The translations under genes were made by a program, and so were the position numbers. A stretch of 18,422 nt of DNA from a virus (Duplodnaviria > Heunggongvirae > Uroviricota > Caudoviricetes). Below, one piece after another: positions 1-18,422 of the stretch. The notes below the pieces were generated by a model. That model made no database searches, was not told the DNA's origin, and saw nothing but the letters and a program-made list of their open reading frames with translations. Location: IMG/VR virus record IMGVR_UViG_2582580966_000018. One strand, given 5' to 3'. Numbering within the stretch: position 1 is the stretch's first letter; each line of letters begins with the position of its first letter.

Positions 1-399
1 TCACTTCAGCGGGTAGTCATCAAACTCACCAGTCCGCGCGTCATTGATGATGTACGTCACCACCCCCTTCACTACGACTCGTTCCTCACAATCGTCGTCA
101 GTTATCCATGTCTTTTTATCAGCGTGGTCCAGTTCTTCCAGGTGCACCTTTGGCAGCAGCCTGAGACGCAACAGCCGTATCTGGTCATTCAGATGACAAA
201 TCACCAGGCTTCCGTCTACCGGAGTCAGCGATGTGTCCATGACCAGCAGAGCACCTCTCTTGATTCCTTCCCGCCATGATGTAGCAGCGTAACGGATGAA
301 GAATGTCGCCGCTGGTTTTCGTATCAACTCCTTGTCGAGTGAGATCGCATCCTCGTGGTAATCAGCAGCAGGGCTGGGAAACTGTGACATGGCAACCAT
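1..399 (-). CDS. UmuD'-like protein (S24 LexA/UmuD peptidase fold), 132 aa
   Basis: Translation aligns by eye with E. coli UmuD from the FPSPAADY motif onward; the Ser of the catalytic dyad is conserved (TSW vs GDSM). GAGG Shine-Dalgarno 6 nt upstream of ATG at 399. Window starts at its stop codon, so any downstream umuC-like partner is outside the window. Confidence 0.6.
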   Translation of the reverse strand: MVAMSQFPSPAADYHEDAISLDKELIRKPAATFFIRYAATSWREGIKRGALLVMDTSLTPVDGSLVICHLNDQIRLLRLRLLPKVHLEELDHADKKTWITDDDCEERVVVKGVVTYIINDARTGEFDDYPLK

Positions 400-414
400 A
401 ACTCACCTCATTGG

Positions 415-434
415 CACTGTATGTACATACAGTA
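415..434. promoter_or_regulatory. LexA (SOS) box, CTGT-N8-ACAG palindrome
   Basis: Sequence cACTGTATGTACATACAGTa; the 18-bp core 416-433 is a perfect palindrome matching the LexA operator consensus, 16-35 nt upstream of the UmuD'-like start codon. Confidence 0.65.
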
Positions 435-444
435 CCAATGCATG

Positions 445-488
445 GATTTTGATCGTTGCAACCGATCGATTTGAAGATTTTGATCGTT
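445..488. repeat. Two perfect 13-bp direct repeats (GATTTTGATCGTT) 31 bp apart, with three GATC sites (451, 464, 482)
   Basis: Read directly: repeat copies at 445-457 and 476-488, and a CGATCG palindrome between them at 463-468. Lies in the AT-rich divergent intergenic region upstream of the 579..1865 gene. Confidence 0.8.
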
Positions 489-578
489 ATTTCCCATAAC
501 CAAATAGTGAGCAATTTTGGGACATTTATTATAAATTTAAATTGTCTTTAAATATAAATATCCAATCGGTAAATCATC

Positions 579-1865
579 GTGAAAAATAATTCCGCGCTGT
601 TTGTTGGTTCTTTTTTTGAAAGTGACCAAAGCTCAAAAGTAAACCTGGCATTATCTTATGATGGAGAACGATTCGAAAAAATAAAGGCTCAATTCCTTTG
701 GGCTATTGGTGGAACTGGAGAAGTTTTAGGGAGAGACCCATCAATTATTTATCACAACGGTTGGTGGTTAATAGCCGTATCAGGATATACAGAAAACGTT
801 TATGACGTCGATTGCTGGCGCTCACGTGATTTAACCGTGTGGGAACTGGTACGAATTAAGCTTGGCGATACGCCAGTCTGTGGGAAACGATTACCGGGTT
901 CAGATCTGGTGACCACTGACGTGTGGGCTCCTGAATGGTTTGTTGATGACGAAAATCTGTTCCTGATAGTCAGCCTGCGTTATTACAACGATCAGACTGA
1001 CAGTAAAGGTGTAAATGTCAAAAGTTTTAAAACATTCTATTCTGTCTGTTCTGATGTTGAGAGACTGGAGTTTTACGATCCGGTTGCGGTAAATATCGAA
1101 CCAAAAAACATGATTGATTCTGTTTTTTCCAGAATATTCCAGACGTATTACCTGACAATAAAAGATGAAATCACCAAAAAAATTGAGGTGTATTGTTCAA
1201 ATTGTTTCTCAGGACAGTTCACGAAATTATCAGTAATTCCGTTTACTCAGGCGGCGGAAGGCCCGGCGCTGGTTTATTTGCCGGACGGCACGATCAGAAT
1301 CTATGCGGATTTTTTCGACACAAAAAAATGGACTTATTTTGTAGACACGAAAGACTTCGTGACGTTCACGCCAGAGCGCCCCGTTTTGTTTGACGGCAGA
1401 ATTAAGCGCGGGACTATTACAAATGTGCTGAACTGGCGCGATAGTGAAACCGCATTGCAGCAACTGTCGGCGCTGTTCTGTGCAAACTCCGGGGATTTAC
1501 AGCCAGGGAAAATCCACAAGCTCATTGATGTAGCGGGAACGAGCAATATCAACGCTACTGATTTAATCTGGTGGCCTGAAACTGGACATTGTTATTTCAC
1601 CGAGGGGTTATCCGGTAACGTGACAATCAATGCGCTGCCAACTGTTTACCCGGACGGGAGTTCGTTTTATCTGATGGTCCGAAGCGCAACGCCGGGAGCT
1701 GGTGATCTGACGCTTAAACAGGCTGTCGGCGACCTGTACCACCCGGCTAATGGCATGGCGATATTTGATGCTGATTTGGTAGTGGCGGCTGGCGGGAACG
1801 CCGCATCACGTCTGTTTAGAATGGTGTGCTTTGATGGCCAGTTGTGGGTTGAGGGGGTTTTCTGA
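579..1865 (+). CDS. Hypothetical protein, 428 aa; unknown function, AT-rich cargo gene
   Basis: Long uninterrupted ORF. Only possible start is GTG at 579 (in-frame stop at 570-572 just upstream) and there is no clear Shine-Dalgarno. No motif I can assign; the many aromatic/Gly/Asp residues hint at a beta-rich, possibly carbohydrate-active fold, but that is a guess. Confidence 0.55.
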   Translation: MKNNSALFVGSFFESDQSSKVNLALSYDGERFEKIKAQFLWAIGGTGEVLGRDPSIIYHNGWWLIAVSGYTENVYDVDCWRSRDLTVWELVRIKLGDTPVCGKRLPGSDLVTTDVWAPEWFVDDENLFLIVSLRYYNDQTDSKGVNVKSFKTFYSVCSDVERLEFYDPVAVNIEPKNMIDSVFSRIFQTYYLTIKDEITKKIEVYCSNCFSGQFTKLSVIPFTQAAEGPALVYLPDGTIRIYADFFDTKKWTYFVDTKDFVTFTPERPVLFDGRIKRGTITNVLNWRDSETALQQLSALFCANSGDLQPGKIHKLIDVAGTSNINATDLIWWPETGHCYFTEGLSGNVTINALPTVYPDGSSFYLMVRSATPGAGDLTLKQAVGDLYHPANGMAIFDADLVVAAGGNAASRLFRMVCFDGQLWVEGVF

Positions 1866-1899
1866 TATAATTGTGGCTCAATGAAAATTGGGCCACATA

Positions 1900-2961
1900 A
1901 TGAACAATAAAATATTTTCCGTCCAGTATCTTCGTGGAATAGCAGCGCTACTTGTGGTGCTGTACCATTTTTCTTTTTTTACTCCGCGCTGGTTTGCTAA
2001 TTTATTTGCAAATGGCATGGTGGGCGTTGATATTTTTTTCATTATCTCTGGATTTATTATTTATTGGTCAACAATAAATCCTGAGGAATGCAGACCAACG
2101 GTATTTATTGTTAAACGATTCGCCAGAATATACCCGCTATTTTTTGTTGTGTTACTGGTTTCGTTGTTATTGCAACCTGCGCCTGCCACACAATTATCCA
2201 GGGGTTTTCTGGTTCTGCACAACGATTACACACTACCCGCTCCGGCGTTTGGATTTAATCTGCTACCGCCCGCGTGGACATTGACTTATGAAATATCGTT
2301 CTACGCTATTTTCTGTATGTGCGCTGCAATAACGACCCGGTATCGAGGTTCATTGTGTATCGCGCTGCTGATTGCAATCCCGGCAGTGCTACAGGTTGCG
2401 TTTAATGGAGGGTTGTCGTTTAACAGCACAGTCACCGCTATCCCTCCTGCTGACTCGCCGTTTTATGGTCTAATCAGGCTGGCAGGCTCAACGATGTTTT
2501 ATGAGTTTGCGTTTGGGATTATGTCTGGAATGATATTTGAAAGGTTTAAATTAATTCTTCCTAACTTAACTGCTATTACTATAGCAATATTCGCATCGGC
2601 TTTATTTTTCTATTTTTTCTTCACATTCTCAGACCATACCAGCGGTATAGAAGGAATGTTCTTTTTTGCTGCAATATTTTTTGTGGGCGTTTTGATGCTG
2701 GATAAATCAAAGGCGGGAGAGATAAAAGCATTATCAATTCTTGGCGACCTGACATATAGCATTTATCTCTGTCATTGGCTGGTAATGCAGATGGTACAGA
2801 AATTTATTCCGATTGGGGAGTATAAGCACTGGGGCGTCCTTGTCCCCTGCATGCTTGTTGCTTCTCTGATGATGGCATTCGCAGCTAACCGGATAATTGA
2901 AAAACCGTTTATCCGTCTGGCCCGTTCGGCGCTGAAACGCCAGGAGATTACGACGCGGTAG
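1900..2961 (+). CDS. Acyltransferase family 3 integral membrane protein (O-antigen/polysaccharide O-acetyltransferase-like)
   Basis: Strongly hydrophobic multi-helix protein with the N-terminal pattern typical of acyltransferase-3 / Oac-like enzymes (LRGIAALLVVLYHF...GVDIFFIISGF). ATG at 1900 preferred over the track's TTG at 1888. Sits 23 bp after the previous gene, suggesting co-transcription. Confidence 0.7.
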   Translation: MNNKIFSVQYLRGIAALLVVLYHFSFFTPRWFANLFANGMVGVDIFFIISGFIIYWSTINPEECRPTVFIVKRFARIYPLFFVVLLVSLLLQPAPATQLSRGFLVLHNDYTLPAPAFGFNLLPPAWTLTYEISFYAIFCMCAAITTRYRGSLCIALLIAIPAVLQVAFNGGLSFNSTVTAIPPADSPFYGLIRLAGSTMFYEFAFGIMSGMIFERFKLILPNLTAITIAIFASALFFYFFFTFSDHTSGIEGMFFFAAIFFVGVLMLDKSKAGEIKALSILGDLTYSIYLCHWLVMQMVQKFIPIGEYKHWGVLVPCMLVASLMMAFAANRIIEKPFIRLARSALKRQEITTR

Positions 2962-3412
2962 CAGGACGTGGCGGCCATTCAAGGCTGTCACTTAATATCG
3001 CTGCTTCATCATTAAACTTCATTTTCTTCAAGGCATCGATATGAGCAAGCCACTCTTTAAAGGTCGCCTTCTCTTCATCGGTGATGATCTCCAGAATGAG
3101 CTTAGAAGGCCAGTGTTCGCTGCTTATATATGCGTTAGCCGCAGAGATTAACGCATCTCTCTTTGACTCGGCCTGTGCCAGTTTAAGCGCGAACAGTTCT
3201 TCTTTAGTTGGCTCGGGAATTTTTTCCCACGCAGGCATGCCGTCTGGCCCTGCAACCCTTCGCATGCCGTCTTTAACTGTTGGGTAAAATTCGGCGAAAA
3301 CACCCATATCAACCGGCACAGCATCACTGTATTCGTCCGTCTTTAACAGAGAGCTTTCCTTGAAAACAAAAGCGTTGCTTTTGGCACTATATAAAAAATC
3401 TGAATCAGACAT
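2948..3412 (-). CDS. tfa: Tail fibre assembly protein (Tfa family chaperone)
   Basis: C-terminal TDEEKA...W...EWPPRP pattern and N-terminal region resemble lambda Tfa / TfaE. Start codon overlaps the stop of the upstream tail-fibre fragment (TAATG). Converges on and overlaps the acyltransferase 3' end by 14 bp. Confidence 0.75.
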   Translation of the reverse strand: MSDSDFLYSAKSNAFVFKESSLLKTDEYSDAVPVDMGVFAEFYPTVKDGMRRVAGPDGMPAWEKIPEPTKEELFALKLAQAESKRDALISAANAYISSEHWPSKLILEIITDEEKATFKEWLAHIDALKKMKFNDEAAILSDSLEWPPRPATAS

Positions 3413-3847
3413 TACGCTCTCCCGATAGCAATCCAGTTAAAAACTGTTGGCTGCGCAGTAAAGTTGTGGTCGGACGAACTCCAGGTTGCAGAACGAACAT
3501 TAAAGCTCCCTGCGTTAACCTTTTCGGCACCATACACGGTTAAGAGTTGATAGATACCGCCGGAGGCTGTCCATCCAGAGACATGGCCTTCTACTGCAAA
3601 TACCTGGTATGAGCTCATCGCCACACCCATATTCACATTATAAAATCCGTTACTGTCCGTTGTACCTACATCCATCTGGATGATCATATTGCCAGGAAGG
3701 CGAATAACCACACCAGACCCGGTTGTTGTATAGGTAAAGGATGACATATCCGGAACTTGCCCGGTAGCCGGTATAAATCACACACTCTCCGACATACACA
3801 TCATCCGGATGGGCAAACAGCTCTTGTTTGTCTGTGAGCTCTGCCAT
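3412..3847 (-). pseudogene. Side tail fibre C-terminal fragment, frameshifted near 3772-3780
   Basis: Two overlapping minus-strand ORFs (3650..3847 and 3412..3747) in different frames. Reading across the junction gives one continuous ~145-aa product (…YVGECV | IPATGQVPDMSSFTYTTTGSG…). GGAG 3 nt upstream of ATG at 3847. Positioned directly upstream of tfa, as a tail-fibre distal domain would be. Confidence 0.45.
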
Positions 3848-4204
3848 TGTTGGCTCCGTTTATCCGTTAAAAGGGATATCAGTTAAGTTATCCCGTGCAG
3901 GGTATAAGCCATTGTCGAGACCACTCATTGAATGGCCTCTGCAATAACCGATGTCTTTCCATCAGTCCGCCACAACAAAGAATCTTTTTTGCCATAAGGC
4001 AGGAGGTTCATCTTTCAGTGGCTGCCAGTGTTATTTCCCCACTTACTGGCTTGGGTTGTTTCGTGGTACTGCCGTAACTGGTTGCCAAGAATAAATTCCG
4101 GTTTCATTATCAAGCCCACCCGTAGATGGGCTTTGTAATGGATAGCCGTTGCTCAGTTCTCGTAATGCTTTGATTTTTCCGATAACGCAGTTTTGCGTTT
4201 GCCA

Positions 4205-4726
4205 TCAGCACGCGATATCGAGAGTCAACTGCAGTTGCTCGCGCCAGTACTCAACATTTGCTTCAATAACCGGCTTATCCCATCGCCAGCGAGCCATCTC
4301 TCTTGCCCCATTGCTGGCTTTTGATTTCCGGTCATCGCGAATGCGACATGCTTGCTCATATTTCTGCTGCTCAGTCAGTTCACCGCGAAGCAGACTATCA
4401 ATGTGCAGGTCGCACCACACAGCAAAACGAGCATCACACCAACGGGCAAATGCAACTGAAAGTTTTGGATGTAGCCACGTACCACCACCCCTGTCCTTTC
4501 GTGCCTTGCTGGTTTTTACATACCTCGATTGTGAGGGATGTAAAATTTGAGATTCTTTCCCGGTCAACGCTTCGTCTAAAGCACGAACGTATTCAAGCGT
4601 TTCTGCCAAACGCATCCAGTTATCAATGCGTTTTCCAAATCTCTCAGCAACACCTGTGACGTTGATCCAACCATCAGTGTTGAAACTGACAATTTCACCT
4701 TTGTAATTAAGTGGCACGATATTCAT
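4205..4726 (-). CDS. KilA-N domain protein, 173 aa
   Basis: N-terminal region (…FNTDGWINVTGVAERFGKRIDNWMRLAETLEYVRAL…) fits the KilA-N DNA-binding domain pattern. Separated from Rz by tandem terminators, so likely its own transcription unit. Confidence 0.55.
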   Translation of the reverse strand: MNIVPLNYKGEIVSFNTDGWINVTGVAERFGKRIDNWMRLAETLEYVRALDEALTGKESQILHPSQSRYVKTSKARKDRGGGTWLHPKLSVAFARWCDARFAVWCDLHIDSLLRGELTEQQKYEQACRIRDDRKSKASNGAREMARWRWDKPVIEANVEYWREQLQLTLDIAC

Positions 4727-4841
4727 AACGTTTACCTACCATTTGAAATGAACCTTTGCCGCATAGGAAACCAGCCCACCGAGGCTCGCCAGCACTAACT
4801 GGTATCCTCAAAGGCCCATTCCAAAGGGGCAGGTTCGGTGT

Positions 4842-4866
4842 AAAAAACATGCGTTGCGGTACGCAT
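4842..4866 (-). terminator. Intrinsic terminator-like hairpin (second of tandem pair after Rz)
   Basis: Minus strand reads ATGCGT-accgca-ACGCAT followed by TTTTTT. Confidence 0.5.
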
Positions 4867-4870
4867 TTAT

Positions 4871-4896
4871 TGCAAAAAGCCCCGCATCGCGAGGCT
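4871..4896 (-). terminator. Intrinsic terminator downstream of Rz/Rz1
   Basis: Minus strand reads GCCTCGC-gat-GCGGGGC (7-bp stem with one G-U pair) followed by TTTTT. Confidence 0.6.
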
Positions 4897-4927
4897 CATT
4901 AAATTGACTTTGTGATTTGCAAAAAAA

Positions 4928-5386
4928 TTATTTCAGGCATTGCGTCCTGATGTATTCCTGCAGGTAGTTAACCTGCGCGGTTATCTTGTCGATTCCACTT
5001 CGGAGACGGTAATAATTGAGTTCAGCATCTGCTGTAAGTCTTGGGCTTTCTCCATCGCCCATGCTGCTGGCTCCGGTCGTTGACTTTGCACAGGTGGCGG
5101 CGACTTGCAGGCGCTTACGACCAGCAGAAACATCAGCACGGAGACTTTCGATAGTCGCGTTAGCATCAGCAAGCTCCTTTGTATATCTGGCATCGAGTTC
5201 TGCTACATCACGTTGACGCTTCCGCATGTCAGCGATGGTGGCGTTCGCCTTCTCCAGTTCACTGGCCTTGTTATCGCGCTGCTCTTTGTAGGCGATTGCG
5301 TTATCACGGTAATGATTGACCGCCCACGACAGGCAGACGATGATGCAGATAACCAGAGCGGAGATAATCGCGGTTAACCGACTCAT
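4928..5386 (-). CDS. Rz: Rz i-spanin (inner-membrane spanin subunit)
   Basis: From the internal ATG ([30 protein letters not shown]…) the product closely resembles lambda Rz: N-terminal TM anchor then coiled-coil periplasmic domain. The longer ORF-track extension is rejected. Confidence 0.85.
4981..5166 (-). CDS. Rz1: Rz1 o-spanin lipoprotein, embedded in the +1 frame of Rz
   Basis: [27 protein letters not shown]… has a lipoprotein signal with Cys and a proline-rich mature part, nested inside Rz as in lambda. Confidence 0.7.
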
Positions 5387-5474
5387 GACATCAACACCCC
5401 AACGGCCAGAAACCACGGCCACGCATCGTTGCCATTCAATGCGAGCAACGCTGCCATGAAAAAGCAAATCATGC

Positions 5475-5978
5475 TCATTGTTGCCCCCACAAACAGACTT
5501 CACGCTCAATCTCACGACGGGTCATCAGCCCTTTCCATTGCTTACCGCCAGCGTATGTCCAGCGCCGTAGCTGATCACATGCGCCCTTGATATCGCCCTG
5601 GTTTATTTTGCGAAGAAGCGTCGATGTTCTGAAATTGCCTGTGCCCACGTTATAGACGAACGAGTAAAGAGCGCCGCGCGTTGTTTCCGGTATATCGACT
5701 TTGATGTACGGGTTAATTTGTCTGGCGACCGTGGCAAGGTCTTTATTCAGGAGGGCTTTGCATTCTGCTTCGGTATACGTTTTACCGAGCATGATGTCTT
5801 TTCCGGTGTGTCCGTGGCATACAGTCCATACACCAACAATATCTTTGTATGGTATGTAGCTGACACCTTCCAGACCATCGTTACCACTCGGTCCAGTGAT
5901 TAACACAGATGCTATAGCAATAGCCCCGCCACTTATCGCCGCTATTACGCTATTTCGTAGTGCCGGTGACATTGCCAT
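5475..5978 (-). CDS. SAR endolysin, T4-lysozyme family (GH24)
   Basis: Gly/Ala-rich N-terminal signal-anchor-release segment ([17 protein letters not shown]) followed by the canonical E-x8-D-x5-T catalytic triad ([18 protein letters not shown]). Confidence 0.9.
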
Positions 5979-6210
5979 TCAATCTGTCCTCGCGCTCTTT
6001 GCGCTTGTAGTACCAGTTGATGCCAAATGTGCCGACAGTACAAAGAATACCAATGATGACAGCCCAGTCATTCAGGGAGAGAATGCCACCCATCGCAGTC
6101 AGTCCTCCGAAGCTGTAACTGAACCATTCTCTGATTTTGTCCATAGCGCACGTTAATACCCGCTCGACGCTTTCTTTCAGGTATTGAAGGGATTGAGATG
6201 GGCTAAGCAT
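5950..6210 (-). CDS. Class II holin (pinholin-like), two TM segments, charged C-terminus
   Basis: Two hydrophobic segments then KRKEREDR tail. GGAGG 6 nt upstream of ATG at 6210; a second in-frame ATG at 6144 could give a shorter isoform. Sits immediately upstream of the SAR endolysin. Confidence 0.65.
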
Positions 6211-6544
6211 TATTGGCCTCCTGCATCAGGAGAAAGACAATCATGGCGGCGCGGAGAGGTCTGGTATCAAATATTGGGCTTACGCCTTTTGCATCCACAC
6301 ACCATTCAGTTAACTGGTCTAAGATAGAAATCCTGTATTTCTCAATAATCGGCCATGAAGCGCTCGGATCATTGCAGTAGTCAGGCAAATGATTTAATGG
6401 CTCAAAAGTTGTATAAGCATTTCCGTAATACCATTTGTTGGTGTTATTCCCTGATGTTTCCGGTTTACTTGCCCAAAGGCCTTTAAAAATTATGTCTCCT
6501 ACCATTCTGTTAATTTCAAAATCACTTAACTGTGAATAATCCAT
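6203..6544 (-). CDS. nin-region phage protein of unknown function (possibly NinX/DUF-type)
   Basis: ORF between ninE and the holin; GAGG 8 nt upstream of ATG at 6544 ([13 protein letters not shown]…). Family name is from uncertain recall. Confidence 0.5.
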
Positions 6545-6570
6545 TGTCATTTCCTCGCACGATATCTTAG

Positions 6571-6723
6571 CTACCGGATATCCCACAGGTGAGCTGTGTA
6601 ATTGAAGGTTTTTACGTCAGATTCTTTTGGGATTGGCTTGCGTTTATTTCTGGAGCGTTTCGTTGGAAGGTATTTGCAGTTTTCGCAGATGATGTCGGTG
6701 AAACTTCGTCGCTGTCGCCTCAT
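6571..6723 (-). CDS. ninE: NinE
   Basis: [23 protein letters not shown]… matches lambda NinE. AGGAGG 6 nt upstream of ATG at 6723; ATGA overlap with the stop of the methyltransferase gene. Confidence 0.75.
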
Positions 6724-7248
6724 GCCGCCCTCCTGACGCCCTGCCCGATCGCCATCAATGCCGCTTTGGATACGGTAGTAAACATCCGTCGAGGACTGAT
6801 GAACGGTCGCCAAATCAGCAGCATGGAGCCTTTGCTGTTTCCCTTCTTCTCCAGCCCTGTCGATGGTTCGATAAAATTAATCCGTCCATCAGTGATAATG
6901 CGAACTTCGTCGACACTCTCCAGAGCCTTGCTGAACCATCCGACTGACATATCCTCTGGCACAAGCATAACTACCGTCTGTCGCTGTTGTATGCACTGCT
7001 CAGCGGCTTTTTCCACCCACGGCCTGATATTGCTGTACGGTGGGTTATTCCAGATTGCACCGTGGCTTATCCACTCAGAATTTAGCGCGTCGTCGGCCTC
7101 AGTTAACCAGTGAGCGCACAGAGCATTTTTTGTCGCTCGCTGCCGAATCCAGCCAGAATCCAAACTCAATATCCAGTGCATCAAAAAGCCAAAGCGGCGT
7201 TTGCCAGCAGTCCTTGTCGTGTGCTGGCGTATTTGATTTGATAGTCAT
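6720..7248 (-). pseudogene. Phage N6-adenine DNA methyltransferase (Dam-like, NPPY motif), frameshifted in an A6 run
   Basis: N-terminal part (MTIKSNTPAHDKDCWQTPLWLFDALDIEFGFWLDSAASDK) and C-terminal part (NALCAHWLTEADD…WNNPPYS…) lie in two frames. The shift maps to the T6 run at plus 7126-7131; removing one base restores a continuous ~175-aa reading frame. ATGA overlap with ninB stop. Confidence 0.7.
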
Positions 7249-7685
7249 GCAGCCCGATCTCCCCATCGCGCTTTCCATTCGAGAGCCAGTCGCGCTTCGT
7301 CTGACCACTTAACGCCACGCTCTGTACCGAATGCCTGTATAAGCTCTAATAGCTCCGCAAATTCGTTTACACGCATCCTGCTGGTTGACTGGCCTATTAC
7401 CACAAAGCCATTCCCGGCAAGGTTAGGAACAACATCCTGCTGCTTTAATGCTGCGGTAAACACACACTTCCAGCTTTCTGCATCCAGCCAGCGACCATGC
7501 CATTCAACCTGACGAGAGACGTCACCAAGGCAAGCCCAAAGCTTTCGATTCTGGTCTAAGCTGCGGTTGCGTTCCTGAATGGTTACTACGATTGGTTTGG
7601 TTGGGTCTGGAAGAATTTGCTGTACCGCGTGAATAGCGTTTTGCTGATGTGCTGGAGATCGAATTTCAAAGGTTAGTTTTTTCAT
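7245..7685 (-). CDS. ninB: NinB recombination protein
   Basis: From MKKLTFEIRSPAHQQNAIHAVQQILPDPTKP… the product is near-identical to lambda NinB as I recall it. Confidence 0.9.
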   Translation of the reverse strand: MKKLTFEIRSPAHQQNAIHAVQQILPDPTKPIVVTIQERNRSLDQNRKLWACLGDVSRQVEWHGRWLDAESWKCVFTAALKQQDVVPNLAGNGFVVIGQSTSRMRVNEFAELLELIQAFGTERGVKWSDEARLALEWKARWGDRAA

Positions 7686-7701
7686 GACTTCCCTCTCCCC
7701 C

Positions 7702-7733
7702 AAATAAAAAGGCCTGCGATTACCAGCAGGCCT
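7702..7733 (-). terminator. tR2-like intrinsic terminator between ren and ninB
   Basis: Minus strand reads AGGCCTGC-tggtaatc-GCAGGCCT followed by TTTTATTT. Confidence 0.7.
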
Positions 7734-7758
7734 GTTATTAGCTCAGTGATGTAGATGG

Positions 7759-8049
7759 TCATCTTTTAACTCCATATACTGCCAATACCCGTTTCATCGC
7801 GGCACTCTGGCGACACTCCTTAAAAATCAGGTTCGTGCTCATCTTTCCTTCCCGTTCTTCCCTGGTAGCAAATCGGTAATACACCGTTCGCCAGACCTTA
7901 CCTTCGATAACCAGAAGACCTGCCCGTGCCATTTTAGCCGCGGCCTGATTTATGCTGGTTACTGTTGCGCCTGTTAGCGCGGCAACGTCCGGCGCACAGA
8001 AGCTATTATGCGTCCCCAGGTAATGAATAATTGCCTCTTTGCCCGTCAT
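7759..8049 (-). CDS. ren: Ren
   Basis: 96-aa product matches lambda Ren; ATGA overlap with P stop. Confidence 0.9.
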   Translation of the reverse strand: MTGKEAIIHYLGTHNSFCAPDVAALTGATVTSINQAAAKMARAGLLVIEGKVWRTVYYRFATREEREGKMSTNLIFKECRQSAAMKRVLAVYGVKR

Positions 8050-8747
8050 ACACTTGCTCCTTTCAGTCCGAACTTAGCTTTGATTTCTGCGATCTTCGCC
8101 AGAGCCTGTGCACGATTTAGAGGTCTACCGCCCATGACAGGAAGTTGTTTTACTGGTTCAGGGATCGCCTCACCACGGTTAATTCTCGCAGTCATATGGA
8201 CAAGCTCATCTGCGGCCTTACGGCGTAATTCCGCATCAGTAAGCGCATTGGCCCGCATGTTCTGATACAGGTTGGTAACCAGCCAGTAGTGCGCGTTTGA
8301 TTTCCACGGATAAGACTCCGCATCCGGATACAGGCCTCGCTTCCGGCAATACTCGTAAACCATATCAACCAGCTCGCTGACGTTTGGCAGTCCGGCGGTA
8401 ACGGATGCTTCTTCCCGGCACCATGCAACAAACTGCCCGGGTGATGGCAGAAATGGTCGATTCTGCCGACGGGCTACGCGCATTCCTGCGTTAACCTGTT
8501 CCATCGTGGTGATCCCGTTTTCCCGAAAAGCCAGAACCCACTGGCGACGGATTTCGTTCACTTCGTTCTGGTCACGGTTAGCCAGGCTCGCCGGGAAAGT
8601 TGCCAGTAACTGGCTGAACACACCGTTGATGATCTGCGCTACCTGCTGTACCTGCGGCTTTTCGTCGTACTGTTCCGGCATGTTGTTGGCGATCCGACGC
8701 ATCTGCTCACGGTCAAAGTTAACCATCTGTGCGGCGATGTTTTTCAT
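8046..8747 (-). CDS. P: Replication protein P (DnaB helicase loader)
   Basis: 233-aa product matches lambda P (MKNIAAQMVNFDREQMRRIANNMPEQYDEKPQV…). Confidence 0.95.
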   Translation of the reverse strand: MKNIAAQMVNFDREQMRRIANNMPEQYDEKPQVQQVAQIINGVFSQLLATFPASLANRDQNEVNEIRRQWVLAFRENGITTMEQVNAGMRVARRQNRPFLPSPGQFVAWCREEASVTAGLPNVSELVDMVYEYCRKRGLYPDAESYPWKSNAHYWLVTNLYQNMRANALTDAELRRKAADELVHMTARINRGEAIPEPVKQLPVMGGRPLNRAQALAKIAEIKAKFGLKGASV

Positions 8748-9643
8748 AGATCCACCCCGTAAATCCAGTCTGTGTTTGTCAGGTCGAGTTTTGGTTTGCT
8801 GGCTGTCATGCCTGCCTGTTGCTTGTTACGGTTGATTTCGAGTTGGGTCCACTTATCGCGGAGTTTGGCCGGGCTCAGCACGTTACCGGACCAGAAGTTG
8901 TCCTGGCATGCCCAGCGGAACAGCACGCACATGTCACGGTGGTTACGTCCGTCACGTTCACGCATCAGGCGGATATCGTTAGCCCACCCAGCAAAATTCG
9001 GTTTTCTGGCTGATGGTGCGATAGTCTTCACCATGTCAAACATCCACTCTGCGGCGGTCAGGTCTTCTGCTGTCCCCCACTTGCTGCCGCTCTGAATTGC
9101 AGCATCCGGTTTCACCACAGAAAGGTCGTTTTCTGGCTGGTCAGAGGATTCGCCAGAATTCTCTGACGAATAATCTTTTCTTTTTTCTTTTGTAATAGTG
9201 TCTTTTGTGTCCCCCTGTTTTGAGGGATAGCAATCCCCCAATTTGAGGGATGTTTTATCCCTCGTTTTAGGGGATTTTCCCTCGTTTTGAGGGATGCACC
9301 ATTCTGAGATGTTTTTATTTGGTCCAAACATGCCGCCTTGCTGCTTGATAATATTCATTCTGACGAGTTCTAACTTGGCTTCATTGCACCGTTTGACGGG
9401 TAACTTTGTAATCTCGCTAAGTTGAGAATCGGTGATTCTGTCCATTGGTTTATTCCACCCATAGGTTTTACGCAGAATGGCAAGCAGCACTTTAAACTGT
9501 CGCTTGGTCAGATCTGCGCCCGAATAAGCCTCAAGCAGCATATTTGATAGTCTGGCGTAACCATCATCGAGATCTGCCACATTACGCTCCTGTCCGGCAA
9601 AGTTACCTCTGCCGAAGTTGAGTATTTTTGCTGTATTTGTCAT
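8744..9643 (-). CDS. O: Replication initiator O
   Basis: 299-aa product matches lambda O; contains the ori iterons and the EcoRI site (GAATTC at 9157-9162) internally. Confidence 0.95.
   Translation of the reverse strand: MTNTAKILNFGRGNFAGQERNVADLDDGYARLSNMLLEAYSGADLTKRQFKVLLAILRKTYGWNKPMDRITDSQLSEITKLPVKRCNEAKLELVRMNIIKQQGGMFGPNKNISEWCIPQNEGKSPKTRDKTSLKLGDCYPSKQGDTKDTITKEKRKDYSSENSGESSDQPENDLSVVKPDAAIQSGSKWGTAEDLTAAEWMFDMVKTIAPSARKPNFAGWANDIRLMRERDGRNHRDMCVLFRWACQDNFWSGNVLSPAKLRDKWTQLEINRNKQQAGMTASKPKLDLTNTDWIYGVDL
9170..9293. repeat. ori-lambda: four iterons (about 9210-9293) plus adjacent AT-rich unwinding region (about 9170-9209) inside O
   Basis: Repeated TCCCTCAAAACGAGGGA-type units on the minus strand (plus: …ccctgttttgaggga…ccctcgttttagggga…ccctcgttttgaggga) next to an A/T-rich stretch, as in lambda ori. 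Confidence 0.9.
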
Positions 9644-9653
9644 AATGACTCCT

Positions 9654-9730
9654 GTTGATAGATCCAGTAATGACCTCAGAACTCCATCTGGATTTGTTCA
9701 GAACGCTCGGTTGCCGCCGGGCGTTTTTTA
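9654..9730 (+). ncRNA. oop: oop antisense RNA (antisense to the cII 3' end)
   Basis: Plus strand GTTGATAGATCCAGTAATGACC…GCCGCCGGGCGTTTTTTATT matches the lambda OOP RNA as I recall it, ending in a GC-rich hairpin plus U tract. Confidence 0.65.
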
Positions 9731-9969
9731 TTGGTGAGAATCGCAGCAACTTGTCGCGCCAATCGAGCCATGTCGTCGTCAACGACCCCCCATTCAAGAA
9801 CAGCAAGCAGCATTGAGAACTTTGGAATCCAGTCCCTCTTCCACCTGCTGATCTGCGACTTATCAACGCCCACAGCTTCCGCTGTCTTCTCAGTTCCAAG
9901 CATTGCGATTTTGTTAAGCAACGCACTCTCGATTCGTAGAGCCTCGTTGCGTTTGTTTGCACGAACCAT
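9676..9969 (-). CDS. cII: Transcriptional activator CII
   Basis: MVRANKRNEALRIESALLNKIAMLGTEKTAEAVGVDKSQISRWKRDWIPKFSMLLAVLEWGVVDDDMARLARQVAAILTNKKRPAATERSEQIQMEF matches lambda CII. Preceded by AAGGAAATACTTACAT-ATG as in lambda. The ORF-track N-terminal extension is rejected. Confidence 0.95.
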   Translation of the reverse strand: MVRANKRNEALRIESALLNKIAMLGTEKTAEAVGVDKSQISRWKRDWIPKFSMLLAVLEWGVVDDDMARLARQVAAILTNKKRPAATERSEQIQMEF

Positions 9970-10048
9970 ATGTAAGTATTTCCTTAGATAACAATTGATT
10001 GAATGTATGCAAATAAATGCATACACCATAGGTGTGGTTTAATTTGAT

Positions 10049-10080
10049 GCCCTTTTTCAGGGCTGGGATGTGTAAGAGCG
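10049..10080 (-). promoter_or_regulatory. nutR (boxA CGCTCTTACA, boxB GCCCTGAAAAAGGGC) upstream of tR1
   Basis: boxB at plus 10049-10063 and boxA (reverse complement) at 10071-10080, between cro and cII. Confidence 0.8.
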
Positions 10081-10088
10081 GGAATGTC

Positions 10089-11444
<1,356 letters not shown>

Positions 11445-11494
11445 TCCCCACCTCAATCTCGATAACCAAAAAACAAACTATTTTCCGTTTAAAA

Positions 11495-11563
11495 ACAATG
11501 GAGTTTGTTTTTCATGCCCCTTTCTTACAATATTTCTTGTTTACAACATACAATCTTTTTTGT
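11495..11563. promoter_or_regulatory. OL operator region with pL: three 434-type 14-bp sites
   Basis: ACAATGGAGTTTGT (11495-11508), ACAATATTTCTTGT (11527-11540), ACAATCTTTTTTGT (11550-11563), followed by the lambda-like pL transcript start sequence ATCAGCAGGACGCACTGACC near 11575. Confidence 0.8.
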
Positions 11564-11608
11564 AATTTTAAACCATCAGCAGGACGCACTGACCACCATT
11601 GAAGGTGA

Positions 11609-11639
11609 TGCTCTTAAAAATTAAGCCCTGAAGAAGGGC
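11609..11639 (+). promoter_or_regulatory. nutL (boxA GCTCTTAAAAATTAA, boxB GCCCTGAAGAAGGGC)
   Basis: Matches lambda nutL as recalled; lies in the pL leader upstream of N. Confidence 0.85.
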
Positions 11640-11797
11640 AGCATTCAAAGCAGAAGGCTTTGGGGTGTGTGATACGAAACGAAGCATTGGCCGGAAGTGC
11701 GAATCCGGATTAGCTGCAAATGAGCCAATCGTGGGGTGTTTTCGTTCAGGACTACGACTCACACACACCACCAAAGCTAACTGACAAGAGAATCCAG

Positions 11798-12121
11798 ATG
11801 GATGCACAAACACGCCGCCGCGAACGTCGCGCAGAGAAACAGGCTCAATGGAAAGCAGCAAATCCCCTGTTGGTTGGGGTAAGCGCAAAACCAGTTAACC
11901 GCCCTATTCTCTCGCTGAATCGCAAACCGAAATCACGAGTAGAAAGCGCACTGAATCCGATAGACCTTACGGTGCTGGCTGAATACCACGAACAGATTGA
12001 AAGCAACCTGCAACGTATTGAGCGCAAGAATCTTCGAGTTTGGTATAGCAAGCCAAGTGAGTTCGGTATAACTTGTCAAGGAAGACAAAAGGTTAAAGGG
12101 AAATCCATTCCATTGGCATGA
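11798..12121 (+). CDS. N: Antitermination protein N
   Basis: MDAQTRRRERRAEKQAQWKAANPLLVGVSAKPVNRPILSLNRKPKSRVESALNPIDLTVLAEYH… matches lambda N with a few substitutions; includes the arginine-rich boxB-binding motif. The ORF-track upstream extension is rejected. Confidence 0.9.
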   Translation: MDAQTRRRERRAEKQAQWKAANPLLVGVSAKPVNRPILSLNRKPKSRVESALNPIDLTVLAEYHEQIESNLQRIERKNLRVWYSKPSEFGITCQGRQKVKGKSIPLA

Positions 12122-12129
12122 GGTACGTA

Positions 12130-12210
12130 ATGAAGAAAATTGATTACAAGTCCATACCAAAACCAATAGACTCAGCATCAGAGCGAAAAAAAACACAAAA
12201 AAGAGGCTGA
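12130..12210 (+). CDS. Possible small basic peptide, 26 aa (MKKIDYKSIPKPIDSASERKKTQKRG)
   Basis: ATG 6 nt after a GAGG that sits right at the N stop codon. Not in the ORF track because it is under 60 aa. Could be non-coding. Confidence 0.25.
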   Translation: MKKIDYKSIPKPIDSASERKKTQKRG

Positions 12211-12319
12211 AAAATTAGCAAATTATATCAGTTTTATTAGAAACAATGCTCACGGCGATGGCGACAGGAAGTTGCTTTCAGATGCCCGGACCCAAGCGTT
12301 CAGCATACTTCGTAAGCAG

Positions 12320-13000
12320 ATGCAATATCGTCTTCATCCAGGCTACATAATTGAAATTCGCCCGACTGAAAGACAATTGTTCTTATTAAACTCTGTCTTT
12401 GACTTTGTAAACGTAGTTGGAGATCTTATCGACAGGTCTGTAGATAAGGCTCCTGATACAAATAGTTTTCTTCTAACAAATAAAGAATACTTATATGGTA
12501 AATTTGGTATAAACGGATGGCAAAAATATGTACGATTCTTACGTGCATTCGTTGATGCGAATAAAAATTCCGACATGATTTATACATATTTGCCTGGTGG
12601 TAATAATTGTACGCTTTCGGCAGACAATAGAATATTCATACCTATACTTGGTCTTGGGCTGATTAATGCAGTAAATGAAAGAGATGTTATAATTGTTAAG
12701 CAGTGGCGAAAGCATGAGGGATATAGATATCTGCCATGCTTTGATATATTAAAAATACAGAATAAATTCTATGTAAAAATTAAATATAAAGAAGATGTTT
12801 TCTTCCTCAGAAAAAACAAAGATCTTTTACAAGAACTTTCTGGGACAATAGATGTCATCGTAGGTTCTAGGTTTATAAAAGAACTGAAAGAAAGCAGGTC
12901 TTTCTCTCGTGTAGAGATAAGCGAGTCAGAGTTATGGGGTATATCAAATAATCCTGTAAACCACGCTCACCAACGAAATCCAAACAAAAAGTGGTCATAA
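12320..13000 (+). CDS. Hypothetical protein, 226 aa (242 aa if the TTG at 12272 is used); AT-rich accessory gene in the sieB/ral position
   Basis: Long ORF in visibly AT-rich DNA between N and ea10. No TM segments or motifs I recognise. Start is uncertain. Followed directly by an intrinsic terminator. Confidence 0.55.
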   Translation: MQYRLHPGYIIEIRPTERQLFLLNSVFDFVNVVGDLIDRSVDKAPDTNSFLLTNKEYLYGKFGINGWQKYVRFLRAFVDANKNSDMIYTYLPGGNNCTLSADNRIFIPILGLGLINAVNERDVIIVKQWRKHEGYRYLPCFDILKIQNKFYVKIKYKEDVFFLRKNKDLLQELSGTIDVIVGSRFIKELKESRSFSRVEISESELWGISNNPVNHAHQRNPNKKWS

Positions 13001-13024
13001 CCCGCTCAGGCGGGTTTCATTTTC
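13000..13024 (+). terminator. Intrinsic terminator after the accessory gene
   Basis: aCCCGC-tcag-GCGGGt followed by TTCATTTTC. Confidence 0.6.
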
Positions 13025-13142
13025 ACGCAAACAACAGAATAAACACTGCACTGTGTATTCATTCCAACGAGTGAATACACGGAGCAATGTCGCTCGTAAC
13101 TAAACAGGAGTCGACTTGTTCTGATTATTGGAAATCTTCTTT

Positions 13143-13172
13143 GCCCTCCAGTGTGAGGGCGATTTTTTATCT
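13143..13172 (+). terminator. Intrinsic terminator upstream of ea10
   Basis: GCCCTC-cagtgt-GAGGGC followed by GATTTTTTATCT. Confidence 0.6.
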
Positions 13173-13188
13173 GTGAGGATATGAACAG

Positions 13189-13557
13189 ATGTCAAACATC
13201 AAAAAATACATCATTGATTACGACTGGAAAGCATCAATAGAAATTGAAATCGACCATGACGTAATGACAGAGGAAAAACTTCACCAGATTAATAATTTCT
13301 GGTCAGACTCTGAATACCGACTCAATAAACACGGCTCTGTATTAAATGCTGTATTAATCATGCTGGCGCAACATGCTCTGCTTATAGCAATTTCAAGCGA
13401 CTTAAATGCATATGGTGTTGTGTGTGAGTTCGACTGGAATGATGGAAATGGTCAGGAAGGATGGCCTCCAATGGATGGTAGCGAAGGAATAAGAATTACC
13501 GATATCGATACATCAGGAATATTTGATCCAGATGATATGACTATCAAAGCCGCCTGA
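13189..13557 (+). CDS. ea10: Ea10 (lambda early protein, 122 aa)
   Basis: Length and sequence consistent with lambda Ea10 as recalled; GAGGA Shine-Dalgarno upstream; position between the sieB/ral slot and cIII. Confidence 0.75.
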   Translation: MSNIKKYIIDYDWKASIEIEIDHDVMTEEKLHQINNFWSDSEYRLNKHGSVLNAVLIMLAQHALLIAISSDLNAYGVVCEFDWNDGNGQEGWPPMDGSEGIRITDIDTSGIFDPDDMTIKAA

Positions 13558-13629
13558 GCGCGGCGTTACCGCATACCAATAACGCTTCACTCGAGGCGTT
13601 TTTCGTTATGTATAAATAAGGAGCACACC

Positions 13630-13794
13630 ATGCAATATGCCATTGCAGGGTGGCCTGTTGCTGGCTGCCCTTCCGAATCTTTACTTGAACGAATCACCCG
13701 TAAATTACGTGACGGATGGAAACGCCTTATCGACATACTTAATCAGCCAGGAGTCCCAAAAAATGGATCAAACACTTATGGCTATCCAGACTAA
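13630..13794 (+). CDS. cIII: CIII (FtsH inhibitor), 54 aa
   Basis: [54 protein letters not shown] matches lambda CIII. AAGGAG upstream. Missing from the ORF track because it is under 60 aa. Confidence 0.9.
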   Translation: MQYAIAGWPVAGCPSESLLERITRKLRDGWKRLIDILNQPGVPKNGSNTYGYPD

Positions 13795-13927
13795 ATTCAC
13801 TATCGCCACTTTTATTGGCGATGAAAAGATGTTTCGTGAGGCCGTCGACGCTTATAAAAAATGGATATTAATACTGAAACTGAGATCAAGCAAAAGCATT
13901 CACTACCCCCCTTCCCTGTTTTCCTAA
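13763..13927 (+). CDS. kil: Kil (host-killing/FtsZ inhibitor), 54 aa here
   Basis: [34 protein letters not shown]… overlaps the cIII 3' end and the gam 5' end, as lambda kil does. Confidence 0.7.
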
Positions 13928-14277
13928 TCAGCCCGGCATTTCGCGGACGATATTTTCACAGCTATTTCAGGAGTTCAGCCATGAACGCTTATTACATTCA
14001 GGATCGTCTTGAGGCTCAGAGCTGGGCGCGTCACTACCAGCAGATCGCCCGTGAAGAGAAAGAGGCAGAACTGGCAGACGACATGGAAAAAGGCCTGCCC
14101 CAGCACCTGTTTGAATCGCTATGCATCGATCATTTGCAACGCCACGGGGCCAGCAAAAAAGCCATTACCCGTGCGTTTGATGACGATGTTGAGTTTCAGG
14201 AGCGCATGGCAGAACACATCCGGTACATGGTTGAAACCATTGCTCACCATCAGGTTGATATTGATTCAGAGGTATAA
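13861..14277 (+). CDS. gam: Gam (RecBCD inhibitor), long form
   Basis: 138-aa product matches lambda Gam; internal [21 protein letters not shown] start of the short form is present. Confidence 0.9.
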
Positions 14278-14282
14278 AACGG

Positions 14283-15068
14283 ATGAGTACAGCACTCGCA
14301 ACGCTGGCAGGGAAGCTGGCTGAACGTGTCGGCATGGATTCTGTCGACCCACAGGAACTGATCACCACTCTTCGCCAGACGGCATTTAAAGGTGATGCCA
14401 GCGATGCGCAGTTCATCGCATTGTTGATCGTCGCCAACCAGTACGGCCTTAATCCGTGGACGAAAGAAATTTACGCCTTCCCTGATAAGCAGAACGGCAT
14501 CGTTCCGGTGGTGGGCGTTGATGGCTGGTCCCGTATCATCAATGAAAACCAGCAGTTTGATGGCATGGACTTTGAGCAGGACAATGAATCCTGCACATGC
14601 CGGATTTACCGCAAGGACCGTAATCATCCGATCTGCGTTACCGAGTGGATGGATGAATGCCGCCGCGAACCATTCAAAACCCGCGAAGGCAGAGAAATCA
14701 CGGGGCCGTGGCAGTCGCATCCCAAACGGATGTTGCGTCATAAAGCCATGATTCAGTGTGCCCGTCTGGCCTTCGGATTTGCTGGTATCTATGACAAGGA
14801 TGAAGCCGAGCGCATTGTCGAAAATACCGCATACACTGCAGAACGTCAGCCGGAACGCGACATCACTCCGGTTAACGATGAAACCATGCAGGAGATTAAC
14901 ACTCTGCTGATTGCCCTGGATAAAACATGGGATGACGACTTATTGCCGCTCTGTTCCCAGATATTTCGCCGCGACATTCGCGCATCGTCAGAACTGACAC
15001 AGGCCGAAGCAGTGAAAGCTCTTGGATTCCTGAAACAGAAAGCCTCTGAGCAGAAGGTGGCTGCATGA
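14283..15068 (+). CDS. bet: Bet (Red-beta single-strand annealing protein)
   Basis: 261-aa product matches lambda Bet. Confidence 0.95.
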
Positions 15069-15745
15069 CACCGGACATTATCCTGCAGCGTACCGGGATC
15101 GACGTGAGAGCTGTCGAACAGGGAGATGATGCGTGGAACAAATTACGACTCGGCGTCATCACGGCTTCAGAAGTTCACAATGTGATAGCAAAACCCCGCT
15201 CCGGTAAAAAGTGGCCTGACATGAAAATGTCCTACTTTCACACCCTGCTGGCTGAGATTTGTACCGGTGTGGCTCCGGAAGTTAACGCTAAGGCGCTGGC
15301 CTGGGGAAAAAAGTACGAGAATGACGCCAGAGCCCTGTTTGAGTTTACTTCCGGCGTGAATGTTACTGAATCCCCGATCATCTATCGCGACGAAAGTATG
15401 CGCACCGCCTGCTCTCCCGATGGTTTATGCAGTGACGGCAACGGCCTTGAGCTGAAATGCCCGTTTACCTCCCGGGATTTCATGAAGTTCCGGCTCGGTG
15501 GTTTCGAGGCCATAAAGTCGGCTTACATGGCCCAGGTGCAGTACAGCATGTGGGTGACGCGAAAAGATGCCTGGTACTTTGCCAACTATGACCCACGAAT
15601 GAAGCGTGAAGGCCTGCATTATGTCGTGGTTGAGCGGGATGAAAATTACATGGCGAGTTTTGACGAGATGGTGCCGGAGTTCATCGAAAAAATGGACGAG
15701 GCACTGGCTGAAATTGGTTTTGTATTTGGGGAGCAATGGCGATGA
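15065..15745 (+). CDS. exo: Exo (Red-alpha 5'-3' exonuclease)
   Basis: 226-aa product matches lambda Exo with synonymous differences (the lambda EcoRI site in exo is absent here: GAGTTT instead of GAATTC at about 15341-15346). Confidence 0.95.
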
Positions 15746-15924
15746 CGCATCCTCACGATAATATCCGGGTAGGCGCGATCACTTTCGTCTACTCCGTTAC
15801 AAAGCGAGGCTGGGTATTTCCCGGCCTTTCTGTTACCCGAAATCCCCTGAAAGCACAGCGGCTGGCTGAGGAGATAAATAATAAACGGGGAGCTGTATGC
15901 ACAAAGCATCTCCTGTTGAGTTAA
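15736..15924 (+). CDS. Lambda orf60a-like small protein
   Basis: Position immediately after exo and sequence consistent with lambda orf60a as recalled. Confidence 0.6.
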
Positions 15925-16088
15925 GAACGAGCATTGAGATGGCACATAGCCTCGCTCAAATTGGAGTCAGGTTTGTGCCAATACCGGTAGAAACAGACGA
16001 AGAATTTCATACGTTAGCCGCATCCCTTTCACAAAAGCTGGAAATGATGGTGGCGAAAGCAGAAGCAGATGAGAGAGACCAGGTATGA
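15897..16088 (+). CDS. Lambda orf63-like small protein
   Basis: Position and sequence consistent with lambda orf63. Confidence 0.65.
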   Translation: MHKASPVELRTSIEMAHSLAQIGVRFVPIPVETDEEFHTLAASLSQKLEMMVAKAEADERDQV

Positions 16089-16168
16089 CAACCACTGAAT
16101 GCATTTTTCTGGCAGCGGGCTTCATATTCTGTGTGCTTATGCTTGCCGACATGGGACTTGTTCAATGA
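16085..16168 (+). CDS. Possible 27-aa hydrophobic peptide (MTTTECIFLAAGFIFCVLMLADMGLVQ)
   Basis: ATG overlaps the orf63 stop (ATGA) and its TGA overlaps the next gene's ATG (ATGA): coupled on both sides. One predicted TM helix. Not in the ORF track (under 60 aa). Confidence 0.3.
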   Translation: MTTTECIFLAAGFIFCVLMLADMGLVQ

Positions 16169-16380
16169 CACCTCAGCAAGAAAACGCCCTTCGCAGTATT
16201 GCCCGTCAGGCTAATTCTGAAATCAAAAAAGCCAGACAGCAGTTTCCGGATAAAAACGTCGATGACATTTGCCGTAGCGTACTGAAGAAGCACCGCGAAA
16301 CGGTAACGCTGATGGGATTCACACCGACTCATTTAAGCCTGGCGATCGGCATGTTAAACGGCGTCTTTAAGGAACGGTGA
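16165..16380 (+). CDS. Lambda orf61-like small protein
   Basis: MTPQQENALRSIARQANSEIKKARQQFPDKNVDD…; position consistent with lambda orf61. The ORF-track upstream extension is rejected in favour of the coupled ATG. Confidence 0.6.
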   Translation: MTPQQENALRSIARQANSEIKKARQQFPDKNVDDICRSVLKKHRETVTLMGFTPTHLSLAIGMLNGVFKER

Positions 16381-16402
16381 GCATGAAAAACAAAATCATC
16401 AT

Positions 16403-16426
16403 GGAGCTACAGGCTCCTTTTTTATT
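16403..16426 (+). terminator. Intrinsic terminator-like hairpin after orf61
   Basis: GGAGC-tacag-GCTCC followed by TTTTTTATT. Confidence 0.5.
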
Positions 16427-16478
16427 ATTCGCATTCACCCTCAAGCGTATTAACCAACAATTCAGGGATTAATGAAAG

Positions 16479-16700
16479 ATGGCAGACATCATTGATTCAG
16501 CATCAGAAATTGAAGAATTACAGCGCAACACAGCAATAAAAATGCGCCGTCTGAACCACCAGGCTATATCTGCCACTCATTGTTGTGAGTGTGGCGATCC
16601 GATAGATGAACGAAGACGCTTGGCCGTTCAGGGTTGTCGGACTTGTGCAAGTTGCCAGGAGGATCTGGAACTTATCAGTAAACAGAGAGGTTCGAAGTGA
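16479..16700 (+). CDS. TraR/DksA-family C4 zinc-finger protein (lambda orf73-like)
   Basis: CCECGDP…CRTCASC four-cysteine motif typical of TraR/DksA-type RNA-polymerase-binding proteins. Confidence 0.8.
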   Translation: MADIIDSASEIEELQRNTAIKMRRLNHQAISATHCCECGDPIDERRRLAVQGCRTCASCQEDLELISKQRGSK

Positions 16701-17245
16701 GCGAAATTAACTCTCAGGCACTGCGTGAAGCGGCAGAGCAGGCAATGCATGACGACTGGGGATTTGACGCAGACCTTTTCCATGAATTGGTAACACCATC
16801 GATTGTGCTGGAACTGCTGGATGAACGGGAAAGAAACCAGCAATACATCAAACGCCGCGACCAGGAGAACGAGGATATTGCGCTAACAGTAGGGAAACTG
16901 CGTGTTGAGCTTGAAACAGCAAAATCAAAACTCAACGAGCAGCGTGAGTATTACGAAGGTGTTATCTCGGATGGGAGTAAGCGTATTGCTAAACTGGAAA
17001 GCAACGAAGTCCGTGAAGACGGAAACCAGTTTCTTGTTGTTCGCCATCCTGGGAAGACTCCTGTTATCAAGCACTGCACTGGTGACCTGGAAGAGTTTCT
17101 GCGGCAGTTAATCGAACAAGACCCGTTAGTAACTATCGACATCACTACGCATCGCTATTACGGGGTTGGAGGTCAATGGGTTCAGGATGCAGGTGAGTAT
17201 CTGCATATGATGTCTGACGCTGGCATTTGCATCAAAGGAGAGTGA
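16697..17245 (+). CDS. ea22: Ea22
   Basis: 182-aa product consistent with lambda Ea22; GTG start overlapping the previous stop (GTGA) with GAGAGG upstream. Confidence 0.75.
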   Translation: MSEINSQALREAAEQAMHDDWGFDADLFHELVTPSIVLELLDERERNQQYIKRRDQENEDIALTVGKLRVELETAKSKLNEQREYYEGVISDGSKRIAKLESNEVREDGNQFLVVRHPGKTPVIKHCTGDLEEFLRQLIEQDPLVTIDITTHRYYGVGGQWVQDAGEYLHMMSDAGICIKGE

Positions 17246-17436
17246 GATCGGTTTTGTAAAAGATAACGCTTGTGAAAATGCTGAATTTCGCGTCGTCTTC
17301 ACAGCGATGCCAGAGTCTGTAGTGTCAGATGATGACCGTACTCAAACATCGGGTTGAGTATTATCTTACTGTTTCTTTACATAAACATTGCTGATACCGT
17401 TTAGCTGAAACGACATACATTGCAAGGAGTTTATAA

Positions 17437-17718
17437 ATGCGTATCAATGAGTTAGAGTCTGAGCAAAAAGATTGGGCGTTATCAATGTTGTGCAGATCCG
17501 GTGTCTTGTCTCCATGCAGACATCACGAAGGTGTTTATGTAGATGAAGGTATAGATATAGAGTCGGCATACAAATATTCCATGAAGGTTTATAAGTCTAA
17601 TGAAGACAAATCCCCATTCTGCAATGTGCGAGAAATGACTGATACCGTGCAAAATTATTATCACGAGTACGGTGGAAACGATACTTGCCCTCTCTGTACA
17701 AAACATATAGATGATTAA
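17437..17718 (+). CDS. ea8.5: Ea8.5
   Basis: 93-aa Cys/His-containing product consistent with lambda Ea8.5; AGGAG upstream. Confidence 0.75.
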   Translation: MRINELESEQKDWALSMLCRSGVLSPCRHHEGVYVDEGIDIESAYKYSMKVYKSNEDKSPFCNVREMTDTVQNYYHEYGGNDTCPLCTKHIDD

Positions 17719-17735
17719 ACCCAATATTACATAAC

Positions 17736-17767
17736 AATCCTCGCACTCGCGGGGATTTCTTTTATCT
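17736..17767 (+). terminator. Intrinsic terminator after ea8.5 (first of tandem pair)
   Basis: AATCCTCGC-actc-GCGGGGATT (9-bp stem, one G-U) followed by TCTTTTATCT. Confidence 0.65.
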
Positions 17768-17769
17768 GA

Positions 17770-17795
17770 ACTCGCTACGGCGAGTTTTGTTTTAT
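17770..17795 (+). terminator. Second tandem intrinsic terminator
   Basis: ACTCGC-tacg-GCGAGT followed by TTTGTTTTAT. Confidence 0.55.
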
Positions 17796-17806
17796 GGAGA
17801 CAAGAA

Positions 17807-18151
17807 ATGTCAGATTTGGCTATGAAGGTTTTGAAATGGCAATCGACTGGCGATGTTGGCATTAGTAGCGCAACTCTTGCCTCAATCGCATGTGGACTGA
17901 AAAAGAATATCTATGGTCATCACTTCGGCGCTCCCCATGACGCAGCAGACTTCCGGCGATGCGTTGCACTTGTTGAGCAGATTCCAGAAATCAGAGATTC
18001 ATTCGACAAGGTTGCAAAGCGCGTTCCGGCATTCAAAGGCATCCTCAACGAATGGGATTCCCTCGTCGCTCTGTTGAAGTCTGAAATGAAGACGTACGGG
18101 AACAAAGCACCAGAGACTTACAGAAGAATCAGCGAGCTACGCAAGGACTAA
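17807..18151 (+). CDS. Hypothetical protein, 114 aa
   Basis: ORF with GGAG 7 nt upstream of the ATG; lies between ea8.5 and the excisionase-like gene; no recognisable motif. Confidence 0.55.
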   Translation: MSDLAMKVLKWQSTGDVGISSATLASIACGLKKNIYGHHFGAPHDAADFRRCVALVEQIPEIRDSFDKVAKRVPAFKGILNEWDSLVALLKSEMKTYGNKAPETYRRISELRKD

Positions 18152-18230
18152 CCCGCCTCACACTCGATGAGGCCTGTTCATATCTGATAGAGCCGCTATA
18201 TGGCGGTTTATTTTTGCCTGGAGAATTAAG

Positions 18231-18422
18231 ATGACCGATACCAGCCTGATTCCTGAGAAAGAAGTGATGAACAAGCTCGGTGTTTCATCACGTCAGACAA
18301 TCTGGAACTATACCAAACGGCACGGATTTCCGAAGCCAGTCAGAACCCACCCCAAATCATACCTTCGTGAAGCTGTTGAAGGGTGGATTCTTAACGGTGG
18401 CGTTAATCAGAAATGCTCCTGA
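18231..18422 (+). CDS. Small HTH protein, AlpA/excisionase-like, 63 aa
   Basis: Small basic protein at the position expected for xis in a lambdoid prophage (…VSSRQTIWNYTKRHGFPKPV…). Stop codon is the last three bases of the window, so an integrase probably follows outside it. Confidence 0.55.
   Translation: MTDTSLIPEKEVMNKLGVSSRQTIWNYTKRHGFPKPVRTHPKSYLREAVEGWILNGGVNQKCS

Follow-up and report, generated by a model that had tools for sequence, protein, structure and literature searches.

Locus and prophage context

The window, by which we mean the whole 18,422-nt stretch of DNA analyzed, begins on its left with a humD-family coding sequence of 132 amino acids (aa) that occupies positions 1 to 399 on the minus strand, with its TGA stop at 1-3 and its ATG start at 397-399, as delimited from the list of open reading frames (ORFs) and the family models. 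The product begins MVAMSQFPSPAADY, and an alternative ATG at 388-390 (Met4) is the start picked by some gene callers, which yields 129 aa. A Shine-Dalgarno sequence, GAGGTG (404-409, minus strand), is visible by inspection 4 nt ahead of the ATG, and a GAGGTGA element also precedes the start in P1 and in the Phytobacter allele. Between this gene and a divergent plus-strand gene for a 428-aa GH43-like tail-type protein lies an intergenic control region (400-578) containing a predicted LexA (SOS) box, TACTGTATGTACATACAGTG, at 415-434 on the minus strand. A 79-aa "truncated" call for the gene in one related sequence (L029) was rejected as a gene-caller artefact; the ORF is intact there and differs by one synonymous change.

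The window carries a defective prophage of mosaic make-up, with its junction at about 3772-3840. The left module (positions 1-3772) contains the humD-family gene and genes for the 428-aa protein, for an acyltransferase, for a protein of tail-fibre assembly and for a truncated C-terminal piece of a tail fibre; myovirus-type prophages at the dacD site end in a module 99.4-99.97% identical to it. From about 3840 rightwards the DNA is lambda/434-like, with KilA-N, Rz, lysozyme, the nin region, O/P, 434-type immunity and bet/exo. Between the lysis cassette and the truncated 111-aa tail-fibre C-terminus (3412-3747), genes for heads or tails were absent. An assembly chimera of a lambdoid and a myovirus prophage was considered and rejected, because several independent assemblies of E. 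coli, one of them a complete chromosome, carry this arrangement with 100% identity, so that it is real. Within the left module, the 428-aa protein (579-1865, plus strand) shows weak GH43/GH32 beta-propeller similarity below the Pfam cutoffs together with a PHROG "tail protein" match, and the next gene (1888-2961, plus strand) encodes an Acyl_transf_3 family acyltransferase. A search of 5,426 complete RefSeq E. coli genomes found neither, and the pair is possibly a surface-polysaccharide-modifying or lysogenic-conversion module.

The left edge of the window coincides with the stop codon of the humD-family gene, and the flank was taken from other assemblies. Over the 13,747 nt available for comparison, two contigs (L028 and L030) match the window at 100% identity, as does a complete 4.84-Mb chromosome (L027) over 6.1 kb; in all three, a 343-nt spacer comes after the gene, and dacD, sbmC, yeeA and yeeX come next. 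Because these identical sequences run into dacD-sbmC-yeeA, we place the gene as the last one in a defective E. coli prophage of lambdoid type. The same neighbours recur in eight more contigs that carry the exact protein on other prophage backbones. The first-pass annotation, made from the window alone, had allowed for a partner gene just outside it, but the flank offers only the spacer and host genes: umuC was absent beside the gene in these three flanks, in the eight further contigs and in all other homologue loci examined, where the neighbour is host DNA, an integrase or a partition gene.

At its 3' end, over the last 66 nt (1-66, minus strand), the gene adjoins the attachment site, and nowhere else does its DNA exceed 85% identity to other dacD-site prophages. 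By megablast, positions 1-66 alone matched HK140, HK544, mEp234 and 242 of the 5,426 complete RefSeq E. coli genomes, at 84-92% identity; in the E. coli copies that we inspected, dacD is about 320-345 nt away. A putative attP annotated in HK140 overlaps the 3' end of its gene, and the att region may likewise overlap or abut the humD 3' end here. Megablast of positions 1-600 and 400-5200 against the same 5,426 genomes returned only these last 66 nt and the lambdoid part, and a scan of species-representative genomes gave no useful match; the full gene was recovered in other assemblies by exact-protein look-up. Stx-phage records carry, at the record ends, only the C-terminal 83 codons of a HumD-type gene.

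A predicted LexA operator upstream of the gene

The 20-mer at 415-434 lies 16-35 nt upstream of the ATG, matches the LexA-box consensus at 17 of 20 positions and contains the palindromic core CTGTATGTACATACAG (417-432). This core is the single occurrence of CTGT-N8-ACAG in the 18.4-kb window (chance expectation 0.24), and the stricter pattern TACTGTATnnnnATACAGT appeared in 0 of 200 shuffles, which confirms the box that had been noticed by eye at this distance from the gene and makes it the sole such site in the window. At position 415, on the gene-proximal flank, the window reads ...CAGTG where the L003 allele reads ...CAGTA, a box with 18 of 20 consensus matches.

Equivalent boxes were located 10-46 nt upstream of the humD homologues of P1, N15, phiKO2, HK639, Aeromonas phage pAEv1818, Hafnia phage yong1 and the Phytobacter allele, with a box-to-start spacing of about 16-17 nt in the window, about 20-21 nt in P1 and 16 nt in N15. 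The records of P1 and phiKO2 also carry annotated LexA sites ahead of the gene, 20 nt upstream of humD in P1, and HumD has been described as LexA-regulated (PMC9603915). A variant arrangement is seen at the HK140, P0013, P0012 and P0014 loci, where the box stands ~20 nt upstream of a 79-aa ORF that abuts humD and is translationally coupled to it. This uncharacterised ORF, which lacked a Pfam match, occurs between the LexA box and humD in HK140 and in several E. coli, Phytobacter and Salmonella prophages (2756-2995 in L002; 3762-4001 in L019, L020 and L025), and the overlap of its stop with the humD start suggests a two-gene SOS operon.

A consensus scan of window positions 1-700 returned no sigma-70 promoter, and by eye only weak -35/-10 candidates were seen, overlapping the LexA box; the humD promoter presumably lies within 400-578.

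A UmuD'-like protein encoded without an N-terminal arm

Searches against protein structures placed the product with the processed form of UmuD. The best phmmer matches among PDB sequences were E. coli UmuD/UmuD' (8gmt, 1umu, 1i4v) at E about 3e-15, with F7 of the window protein at the second residue of UmuD', and profile comparison with UmuD by hhalign gave 99.7% probability, in agreement with the first-pass reading of the 132-aa product as a UmuD homologue. An AlphaFold2 model was confident over residues 31-100 and about 109-120 (pLDDT 85-91), with low confidence in the N-terminal 30 and last 12 residues, and its top PDB matches were UmuD' structures (1ay9, 1umu, 8gmt; target-normalised TM-score 0.77-0.80), followed by the C-terminal domains of LexA and lambda CI.

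The position of the N-terminus is well constrained. UmuD is cleaved between Cys24 and Gly25, and in the phmmer and hhalign alignments Q6-F7 of the window protein pair with G25-F26 of UmuD; with either start codon, the N-terminus falls 1-5 residues ahead of FPSPAADY, the opening motif of processed E. coli UmuD'. That the protein starts about where cleavage would leave UmuD', as proposed from the sequence at first, therefore stands. A TGA in frame at 403-405, two codons upstream of the ATG at 397-399, makes it impossible that a missed upstream start adds an N-terminal arm, and the normal N-terminal extension that would have undone the initial reading is thereby excluded.

Family models then separated the protein from UmuD proper and from LexA. 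With the equivalog model NCBIfam NF051876 ("HumD family translesion DNA polymerase"), it scored 171.1 bits against a cutoff of 120 in an alignment that spans profile positions 3-128 of 129, whereas the NCBIfam UmuD model NF007621 gave 78.5 bits, below its cutoff of 110, and TIGR00498 (lexA) gave 17.3 bits, far below its cutoff of 110.95. PHROGs assigned it to PHROG 811 (UmuD-like protein), and tblastn against phage genomes matched P1/P7 HumD at 55% identity over 95% of its length, as well as D6, N15 gp26, phiKO2 gp23, HK140 gp28, HK639 and others. The gene shows the HumD traits of a missing N-terminal arm, a stand-alone position, a LexA-box sequence upstream and a C-terminal extension of the form ND(A/M)xxxEFDDxPxx. 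It departs from UmuD proper in lacking the arm, in having Leu77 for Lys97 and in lying upstream of dacD rather than umuC, with a Ser at or beside position 60, and it departs from LexA/CI-type repressors in being an S24-like domain alone, free of an N-terminal DNA-binding domain. On these sequence grounds the gene is an unremarkable representative of a known family, HumD. NCBI/UniRef already record the exact 132-aa sequence, as "S24 family peptidase [Escherichia coli]" and as "HumD family translesion DNA polymerase", and the kind of gene is itself already known: the class was described in 1999 (P1 HumD), it has a curated model, and automatic annotation names it.

Replacement of the general-base lysine

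Every alignment that we made (phmmer, MAFFT, L-INS-i and hhalign) set Leu77 against UmuD Lys97 and Arg78 against Lys98, while UmuD Ser60 fell on Ser41 in three of the four (phmmer, L-INS-i, hhalign) and on Thr40 in the four-sequence MAFFT alignment, so that the serine assignment is uncertain by one residue. The early by-eye alignment had kept the catalytic Ser and put Leu/Arg at the Lys position; its second half holds throughout, and its first half holds in three alignments of four, to within that one residue. Judged by the Leu in place of the general-base Lys, the protein is a non-peptidase homologue of the S24 fold, despite a match to Pfam Peptidase_S24 (PF00717) at 27.7 bits against a cutoff of 23.3.

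That above-cutoff match, together with a Ser at or beside the nucleophile position, is what would commend the protein as an active, self-cleaving S24 protease or as a fragment of a LexA/CI-type repressor. We find either hardly credible: the general-base position is Leu, both a cleavage-site segment and an N-terminal domain are missing, and the LexA model reaches 17 bits where 111 are needed. The wider family points the same way. An exhaustive search gave 2,067 matches at E<=0.001, which were reduced to 50%-identity representatives, and among these both the Ser and the Lys are kept at the dyad columns in only 2 of 29 short-form sequences, compared to 40 of 54 long, arm-bearing ones. These counts make the Lys-to-Leu change in the window one case of a general decay of the dyad in short forms, which would no longer need to cut themselves.

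Comparison with P1 HumD and other known systems

The closest characterized relative is P1 HumD (McLenigan et al. 1999, J Bacteriol 181:7005; GenBank AAQ14073), which shares 55% identity with the window protein, is of similar length (129 versus 132 aa), starts at the equivalent of the UmuD cleavage site, has its LexA box about 20 nt upstream, is monocistronic with no umuC and ends in an NDARxGEFDD tail. The two differ at the dyad, in that P1 HumD has Lys at the UmuD Lys97 position (IKR) where the window protein has Leu77, and, at the position aligned with Ser60, His (directly preceded by a Ser) where the window protein has Ser41. They differ also in setting, P1 being a plasmid prophage in which humD adjoins phd-doc, while the window gene ends an integrated prophage beside dacD. 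According to its annotation in the P1 record, humD complements E. coli UmuD' functionally. In the 1999 work by McLenigan et al., P1 HumD is reported to have complemented UmuD' functions in mutagenesis and to have bound UmuC and RecA; to our knowledge, functional substitution for UmuD' is established for P1 HumD only.

The UmuD-like proteins of N15 (gp26), phiKO2 (gp23), HK140 (gp28) and HK639 likewise belong to the HumD family, at 49-54% identity and with a LexA box upstream, and their genes are placed comparably, between the tail-fibre genes and att/int or par genes; all four, in contrast to the window protein, keep Lys at the UmuD Lys97 position. HK140 is particularly close at the 3' end, where the last 66 nt are 92% identical in DNA and the C-terminal DDYPLK is the same, but it differs in the extra 79-aa ORF between LexA box and gene and in having a dinI neighbour.

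With E. coli UmuD' (1UMU, 1AY9) the window protein shares the fold, 34-36% identity, the N-terminal FPSPAADY segment and the logic of LexA-controlled expression. UmuD', however, arises by RecA-mediated self-cleavage of a 139-aa precursor with an intact Ser60-Lys97 dyad, encoded in an operon with umuC, whereas the window protein is made already short, has Leu for Lys97, lacks an adjacent umuC and carries an extra acidic C-terminal tail of 12 residues. The plasmid and ICE homologues MucA, RumA, ImpA and SamA are also S24-fold accessory subunits of SOS mutagenesis systems borne on mobile elements (PMC7092418), but they are full-length and cleavable, with N-terminal arms and a UmuC homologue of their own in the operon, and the window protein has none of these three features.

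Selection on the gene and its C-terminal tail

Sequence divergence indicates strong purifying selection on the gene. In comparison with the allele of Phytobacter ursingii, pS was 0.57 and pN 0.08, giving a dN/dS of about 0.08, and in all more distant pairs synonymous sites were saturated with pN at 0.12-0.38, so that pN lay far below pS in every pair. This constraint bears on whether the gene could be the remnant of a umuDC operon, that is, a 5'-truncated umuD pseudogene left by a rearrangement in which the polymerase gene was lost. The missing catalytic Lys and the place of the gene at the edge of a defective, rearranged prophage would fit such an origin, yet we judge it very improbable given the low pN and dN/dS, the gene's own Shine-Dalgarno sequence and start codon, a LexA box placed as in P1, N15 and others, intact orthologues of 128-132 aa in Escherichia, Phytobacter, Kluyvera and Salmonella, and a family distinct enough to have its own curated model.

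The most conserved block of the HumD family is its C-terminal tail, NDARTGEFDDYPLK in the window protein (residues 119-132; positions 4-45, minus strand), a segment that UmuD lacks and that the AlphaFold2 model leaves unstructured. Residues N119, D120, A121, G124, E125, F126, D127 and D128 were invariant across 17 sequences, and the strict tail motif was found in 6 of 49 short-form representatives, with looser variants in several more tails, and in 0 of 74 long forms. As this block is absent from UmuD', HumD proteins may do something that UmuD' does not. Some HumD relatives terminate in ...EFDDTPF. The C-terminal tip of SSB is DFDDDIPF, and the acidic-aromatic HumD-type tail (EFDDxP plus hydrophobic residues) bears a loose resemblance to it. 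A docking role, in which the tail would tether host UmuC or RecA* to SSB-binding replication or repair proteins, or would mimic SSB or DinI, is an unlikely suggestion; if true, it would amount to a previously unrecognised prophage handle on host translesion synthesis or on SOS timing.

The tail also enters into a broader alternative, namely that the main role of the protein is to modulate the RecA filament or the SOS response rather than to serve as a polymerase subunit. It would bind RecA* or host UmuD/UmuD' by means of its acidic C-terminus and thereby tune the cleavage of LexA or of a prophage repressor, recombination, or the activity of host pol V. An invariant block that UmuD lacks would suit this role, as would the constant absence of a cognate umuC next to the gene and the neighbourhood of HumD-type genes and dinI in HK140 and phiKO2, DinI being a RecA-filament binder. 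Weighing against it are the complementation of UmuD' in mutagenesis and the UmuC binding that are reported for P1 HumD, and the good conservation of both the UmuD' core fold and the N-terminal FPSPAADY segment, and we consider it rather unlikely as the main function. The two roles are nonetheless compatible and not mutually exclusive.

A probable stand-alone UmuD' for the host polymerase

The observations above directly support the ORF, the operator as a sequence, membership of the HumD family, the fold, the lack of both arm and Lys, the absence of an adjacent umuC, and purifying selection. We think it probable, by analogy with P1 HumD, that the gene supplies a phage-borne, genetically pre-truncated UmuD' as a stand-alone "moron" (an accessory gene transcribed independently) whose product pairs with host UmuC after SOS induction. 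This is close to how the first-pass annotation had read the locus, as a pre-activated, non-cleaving UmuD' mimic under SOS control, and that reading agrees with the description of P1 HumD, with the 171 bits against NF051876 and with the 55% identity between the two proteins. HumD has been characterized as an already activated, shorter version of UmuD (PMC7092418).

Under the proposed mechanism, host LexA would sit on the operator at 415-434 in undamaged cells and keep the gene off; upon DNA damage, RecA would be activated, LexA would cleave itself and the gene would be expressed. The product would have the UmuD' beta-fold but neither an arm nor a working Ser-Lys dyad, so that RecA-mediated self-cleavage would not be needed. 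Like P1 HumD, it would most likely dimerise and associate with RecA and with host UmuC, itself an SOS-induced protein, in a translesion polymerase resembling pol V. The slow activation of UmuD to UmuD' would thus be skipped, and the polymerase could be available earlier than by way of the host's own UmuD. LexA binding, dimerisation, pairing with UmuC and an effect on mutagenesis are the steps that we infer from P1 HumD and pol V biology.

Several findings count against this explanation. The window protein is only 55% identical to the single HumD that has been studied experimentally and has Leu77 where that protein has Lys, no consensus sigma-70 promoter was found beside the operator, the best-conserved block of the family is a tail missing from UmuD', and humD of P1 is dispensable for lytic growth (PMC10695390).

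Beyond this locus, the findings are of modest general interest in three respects. SOS-controlled HumD morons stand at the ends of many unrelated temperate phages, the short forms as a group have largely lost the Ser-Lys dyad, and they have a highly conserved C-terminal tail in common.

Follow-up and report, generated by a model that had tools for sequence, protein, structure and literature searches.

The GATC-bearing repeats at positions 445-488 of the window (the whole 18,422-nt stretch of phage DNA analysed here) are best explained, with reasonable likelihood, as part of an OxyR/Dam switch for the prophage cargo operon located downstream; this reading draws on the sequence and on analogy with characterised switches. 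The stretch 449-498 is quite probably an OxyR site sensitive to Dam methylation. That it also makes the cargo operon phase-variable is considered slightly better than an even chance. OxyR would most likely be the partner protein. The Dam-dependent phase-variation switch that had been proposed for this DNA in an earlier note is supported by the presence of two putative OxyR half-sites at the spacing of reduced OxyR, by the recurrence of the same cassette in other prophages and by a profile match to agn43, Mu mom and gtr.

Structure of the repeats

The following repeat copies were located upstream of the cargo operon.

445-457, + strand: first copy of the direct repeat, GATTTTGATCGTT; contains GATC1 (451-454) as well as the left arm of predicted half-site 1
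476-488, + strand: second copy of the direct repeat, GATTTTGATCGTT; contains GATC3 (482-485) as well as the left arm of predicted half-site 2

Sequence reading and a repeat search confirmed the two perfect 13-bp repeats with a GATC each, and the third GATC in a CGATCG palindrome between them, as described in the earlier note. GATTTTGATCGTT was the sole direct-repeat family in the region 380-620, where it occurs as two perfect 13-mers lying 31 bp apart from start to start. Letters 441-500 of the window read catgGATTTTGATCGTTgcaaccgatcgatttgaaGATTTTGATCGTTatttcccataac. The three GATC sites start at 451, 464 and 482, which gives spacings of 13 and 18 bp, and the middle one is part of CGATCG at 463-468. 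No fourth GATC was present within 100 bp on the + side.

When the window was simulated 1000 times with a first-order Markov model, 5 of the simulations contained an exact 13-mer direct repeat with its copies 13-50 bp apart. The 17-mer GATCG-N7-CGATC, which spans the first two GATC sites, was present in 5 of 500 simulations. Taken alone, three GATCs within 35 bp are not rare: because 129 of 500 simulations contained such a cluster, with about 75 GATCs per simulated window vs 49 in the real one, the argument from GATC density is weak by itself. The non-random feature of 445-488 is its structure, not mere GATC density. GATC was also found to be depleted over the whole window (49 vs 75 +/- 8 in dinucleotide-preserving shuffles, every shuffle containing at least 49), which makes the local triplet more striking than the simulations suggest.

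Predicted OxyR half-sites

A scan for OxyR half-sites near the repeats had been suggested in the earlier note. It was done with the half-site consensus of Broadbent et al. (PMC2909390), applied in the symmetric 15-bp form ATAGnTnnnAnCTAT, and two half-sites overlapping the repeats were found.

451-467: GATCG-N7-CGATC 17-mer, reading GATCG-TTGCAAC-CGATC; predicted OxyR half-site 1, flanked by GATC1 and GATC2
483-497 (element 482-497): predicted OxyR half-site 2, ATCGtTattTcCCAT / ATCGTTATTTCCCAT; 7/10 vs ATAGnTnnnAnCTAT; opened by GATC3

Half-site 1 proper covers 452-466 (ATCGtTgcaAcCGAT / ATCGTTGCAACCGAT) and agrees with the consensus at 8 of 10 positions, both mismatches being those that create the GATCs. 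Half-site 2 begins 31 bp after half-site 1, and the two form the only pair in the window with both scores of at least 7 at a spacing of 31-32 bp. One OxyR tetramer takes half-sites spaced 22 bp, or about 32 bp when OxyR is reduced, and the latter spacing is the one reported for gtr (PMC2909390) and opvAB (PMC4856963). When a third half-site was sought 31-32 bp to either side (420-421 and 514-515), scores of 2-5/10 only were obtained. A further OxyR-like half-site, devoid of GATC (ATAGTGAGCAATTTT, 7/10), is present at 504-518, 21 bp past half-site 2; it overlaps the putative -35 region and could be an alternative OxyR position. The AT-rich surroundings of 504-518 also score 6-7/10.

Read against the consensus, each 13-bp repeat appears to consist of the left arm of an OxyR-type half-site and a few bases upstream of it, and the CGATCG palindrome appears to be the right arm of half-site 1. 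The functional units would be the half-sites 452-466 and 483-497, rather than the 13-mers per se. The GATT part of the 13-mer is variable in the relatives described below.

A cassette family in other prophages

The exact element was found in 11 copies, namely six encoding contigs, three viral contigs, an 80-bp core in a further viral contig and the metagenome contig L162. Since all 11 copies are identical over the stretch examined, they give no conservation signal at the locus itself. Assemblies GCA_049343005.1 and GCA_028635825.1 are examples of strains with the element. The intergenic DNA had no match in 5,426 complete E. coli genomes, and a comparison with the phage collection gave nothing past the humD/LexA-box part. 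Because the locus lacks a comparative signal of its own, the architecture was searched instead.

The pattern GATCGNTNNNANCGATC-N14-GATCG was detected in at least 120 viral contigs, vs a handful estimated by chance. The half-site-2 positions left free by this pattern (T6, A10, C12, A14 and T15) fit the OxyR consensus. Among the matches listed, 25 non-redundant low-GC copies carried T6 in 21, A10 in 23, C12 in 21, A14 in 22 and T15 in 21 cases, while the same positions looked random in 11 high-GC chance matches. With a stricter 22-base pattern, 25 species genomes were recovered vs about 0.07 expected by our own arithmetic. All but one are Enterobacterales (24/25; Enterobacter, Citrobacter, Pectobacterium, Rahnella, Buttiauxella, Erwinia, Pantoea, Serratia, Leminorella, Mixta and others). 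The 25th match, on a 526-bp contig (L145) filed under the actinobacterium Kocuria sabuli, bears an enterobacterial P2-type cassette and flank and is probably an assembly contamination.

The cassette family was defined by GATCG-N7-CGATC, N14, GATCGnTnnnAnC[CAT]AT, with an envelope gene on the + strand starting about 70-79 nt past GATC3. In the window, the sequence motif is matched save for a T at position 10 of half-site 2, where A10 is near-invariant in the family, and the cargo is of an envelope type. The best -10 (+45 vs +39 in the family, counted from GATC3) and the GTG start codon (97 nt vs about 74 nt from GATC3) depart from the family pattern.

An nhmmer profile was built from 37 representative copies, leaving out the window and the known systems. 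It aligned the element as follows.

449-498, + strand: full cassette as aligned by the family profile (nhmmer, 31.1 bits, E = 1.1e-8)

The remaining sub-threshold matches of the profile in the window were weaker, minus-strand or partial, and fell on the same 449-498 stretch. The same profile matched the agn43 site from end to end (27.8 bits, minus strand, spacer longer by one base), and it recovered Mu mom (20.5 bits, minus strand) and half-sites A and C of P22 gtr. Because the profile matches both the window and the agn43, mom and gtr sites, the element belongs to a recurrent family whose consensus is that of a proven OxyR/Dam site.

In independent families the + strand gene has its start codon 70-79 nt after GATC3. 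The genes at this distance code for a 120-aa lipoprotein, P2-like membrane peptides of about 40 aa, a 30-aa peptide beside humD, and GT25 LPS glycosyltransferases; a GT4 glycosyltransferase and a pertactin-like autotransporter are found downstream of the cassette at larger distances. The relatives show a -35-like hexamer at +15/16 and a -10-like one at about +39 from GATC3, and their half-site centres lie near -74 and -43. Among lipoprotein homologues fetched by protein similarity alone, 56 of the 69 distinct upstream regions show three GATCs in this layout, and more diverged homologues have unrelated upstream regions without the cassette. For this reason the cassette is regarded as modular.

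Several copies deserve separate mention, among them those beside small membrane peptides (L050 at 3260-3480; L022, L116, L144, L147 and L157). In P2-like prophages, the cassette lies between the tail-sheath gene and a single-pass membrane peptide of about 40 aa, which is followed by a terminator. These P2-like peptides end in ECPYD or ECPYE. Other copies precede membrane peptides of 26-51 aa, some with acidic ends such as DDDY, and a Pfam search of the small cassette-linked membrane peptides returned no family. In phage HK639 (L012, NC_016158, 4362-4851), a distance of 21 nt separates the cassette from the start codon of the tail-fibre gene as annotated; the opposite flank of the cassette holds an unannotated ORF for a 120-aa lipoprotein, where the record has a small opposite-strand ORF. 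Late transcription into the HK639 tail-fibre gene would thus cross the predicted OxyR site. Upstream of two lipoprotein homologues the cassette is altered, by a change of GATC1 to GTTC (L179) or by a 4-nt spacer insertion before GATC3 (L215), and both are candidates for naturally locked switches.

To our knowledge the cassette family is undescribed. The literature searched, of which the coverage is incomplete and gives no proof of novelty, contained no description of it beyond agn43, mom, gtr and opvAB.

Comparison with known switches

The element is like agn43 in that a GATCG-N7-CGATC half-site and a second half-site starting with GATCG make up one putative OxyR tetramer site, which contains three GATCs in total. 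The counterpart of half-site 1 in agn43 (GATC-II/III) is GATCGTTTATATCGATC, the same 17-mer design, and the half-site spacing is 32 bp vs 31 bp in the window. The agn43 site covers the promoter and extends downstream of it, so that OxyR acts as a repressor, and the gene is on the half-site-1 side. Unlike agn43, the window and the prophage-cargo family have the gene beyond half-site 2 and the site apparently upstream of the promoter.

Mu mom is similar in being phage-borne near the tail-fibre region, with three GATCs at 13 and 18 bp and half-sites 31 bp apart. Its GATC2/3 half-site, GATCGGTAATACAGATC, has the same 17-mer design, and about 27 of 40 bases, as counted by eye, are equal to the reverse complement of the window element. 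The mom gene lies on the half-site-1 side, unlike the window cargo, and its product acts in DNA modification, not in surface modification. OxyR represses mom, which also requires the phage C activator. We know of no description of phase variation of Mu mom, and Bolker and Kahmann (1989) are reported to describe its control as de-repression that depends on Dam, not as phase variation.

The gtr operons of P22 and Salmonella (PMC2909390) are alike in their prophage-end niche after the tail genes, in O-antigen modification as cargo and in the reduced-OxyR-type spacing. Half-sites A (GATCGGTAACAACGATC) and C (GATCGCTTGTATCGATC) of P22 gtr follow the same GATCG-N7-CGATC design, and the gtr GATC pairs are 13 bp apart (-110/-97 and -46/-33; PMC2909390), the same distance as between GATC1 and GATC2 of the window. 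In gtr, however, there are three half-sites (A, B and C), the four GATCs form two pairs, and OxyR occupies either AB (ON) or BC (OFF) in alternation (PMC2909390). The window departs from this signature with two half-sites, three GATCs and no gtrA/gtrB genes, neither cargo ORF matching a GtrA- or GtrB-type family in Pfam. Acetylation of the O-antigen under Dam/OxyR phase variation is known from family 2 gtr (PMC5364305).

In opvAB of Salmonella, OxyR activates, and the promoter-proximal half-site is located directly upstream of the -35 (Cota et al., PMC4856963). The opvAB half-site OBSD, GATCGATATAACCAGT (PMC7708049), resembles half-site 2 of the window and of the family. The centres of OBSC and OBSD (-75 and -43) match the family geometry, while the putative promoter of the window is shifted by about 6 bp. 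opvAB has four half-sites (OBSA-OBSD), four GATCs and alternating occupancy; this four-half-site architecture was not found in the window, which matches an OBSC/OBSD-like pair only.

Two further architectures were rejected. The std switch depends on HdfR, with GATCs spaced 13 and 9 bp at about 220-240 bp upstream; in the window the spacings are 13 and 18 bp and the element lies within about 100 bp of the start codon. In pap, two GATCs lie 102 bp apart in Lrp sites and a PapI/PapB-type regulator is involved, and the GATC spacings of 13 and 18 bp led to rejection of a pap/Lrp architecture. From the likening to gtr, agn43 and pap made in the earlier note, the one-tetramer, three-GATC layout of agn43 (and of mom) was thus retained, but neither the gtr signature nor the pap/Lrp spacing was. 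The element seems to follow agn43 and mom in layout, the OBSC/OBSD pair of opvAB in placement and gtr in genomic niche.

The resemblance to mom gives some weight to an alternative in which 449-498 is a methylation-sensitive OxyR site without phase variation, serving as a sensor of Dam activity or replication state or as a setter of expression level. Mom has the same three-GATC, two-half-site layout and is described as a case of de-repression; half-site 2 of the window scores just 7/10 and is without A10. A gtr operon lacking one GATC loses phase variation and is uniformly ON (PMC5364305). This alternative is nevertheless rather unlikely, as agn43 has the same single-site design and does phase-vary, and as the cassette recurs before surface and envelope genes, which are typical targets of bet-hedging. 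Because the loss of one GATC ends phase variation in gtr, and because mom is controlled by Dam without it, bistability of the window element is put forward as a prediction only.

Prophage context and cargo genes

The OxyR/Dam switch proposed here would lie between the following features.

1-399, minus strand: humD, HumD-family (UmuD-like) S24 gene (NCBIfam equivalog, 171 bits); divergent, possible second target of the cassette
about 415-434: LexA box of humD, perfect, TACTGTATGTACATACAGT at 416-434; 16 nt from GATC1
579-1865, + strand: first cargo gene, 428 aa, GTG start; sub-threshold GH43/GH32 similarity and weak match to a PHROG 'tail protein' family
1888-2961, + strand: second cargo gene, Acyl_transf_3 O-acetyltransferase (Pfam PF01757, E = 4.6e-34; PHROG 3333 'O-acetyltransferase', E = 1e-56)
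2948-3412, minus strand: tail-fibre assembly protein
about 6720-7250, minus strand: PF05869 'Dam' adenine methyltransferase gene, with a 1-nt insertion in an A-run vs the intact gene of phage 434

The part of the window from 5117 onwards shares about 97% identity with the early and lysis region of phage 434/lambda, which it carries in reverse orientation. Other E. coli assemblies have the same module at one end of a prophage inserted beside dacD, where an intact tail fibre and Mu/P2-type baseplate genes come next. The flanking dacD-sbmC-yeeA-yeeX genes and the source names identify the host as E. coli, which has both dam and oxyR. The segment 2948-5515 of the window contains a 111-aa tail-fibre remnant (3412-3747), then KilA-N and lysis genes. 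Relatives L002, L003 and L006 have retained a complete tail fibre together with Mu/P2-type baseplate genes; in L004 and L005 the deletions are intermediate. The prophage of the window appears to be a deletion derivative. The humD gene is of the SOS-regulated, mutagenesis type and occupies the extreme end of the prophage, beside the attachment region; in the HK140 record, attP is annotated over the 3' end of the homologous humD. Its LexA box sits inside a 32-bp palindrome (409-440).

The two + strand genes are interpreted as lysogenic-conversion cargo because of their prophage-end niche near tail genes, their low GC and the O-acetyltransferase. The GC content is 35-45% in much of the cargo vs about 50% in the flanks. 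In P22, gtr occupies the same position between the tail genes and the attachment site. The gtr genes of SfV likewise lie between the tail genes and the attachment site. The earlier note had considered the downstream genes to fit the pattern of a surface-modification switch. This holds for 1888-2961, a phage O-acetyltransferase according to both Pfam and PHROG, but less so for 579-1865, which has the sub-threshold similarity to GH43/GH32 only.

Over 88% of its length, the protein of 579-1865 is 31% identical to the C-terminal portion of a Serratia 'phage tail protein' of 715 aa that has a tail-collar domain. Three close relatives were found among 5.8 billion proteins, one with just 86 nt upstream (L007) and another without a contig on record. 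No relative was found in species-representative genomes and viral contigs, and a metagenome scan gave an identical copy alone. The search with the acyltransferase returned identical copies only. No obvious signal peptide was seen in the 579-1865 protein, its AlphaFold model (pLDDT 44) was too poor for a structure search, and sequence searches of the PDB were empty. A tail-fibre segment inverting in the manner of the Mu G segment, with the GH43-like gene as alternative tip, was rejected: no flanking inverted repeats were found, and the acyltransferase takes the place of the alternative assembly gene.

L007 carries a 78%-identical cargo homologue, the first gene of which starts with ATG at the same codon, preceded by a different upstream region over the 86 nt available before the contig ends. 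Because L007 and the diverged lipoprotein homologues have other upstream regions, the cargo does not appear to need the cassette. The 86 nt of L007 (1-86) contain two GATCs in an inverted repeat with a 9-bp stem, GGAGATCAA...TTGATCTCC.

The earlier statement that a phage adenine methyltransferase gene on the same element is frameshifted was borne out by the comparison with phage 434. The ORF 6720-7184 spans profile positions 37-167 of the 169 in PF05869. A role of the phage-encoded Dam in the switch was rejected on account of the frameshift; as the methylation would be done by host Dam, the defective enzyme has no bearing on the mechanism. Intact relatives of the PF05869 gene are located in the nin region, and the lambdoid nin region is not expressed in lysogens.

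Promoter and regulated unit

A scan with consensus promoter sequences over 300-700 gave nothing on either strand. Two putative promoters are proposed for the cargo operon.

527-532, + strand: putative cargo -10, TATTAT (5/6), with a poor -35 and a predicted transcription start near 539
480-508, + strand: alternative putative promoter, TTGATC-17-AATAGT, weak, overlapping half-site 2

If the alternative at 480-508 were used, it would be covered by OxyR, which would make OxyR a repressor with a logic of the agn43 type. With the -10 at 527-532, the shift of both -10 and start codon would place OxyR about half a helical turn out of the register of the family.

Another alternative assigns the control, solely or additionally, to the divergent humD, where OxyR would occlude the promoter or block transcription; SOS-inducible humD would then be methylation-dependent as well. 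The regulated genes of agn43 and mom lie on the half-site-1 side, which is the humD side here. L060 and L020 have a diverged humD (49% aa identity) that keeps the LexA box, about 15 nt and the cassette. On the minus strand, a -35-like TTGCAA is present inside half-site 1 and a perfect TATAAT at 533-528. Against this stand the humD genes of HK639 and HK140, which have a LexA box and no adjacent cassette or GATC cluster, the small + strand ORF that also accompanies the L060 cassette at the canonical +76, and the lack of a consensus promoter on either strand. The family-wide constant partner is the + strand gene. Control of humD is therefore held to be unlikely. The constancy of the + strand gene, the HK639 and HK140 humD genes without adjacent cassette and the modularity of the cassette all point to the cargo operon, not humD, as the regulated unit.

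It is very improbable that the repeats bind another protein (Lrp, HdfR, a phage regulator or SeqA alone) or are a fortuitous duplication with incidental GATCs, for although GATC triplets are frequent in the simulations and the GATT of the 13-mer is unexplained by the OxyR consensus, the family keeps exactly the OxyR consensus positions and varies elsewhere, its profile recovers proven OxyR sites, pap and std differ in GATC spacing (and std in distance upstream), and the exact 13-mer repeat is rare in simulated windows.

Proposed mechanism

In the OxyR/Dam switch favoured here, 449-498 would be one OxyR tetramer site, with half-sites 452-466 and 483-497 lying 31 bp apart and Dam targets at the half-site edges (GATC at 451 and 464 for half-site 1, at 482 for half-site 2). 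By analogy with agn43, Mu mom, gtr and opvAB, OxyR would bind only when the GATCs are unmethylated, and bound OxyR would keep Dam away. Methylated sites would exclude OxyR, and Dam would re-methylate them after each replication. Two self-perpetuating states would result, and lysogens would split into ON and OFF lineages for the operon of 579-1865 and 1888-2961. Our best guess is that the OxyR-bound, unmethylated state is ON and the methylated state OFF, because in the relatives the site immediately precedes the promoter, its half-site centres lying near -74 and -43 like those of OBSC and OBSD in opvAB.

Significance

The window element is thus predicted to be an OxyR/Dam epigenetic switch with a new cargo, a weakly GH43-like protein together with an O-acetyltransferase. 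If this is true, lysogens of this E. coli prophage would be mixed populations in which the O-antigen (or another polysaccharide) is acetylated or not. Phage adsorption, serotyping and antibody recognition would be affected, as has been shown for Salmonella gtr and opvAB.

The spread of the cassette over prophage cargo in the Enterobacterales is a more interesting lead than the single locus. Its recurrence before envelope genes suggests that OxyR/Dam bistability may be general for phage lysogenic-conversion genes. It is conceivable, although this wider reading is tentative, that a portable cassette of about 47 bp precedes lysogenic-conversion genes of Enterobacterales temperate phages (lambdoid, P2-like and Mu/P2-type baseplate phages) and gives them heritable bistability under host Dam, a clone of lysogens thereby hedging its surface structure. 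Where the cassette lies beside humD, an SOS mutagenesis gene might likewise come to depend on the methylation state of the site. The search key GATCGnTnnnAnCGATC-N14-GATCGnTnnnAnCnAT may help to predict which prophage genes are phase-variable, and to make sense of GATCs found unmethylated in long-read methylomes.

Follow-up and report, generated by a model that had tools for sequence, protein, structure and literature searches.

The 428-aa protein (ORF1) and the acyltransferase-3 membrane protein (ORF2, hereafter AT3) encoded side by side in the analysed stretch of Caudoviricetes DNA (the window, 18,422 nt) are best explained as phage cargo, two genes of independent mobility that lie stacked in one orientation in the same slot. 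With a probability of roughly 55%, we read them as an Oac-like acyltransferase and a tailspike head without anchor that has been retained as a free protein of 428 aa. Such an anchorless head constitutes an undescribed kind of phage cargo. A literature search on GH43/five-bladed-propeller tailspikes and on free prophage depolymerases found nothing on a protein of the ORF1 type, and no characterised member of its phage clade was found. The locus comprises the following features:

1–399, minus strand: neighbouring cargo, a umuD-like S24 orphan transcribed divergently to ORF1 (Pfam Peptidase_S24; PHROG 811 'UmuD-like', 2.2e-40)
415–434, no strand: LexA (SOS) box CACTGTATGTACATACAGTA, from sequence reading and palindrome, 16 nt away from where the umuD-like gene starts
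445–488, no strand: GATC cluster (451, 464, 482) with GATCG-N7-CGATC at 451–467 and the 13-nt direct repeat GATTTTGATCGTT
579–1865, plus strand: ORF1, 428 aa, GTG start, TGA stop (ORF list)
579–1430, plus strand: ORF1 residues 1–284, predicted five-bladed beta-propeller, GH43/GH159-like (AF2, Foldseek, Pfam)
735–737, 1116–1118 and 1257–1259, plus strand: ORF1 D53, D180 and E227, candidate catalytic residues (alignment)
1407–1409, plus strand: ORF1 R277 (CGC), replacing a near-invariant His
1431–1862, plus strand: ORF1 residues 285–428, predicted linker helix and gp10/XD-type beta-sandwich as in tailspikes
1863–1871, plus strand: TGATATAAT, ORF1 stop codon running directly into an extended -10 box, putative AT3 promoter
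1888–2961, plus strand: ORF2 (AT3) as in the ORF list, 357 aa, TTG start
1900–2961, plus strand: ORF2 from the conserved ATG, 353-aa AT3-only membrane acyltransferase
1933–1968, plus strand: AT3 motif R12-X10-H23 (translated sequence)
2026–2055, plus strand: AT3 motif V43xxFFxISGF52, here V43-D-I-F-F-I-I-S-G-F52 (translated sequence)
2116–2127, plus strand: AT3 motif R73xxR76, here R73-F-A-R76 (translated sequence)
2948–3412, minus strand: tfa, tail-fibre assembly protein (Pfam Caudo_TAP, 2.4e-14; PHROG 188, 2.2e-28)
3412–3772, minus strand: 3' remnant of a 243-aa tail-fibre gene (111-aa ORF at 3412–3747; identity to locus L003 ends at about 3772)

Both ORFs are real, far beyond chance. The preliminary description of the locus had reported a co-oriented pair converging on tfa with a gap of 23 bp. 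Orientation and convergence hold, while the gap is 22 nt from the ORF1 stop codon to the TTG, or 34 nt to the ATG at position 1900, which is common to all AT3 homologues (MNNKIF.../MNQKIF...) and is the start chosen by gene callers. At their 3' ends, AT3 and tfa share 14 nt. The DNA had also been called AT-rich; the measured G + C content is 0.40–0.45 across most of the span of the pair and reaches 0.51 at 1251–1750, where the propeller ends and the C-terminal domain begins. Positions 400–3000 had no nucleotide match among the complete E. coli genomes of RefSeq or the phages of GenBank, the scanned genomes of GTDB species representatives likewise gave none and the NCBIfam search returned nothing useful. 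A known defence system was considered and rejected, since PADLOC matched none of the three genes ORF1, AT3 and S24.

The family assignment of AT3, proposed earlier from its hallmarks, was decisively confirmed. Pfam Acyl_transf_3 (PF01757) matched ORF2 with an E-value of 4.6e-34 and 118.4 bits, where the cut-off is 31, and residues 11–332 align with profile positions 3–323 of 326, i.e. over the full length. Comparison with PHROG families yielded matches to PHROG 3333 'O-acetyltransferase' (1e-56) and PHROG 6705 'O-antigen acetylase' (1e-12). All three published motifs of the family are present, namely R/K-X10-H (TM1), RXXR (first cytoplasmic loop) and V-X-X-F-F-X-(I/V/L)-S-G-(F/W/Y), as given in PMC9558356. 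The protein features at least seven strongly hydrophobic segments of 19 residues; a second Pfam domain is absent, hence there is no fused SGNH domain. Matching phage records are few (18 of 50,697), and the best of them are 26–37% identical and annotated merely as ExoZ-like or acyltransferase. Judged by its sequence, AT3 is an ordinary AT3-only phage acyltransferase, and a role in surface-glycan modification appears well founded by homology and position.

For the 428-aa protein, which had been described as a protein of unknown fold, domain and structure prediction gave a different picture. The AF2 model (pLDDT 92.5) predicts ORF1 to be a GH43/GH159-like five-bladed propeller followed by a tailspike-type beta-sandwich. 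The best Foldseek matches belong to GH159, GH43 and GH62 (probability 1.00), with GH159 7zei and the GH43 structures 6euh, 4qqs and 3vsf leading in the PDB at E-values of 1e-9 to 1e-8; by structure comparison, the C-terminal domain resembles the XD-type domains of tailspikes. The Pfam GH43 profile reached 1.4e-5 and 25 bits for ORF1, which is below the gathering cut-off of 32.2, and it matched 60 of 71 relatives at E <= 1e-3, at best with 1e-17.

Within the propeller, D53, D180 and E227 are candidates, by alignment only, for general base, pKa modulator and general acid. Conservation among the 71 relatives is 66/71 for D53 and 71/71 for both D180 and E227, and a profile search pairs D53 with D15 of XynB3 (2exj). 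A further position of the last blade lies in the R-H-G motif of the clade: residue 277 is His in 70 of the 71 sequences and Arg solely in the window allele, while other E. coli alleles of ORF1 retain His277. Shortened variants, 342 and 404 aa long, also occur in E. coli. In view of H277R and these variants, the ORF1 copy in the window may be impaired.

The relationship with tailspikes extends beyond the fold. A total of 316 relatives of ORF1 were found, and in nearly all of the 150 that were listed the homologous region sits 100–660 aa into a longer protein. Anchors in the scanned relatives include Tail_spike_N, tail-collar, T7-tail, P22 head-binding and BppU_N domains, and S74 chaperones occur as well. 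Among the relatives with an anchor, the nearest (47% identity) belongs to a set of four tailspikes encoded by an Ackermannviridae-like phage. In ORF1, no virion-anchor domain was detected by Pfam, homology to the relatives begins at residues 2–8 and just about seven residues precede the propeller. An in-frame stop codon is located two codons upstream of the start. The start is a GTG with a weak Shine-Dalgarno sequence; a consensus scan revealed no promoter for ORF1, and no upstream motif is conserved between the lineages.

These features could be expected from a decaying relic, i.e. what remained at the 3' end of a tailspike gene after loss of the anchor, having travelled with a downstream acetyltransferase gene. 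Such an origin would fit H277R, the shortened variants and the poor start of ORF1. A receptor-binding protein (RBP) gene followed by an O-antigen modification gene is a known layout in Lederberg- and Uetakeviruses (PMC10408124) and is also present in the loci L042 and L039. However, the tailspike and AT3 genes of these two loci are convergent, so that simple truncation cannot yield the co-oriented layout, and ORF1 is also found without AT3. The catalytic triad is intact. Across E. coli, Cronobacter and an Ewingella-type lineage, at 61–78% identity, ORF1 has retained its 428 aa and begins at the same position. Homologues of 428 aa were found at 78% and 61% identity, the former having ATG in place of the GTG of the window, and an own ATG or GTG start is kept in four homologues. 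Comparison of ORF1 with the 78% homologue resulted in a dN of 0.17 with saturated dS, and dN/dS ranged from 0.03 to 0.13 in windows with defined dS; for the AT3 homologue of the same locus, dN/dS was 0.065. The identical ORF1 product is present in at least 24 public contigs. Since the E. coli copies are identical, their retention in a tail-less prophage is uninformative about selection. The divergence between lineages indicates that ORF1 persists under purifying selection in all three, and we regard the relic as improbable.

The two genes had been introduced as an operon in which the 428-aa protein might be the enzymatic partner of AT3, an idea that comparison of the loci did not support. Some 30 nt ahead of the AT3 start codon, TATAAT or TATACT followed by GGCT..AAGAATTGA was found in the window and in the loci L011, L016 and L018/L019. 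The latter are AT3-only loci that nevertheless retain the -10 box, so AT3 putatively has its own promoter. In these E. coli prophages AT3 occurs without ORF1, and an Ewingella-type prophage (L125) harbours ORF1 without AT3. Periplasmic SGNH-like partners have been discussed for AT3-only proteins (PMC9558356). ORF1 was considered for such a role and rejected: it has no signal peptide or TM segment, adopts another fold and, like AT3, is found alone. As each gene occurs without the other, AT3 needs no partner in ORF1. The expected recurrence of the pair was in turn observed, with ORF1 and AT3 present together in Cronobacter prophages. A general linkage of GH43-like proteins and AT3 was likewise rejected: an anchored GH43-like tailspike directly followed by an AT3 gene (44% and 24% identity) was found in 2 of 84 distant loci (L042 and L039), and no such adjacency was found in 79 distant metagenome loci. 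By way of comparison, matches to AT3 of any kind are confined to 18 of the 50,697 phage records, and the two cases in phage loci speak for some link between the gene types.

The position next to tfa and the tail fibre, which the preliminary description had pointed out, was borne out, and it places the pair in a known type of cargo slot. At the tail-fibre end of the E. coli prophage, the genes follow fibre and tfa and precede attP-int. SfV carries gtrA-gtrB-gtrV in the same position, likewise behind fibre and tfa, convergent and before attP-int. The equivalent location of the SfV gtrABC genes supports a role of AT3 in lysogenic conversion. Locus L003, an intact SfV/SEN34-like relative with a Mu-like baseplate, matches window positions 1–3772 at 99.97% identity, and in locus L009 int is located directly past the umuD-like gene. 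The best explanation for the window is a hybrid, tail-less lambdoid prophage adjoining dacD in which the cargo slot of an SfV/SEN34-like temperate myovirus is preserved.

This constant neighbourhood could also mean that ORF1 is a virion component, either an accessory RBP or a depolymerase that docks non-covalently on the short tail fibre or the baseplate, with AT3 being merely a conversion gene behind the RBP module. ORF1 always adjoins the fibre and tfa genes of the SfV/SEN34-like phage type, in three genera and even without AT3. Nearly all of its listed homologues are parts of longer proteins, and those that were sampled are tailspikes or tail fibres. One homologue, P0024, has about 23 residues ahead of the propeller and lies within the structural module of a P22-like podovirus, and the C-terminal domain of ORF1 is similar to the XD domains mediating tailspike-to-tailspike docking in CBA120 TSP4. 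On the other hand, ORF1 is encoded beyond tfa on the strand opposite to the entire late operon in all loci examined, its start region is weak, it lacks an anchor domain ahead of the propeller and the same slot is occupied by conversion genes in SfV. The intact tail fibre of 243 aa has a conserved N-terminal anchor (residues 1–125), while the fibre C-termini vary by lineage (243, 267 and 283 aa) and ORF1 keeps its identity of 61–78%. Taken together, incorporation into the virion is a possible but unlikely alternative.

The homology to fibre and spike tips together with the inverted orientation additionally suggests a cassette of the Mu G or P1 C type, in which inversion would join ORF1 as an alternative tip to the constant N-terminus of the fibre. 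The related phage vB_EcoM-611R5 has tfa', fibre' and a DNA invertase gene in this slot, and a remnant of an invertase HTH_7 domain is located upstream of AT3 in L018. Against this stand the in-frame stop codon ahead of ORF1 and the starts conserved in its homologues. No inverted repeat that would pair the ORF1 5' end with the fibre gene was found in the window, L003, L011, L016 or L125, and no invertase gene is present, whereas 611R5 has both. We consider such an invertible segment extremely improbable.

The region upstream of ORF1 contains two putative regulatory elements. The LexA box was considered as a regulator of ORF1 and set aside: in every lineage, the box is located 16–20 nt from a divergent umuD-like or small gene. 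Equivalent boxes adjoin divergent small genes in the Cronobacter and Ewingella-type loci and precede umuD in L042, where the umuD-like gene, 48% identical to that of the window, is followed by umuC. By its placement, the box is best assigned to the divergent gene, although it may act on both. The second element, the GATC cluster, resembles a Dam/OxyR switch. The arrangement GATC-N9-GATC occurs solely at 451–467 in the window, and in form GATCG-N7-CGATC agrees with the two double-GATC OxyR half-sites of P22 gtr (PMC2909390) and with GATC-II/III of agn43. On the minus strand, agn43 and the cluster are in register at all three GATC sites. The Cronobacter versions of the locus lack the element.

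According to the preferred interpretation, AT3 would work by analogy to Oac of Sf6, transferring an acyl group from cytoplasmic acyl-CoA to a cell-surface glycan at the periplasmic face. The most likely target would be the O-antigen, with ECA, colanic acid or capsule as alternatives, and acylation would change the serotype and block glycan-dependent phage adsorption. ORF1 would be the receptor-binding and catalytic head of a tailspike that lost all virion-anchor domains and is synthesised in the cytoplasm as a free protein.

No signal peptide or TM segment was found in the translated sequence of ORF1, and its N-terminus is not signal-like, with residues 8–13 forming a propeller strand in the AF2 model. 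Without an export signal, a surface glycan would be out of reach in the intact lysogen. An action inside the lysogen, in which ORF1 trims or cleaves undecaprenyl-linked O-units or polymer intermediates at the inner face of the membrane, has been weighed. Subtractive serotype conversion or loss of O-antigen would result, complementing or replacing acetylation by AT3. Its lack of a signal peptide or TM segment, its place in a moron slot in reverse orientation to the late genes, the conserved triad and its ability to occupy the slot alone are compatible with this, as are the nearest solved folds, which include GH159 and exo-acting GH43 enzymes. However, tailspike heads normally work on extracellular polymers, and we know of no precedent for a cytoplasmic enzyme of the tailspike type. 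Moreover, cleavage of lipid-linked intermediates could sequester undecaprenyl phosphate, with toxic effects, as is the case for dead-end O-antigen or ECA intermediates. A cytoplasmic glycan editor thus seems hardly probable.

We favour ORF1 as a soluble non-virion factor that binds or depolymerises glycans. It would gain access to its substrate at cell lysis, with the unmodified form of the surface polysaccharide as target, and AT3, where present, would shield the lysogen's own glycan from it. A more specific version, in which ORF1 is a free depolymerase acting off the virion and forms with AT3 a 'modify-self / degrade-non-self' system for surface polysaccharide, strikes us as distinctly unlikely. 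Lysogens would acetylate their own glycan, and the enzyme released by a lysing minority would strip the unmodified glycan from neighbouring non-lysogens, which would expose these to the short-fibred phage or remove the receptors of rival phages.

It is well known that prophage acetyltransferases can bring about serotype change and phage resistance, and AT3 adds one member to this group. The novelty lies in a tailspike head that appears to be kept under selection without virion attachment, in a slot used for remodelling the host surface. Should ORF1 function away from the virion, it would broaden what is known of lysogenic conversion or phage–phage competition and provide a source of compact, naturally soluble glycan-specific enzymes. 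The locus also bears on the question whether AT3-only enzymes need a partner; for the neighbour ORF1, the answer is no. The natural allele pair H277/R277 provides a ready test of activity versus binding.

Compared to known systems, AT3 is most similar to Oac/OacA of Sf6 and OacB (PF01757), with which it shares a single AT3 domain of about 350 aa, the lack of SGNH, the same three motifs and the location as prophage cargo near receptor-binding genes and attP. It differs in being preceded by a tailspike-head gene, and a close characterised relative was not found. The gtrABC genes of SfV belong to the same phage type and occupy the same slot behind a short fibre and tfa, before attP-int. They mediate glucosylation, whereas acetylation is predicted here, and the sequences are unrelated. 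In addition, no GATC switch is located upstream of SfV gtrA, unlike the GATC cluster of the window.

ORF1 is homologous over approximately its full length, propeller and beta-sandwich included, to tailspikes with GH43-like heads. Identity to the Ackermannviridae-like tailspike P0005 is 47% over ORF1 residues 3–424 and identity to P0004, a tail-collar fibre of a Serratia prophage, is 31% at 88% query coverage, with the same Asp/Asp/Glu conserved in both; the fibre of Pantoea phage PdC23 belongs to the same group. In contrast to these proteins, ORF1 lacks the N-terminal anchor of 100–370 aa and the S74 chaperone, is encoded on the strand opposite to the structural genes and has one C-terminal domain, where most tailspike relatives appear to have two. 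With enzymes of clan GH-F (GH43; GH159 Ch_Gaf159A, 7zei) it shares the five-bladed propeller and the aligned D53/D180/E227, although identity is just 10–20%, the score is below the Pfam GH43 cut-off and the window allele carries H277R.

Pairs of a glycanase and a glycan-modifying enzyme are known from the CUS-3 endosialidase and NeuO and from the relationship of ExoZ and ExoK in succinoglycan. The locus resembles pairs of a tailspike and receptor-modifying genes, such as P22 gp9 and gtrABC, in that a known or predicted glycan-cleaving head and a glycan-modifying enzyme are encoded side by side. In those pairs the glycanase is a virion protein with an anchor, whereas ORF1 is anchorless and co-oriented with AT3, and the two genes are separable.

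The region under study carries two plus-strand genes, for a 428-aa protein (ORF1) and an acyltransferase-3 membrane protein (ORF2, here AT3), which converge on the tail-fibre assembly gene tfa; the AT3 and tfa reading frames share 14 nt at their 3' ends.

Features of the window around ORF1 and AT3
1-399, minus strand: umuD-like S24 gene, an orphan without umuC and with dacD next in the genome
415-434: near-consensus LexA box, 16 nt from the umuD-like start codon
445-488: range containing the GATC cluster, with sites at 451, 464 and 482 and the core GATCG-N7-CGATC at 451-467
579-1865, plus strand: ORF1, 428 aa, GTG start (ORF list)
1863-1871: -10-like box
1888-2961, plus strand: ORF2 (AT3), read from TTG; 353 aa from the ATG at 1900
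2948-3412, minus strand: tfa, with a Caudo_TAP match (Pfam)
3412-3747, minus strand: tail-fibre remnant of 111 aa, adjoining tfa

Both reading frames named in the preliminary description are present in the ORF list. The start of AT3 is the ATG at position 1900, which is common to all homologues and was chosen by gene callers. The GC content of the span is mostly 0.40-0.45, with 0.51 at positions 1251-1750. An identical ORF1 product was found in at least 24 public contigs, and a homologue of 78% identity has an ATG at the codon of the ORF1 start. Comparison with this homologue yielded a dN of 0.17 with saturated dS, and dN/dS values of 0.03-0.13 in windows with defined dS; for AT3, a dN/dS of 0.065 was obtained. 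The E. coli copies are uninformative on selection since they are near-identical: positions 1-2961 are the same in all ten, apart from one mismatch in locus L009. ORF1 and AT3 are genuine genes rather than chance reading frames, and both are under purifying selection.

ORF1 gave sub-threshold Pfam matches to GH43 and GH32N and a PHROG match to 'tail protein'. HMMER detected 316 relatives when all 1.84 billion representatives were scanned; among the 150 listed, nearly all are longer, with roughly 100-660 residues preceding the ORF1-like region. In a sample of 71 relatives, a GH43 match was found in 60, the N-termini feature Tail_spike_N, tail-collar fibre, T7 tail-fibre, P22 head-binding or BppU_N domains, and six sequences end in an S74 chaperone. 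Among the matches listed, the anchored protein closest to ORF1 (47% identity over residues 3-424) belongs to the set of four tailspikes encoded by an Ackermannviridae-like phage akin to Erwinia phage phiEa2809. In the AlphaFold2 model of ORF1 (pLDDT 92.5), residues 1-284 are predicted to form a five-bladed propeller, for which GH159 (7zei) and GH43 enzymes were the top PDB matches. Across 71 sequences, D180 and E227 are invariant and D53 is conserved in 66; D53 corresponds in the alignment to D15, the general base in XynB3. Neither a transmembrane segment nor a signal-like N-terminus was seen in ORF1, residues 8-13 belong to a propeller strand, and an in-frame stop lies two codons ahead of the start. 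By family, structure, active site and topology, ORF1 is a complete tailspike head without an anchor. Among the matches listed, this anchorless form is confined to three Enterobacterales lineages (E. coli, Cronobacter and Ewingella-type). In some database entries ORF1 already carries the annotation 'glycoside hydrolase family 43 protein', so that the fold is not new knowledge. The literature searched contained no account of an anchorless tailspike head maintained as cargo of a prophage.

Our tentative reading, to which we assign a probability of about 0.35, is that ORF1 acts as a soluble, non-virion glycan-binding or depolymerising factor. Lysis would release it to its glycan substrate, and acetylation by AT3, where present, would shield the lysogen's own glycan. 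The anchor domains of the longer relatives are missing from ORF1, and its docking on the fibre or baseplate as an accessory virion protein is rather unlikely. Given a protein with no signal-like N-terminus, editing of lipid-linked glycan intermediates in the cytoplasm also comes into question, but appears improbable. As a separate candidate, an invertible alternative fibre tip was tested and ruled out, with no suitable inverted repeats in the window and related loci.

Codon 277 of ORF1 (positions 1407-1409, CGC) encodes Arg, while 70 of the 71 relatives have His, which is also kept in other E. coli alleles (P0282-P0284, P0288 and P0289). Shortened forms, 342 and 404 aa long, exist in E. coli as well. 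The window copy may therefore have an altered or reduced function, and Arg277 could be a naturally occurring loss-of-function or change-of-function allele. That ORF1 is a decaying relic has little probability in our view, the substitution and shortened variants standing beside the purifying selection on the gene.

The assignment of the second gene to the acyltransferase-3 family held up: the Pfam profile Acyl_transf_3 is matched over practically its whole length with 118 bits (cut-off 31), and PHROG 3333 'O-acetyltransferase' at 1e-56. The protein has at least seven strongly hydrophobic segments and the motifs R12-X10-H23, V43xxFFxISGF52 and R73xxR76, all three named as functionally important in a review of the family (PMC9558356). 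As it lacks an SGNH domain, it belongs to the AT3-only class, as Oac does. Relatives of 72-82% identity are all located in the same position of related Cronobacter and E. coli prophages. The next tier (about 43-45%) derives from Enterobacter, where the one context inspected is a small integrase-associated island. Only 18 of 50,697 phage records match the window AT3 at all, and the best matches among sequenced phages reach just 26-37% identity. Sequence homology does not reveal its substrate. In the general model for AT3-only proteins, an acyl group from cytoplasmic acyl-CoA is transferred onto a glycan at the outer face of the inner membrane (PMC9558356). AT3 would probably act in the same way and serve as a lysogenic-conversion function, with the O-antigen as the likeliest target.

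Prophages of Cronobacter turicensis and L011, the locus of the 78% homologue, also carry both ORF1 and AT3, so the pair recurs, and the refuting case named in the preliminary description, that the genes are never found together in other genomes, does not apply. Roughly 50 assemblies of E. coli, Cronobacter and the Ewingella type have one or both of the genes. The preliminary description had proposed an operon, a view that is not upheld, since the genes are separable. In every lineage, AT3-only loci among them, a conserved -10-like box (TATAAT or TATACT, followed by GGCT..AAGAATTGA) precedes the AT3 ATG by about 30 nt (about 1405 in L011, about 8965 in the Cronobacter locus L016 and about 8965 in L018). 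In the window it directly adjoins the ORF1 stop codon, with which it is fused as a putative extended -10 (TGATATAAT, 1863-1871). Each gene also stands alone elsewhere. The E. coli prophages L018/L019 carry AT3 (72% identity; L018 9001-10068, with an invertase HTH_7 remnant upstream) and no trace of ORF1. In the Ewingella-type prophage L125, ORF1 (61% identity; 7001-8287) is directly convergent on tfa, without AT3. ORF1 and AT3 thus recur together, yet are separable. An anchored GH43-like tailspike immediately followed by a convergent AT3 was observed in two of 84 distant loci, L042 and L039 (44% and 24% identity to the window AT3, respectively), which constitutes a looser link between such tailspikes and AT3. 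In the viral contig L042, umuD-umuC follow AT3, and the umuD-like gene of the window is 48% identical to its counterpart there. Because of these AT3 and umuD-like relatives, the neighbourhood of umuD, AT3 and a receptor-binding gene is common to both.

The 179-bp divergent intergenic region contains the LexA box and the GATC cluster. In Cronobacter (UmuD-like, PHROG 3469) and in the Ewingella-type prophage (PHROG 2100), the small divergent gene upstream of ORF1 is a different one, but it too is preceded by a LexA box. The GATC core is built like the two double-GATC OxyR half-sites of P22 gtr and like GATC-II/III of agn43. Read on the minus strand, the three GATCs of the window line up with those of agn43 (about 68% identity across 53 nt, manual count). 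This likeness points to possible Dam/OxyR phase variation, with the umuD-like gene, ORF1 or both as candidate targets. No such element is present in the Cronobacter loci. Upstream of the 78% homologue, L011 features a perfect 9-bp inverted repeat with two GATCs (5-35, GGAGATCAA-N14-TTGATCTCC), which may be a regulator-binding site; its counterpart in L016 is degenerate and without GATC.

The window prophage, which adjoins dacD-sbmC-yeeA in E. coli, is without any head or tail genes. Positions 5118-18182 (minus strand) share 97% identity with the early, nin and lysis region in phage 434/lambda, and positions 1-3772 are 99.97% identical to the end of the intact prophage L003/L006; hence, it is a hybrid. 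The junction at about 3772 lies within a 243-aa fibre gene, at the boundary between conserved anchor (residues 1-125) and variable tip. L003/L006, whose baseplate is Mu-like, is similar to vB_EcoM-611R5, Salmonella SEN34 and Shigella Sf phages. In L009, an integrase gene is located directly past the umuD-like gene, which gives the phage order fibre, tfa, AT3, ORF1, umuD-like, attP, int; AT3 and ORF1 are on the strand opposite to the fibre genes. In assembly GCA_000704585.1, the module is present twice on separate contigs (L005 and L009), once beside dacD and once beside the integrase gene, which suggests a tandem, excised or second prophage copy.

Compared to known systems, AT3 adds one member to a well-known kind of enzyme. 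The cargo position between fibre plus tfa and attP-int holds ORF1 alone, AT3 alone or both; in SfV the same position is occupied by gtrA-gtrB-gtrV (gtrABC), likewise convergent on tfa, and in vB_EcoM-611R5 by an invertible fibre cassette, consisting of a Mu G-like inverted tfa'/fibre' pair and an invertase. It is a hot spot exchanging receptor-related cargo.

Follow-up and report, generated by a model that had tools for sequence, protein, structure and literature searches.

A defective lambdoid prophage in sbcB of Escherichia coli, very probably formed by a deletion that joined an HNH endonuclease gene to a tail fiber gene

What became of the packaging, head, and tail genes of a lambdoid prophage in which a KilA-N domain gene is followed, within a few hundred base pairs, by a piece of a tail fiber gene and its chaperone gene tfa, and where exactly were they cut out? 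The window (the whole 18,422-nucleotide stretch of DNA analyzed here) contains such an arrangement. Very probably a single deletion of ∼19.8 kb between an HNH endonuclease gene and a fiber gene, followed later by a second deletion of 2,509 bp, gave rise to a defective prophage of ∼19.9 kb in sbcB that carries a fiber fragment, most likely inert.

The prophage remnant

The window is lambdoid prophage sequence, read on the minus strand. Early, replication, nin, and lysis DNA of phages 434 and λ is ∼97% identical to positions 5117–18181, the match covering 62% of the window, and genes typed by Pfam as cI, cro, cII, O, P, Nin, holin, lysozyme, and Rz are all present. E. coli contig JMGU01000058.1, whose fiber-fragment ORF is assigned to strain 2-011-08_S3_C2 by NCBI, matches the window at 100% identity, and the window makes up the larger part of an element of ∼19.9 kb at the 5′ end of sbcB, a known integration site of lambdoid phages (PMC8309913). 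Within the 5′ end of sbcB the element is framed by a 13-bp direct repeat (TTTCACGATTACG), the att core being ∼86 bp past window position 1, and a gene for a 392-aa integrase adjoins sbcB at the far end; repeat and integrase gene lie beyond the window and were read in loci L025 and L042 (L numbers denote the loci that were compared). A Dam-like methylase gene is split by a 1-nt frameshift.

Beside the fiber fragment and tfa, no terminase, portal, capsid, head, or tail gene was found in the window or in the whole ∼19.9-kb remnant on the source contig. The original prediction that the morphogenesis module is absent between the KilA-N gene and the fiber fragment thus holds, and structural genes elsewhere in some unusual order, which that prediction had named as the finding that would count against it, were not found across the same span. 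Homology to lambdoid phages, att repeats with an integrase, and virion genes that are missing by comparison with colinear complete relatives together mark the element as a cryptic prophage. The features of the region are collected in Table 1.

Table 1. Features of the window around the deletion junction and in the retained arms
Feature	Position	Strand	Basis or remark
Orphan UmuD-like gene	1–399	minus	Pfam/PHROG
Retained right arm of the prophage	1–2961	none	Shared, identical or nearly so, by intact prophages whose tail modules are of two kinds
GH43-like protein, 428 aa	579–1865	plus	Pfam/PHROG
acyltransferase_3	1888–2961	plus	Pfam/PHROG; 14-bp overlap with the 3′ end of tfa
tfa, tail fiber assembly chaperone, 154 aa, intact	2948–3412	minus	Pfam Caudo_TAP E = 2.4e-14; PHROG 188 E = 2e-28
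Tail fiber C-terminal 117 codons and stop	3412–3766	minus	0–1 mismatches to the fiber genes of L010, L004, and L013
Chimeric ORF, 65 aa	3650–3847	minus	28 HNH codons and 37 out-of-frame codons across the fiber fragment
HNH endonuclease 5′ stub, 28 codons (MAELTDKQELFAHPDDVYVGECVIYTGY)	3764–3847	minus	Matches the HNH genes of E308 and C3728
Deletion junction	3764–3766	none	GTA (TAC on the coding strand), common to both parents
Native spacer, 357 bp	3848–4204	none	97–99% identity of 3839–4300 to intact phages
KilA-N domain gene, 173 aa	4205–4726	minus	Pfam KilA-N E = 8.2e-22; 77.5 bits (cut-off 23.8)
Rz	4928–5386		
Lysozyme	5475–5978		
Holin	5950–6210		

The deletion junction

On the lysis side of the break, the stub listed in Table 1 corresponds to the opening 84 nt of the HNH gene in E. 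coli E308 (L002, 3587–4084) and in C3728 (L014, 9722–10219), and this homology ends at 3764. The intact HNH gene of both strains encodes 165 aa and is followed by terS and TerL. Its HNH_3 motif (PF13392) occupies residues 44–92 of the intact homolog and is therefore lost from the window, which keeps residues 1–28 only; judged by its sequence, the HNH remainder is a pseudogene stub. On the other side, the retained fiber sequence shows 100% identity to the final 117 codons of the full-length fiber gene (243 aa) of intact prophages.

The break was mapped base by base by aligning the window with the HNH parent (L002) and with seven intact fiber loci. On the coding strand, with the slash marking the break, the HNH parent reads ...TATACCGGCTAC/ATAAAT, the fiber parent ...GGCACCGGTAC/CGGGCAAG, and the window ...TATACCGGCTAC/CGGGCAAG, so that with both parental sequence types compared the breakpoint is resolved to 3 nt. 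Around it lies an imperfect match of 8 out of 9 positions with one indel, ACCGGCTAC in the HNH gene and ACCGGTAC in the fiber gene, and the similarity at the two break sites can be written ACCGG(C)TAC; neither a perfect match of 3 nt nor one of 8/9 with an indel is statistically distinctive. The break sits inside the ORF that starts at 3847, and it fuses the HNH stub to the fiber sequence out of frame, so neither the HNH nor the fiber gene should yield a functional product. A site-specific or homing-endonuclease-driven deletion was considered and dropped, the sole hint of one being the coincidence that one of the breaks lies in an HNH gene.

Complete relatives and the origin of the deletion

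The gene order of the complete prophage in E. coli C3728 is Rz, Rha, HNH, terS, TerL, portal, head genes, sheath and tube genes of a contractile tail, baseplate genes, a Gp53-like fiber gene, and tfa. The two microhomology motifs occur in this prophage at a separation of 19,844 bp, a distance that is read from a relative integrated elsewhere (at argW) and that agrees with the earlier estimate of roughly 20 kb for the missing DNA. The HNH 5′ end and upstream spacer of C3728 are 97.8% identical to window positions 3764–4085.

The intact prophages that carry the exact Tfa protein adjoin dacD-sbmC-yeeA and were read over the 10 kb upstream of tfa, a span in which no early region or HNH gene was seen. 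Their fiber gene encodes either 227 aa at the end of a Mu-like contractile tail module or 243 aa at the end of an E217/PhiTE-like module, and the fragment in the window derives from this 227/243-aa myovirus-type fiber. One of them, L010, shares 97.5% identity in its tail and baseplate module with the complete C3728 prophage. Across positions 1–3766, the window has no mismatch to the intact L010, one each to L004 and L013, and 6–21 to the Mu-type prophages. The lost tail was, then, contractile and of the myovirus type with a short Gp53-like fiber, and the λ Stf-type fiber that had been assumed from the gene arrangement gives way to it.

The history that best accounts for these observations would start from a parent phage with a λ/434-type early and lysis region, then KilA-N, HNH, terS, TerL, portal, and head genes, followed by a contractile tail and baseplate, a short Gp53-like fiber, tfa, and an arm of converting genes. 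One illegitimate recombination would have joined HNH codon 28 to fiber codon 126/127 and removed the intervening ∼19.8 kb, likely through replication slippage or RecA-independent break repair at the microhomology. At 6144/6145 the window also shows the second deletion, in which the late promoter region, the genes from ninF to Q, and the initial three codons of the holin gene were lost. The stretch from ninF to Q is still present in part of the lineage and missing from the window and others, from which it follows that the morphogenesis deletion came first; the later loss would have silenced the late operon.

An alternative, which appears unlikely, is that the junction was formed by illegitimate recombination between two phage genomes and that no deletion took place within a prophage; an incoming or tandem λ/434-like phage could, for example, have recombined with a resident myovirus-tailed sbcB prophage so that the left part of the resident was replaced. 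The right arm is joined to two unrelated tail modules in the intact prophages, which indicates module exchange at this locus, and no intact parent was found whose Rz or HNH allele is exactly that of the window. Look-ups with Rz and with a 242-aa protein returned deletion-allele contigs only, an IMG/VR exact-match scan for the window's HNH 5′ allele returned three contigs, all of the deletion allele, those with KilA-N and with a 114-aa early protein returned thousands of unrelated contigs, and a homolog search with the reconstructed HNH protein gave no full-length E. coli entry that could be used for a look-up. As the exact undeleted parent was not found, recombination between phages is kept as a minor alternative. 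It is opposed by the coexistence of a lambdoid early region, HNH, terminase, and a myovirus-type tail in single genomes such as that of the C3728 prophage, by the presence in the remnant of one integrase and one pair of att repeats, and by the fact that a simple deletion requires one event. The deletion within a single prophage is therefore the preferred explanation.

The fiber fragment and tfa

Three types of fiber differ in their N-terminal parts, share a conserved linker (...LSRKNPFGDIKSDGTV.TALENLGLG.AAK.D.GTGTGQ.PD), and then diverge again. The junction falls at GTG/TGQVPD in the fiber protein, that is, in this linker, and what the window retains is consequently the complete variable C-terminal domain; the N-terminal half, which anchors the fiber to the baseplate, is gone. 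The fragment aligns with the full Pfam profile Gp53-like_C (PF21882, positions 1–84) at E = 0.039 and 14.9 bits, below the cut-off of 24.9, and all four of its homologs match that profile (best E = 5e-4). It also matches a PHROG tail fiber family (E = 6e-5), and hhalign pairs it at 96% probability with the C3728 fiber, a bona fide Gp53-like protein. An AlphaFold2 model built on the four-sequence alignment was too poor to use (pLDDT 42). Homologs of the domain are found as swappable cassettes. In Citrobacter braakii one is an N-terminally incomplete cassette with its own Tfa beside a serine invertase, and a second stands at the end of a Mu-like tail, with Tfa and a convergent acyltransferase after it. 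ORFs of 91, 99, 74, and 72 aa annotated for the fragment were considered as possible decay mutations; they are differences in gene calling, as the DNA is identical in the loci compared.

The tfa gene is intact (Caudo_TAP score 54 bits, cut-off 22.1). Its start overlaps the fiber stop codon (TAATG), and its ribosome-binding site, read directly from the sequence, is good. The exact protein occurs on 64 contigs, and in intact prophages its gene directly follows a full-length fiber gene.

Could the fragment and tfa still serve as a receptor-binding module, as had been proposed? Five codons upstream of the break the fiber frame contains a stop, so translation could restart only at the internal ATG at 3747, which opens an ORF of 111 aa (3412–3747) and has a poor Shine-Dalgarno sequence. 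No promoter-like site was found on the minus strand in 2900–5000, and there is a terminator-like hairpin between Rz and KilA-N. With the N-terminal half missing, the fusion out of frame, no promoter-like site, and Q deleted, the proposal finds no support. Because Q and the late promoter region are deleted, the fiber fragment and tfa are most likely silent leftovers. The fragment is most likely inert where it lies, and by analogy its sole plausible activity would be as donor DNA for the exchange of fiber domains with incoming phages. Its persistence together with tfa would most likely reflect a recent event and the overlap of tfa with the 3′ end of the convergent acyltransferase gene, itself probably kept as a surface-modification gene of use to the host.

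That the fiber domain and Tfa form a selected, expressed module, for instance a receptor-blocking anti-phage factor, is highly improbable. The idea draws on the fact that the fragment comprises precisely the variable Gp53-like domain, in full, from the end of the conserved linker, on the intact tfa with its good ribosome-binding site, and on the lack of mutations in fragment and tfa across the deletion-lineage loci compared, where the one exception is a tfa substitution in L041 (window position 3046). There is also a precedent in StfE2, a chimeric fiber of the cryptic prophage e14 that blocks adsorption of T2 (PMC12529663). The scarcity of mutations is uninformative, however, since the whole arm is 100% identical to that of an intact prophage, which marks the event as too recent and leaves the comparison no power to test selection. 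The poor start site, the absence of a promoter-like site on this strand, and the deletion of Q together with the late promoter region argue against expression, and a PADLOC search of the neighboring unknown genes gave nothing except a weak match for KilA-N. Very unlikely as well is the possibility that the Gp53-like domain and its chaperone are expressed at a low level from the ATG at 3747 as a receptor-masking superinfection-exclusion factor comparable to StfE2, or are maintained as a donor cassette that incoming phages take up to alter their host range. The fragment and tfa are accordingly best regarded as probable leftovers of the deletion.

The KilA-N gene and the spacer

The KilA-N gene is the last intact late-region gene ahead of the deletion. 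The exact protein is present in 12,336 blocks of the collection, and in all ten of the loci listed it has Rz on one side and, on the other, the packaging genes of λ-like or P22-like phages. Between it and the HNH stub there are 357 bp in which no convincing ORF and no match to an Rfam family was found. The gap between the KilA-N gene and the fiber fragment that was first described is real as far as its length and lack of a convincing ORF are concerned, but its far neighbor is the HNH stub, and the fiber sequence ends at 3766; given that 3764–3847 is the HNH 5′ end, the gap separates KilA-N from the HNH stub just as it does in intact phages. Positions 3839–4300 are colinear with the sequence that follows KilA-N in E. 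coli A2, HK544, mEp234, HK140, and P22-like phages of Salmonella, and also in HK97-like and other lambdoid phages, and the next gene of those intact genomes begins where the window has the ATG at 3847. By this comparison the spacer is native sequence downstream of KilA-N and not the scar of a deletion.

The deletion had originally been placed within this gap, and it was suggested that cos or structural-gene remnants be sought there; none was found in 3848–4204, and comparison with intact relatives moves the break to 3764–3766. That the junction nevertheless lies in the gap, with the entire ORF from 3847 onward being tail fiber, would explain why a stretch without a convincing gene stands between the last recognizable lysis-region gene and fiber-like sequence, but it is almost certainly wrong, as 3839–4300 is colinear with and 97–99% identical to intact phages, 3764–3847 is the HNH 5′ end, and fiber identity begins only at 3766.

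Lineage and assembly

The same junction is present in at least ∼17 independent E. coli assemblies, among them the complete chromosome CP170296.1 (closed, 4.84 Mb), several NCBI drafts, and ENA, Logan, and IMG/VR contigs. Independent contigs with the chimeric ORF number 16; the 111-aa ORF and the lineage-specific Rz were each found on 17 contigs. An assembly artifact in which two prophage regions were wrongly joined through a repeat, a concern raised at the outset, can be set aside with near certainty: prophage repeats do confuse some assemblies (in draft GCA_000704585.1 several contigs join the remnant to different right-hand flanks), but the junction is identical in independent assemblies including the closed chromosome, and the 3–9 nt common to the two sides are far too few to mislead an assembler.

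Comparison with known prophages

This locus is a clean, base-resolved case of virion-gene loss in which a deletion at the level of microhomology came first and the deletion of Q second, leaving the immunity, Red recombination, and putative surface-modification genes intact after both. Its importance beyond correct annotation is small. Its proper description is a defective sbcB prophage that has an HNH pseudogene stub, a truncated fiber pseudogene, and an intact tfa; the ORFs of 65 and 111 aa should not be entered as hypothetical proteins.

Several known elements share parts of this arrangement. The Stx-type prophages in sbcB of E. coli O157 occupy the same attachment locus (PMC8309913), but the window has no stx genes. 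The C3728 prophage resembles the window in its HNH 5′ end, in the spacer, and in the conserved fiber linker; it differs in being complete, in lying at argW/intS, in having Rha in place of KilA-N, and in its fiber C-terminal domain and tfa. In the invertible cassettes of Mu (G), P1 (C), and e14 (P), the unit that is swapped is the same as that retained in the window. In contrast to those cassettes, the genes on the opposite strand of the window are the acyltransferase and GH43-like genes, and there is no inverted alternative fiber cassette. An invertible segment of the Gin/Cin/Pin type, like Mu G, was thus rejected; no resolvase-type gene is present in the window or in the flanks that were read, and the window has no inverted repeats of useful length, the longest being short matches at the level of chance.

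The closest parallels are Rac, Qin, and DLP12 of E. coli K-12, which are likewise lambdoid and have lost virion morphogenesis genes by internal deletion while keeping immunity, recombination, and lysis genes. Sequences of stf/tfa persist in Rac and Qin, and λ can still recombine with them (PMC3945230); among incomplete prophages in general, packaging genes are preferentially lost and tail fiber genes are enriched (PMC7744054). The window differs from these three in its position at sbcB, in the contractile, myovirus-type tail that it lost, with a short Gp53-like fiber and no λ-type Stf, in having no adjacent Pin invertase, and in its breaks, which lie in an HNH gene, now a stub, and in the fiber linker. 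The element is an ordinary decayed E. coli cryptic prophage, a new instance of the familiar pattern of Rac, Qin, and DLP12.

Fibre gene mosaicism and the adjoining cassette

Each short fibre gene is a mosaic of three parts: an N-terminus specific to the tail type, a conserved ∼40 amino acid linker and a C-terminal domain that can be exchanged. The genes lie at bp 9270–10,001 in L010, an intact prophage that carries the window's right arm, at 9318–10,001 in L008, and at 29,270–29,983 in L014, the complete E. coli C3728 prophage at argW. Homology among E. coli fibres breaks off where the linker ends (about bp 9611–9656 in L010), and the endpoint of the window's deletion falls in those same few dozen bases.

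Beyond tfa, and in the opposite orientation to the late genes, is a two-gene cassette (see table for coordinates) that encodes a 428 amino acid GH43-like protein, whose match to a PHROG "tail protein" is weak, and an acyltransferase_3, O-acetyltransferase-like protein. Next to dacD, one and the same fibre-tfa-acyltransferase arm is found with either of two unrelated tail modules, one Mu-like and the other E217/PhiTE-like, and another contig with a Mu-like tail (L053) has a related arrangement of fibre, Tfa and convergent acyltransferase_3 genes. The role of the cassette may be lysogenic conversion, as a surface-modification module tied to the specificity of the fibre.

Coordinates of selected features in the window
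Feature	Position	Strand	Remarks
Orphan UmuD-like gene	1–399	minus	prophage end, ∼86 bp from att core
Near-perfect palindrome CATTGGCACTGTATGTACATACAGTACCAATG	409–440		just upstream of UmuD-like gene
Two-gene cassette	579–2961	plus	low GC (35–46%)
Dam-like N6-adenine methylase gene	6720–7308	minus	split in two ORFs by 1-nt indel
242-aa ORF	12,272–13,000	plus	32–37% GC island, between N and DUF2528/cIII genes

Second deletion and methylase frameshift

A second deletion junction, with a 2 nt microhomology (TA), is present at 6144–6145, where a 2509 bp block is absent relative to sister contigs L005, L041, L044 and L047. The lost block contains ninF, ybcO, rusA, ninH, the Q antiterminator gene and the late promoter region, and it extends over the first three codons of the holin gene; a 5′-truncated holin gene now directly follows ninX. 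The frameshift in the Dam-like methylase gene lies near 7125–7150; related prophages have an intact 175-codon gene.

Insertion in sbcB

The prophage is inserted at the 5′ end of sbcB (L025, bp 17,492–17,540; L042, about bp 15,690–15,720), and these sites lie outside the window, at about −98 (L025) and about +19,796 (L042) in window coordinates. The native sbcB start (MMNDGKQQSTFLFHDY) is stranded beside dacD, and the phage contributes a substitute N-terminus (MTGTDKQPTFLFHDY...), so sbcB probably remains intact. In draft assembly GCA_000704585.1 the same remnant occurs on several contigs (L026, L027, L028, L043, L045 and L046). The flank to the right of it differs among them: dsdC/dsdX-like genes, a lambda-type int adjoining a pectinesterase gene, or another integrase. 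Such variation suggests that the assembly is chimeric or mixes strains, which makes it unsuitable for inferring the integration site.

Accessory genes

The UmuD-like gene has no umuC partner. The palindrome upstream of it includes a LexA-box-like motif (CTGT-N8-ACAG). The 242 amino acid ORF product has no match in Pfam or PADLOC. A search for the exact protein located it on only eight contigs, and every one of these that is long enough to reach the HNH stub-fibre junction carries the deletion allele. In lambdoid phages, the position of this ORF is a common site of exclusion or defence genes.

Follow-up and report, generated by a model that had tools for sequence, protein, structure and literature searches.

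Results

The stretch of DNA analysed here (hereafter the window; 18,422 nucleotides, IMG/VR virus record IMGVR_UViG_2582580966_000018) is a defective lambdoid prophage remnant of Escherichia coli. Its cI and cro genes are of the 434 type and its N, O and P genes are lambda-like; in related contigs that reach further left, the element is adjoined by dacD. The minus strand carries, in this order, ren, ninB, dam, ninE, ninX, a holin gene, a SAR-endolysin gene and Rz/Rz1. As a preliminary description of the locus had proposed, the lysis cassette directly adjoins the nin region: ninX (DUF2591; 6203-6544, minus strand; PF10765, E = 2.3e-17; 98% DNA identity to mEp332) is the last intact nin gene ahead of the joint described below, and the next ORF on the same strand (5950-6210) has a holin domain. 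Relatives useful for comparison were found only through an exact-protein look-up of the neighbouring GH43-like gene. Positions 1-3838 of the window gave no DNA matches in the phage collection (distant mode included) or in complete E. coli genomes, and the unassigned ORFs gave no defence-system match with PADLOC.

The ORF at 5950-6210 encodes an 86-aa chimera in which NinF residues 1-22 are joined in frame to holin residues 4-67. Its 5' part (6145-6210, minus strand) comprises the ninF start and codons 1-22, which are identical to NinF 1-22 of a related contig, L007 (CP170296.1). This part is matched by phrog_672 at positions 1-22 of 58 only, and the ninX-ninF loci of E. coli match the window down to position 6144. 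The NinF family PF05810 gave no match in the window's ORFs or in frame scans, and the Cys-rich full-length form of about 58 aa is absent. The remainder (5950-6144, minus strand) encodes residues 4-67 of an HP1-family class II holin, 100% identical to the Emek holin by tblastn, and PF16080 is matched at residues 24-72 of the 86-aa ORF (E = 8.5e-21; 74.2 bits against a gathering cut-off of 28.8). Holin homology begins only at an internal ATG (6144-6142); the holin part is without its first three codons (MYR), its own Shine-Dalgarno sequence, its leader stem-loop and the native MYRM dual start. Among the 15 members listed for a protein cluster of 219, 14 are 66-67 aa in length and only the chimera has 86 aa.

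It had been noted at the outset that the holin start overlaps the end of the nin region by 8 bp and follows a strong GGAGG. Both features are present, but both belong to ninF and not to the holin. The chimera's ATG (6210-6208) overlaps the ninX stop codon (6205-6203) by 8 bp, and the GGAGG Shine-Dalgarno sequence of ninF (6217-6221, minus strand), with a 6-nt spacer to the ATG at 6210, now serves the chimera, which is translationally coupled to ninX on this strong site. Gene calls in two related records (L008 and L011) start instead at the internal ATG at 6144 and give a 64-aa product. No Shine-Dalgarno sequence lies at a usable distance from that codon; the 64-aa call is doubtful, and translation from the internal native ATG is conceivable. 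The NinF-derived extension of 22 residues, which include K12, E13, E16 and R17, has a net charge of zero and might be tolerated. In its hydropathy profile the holin has a first segment that is weakly hydrophobic and a second that is strongly so, which is no more than suggestive of a pinholin, whose small heptameric channels depolarise the membrane and whose TMD1 leaves the bilayer. If the protein acts like the phage 21 pinholin, the extension would probably hinder the N-terminal change of topology required for triggering, leaving the chimera as a weak or antiholin-like protein.

The rest of the cassette is intact. The gene at 5475-5978 (minus strand) encodes a SAR-type endolysin of 167 aa (PF00959, E = 8.8e-46) that is 100% identical to the Emek lysin, and its translation has an N-terminal Gly/Ala/Ser-rich membrane segment at residues ~9-28 and an E37-x8-D46-x5-T52 triad. 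Rz, the inner-membrane spanin subunit (4928-5386, minus strand; 152 aa; PF03245, E = 1.4e-40), is also called at the identical length of 152 aa in L007 and L008. The outer-membrane lipoprotein subunit Rz1 (4981-5166, minus strand; PF06085, E = 2.4e-20) is nested within Rz in another frame and contains the lipobox VSAC, which gives the pair the features of a two-component spanin. Just downstream of Rz, a terminator-like hairpin with a T run (4849-4866, minus strand) occupies the position of the terminator annotated in Emek. With such a weakened holin, lysis after induction would depend for the most part on the SAR endolysin, released slowly and spontaneously, and on the spanins; it is plausible that the element is able to lyse.

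The suggestion that the locus has neither a Q gene nor a late promoter was confirmed by three types of search. With tblastn, four Q proteins (SfI, Emek/lambda, mEp332 and STEC1588/82 types) gave a best E value of 0.15 anywhere in the window. Positions 3800-8102 of the minus strand, scanned against Pfam in each frame with stops masked, matched no Q family; the matches were confined to NinB, Dam, NinE, NinX, holin, lysozyme, Rz, Rz1 and KilA-N. A Q gene hidden in a small ORF was ruled out, as the stretch from ren to the holin is wholly accounted for by NinB, Dam, NinE, NinX and the truncated NinF. A minus-strand promoter search from pR (10360-10332) to the lysis genes found no promoter-like site; pR', qut and tR' are absent between the nin genes and the holin in the window.

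In the minus-strand stretch scanned downstream of cro, the sole promoter-like site upstream of the lysis genes is a pR-like promoter found in the promoter scan (TTGACA-17-GAAAAT; 10332-10360). The nutR boxB, GCCCTGAAAAAGGGC (10049-10063, minus strand), and the nutL boxB (11625-11639, plus strand) are exact matches, with 0 expected by chance for each. The antiterminator N (11798-12121, plus strand; 107 aa; PF11438) is full length, sharing 99% identity with STEC1588 N over 107/107 residues, and the boxB hairpins lie downstream of both pR and pL, as in N/nut early antitermination. The cI repressor (10411-11043, plus strand) has HTH and S24 domains, as taken from the Pfam results for the identical gene in L008, and is 100% identical over 210 aa to the STEC1588 LexA-family repressor; cro, cII, O and P are full length, as are N and cI. 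A tR2-like intrinsic terminator is located upstream of the lysis genes, between ren and ninB (7710-7733, minus strand). With the late promoter gone, transcription would reach the lysis genes only from pR, at the far end of its operon; for this, cI would have to be lost, and both tR1 and the tR2-like terminator would have to be read through by way of N and nutR. Because they lie distal to pR and would need this read-through, the lysis genes appear to have become delayed-early genes by accident.

Comparison with sister contigs places the event directly. L007 and L013 share 100% identity with the window over the 6,145 and 3,211 bases flanking the joint, and L010 differs by one mismatch across the same flanks. 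In all three, the two flanking blocks lie 2,511 bp apart, with an extra segment at the position of the joint; in L007, window positions 1-6145 correspond to 9423-15567 and positions 6144-9354 to 18077-21287, both at 100.000% identity. The joint (6144-6145) falls at a 2-bp TA microhomology common to the ninF and holin sides: in a three-way alignment, ninF ...TGCGC/TAACTGC and holin ...GTACCG/TATGGAC give ...TGCGCTATGGAC. The missing 2,511 bp, whose contents were read from Pfam tags, translations, and tRNA and promoter calls in the sisters, contain ninF codons 23-58, orf89, ybcO, rusA, ninH, Q and pR'-qut with the neighbouring 6S/tR' region, and further tRNA-Asn, tRNA-Thr, and the leader of the holin gene together with its first 8 bases. 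Q is a lambda/P22-type protein of 207 aa (PF03589) in L007, L010, L013 and a further Q+ sister, L014. The pR' of L007 (TTGACT-17-TAAATT) falls within the deleted piece, and over the first 100 bases past Q the identity is 95% to the part of Emek with the annotated qut site. The piece also occurs in viable phages, with 100% coverage at 97.1% identity in phiv205-1 and 89% coverage in Kapi1 and mEp506. STEC1588 and NT1F25 were unsuitable for locating the endpoints, having the early region in common but different lysis and Q modules, as was SfI, which spans both sides as a mosaic only.

One very recent 2,511-bp deletion between two TA dinucleotides removed the late-gene switch. Of the two origins put forward in the preliminary description, the sisters carrying the extra segment directly demonstrate the first, a deletion by which the lysis genes were joined to the early-right operon, and the alignment to relatives that it had called for places the deletion endpoints at 6145/6144. 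The window is the derived state, because conservation is seen for NinF at its full length of 58 aa and for the holin at 67 aa. Were the window viewed alone, its tight overlap and good Shine-Dalgarno sequence would resemble a designed operon, as expected of a phage type that never had Q and whose lysis genes are normally delayed-early. However, the ORF combines parts of two genes, each of which stands whole and on its own in sisters whose flanks are identical or nearly so, and the piece with Q and pR' is present both in these sisters and in viable phages. The chance that the arrangement is native is close to nil.

An exact 30-mer spanning the joint is present in four records: L005 (Logan SRR1186762, a contig seen in 5 samples), L008 (GCA_000687025.1), L011 (GCA_000704585.1; 2 SNPs from the window) and L015 (IMG/VR). 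None of 5,426 complete E. coli genomes searched with the whole window and a 221-bp joint probe spans the joint, and on the ninF side the matches end at 6144; the GTDB species representatives, scanned for the exact 30-mer, yielded 0 matches. Every record with the joint could come from short-read assemblies of related isolates, which leaves a very slight chance that the contiguity reflects an assembly or sequencing artefact in the form of a collapsed or chimeric contig. Yet at least four records that were deposited or assembled separately have an identical joint, and SNPs elsewhere distinguish two of them from each other; the 2 bp shared at the joint are far too short to mislead an assembler, and the sisters were assembled with the segment, which is therefore not hard to assemble.

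The element had been losing genes before Q was lost. An older joint, at approximately 3772-3839, marks a deletion of virion genes: an Emek-like late-region end extends down to 3839 and the 3' end of a tail-fibre gene up to 3772, so that the DUF2560/orf80/KilA-N region now adjoins what is left of a 243-codon tail-fibre gene, its last 111 codons. Two related contigs (L009 and L012) continue at this point into the 243-aa tail fibre, baseplate and tail genes, which bears out the earlier view of the window as a defective prophage with its virion genes missing. In ninE (6571-6723, minus strand), alignment with mEp332 reveals a premature stop (TGG to TAG at 6571-6573) that shortens the product to 50 aa from 58; the Pfam NinE profile spans 1-58 through this stop. 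The dam gene (6720-7248, minus strand) is a pseudogene with a +1 frameshift in the A6 run at 7126-7131, a single-base gap relative to mEp332, and the Dam profile is divided between two frames. Both the dam frameshift and the ninE nonsense codon are also found in the Q+ sisters, and L014 has undergone a further deletion, of Rz and KilA-N. Since the Q+ sister is already virion-less, the virion-less lytic state did not arise from the 2,511-bp deletion, which would represent neutral decay in an element that was no longer viable as a virus and not an evolved regulatory design.

Discussion

The locus very probably records a recent deletion in a decaying prophage, of which the NinF::holin fusion and the pR/N wiring are neutral consequences. 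The case is one of ordinary prophage decay, not of new lysis control, and the current view of lambdoid regulation is not challenged. In annotations, the ORF should be labelled as a ninF'-'holin fusion and not as an intact holin.

We also considered adaptive rewiring, by which the deletion was selected because it made the virion-less remnant a Q-independent, SOS- and N-dependent module for early autolysis, the chimera being a working holin with new timing and the payoff being, for example, release of cell contents or quick killing of induced cells. Selection for a working fusion would be expected to give an in-frame joint and to keep a strong Shine-Dalgarno sequence, as is the case here; the endolysin, Rz and Rz1 are identical or nearly so (100% or close to it) to those of a viable phage, and the deletion form is found in several records. 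However, one such deletion in three would be in frame by chance, and the carriers may be a single clone. The flanks differ by only 0-1 SNP from those of the Q+ sisters over 9.3 kb, and the deletion is therefore too recent to show maintenance. A Q+ sister would already lyse without virions, so that there is no obvious gain, and other lesions (the dam frameshift, the ninE stop and the deletion in L014) are accumulating. We consider selection for such a module improbable. It is just as improbable that the fusion is a working suicide cassette for early lysis, kept by the host lineage, driven on SOS induction by pR/N independently of Q and equipped with a NinF-tagged holin of altered timing alongside the SAR endolysin and spanins; if it were, the cassette could serve, for example, to abort infection or to set cell contents free, and nature would have provided a test of how N-terminal extensions retime the HP1-type holin family.

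Read as decay, the locus offers a clean and datable stepwise series at one chromosomal site, with complete-tail, virion-less Q+ and virion-less Q-minus forms. These three states have identical or near-identical flanks, and the Q-minus joint is a 2-bp microhomology. The Q+ and Q-minus forms also constitute a natural isogenic pair, in which the cassette is either under Q/pR' with a dual-start holin or under pR/N with a 22-residue extension, and which could be used for testing lysis timing and the rules of holin topology.

The reference arrangement is the lambda/P22-type late module (Q, pR', qut, tR' and S-R-Rz/Rz1), which is found in the Q+ sister CP170296.1, phiv205-1, Kapi1, mEp506 and Emek. 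The window resembles this module in its upstream nin genes and downstream lysis cassette, and it matches Emek at 100% identity in holin residues 4-67, the endolysin and the KilA-N protein. It differs in being without the segment that runs from within ninF through Q to the holin leader and in having its lysis genes fused in frame to ninF. The cryptic prophages DLP12, Qin and Rac of E. coli K-12 have likewise decayed stepwise through deletions and point lesions, with virion genes deleted and parts of the early and lysis regions kept. DLP12 and Qin retain a Q homologue (quuD and quuQ, respectively) upstream of the holin, whereas in the window Q and the late promoter have been precisely excised, creating a gene fusion. 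In contrast to DLP12, Qin and Rac, the window has kept its immunity, N, O and P genes, all of them intact.

The native holin and its partner also resemble S21 68/S21 71 and R21 of phage 21. In both systems, a small holin with two TMDs, of which TMD1 is weakly hydrophobic, has a dual start of the form M-x-x-M-D-K-I (MYRMDKI in the native holin, MKSMDKI in S21), and the partner endolysin has an N-terminal SAR-like segment and an E-x8-D-x5-T triad. In dual-start systems, the antiholin has one N-terminal positive charge more than the holin, and SAR endolysins are the partners of pinholins (PMC9636201); here the adjacent lysozyme is such a partner. The window's holin differs from S21 in belonging to the HP1 family (PF16080) and not the P21 family, and in having its dual start replaced by 22 residues of NinF. 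A BLASTP comparison of the holin with the S21-like holin of SfI detected no significant similarity (E = 0.26), and the P21 holin family PF04971 scored 18.5 bits, under its cut-off of 26, which makes application of the pinholin topology model to this HP1-type holin uncertain.

Finally, transcription of lysis genes from pR has a counterpart in lambda itself. There, Q-independent, N-modified transcription from pR reaches the lysis genes as a minor leak past pR'/tR', whereas in the window this N-dependent pR route would be the sole route to the lysis genes.

Results

In the window's lambdoid prophage, cI lies at 10411-11043 (+) and the early-right operon occupies the minus strand. After cro and cII, which lie between cI and O, come O (8744-9643), P (8046-8747), ren (7759-8049), ninB (7245-7703), dam and ninE, ninX (6203-6544), an 86-aa ORF with a holin domain (5950-6210), lysozyme (5475-5978), Rz (4928-5386) with Rz1 embedded in it (4981-5166), and a KilA-N gene (4205-4726). 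The pL arm (N, cIII, kil, gam, bet, exo and ea genes) runs rightward. Compared with an E. coli Stx1 prophage, N, cI, cro, cII and P are full length at 99-100% identity, and O is full length at 94.6%; the intact N, O and P are consistent with the view, taken in a preliminary description of this DNA, that the element can still replicate.

That description also held that neither a Q gene nor a late promoter is present, and both absences were confirmed. tblastn searches of the window with four Q proteins (SfI, Emek, mEp332 and STEC1588) gave a best E value of 0.15, and a three-frame Pfam scan of the minus strand over 3800-8102 returned no Q family, the matches being NinB, Dam, NinE, NinX, holin, lysozyme, Rz, Rz1 and KilA-N only. 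Consensus scanning detected a pR-like promoter (10360-10332, -) and an additional promoter-like site upstream of it, inside cI (11067-11040, -); the same scan found no promoter-like sites on the minus strand from pR to the lysis genes.

The 86-aa ORF opens with an ATG at 6210, so that its first 8 bp coincide with the end of ninX, and a GGAGG precedes this ATG at a distance of six bases. DNA comparison divides this ORF into two parts: lambda-like phages, mEp332 among them, align down to position 6144, as do ninX-ninF loci in E. coli by the hundred, and the P22-like Salmonella phage Emek aligns from 6145 downwards. Residues 1-22 are the NinF N-terminus, while residues 23-86 equal residues 4-67 of a 67-aa holin with the native start MYRMDKI. 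PHROG profiles agree independently, with positions 1-22 matching phrog_672 (58 aa) and positions 18-83 a holin family. These sequence comparisons show the ORF to be an in-frame ninF'-'holin fusion, and it follows from the split that the strong Shine-Dalgarno and the 8-bp overlap, correctly seen before and ascribed to the holin start, are those of ninF. The native holin ATG (6144) is without a Shine-Dalgarno at usable distance because the holin's own leader (CCCCTCAATGAAGGGGTAGAGC) was deleted; a 64-aa holin form is nevertheless annotated by two gene callers, and the case serves as an annotation warning.

Looking for exact copies of the protein encoded by the neighbouring GH43-like gene retrieved the same chromosomal site from many E. 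coli assemblies. The Pfam tags of its neighbours fit what we take, from the K-12 map, to be dacD, sbmC, yeeA, yeeX and the CP4-44 island. Three states were found there: a fuller prophage with a 243-aa tail fibre and baseplate and tail genes (contigs L009 and L012); a virion-less, Q-bearing form with the window's remnant plus extra genes from ninF to holin (L007, which is CP170296.1, L010, L013 and L014); and a virion-less form without Q in which, as in the window, holin directly follows ninX (L008 and L011). L007 and L013 match window 1-6145 and 6144-9354 at 100.000% identity, L010 with a single mismatch, and in all three contigs 2,511 bp separates the two matching blocks. At the joint, ninF (ACGTGCGC, continuing TAACTGC) and holin (ATGTACCG, continuing TATGGAC) meet as ACGTGCGCTATGGAC, with TA common to both sides. 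Since NinF is widespread as the complete protein and the holin as the 67-aa form, the window is the derived state, produced by a deletion here and not by an insertion in its sisters. Alignment to relatives, as the preliminary description had proposed, thus placed the endpoints to the base and upheld its suggestion that a deletion fused the lysis genes to the early operon. Its other suggestion, a native delayed-early design, is refuted by the chimeric ORF and by sisters that keep the 2,511 bp between the same flanks.

An assembly artefact is also contradicted, as a 30-mer across the joint was found in four other records: L005 (Logan assembly of SRR1186762, a contig seen in five samples), L008 (GCA_000687025.1, 100% identical to the window across 11,865 bases), L011 (GCA_000704585.1, two SNPs relative to the window) and L015 (an IMG/VR contig). 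GTDB species representatives lack the 30-mer, and none of 5,426 complete E. coli genomes has the joint; the deletion is therefore rare and restricted to a narrow lineage. The identical or near-identical flanks of forms with and without Q indicate that it is very recent. Its mere presence supports no inference on selection.

The extra genes of the four Q-bearing contigs encode NinF (58 aa), orf89, YbcO, RusA, NinH and Q (207 aa, PF03589), followed by a 673-bp spacer and the 67-aa holin. Within the missing piece lies a promoter resembling pR' (TTGACT-17-TAAATT), and the 100 bases following Q are 95% identical to an Emek stretch with an annotated qut site. Beyond the qut-like part, the sequence presumably corresponds to 6S RNA and tR' of lambda; a simple terminator scan of the piece did not flag tR'. 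Genes for tRNA-Asn(GTT) and tRNA-Thr(TGT) (L007 15820-15974, -) sit between the late promoter region and holin, a position like that annotated in SfI and mEp506, and no tRNA genes were found in the window. The viable phage phiv205-1 carries the whole piece (100% coverage, 97.1% identity).

Other lesions were identified by comparison with mEp332. dam is frameshifted (+1) within an A6 run (7126-7131), and TGG to TAG at 6571-6573 shortens NinE from 58 to 50 aa; both are common to the Q-bearing sisters and are therefore older than the Q deletion. In an earlier deletion, with its joint at ~3772-3839 in the stretch 3412-3839, the DUF2560/orf80 region after KilA-N came to abut a tail-fibre remnant, the last 111 codons of a 243-codon gene. 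This event took all head, tail and packaging genes; L009 and L012 keep Baseplate_J, Phage_Wedge1, Dit-like and other tail genes at that place, and the element is indeed a defective prophage. A separate deletion in the Q-bearing L014 (12851-12860, equivalent to window 3867-5370) takes KilA-N and most of Rz, Rz1 included, so this remnant is still being eroded, and independently in different copies.

Window 1-3838 holds a UmuD-like S24 ORF (1-399, -), a 428-aa GH43-like protein (579-1865, +) that weakly matches a family of phage tail proteins, an acyltransferase-3 (1888-2961, +) and a gene for tail-fibre assembly (2948-3412, -). Neither the phage collection nor the complete E. coli genomes gave a DNA match to this stretch, yet several draft E. 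coli contigs carry it beside dacD at 99.97-100% identity. It resembles a moron or a module for surface modification, placed at the tail end of the prophage. ORF 10968-11444 (+; phrog_2651) follows cI immediately, where lambda has rexAB; its N-terminus resembles a signal peptide, and it is a candidate for a moron expressed in the lysogen. Just downstream of N, ORF 12272-13000 (+) is low in GC (about 36%) and may be N-terminally truncated: its alignment to phrog_12139 does not start until position 48 of the 289 in the profile, and its STEC1588 homologue has 289 aa. Its last 20 residues match a Nun-like transcription-termination-factor family (E 3.5e-05), and PADLOC gave no match. The last ORF (18231-18422, +; MTDTSLIPEKEVMNKLGVSS) looks by eye like an AlpA/excisionase-type small DNA-binding protein. 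It is unlike Xis of the STEC1588 relative, which is of the lambda type and gave no tblastn match in the window. The integrase sits beyond the window end.

Discussion

With pR' gone, the pR transcript would be the sole route to the lysis genes, requiring cI inactivation and the action of N at nutR (exact boxB at 10049-10063, -) for passage through tR1 and a tR2-like hairpin (7733-7710, -). Between this hairpin and a terminator-like site after Rz (4866-4849, -), no further such sites were found on the minus strand. The lysis genes would thus have become delayed-early genes accidentally. Given ninF's GGAGG and coupling to ninX, the chimera should be translated efficiently.

The holin's first segment is weakly and its second strongly hydrophobic, and its native start follows the pattern MxxMDKI; S21 starts MKSMDKI. 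Its partner is a SAR-type endolysin. Together these features make a pinholin-like mechanism plausible, although a sequence test of S21 family membership failed (BLASTP E 0.26). Pinholins are partnered by SAR endolysins, and in dual-start holins one extra N-terminal positive charge turns holin into antiholin (PMC9636201). The 22-residue extension is hydrophilic, with two basic and two acidic residues, and would probably hamper or stop the N-terminus from crossing the membrane; on balance, we lean towards predicting a weakened or antiholin-like product. As studies of P1 Lyz and R21 indicate, SAR endolysins can be released spontaneously from the membrane at a low rate. By such release, induced cells would still lyse, late and raggedly. 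Any ability to lyse without virions, also suggested in the preliminary description, would be independent of the Q deletion, because the Q-bearing sister is equally virion-less.

Besides the annotation warning, the main value of the case is that the forms with and without Q make up a natural isogenic pair on which lysis timing could be studied. An in-frame ninF-holin fusion with an otherwise intact lysis cassette under pR/N is a variant that we did not find described, no dedicated literature search having been made. The process is an ordinary one, microhomology-mediated deletion in a decaying prophage, and all the parts belong to well-known families.

Follow-up and report, generated by a model that had tools for sequence, protein, structure and literature searches.

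The window, by which we mean the whole stretch of 18,422 nucleotides of phage DNA that was analysed (IMG/VR record IMGVR_UViG_2582580966_000018), carries a disrupted gene for a phage Dam-type N6-adenine methyltransferase between ninB and ninE (Table 1). On the minus strand, this gene starts with an ATG at 7248-7246 and ends with a TGA at 6722-6720, and its length is a multiple of three plus one base. Translation from the native start gives an ORF in which 40 native residues are followed by nine out-of-frame residues (KCSVRSLVN), and the remainder of the protein is encoded in the +1 frame, which is open from 7184 to 6720. The exact handover point between the two frames is a run of six adenines on the coding strand (gene positions 118-123), the sole six-base homopolymer within the gene. 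When one A of this run is deleted, an uninterrupted 175-aa ORF is obtained, reading ...AASDKNALCAHW..., in which the catalytic motif NPPY occupies residues 67-70. This motif is encoded in the C-terminal frame, where AACCCACCGTAC translates to NPPY. A -1 frameshift was also considered as a means of rescue and was rejected, as the -1 frame is closed in the sequence.

The methyltransferase gene overlaps both of its neighbours by the tetranucleotide ATGA, as the original prediction had described: the ninB TGA overlaps the methyltransferase ATG at 7248-7245, and the methyltransferase TGA overlaps the ninE ATG at 6723-6720. Because ribosomes that start at the native ATG would stop 376 nt upstream of ninE, ninE has probably lost its translational coupling to the methyltransferase gene. 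The ninE gene itself is present in a short form. Its codon 51 (6571-6573) is TAG in the window and TGG in phage mEp332, E. coli MB50, and phage VT2-Sakai, such that NinE is 50 aa long with the TAG allele and 58 aa long with the TGG allele. The short allele is common, being recorded on 84 contigs and in 93 index blocks; it adjoins an intact 175-aa Dam in locus L141, and also occurs in phages L137-L139, where ninE directly follows ninB without a Dam gene. The TAG was considered as a second lesion of decay, an idea that was rejected because the allele is widespread and occurs beside an intact Dam; it is a standing variant and no lesion specific to the window's lineage. The strand opposite to the methyltransferase gene contains an antisense ORF of 174 aa, which gene callers sometimes give instead of the C-terminal methyltransferase fragment (loci L127, L134, and L135). 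No Pfam match is recorded for it in these three loci, and it is most likely a spurious shadow ORF.

Table 1. Features of the window that are discussed in the text, in order of their position.
Feature	Coordinates	Strand	Remarks
S24 peptidase	1-399		
GH43-like gene	579-1865	plus	
Acyl_transf_3 gene (acyltransferase)	1888-2961	plus	
Tail-fibre assembly gene	2948-3412		
111-aa ORF	3412-3747		precedes the tail-fibre assembly gene; probable tail-fibre remnant
KilA-N gene	4205-4726		after Rz
ninF-holin fusion ORF	5950-6210	minus	86 aa
Deletion junction	6144-6145		2,509 bp absent relative to L129
ninE	6571-6723	minus	50-aa allele, TAG at 6573-6571; NinE family match
Antisense ORF	6589-7113	plus	174 aa
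Disrupted methyltransferase gene, whole	6720-7248	minus	529 nt; intact relatives 528 nt
C-terminal 135 codons	6720-7125	minus	residues 41-175 of the intact protein; +1 frame, which translation from the native start does not reach
NPPY catalytic motif (motif IV)	7035-7046	minus	3' of the frameshift
N-terminal ORF from the native start	7099-7248	minus	49 aa; TGA at 7101-7099
A6 homopolymer, coding strand (plus-strand T6)	7126-7131	minus	frameshift site; A5 in relatives
ninB	7245-7685	minus	146 aa, intact; annotated NinB in relatives; PF05772 in the identical locus L126

Family assignment and intact relatives

Each half of the disrupted gene matches the Pfam family PF05869 (Dam, phage N-6-adenine methyltransferase) on its own, with the N-terminal ORF aligning to profile positions 1-40 (E = 6.8e-10) and the C-terminal frame to positions 37-167 (E = 1.7e-49). 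The repaired 175-aa protein aligns to positions 1-167 of the 169 in this profile (E = 8e-65), scoring 218 bits where the cut-off is 28.1 bits, and it matches the NCBIfam equivalog model TIGR01712 (phage_N6A_met) over positions 1-165 of 165 with 264 bits, where the cut-off is 97 bits. When checked by profile, the C-terminal frame thus has its methyltransferase motifs, and the observation of a split gene stands. Together with the NPPY motif, these matches bear out the original prediction of an NPPY Dam-like methyltransferase between ninB and ninE whose N- and C-terminal halves lie in different frames. A functional member of the family has a single uninterrupted frame over the whole domain. In the window's gene, frame 0 runs into the stop at 7101-7099, and since it ends so early the gene is a pseudogene of the PF05869/TIGR01712 family and not a functional member. 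A sequence search of the PDB returned no solved relative.

The intact form of the gene is common, and the split arrangement is no product of chance. Base for base, the window's gene is the same as the genes of mEp332 and E. coli MB50, save that it has A6 where they have A5, which confirms that the run contains one A too many and that its removal restores the frame, as had been proposed from the sequence. In the records that were opened (mEp332, MB50, and VT2-Sakai), an intact 528-bp CDS is flanked by ninB and ninE. A close match to an 801-bp ninB-methyltransferase-ninE query was found in approximately 2,165 of the 5,426 complete E. coli genomes (~40%), as well as in 416 phage records.

The repaired protein is identical at 174 of 175 residues to orf32 of VT2-Sakai (BAA84315.1), with which it has in common the length of 175 aa, the position between ninB and ninE, the ATGA overlaps, and the NPPY motif. 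The two differ in that codon 40 of the window's copy is followed by an additional A, which leaves this copy unable to encode the enzyme. A passage in a methylome paper that cites Radlinska and Bujnicki 2001 gives GATC as the target of M.EcoVT2Dam of prophage VT2-Sa (PMC6602927), and the same 2001 study appears in the reference list of a further paper (PMC7556043). By our own identification, made from the sequence, orf32 of VT2-Sakai would be M.EcoVT2Dam, and the repaired protein, given its 99% identity to orf32, is predicted to carry out GATC-specific N6-adenine methylation. A prophage rRNA methyltransferase was also tried as the identity of the gene and was rejected, as it is an MT-A70 protein with a DPPW motif and lies at another prophage position (PMC10810198). 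This enzyme, M.EcoPA8orf6770P of Stx phages, methylates 16S rRNA (PMC10810198), requires a partner protein, and belongs to another family, unrelated to the window's NPPY-containing PF05869 gene.

Rarity and inheritance of the A6 allele

When homopolymer length is compared among relatives, as the original prediction had proposed, A5 is the norm and A6 is rare. A 90-base query centred on the tract matched 2,078 places in 1,549 records out of the 5,426 complete E. coli genomes; at none of these places was the match to the A6 90-mer identical, and the best 60 of the 2,078 matches were all one base shorter. Likewise, there was no exact match to the A6 90-mer in the 242 matching phage records. In exact-pattern scans of IMG/VR, the A5 form was present on at least 120 contigs and the A6 form on 3, with no contig having A4 or A7, and searches of the GTDB species representatives and the JGI metagenome contigs did not turn up the A6 pattern. 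At the protein level, in a collection of 15 billion proteins, the cluster table lists the exact 49-aa product on 12 contigs, contig look-up gave 20 contigs that carry it, and the exact intact 175-aa protein is on at least 1000 contigs.

The window belongs to a cryptic, lambda-like E. coli prophage. Between its lysis cassette and the cargo genes beside the host flank, this prophage has no genes for terminase, head, or tail (window positions 1-5515; Table 1), and in the identical contig L126 host genes come next after the cargo. Head and tail genes have been lost across the lineage, with the antiterminator gene Q being lost in the window's sub-lineage. In comparison with the sister prophage L129 (GCA_000704885.1), the window lacks 2,509 bp, comprising the rest of ninF, ybcO, rusA, ninH, Q, and the late-promoter region. 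At the junction, which has a microhomology of 2 bases only, the deletion has joined codon 22 of ninF, in frame, to the fourth codon of an HP1-family holin, creating a ninF-holin chimera (...VLTCA/MDKIREW..., with the junction at the slash), and the lysis cassette now directly follows ninX in the early operon.

The A6 allele is found throughout this lineage. Over 17,248 bases the window is 100% identical to contig JMGU01000058.1 of the E. coli draft genome GCA_000687025.1. A6 in the window's architecture is present in GCA_000704585.1, GCA_000704665.1, GCA_000703845.1, and IMG/VR contig L003, while A6 together with the extra 2,509 bp is present in GCA_000704885.1, GCA_035608275.1, an ENA metagenome contig, and IMG/VR contigs L004 and L005. 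The A6 carriers of the window's lineage have at least 9 kb of identical sequence around the gene, and among the A5 loci compared, none comes near to these carriers in similarity to the window. Between 6144 and ~15,237, L004 and L005 do not differ from the window; beyond this point each has its own SNP cluster, at 15,238-16,017 in L005 and at 15,932-16,620 in L004; these patches, in the early-left region of the prophage, look like short recombination tracts. Because A6 is common to carriers that differ in the deletion and in the recombination patches, it has been passed on across one or more deletion events and several patches, for which a chance error in a single assembly cannot account. The allele is therefore real and inherited in one cryptic prophage lineage. 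Within GCA_000704585.1, three contigs (L130, L131, and L132) carry a near-identical prophage with 3 to 31 mismatches to the window, all with A6, which points to a mixed culture, to several copies of the prophage, or to duplication in the assembly.

A6 is also found in the P22-like prophages L127 (GCA_038073755.1) and L134 (Logan assembly), which have the TGG allele of ninE and replication and late modules unlike those of the window. In two further 49-aa products, P0002 and P0004, the out-of-frame tails differ, which marks different DNA alleles. The +1 event at the A5 tract has probably happened more than once.

Alternative readings and the fate of the gene

The original prediction had offered a sequencing error, fixed pseudogenisation, and a slippage-prone tract as possible origins of the shift. 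An artefact of sequencing or assembly, with a true sequence of A5 and an intact gene, is very unlikely. Homopolymer indels are a common type of error, and a systematic base-calling error could be common to the assemblies of one project; however, A6 is read in more than 10 independent assemblies of the same prophage lineage that differ in the linked 2.5-kb deletion and recombination patches, and these include the ENA metagenome contig and the later NCBI assembly GCA_035608275.1. In addition, A5 is read in hundreds of other genomes whose local sequence is identical, and a context-dependent systematic error would strike these genomes as well, which disfavours an artefact. An example of what such errors look like is L128 (GCA_019431125.1, a 5.08-Mb contig), which carries A6 amid extra homopolymer bases. 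At its locus (9990-10700 and flanks) there are extra bases in, for example, two ninE A runs, and its O, P, exo, and terminase genes are fragmented, the usual picture when long-read indel errors are left uncorrected, and the A6 of L128 is therefore probably artefactual. In contrast to these broken genes of L128, the window's ninB, ninX, O, P, and ren have the full length seen in intact relatives. A different possibility is that the A run serves as a contingency locus, that is, a reversible on/off switch of the prophage Dam, in the manner of phase-variable DNA methyltransferases, whose reading frame is likewise set by the length of a nucleotide repeat. In keeping with this, at least two or three allele backgrounds have A6 (ninE TAG; ninE TGG; P0002/P0004), and an A4 allele is recorded on 6 contigs. 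Yet phasevarions are built on phase-variable mod genes with long simple-sequence repeats, and known switch tracts have roughly eight or more bases, whereas the window's tract is merely 5-6 bases long and is A5 in >99% of copies. Neither A7 nor A4 appeared in the IMG/VR scan, and the allele has been stable across structural divergence inside the carrier lineage. As a control, we made a look-up of the products that other single-base changes in the homopolymers of this allele would yield. The predicted A4 product at the same tract is the one on 6 contigs, while for a second A5 run (gene positions 236-240) the +1 product is on 2 contigs and the -1 product on 6; the -1 product at the T5 run was not found in this look-up. 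The control run hence varies at the same low level as the frameshift tract. In a contingency locus, tract length varies widely and the on and off lengths are both common; here a single length prevails, there is no sign of switching, and a role as a switch is highly improbable. The A5/A6 tract is a generic slippage site like any five-base run, and its somewhat higher count of A6 reflects clonal inheritance in one prophage lineage. Of the proposal that the tract is slippage-prone, what survives is that rare +1 and -1 variants exist at both A5 runs, set against more than 1000 intact copies; nothing about this tract is special.

Rescue of the shifted frame during gene expression has also been weighed. 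Programmed recoding, by which a +1 ribosomal frameshift or transcriptional slippage on A6 would restore the full-length enzyme, has the attraction that precisely the wild-type DKNALC would result if the Lys-tRNA slipped by +1 on the first AAA: on GAC-AAA-AAA-TGC, the tRNA would re-pair on AAA, after which AAT-GCT-CTG would be read and the wild-type protein produced. This is sequence logic, and against it stands the fact that A6 is unconserved, with the in-frame A5 being the family norm; an arrangement that in a true frameshift site is conserved across homologs is here confined to few lineages. Stimulatory elements for a +1 shift were not seen in a by-eye check, in which the upstream GGCAGCGAGCGAC was without a Shine-Dalgarno-like stimulator and the A-site codon, TGC, was neither a stop nor rare. 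With the -1 frame closed, rescue could come solely from a +1 (or -2) shift. Efficient transcriptional slippage takes about nine or more A/T. Programmed recoding is thus very unlikely. It is equally hard to credit a leaky A6 allele, in which low-level +1 slippage by tRNA or RNA polymerase would rebuild the exact wild-type protein and make the tract an attenuator or slow switch of the orphan Dam, and in which the recurrence of A6 on several allele backgrounds would reflect selection and not just mutation pressure. Were the tract to switch or to be recoded, this would have a bearing on epigenetic regulation by prophages.

The disrupted gene is very probably an ordinary, recent, and fixed frameshift pseudogene of an orphan GATC-type Dam, located in the non-essential nin region of a defective prophage. 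Among the origins first proposed for the shift, fixed pseudogenisation is the one that fits, as A6 is heritable across one prophage lineage. The mechanism by which the gene was lost would most likely begin with strand slippage in DNA replication, adding one A to the A5 run. Translation would then leave the frame after codon 40 and stop nine codons later, and the resulting 49-aa peptide, being without NPPY and without about three quarters of the fold, would be expected to provide no active enzyme. The mutation is recent, judging from the lack of any other difference from the intact alleles, and zero substitutions have accumulated since the frameshift event.

The nin5 deletion illustrates that the nin region of lambda is dispensable, and E. 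coli encodes a GATC Dam of its own. In the host of this prophage, a resident Dam that methylates the same GATC site would be expected, in which case there would be no selection against losing the prophage enzyme; with the nin region dispensable as well, the loss should be neutral. Selection on the window's Dam is likely to have been relaxed. In keeping with its being dispensable, the nin-region Dam has been lost in a defective prophage and also in an apparently complete P22-like prophage. The cryptic E. coli prophages DLP12, Rac, and Qin show decay of this type. Frameshifted pseudogenes of such lambdoid prophages have in common with the window's case a single-base indel at a short homopolymer of an accessory gene, in a prophage that is also without its structural genes and its antiterminator. 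Nothing material sets the window apart from them, its event being very young and free of secondary substitutions. The case has little significance beyond annotation. The methyltransferase family is well known, the lesion is of the commonest type of small mutation, and this kind of feature has been known before.

For annotation, the right label is a frameshifted phage GATC-type Dam pseudogene, as opposed to the two small methyltransferase genes that gene callers report. The C-terminal fragments given by gene callers are 80-98 aa long and all are without NPPY, since even the 98-aa fragment would start at residue 78, past the motif at 67-70. Within the C-terminal frame, an ATG at 7181-7179 could in principle give a putative 153-aa product that contains NPPY but is without the conserved N-terminal 40 residues; no obvious Shine-Dalgarno sequence precedes this ATG. 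The A6 allele also serves as a handy lineage marker for one family of cryptic E. coli prophages.
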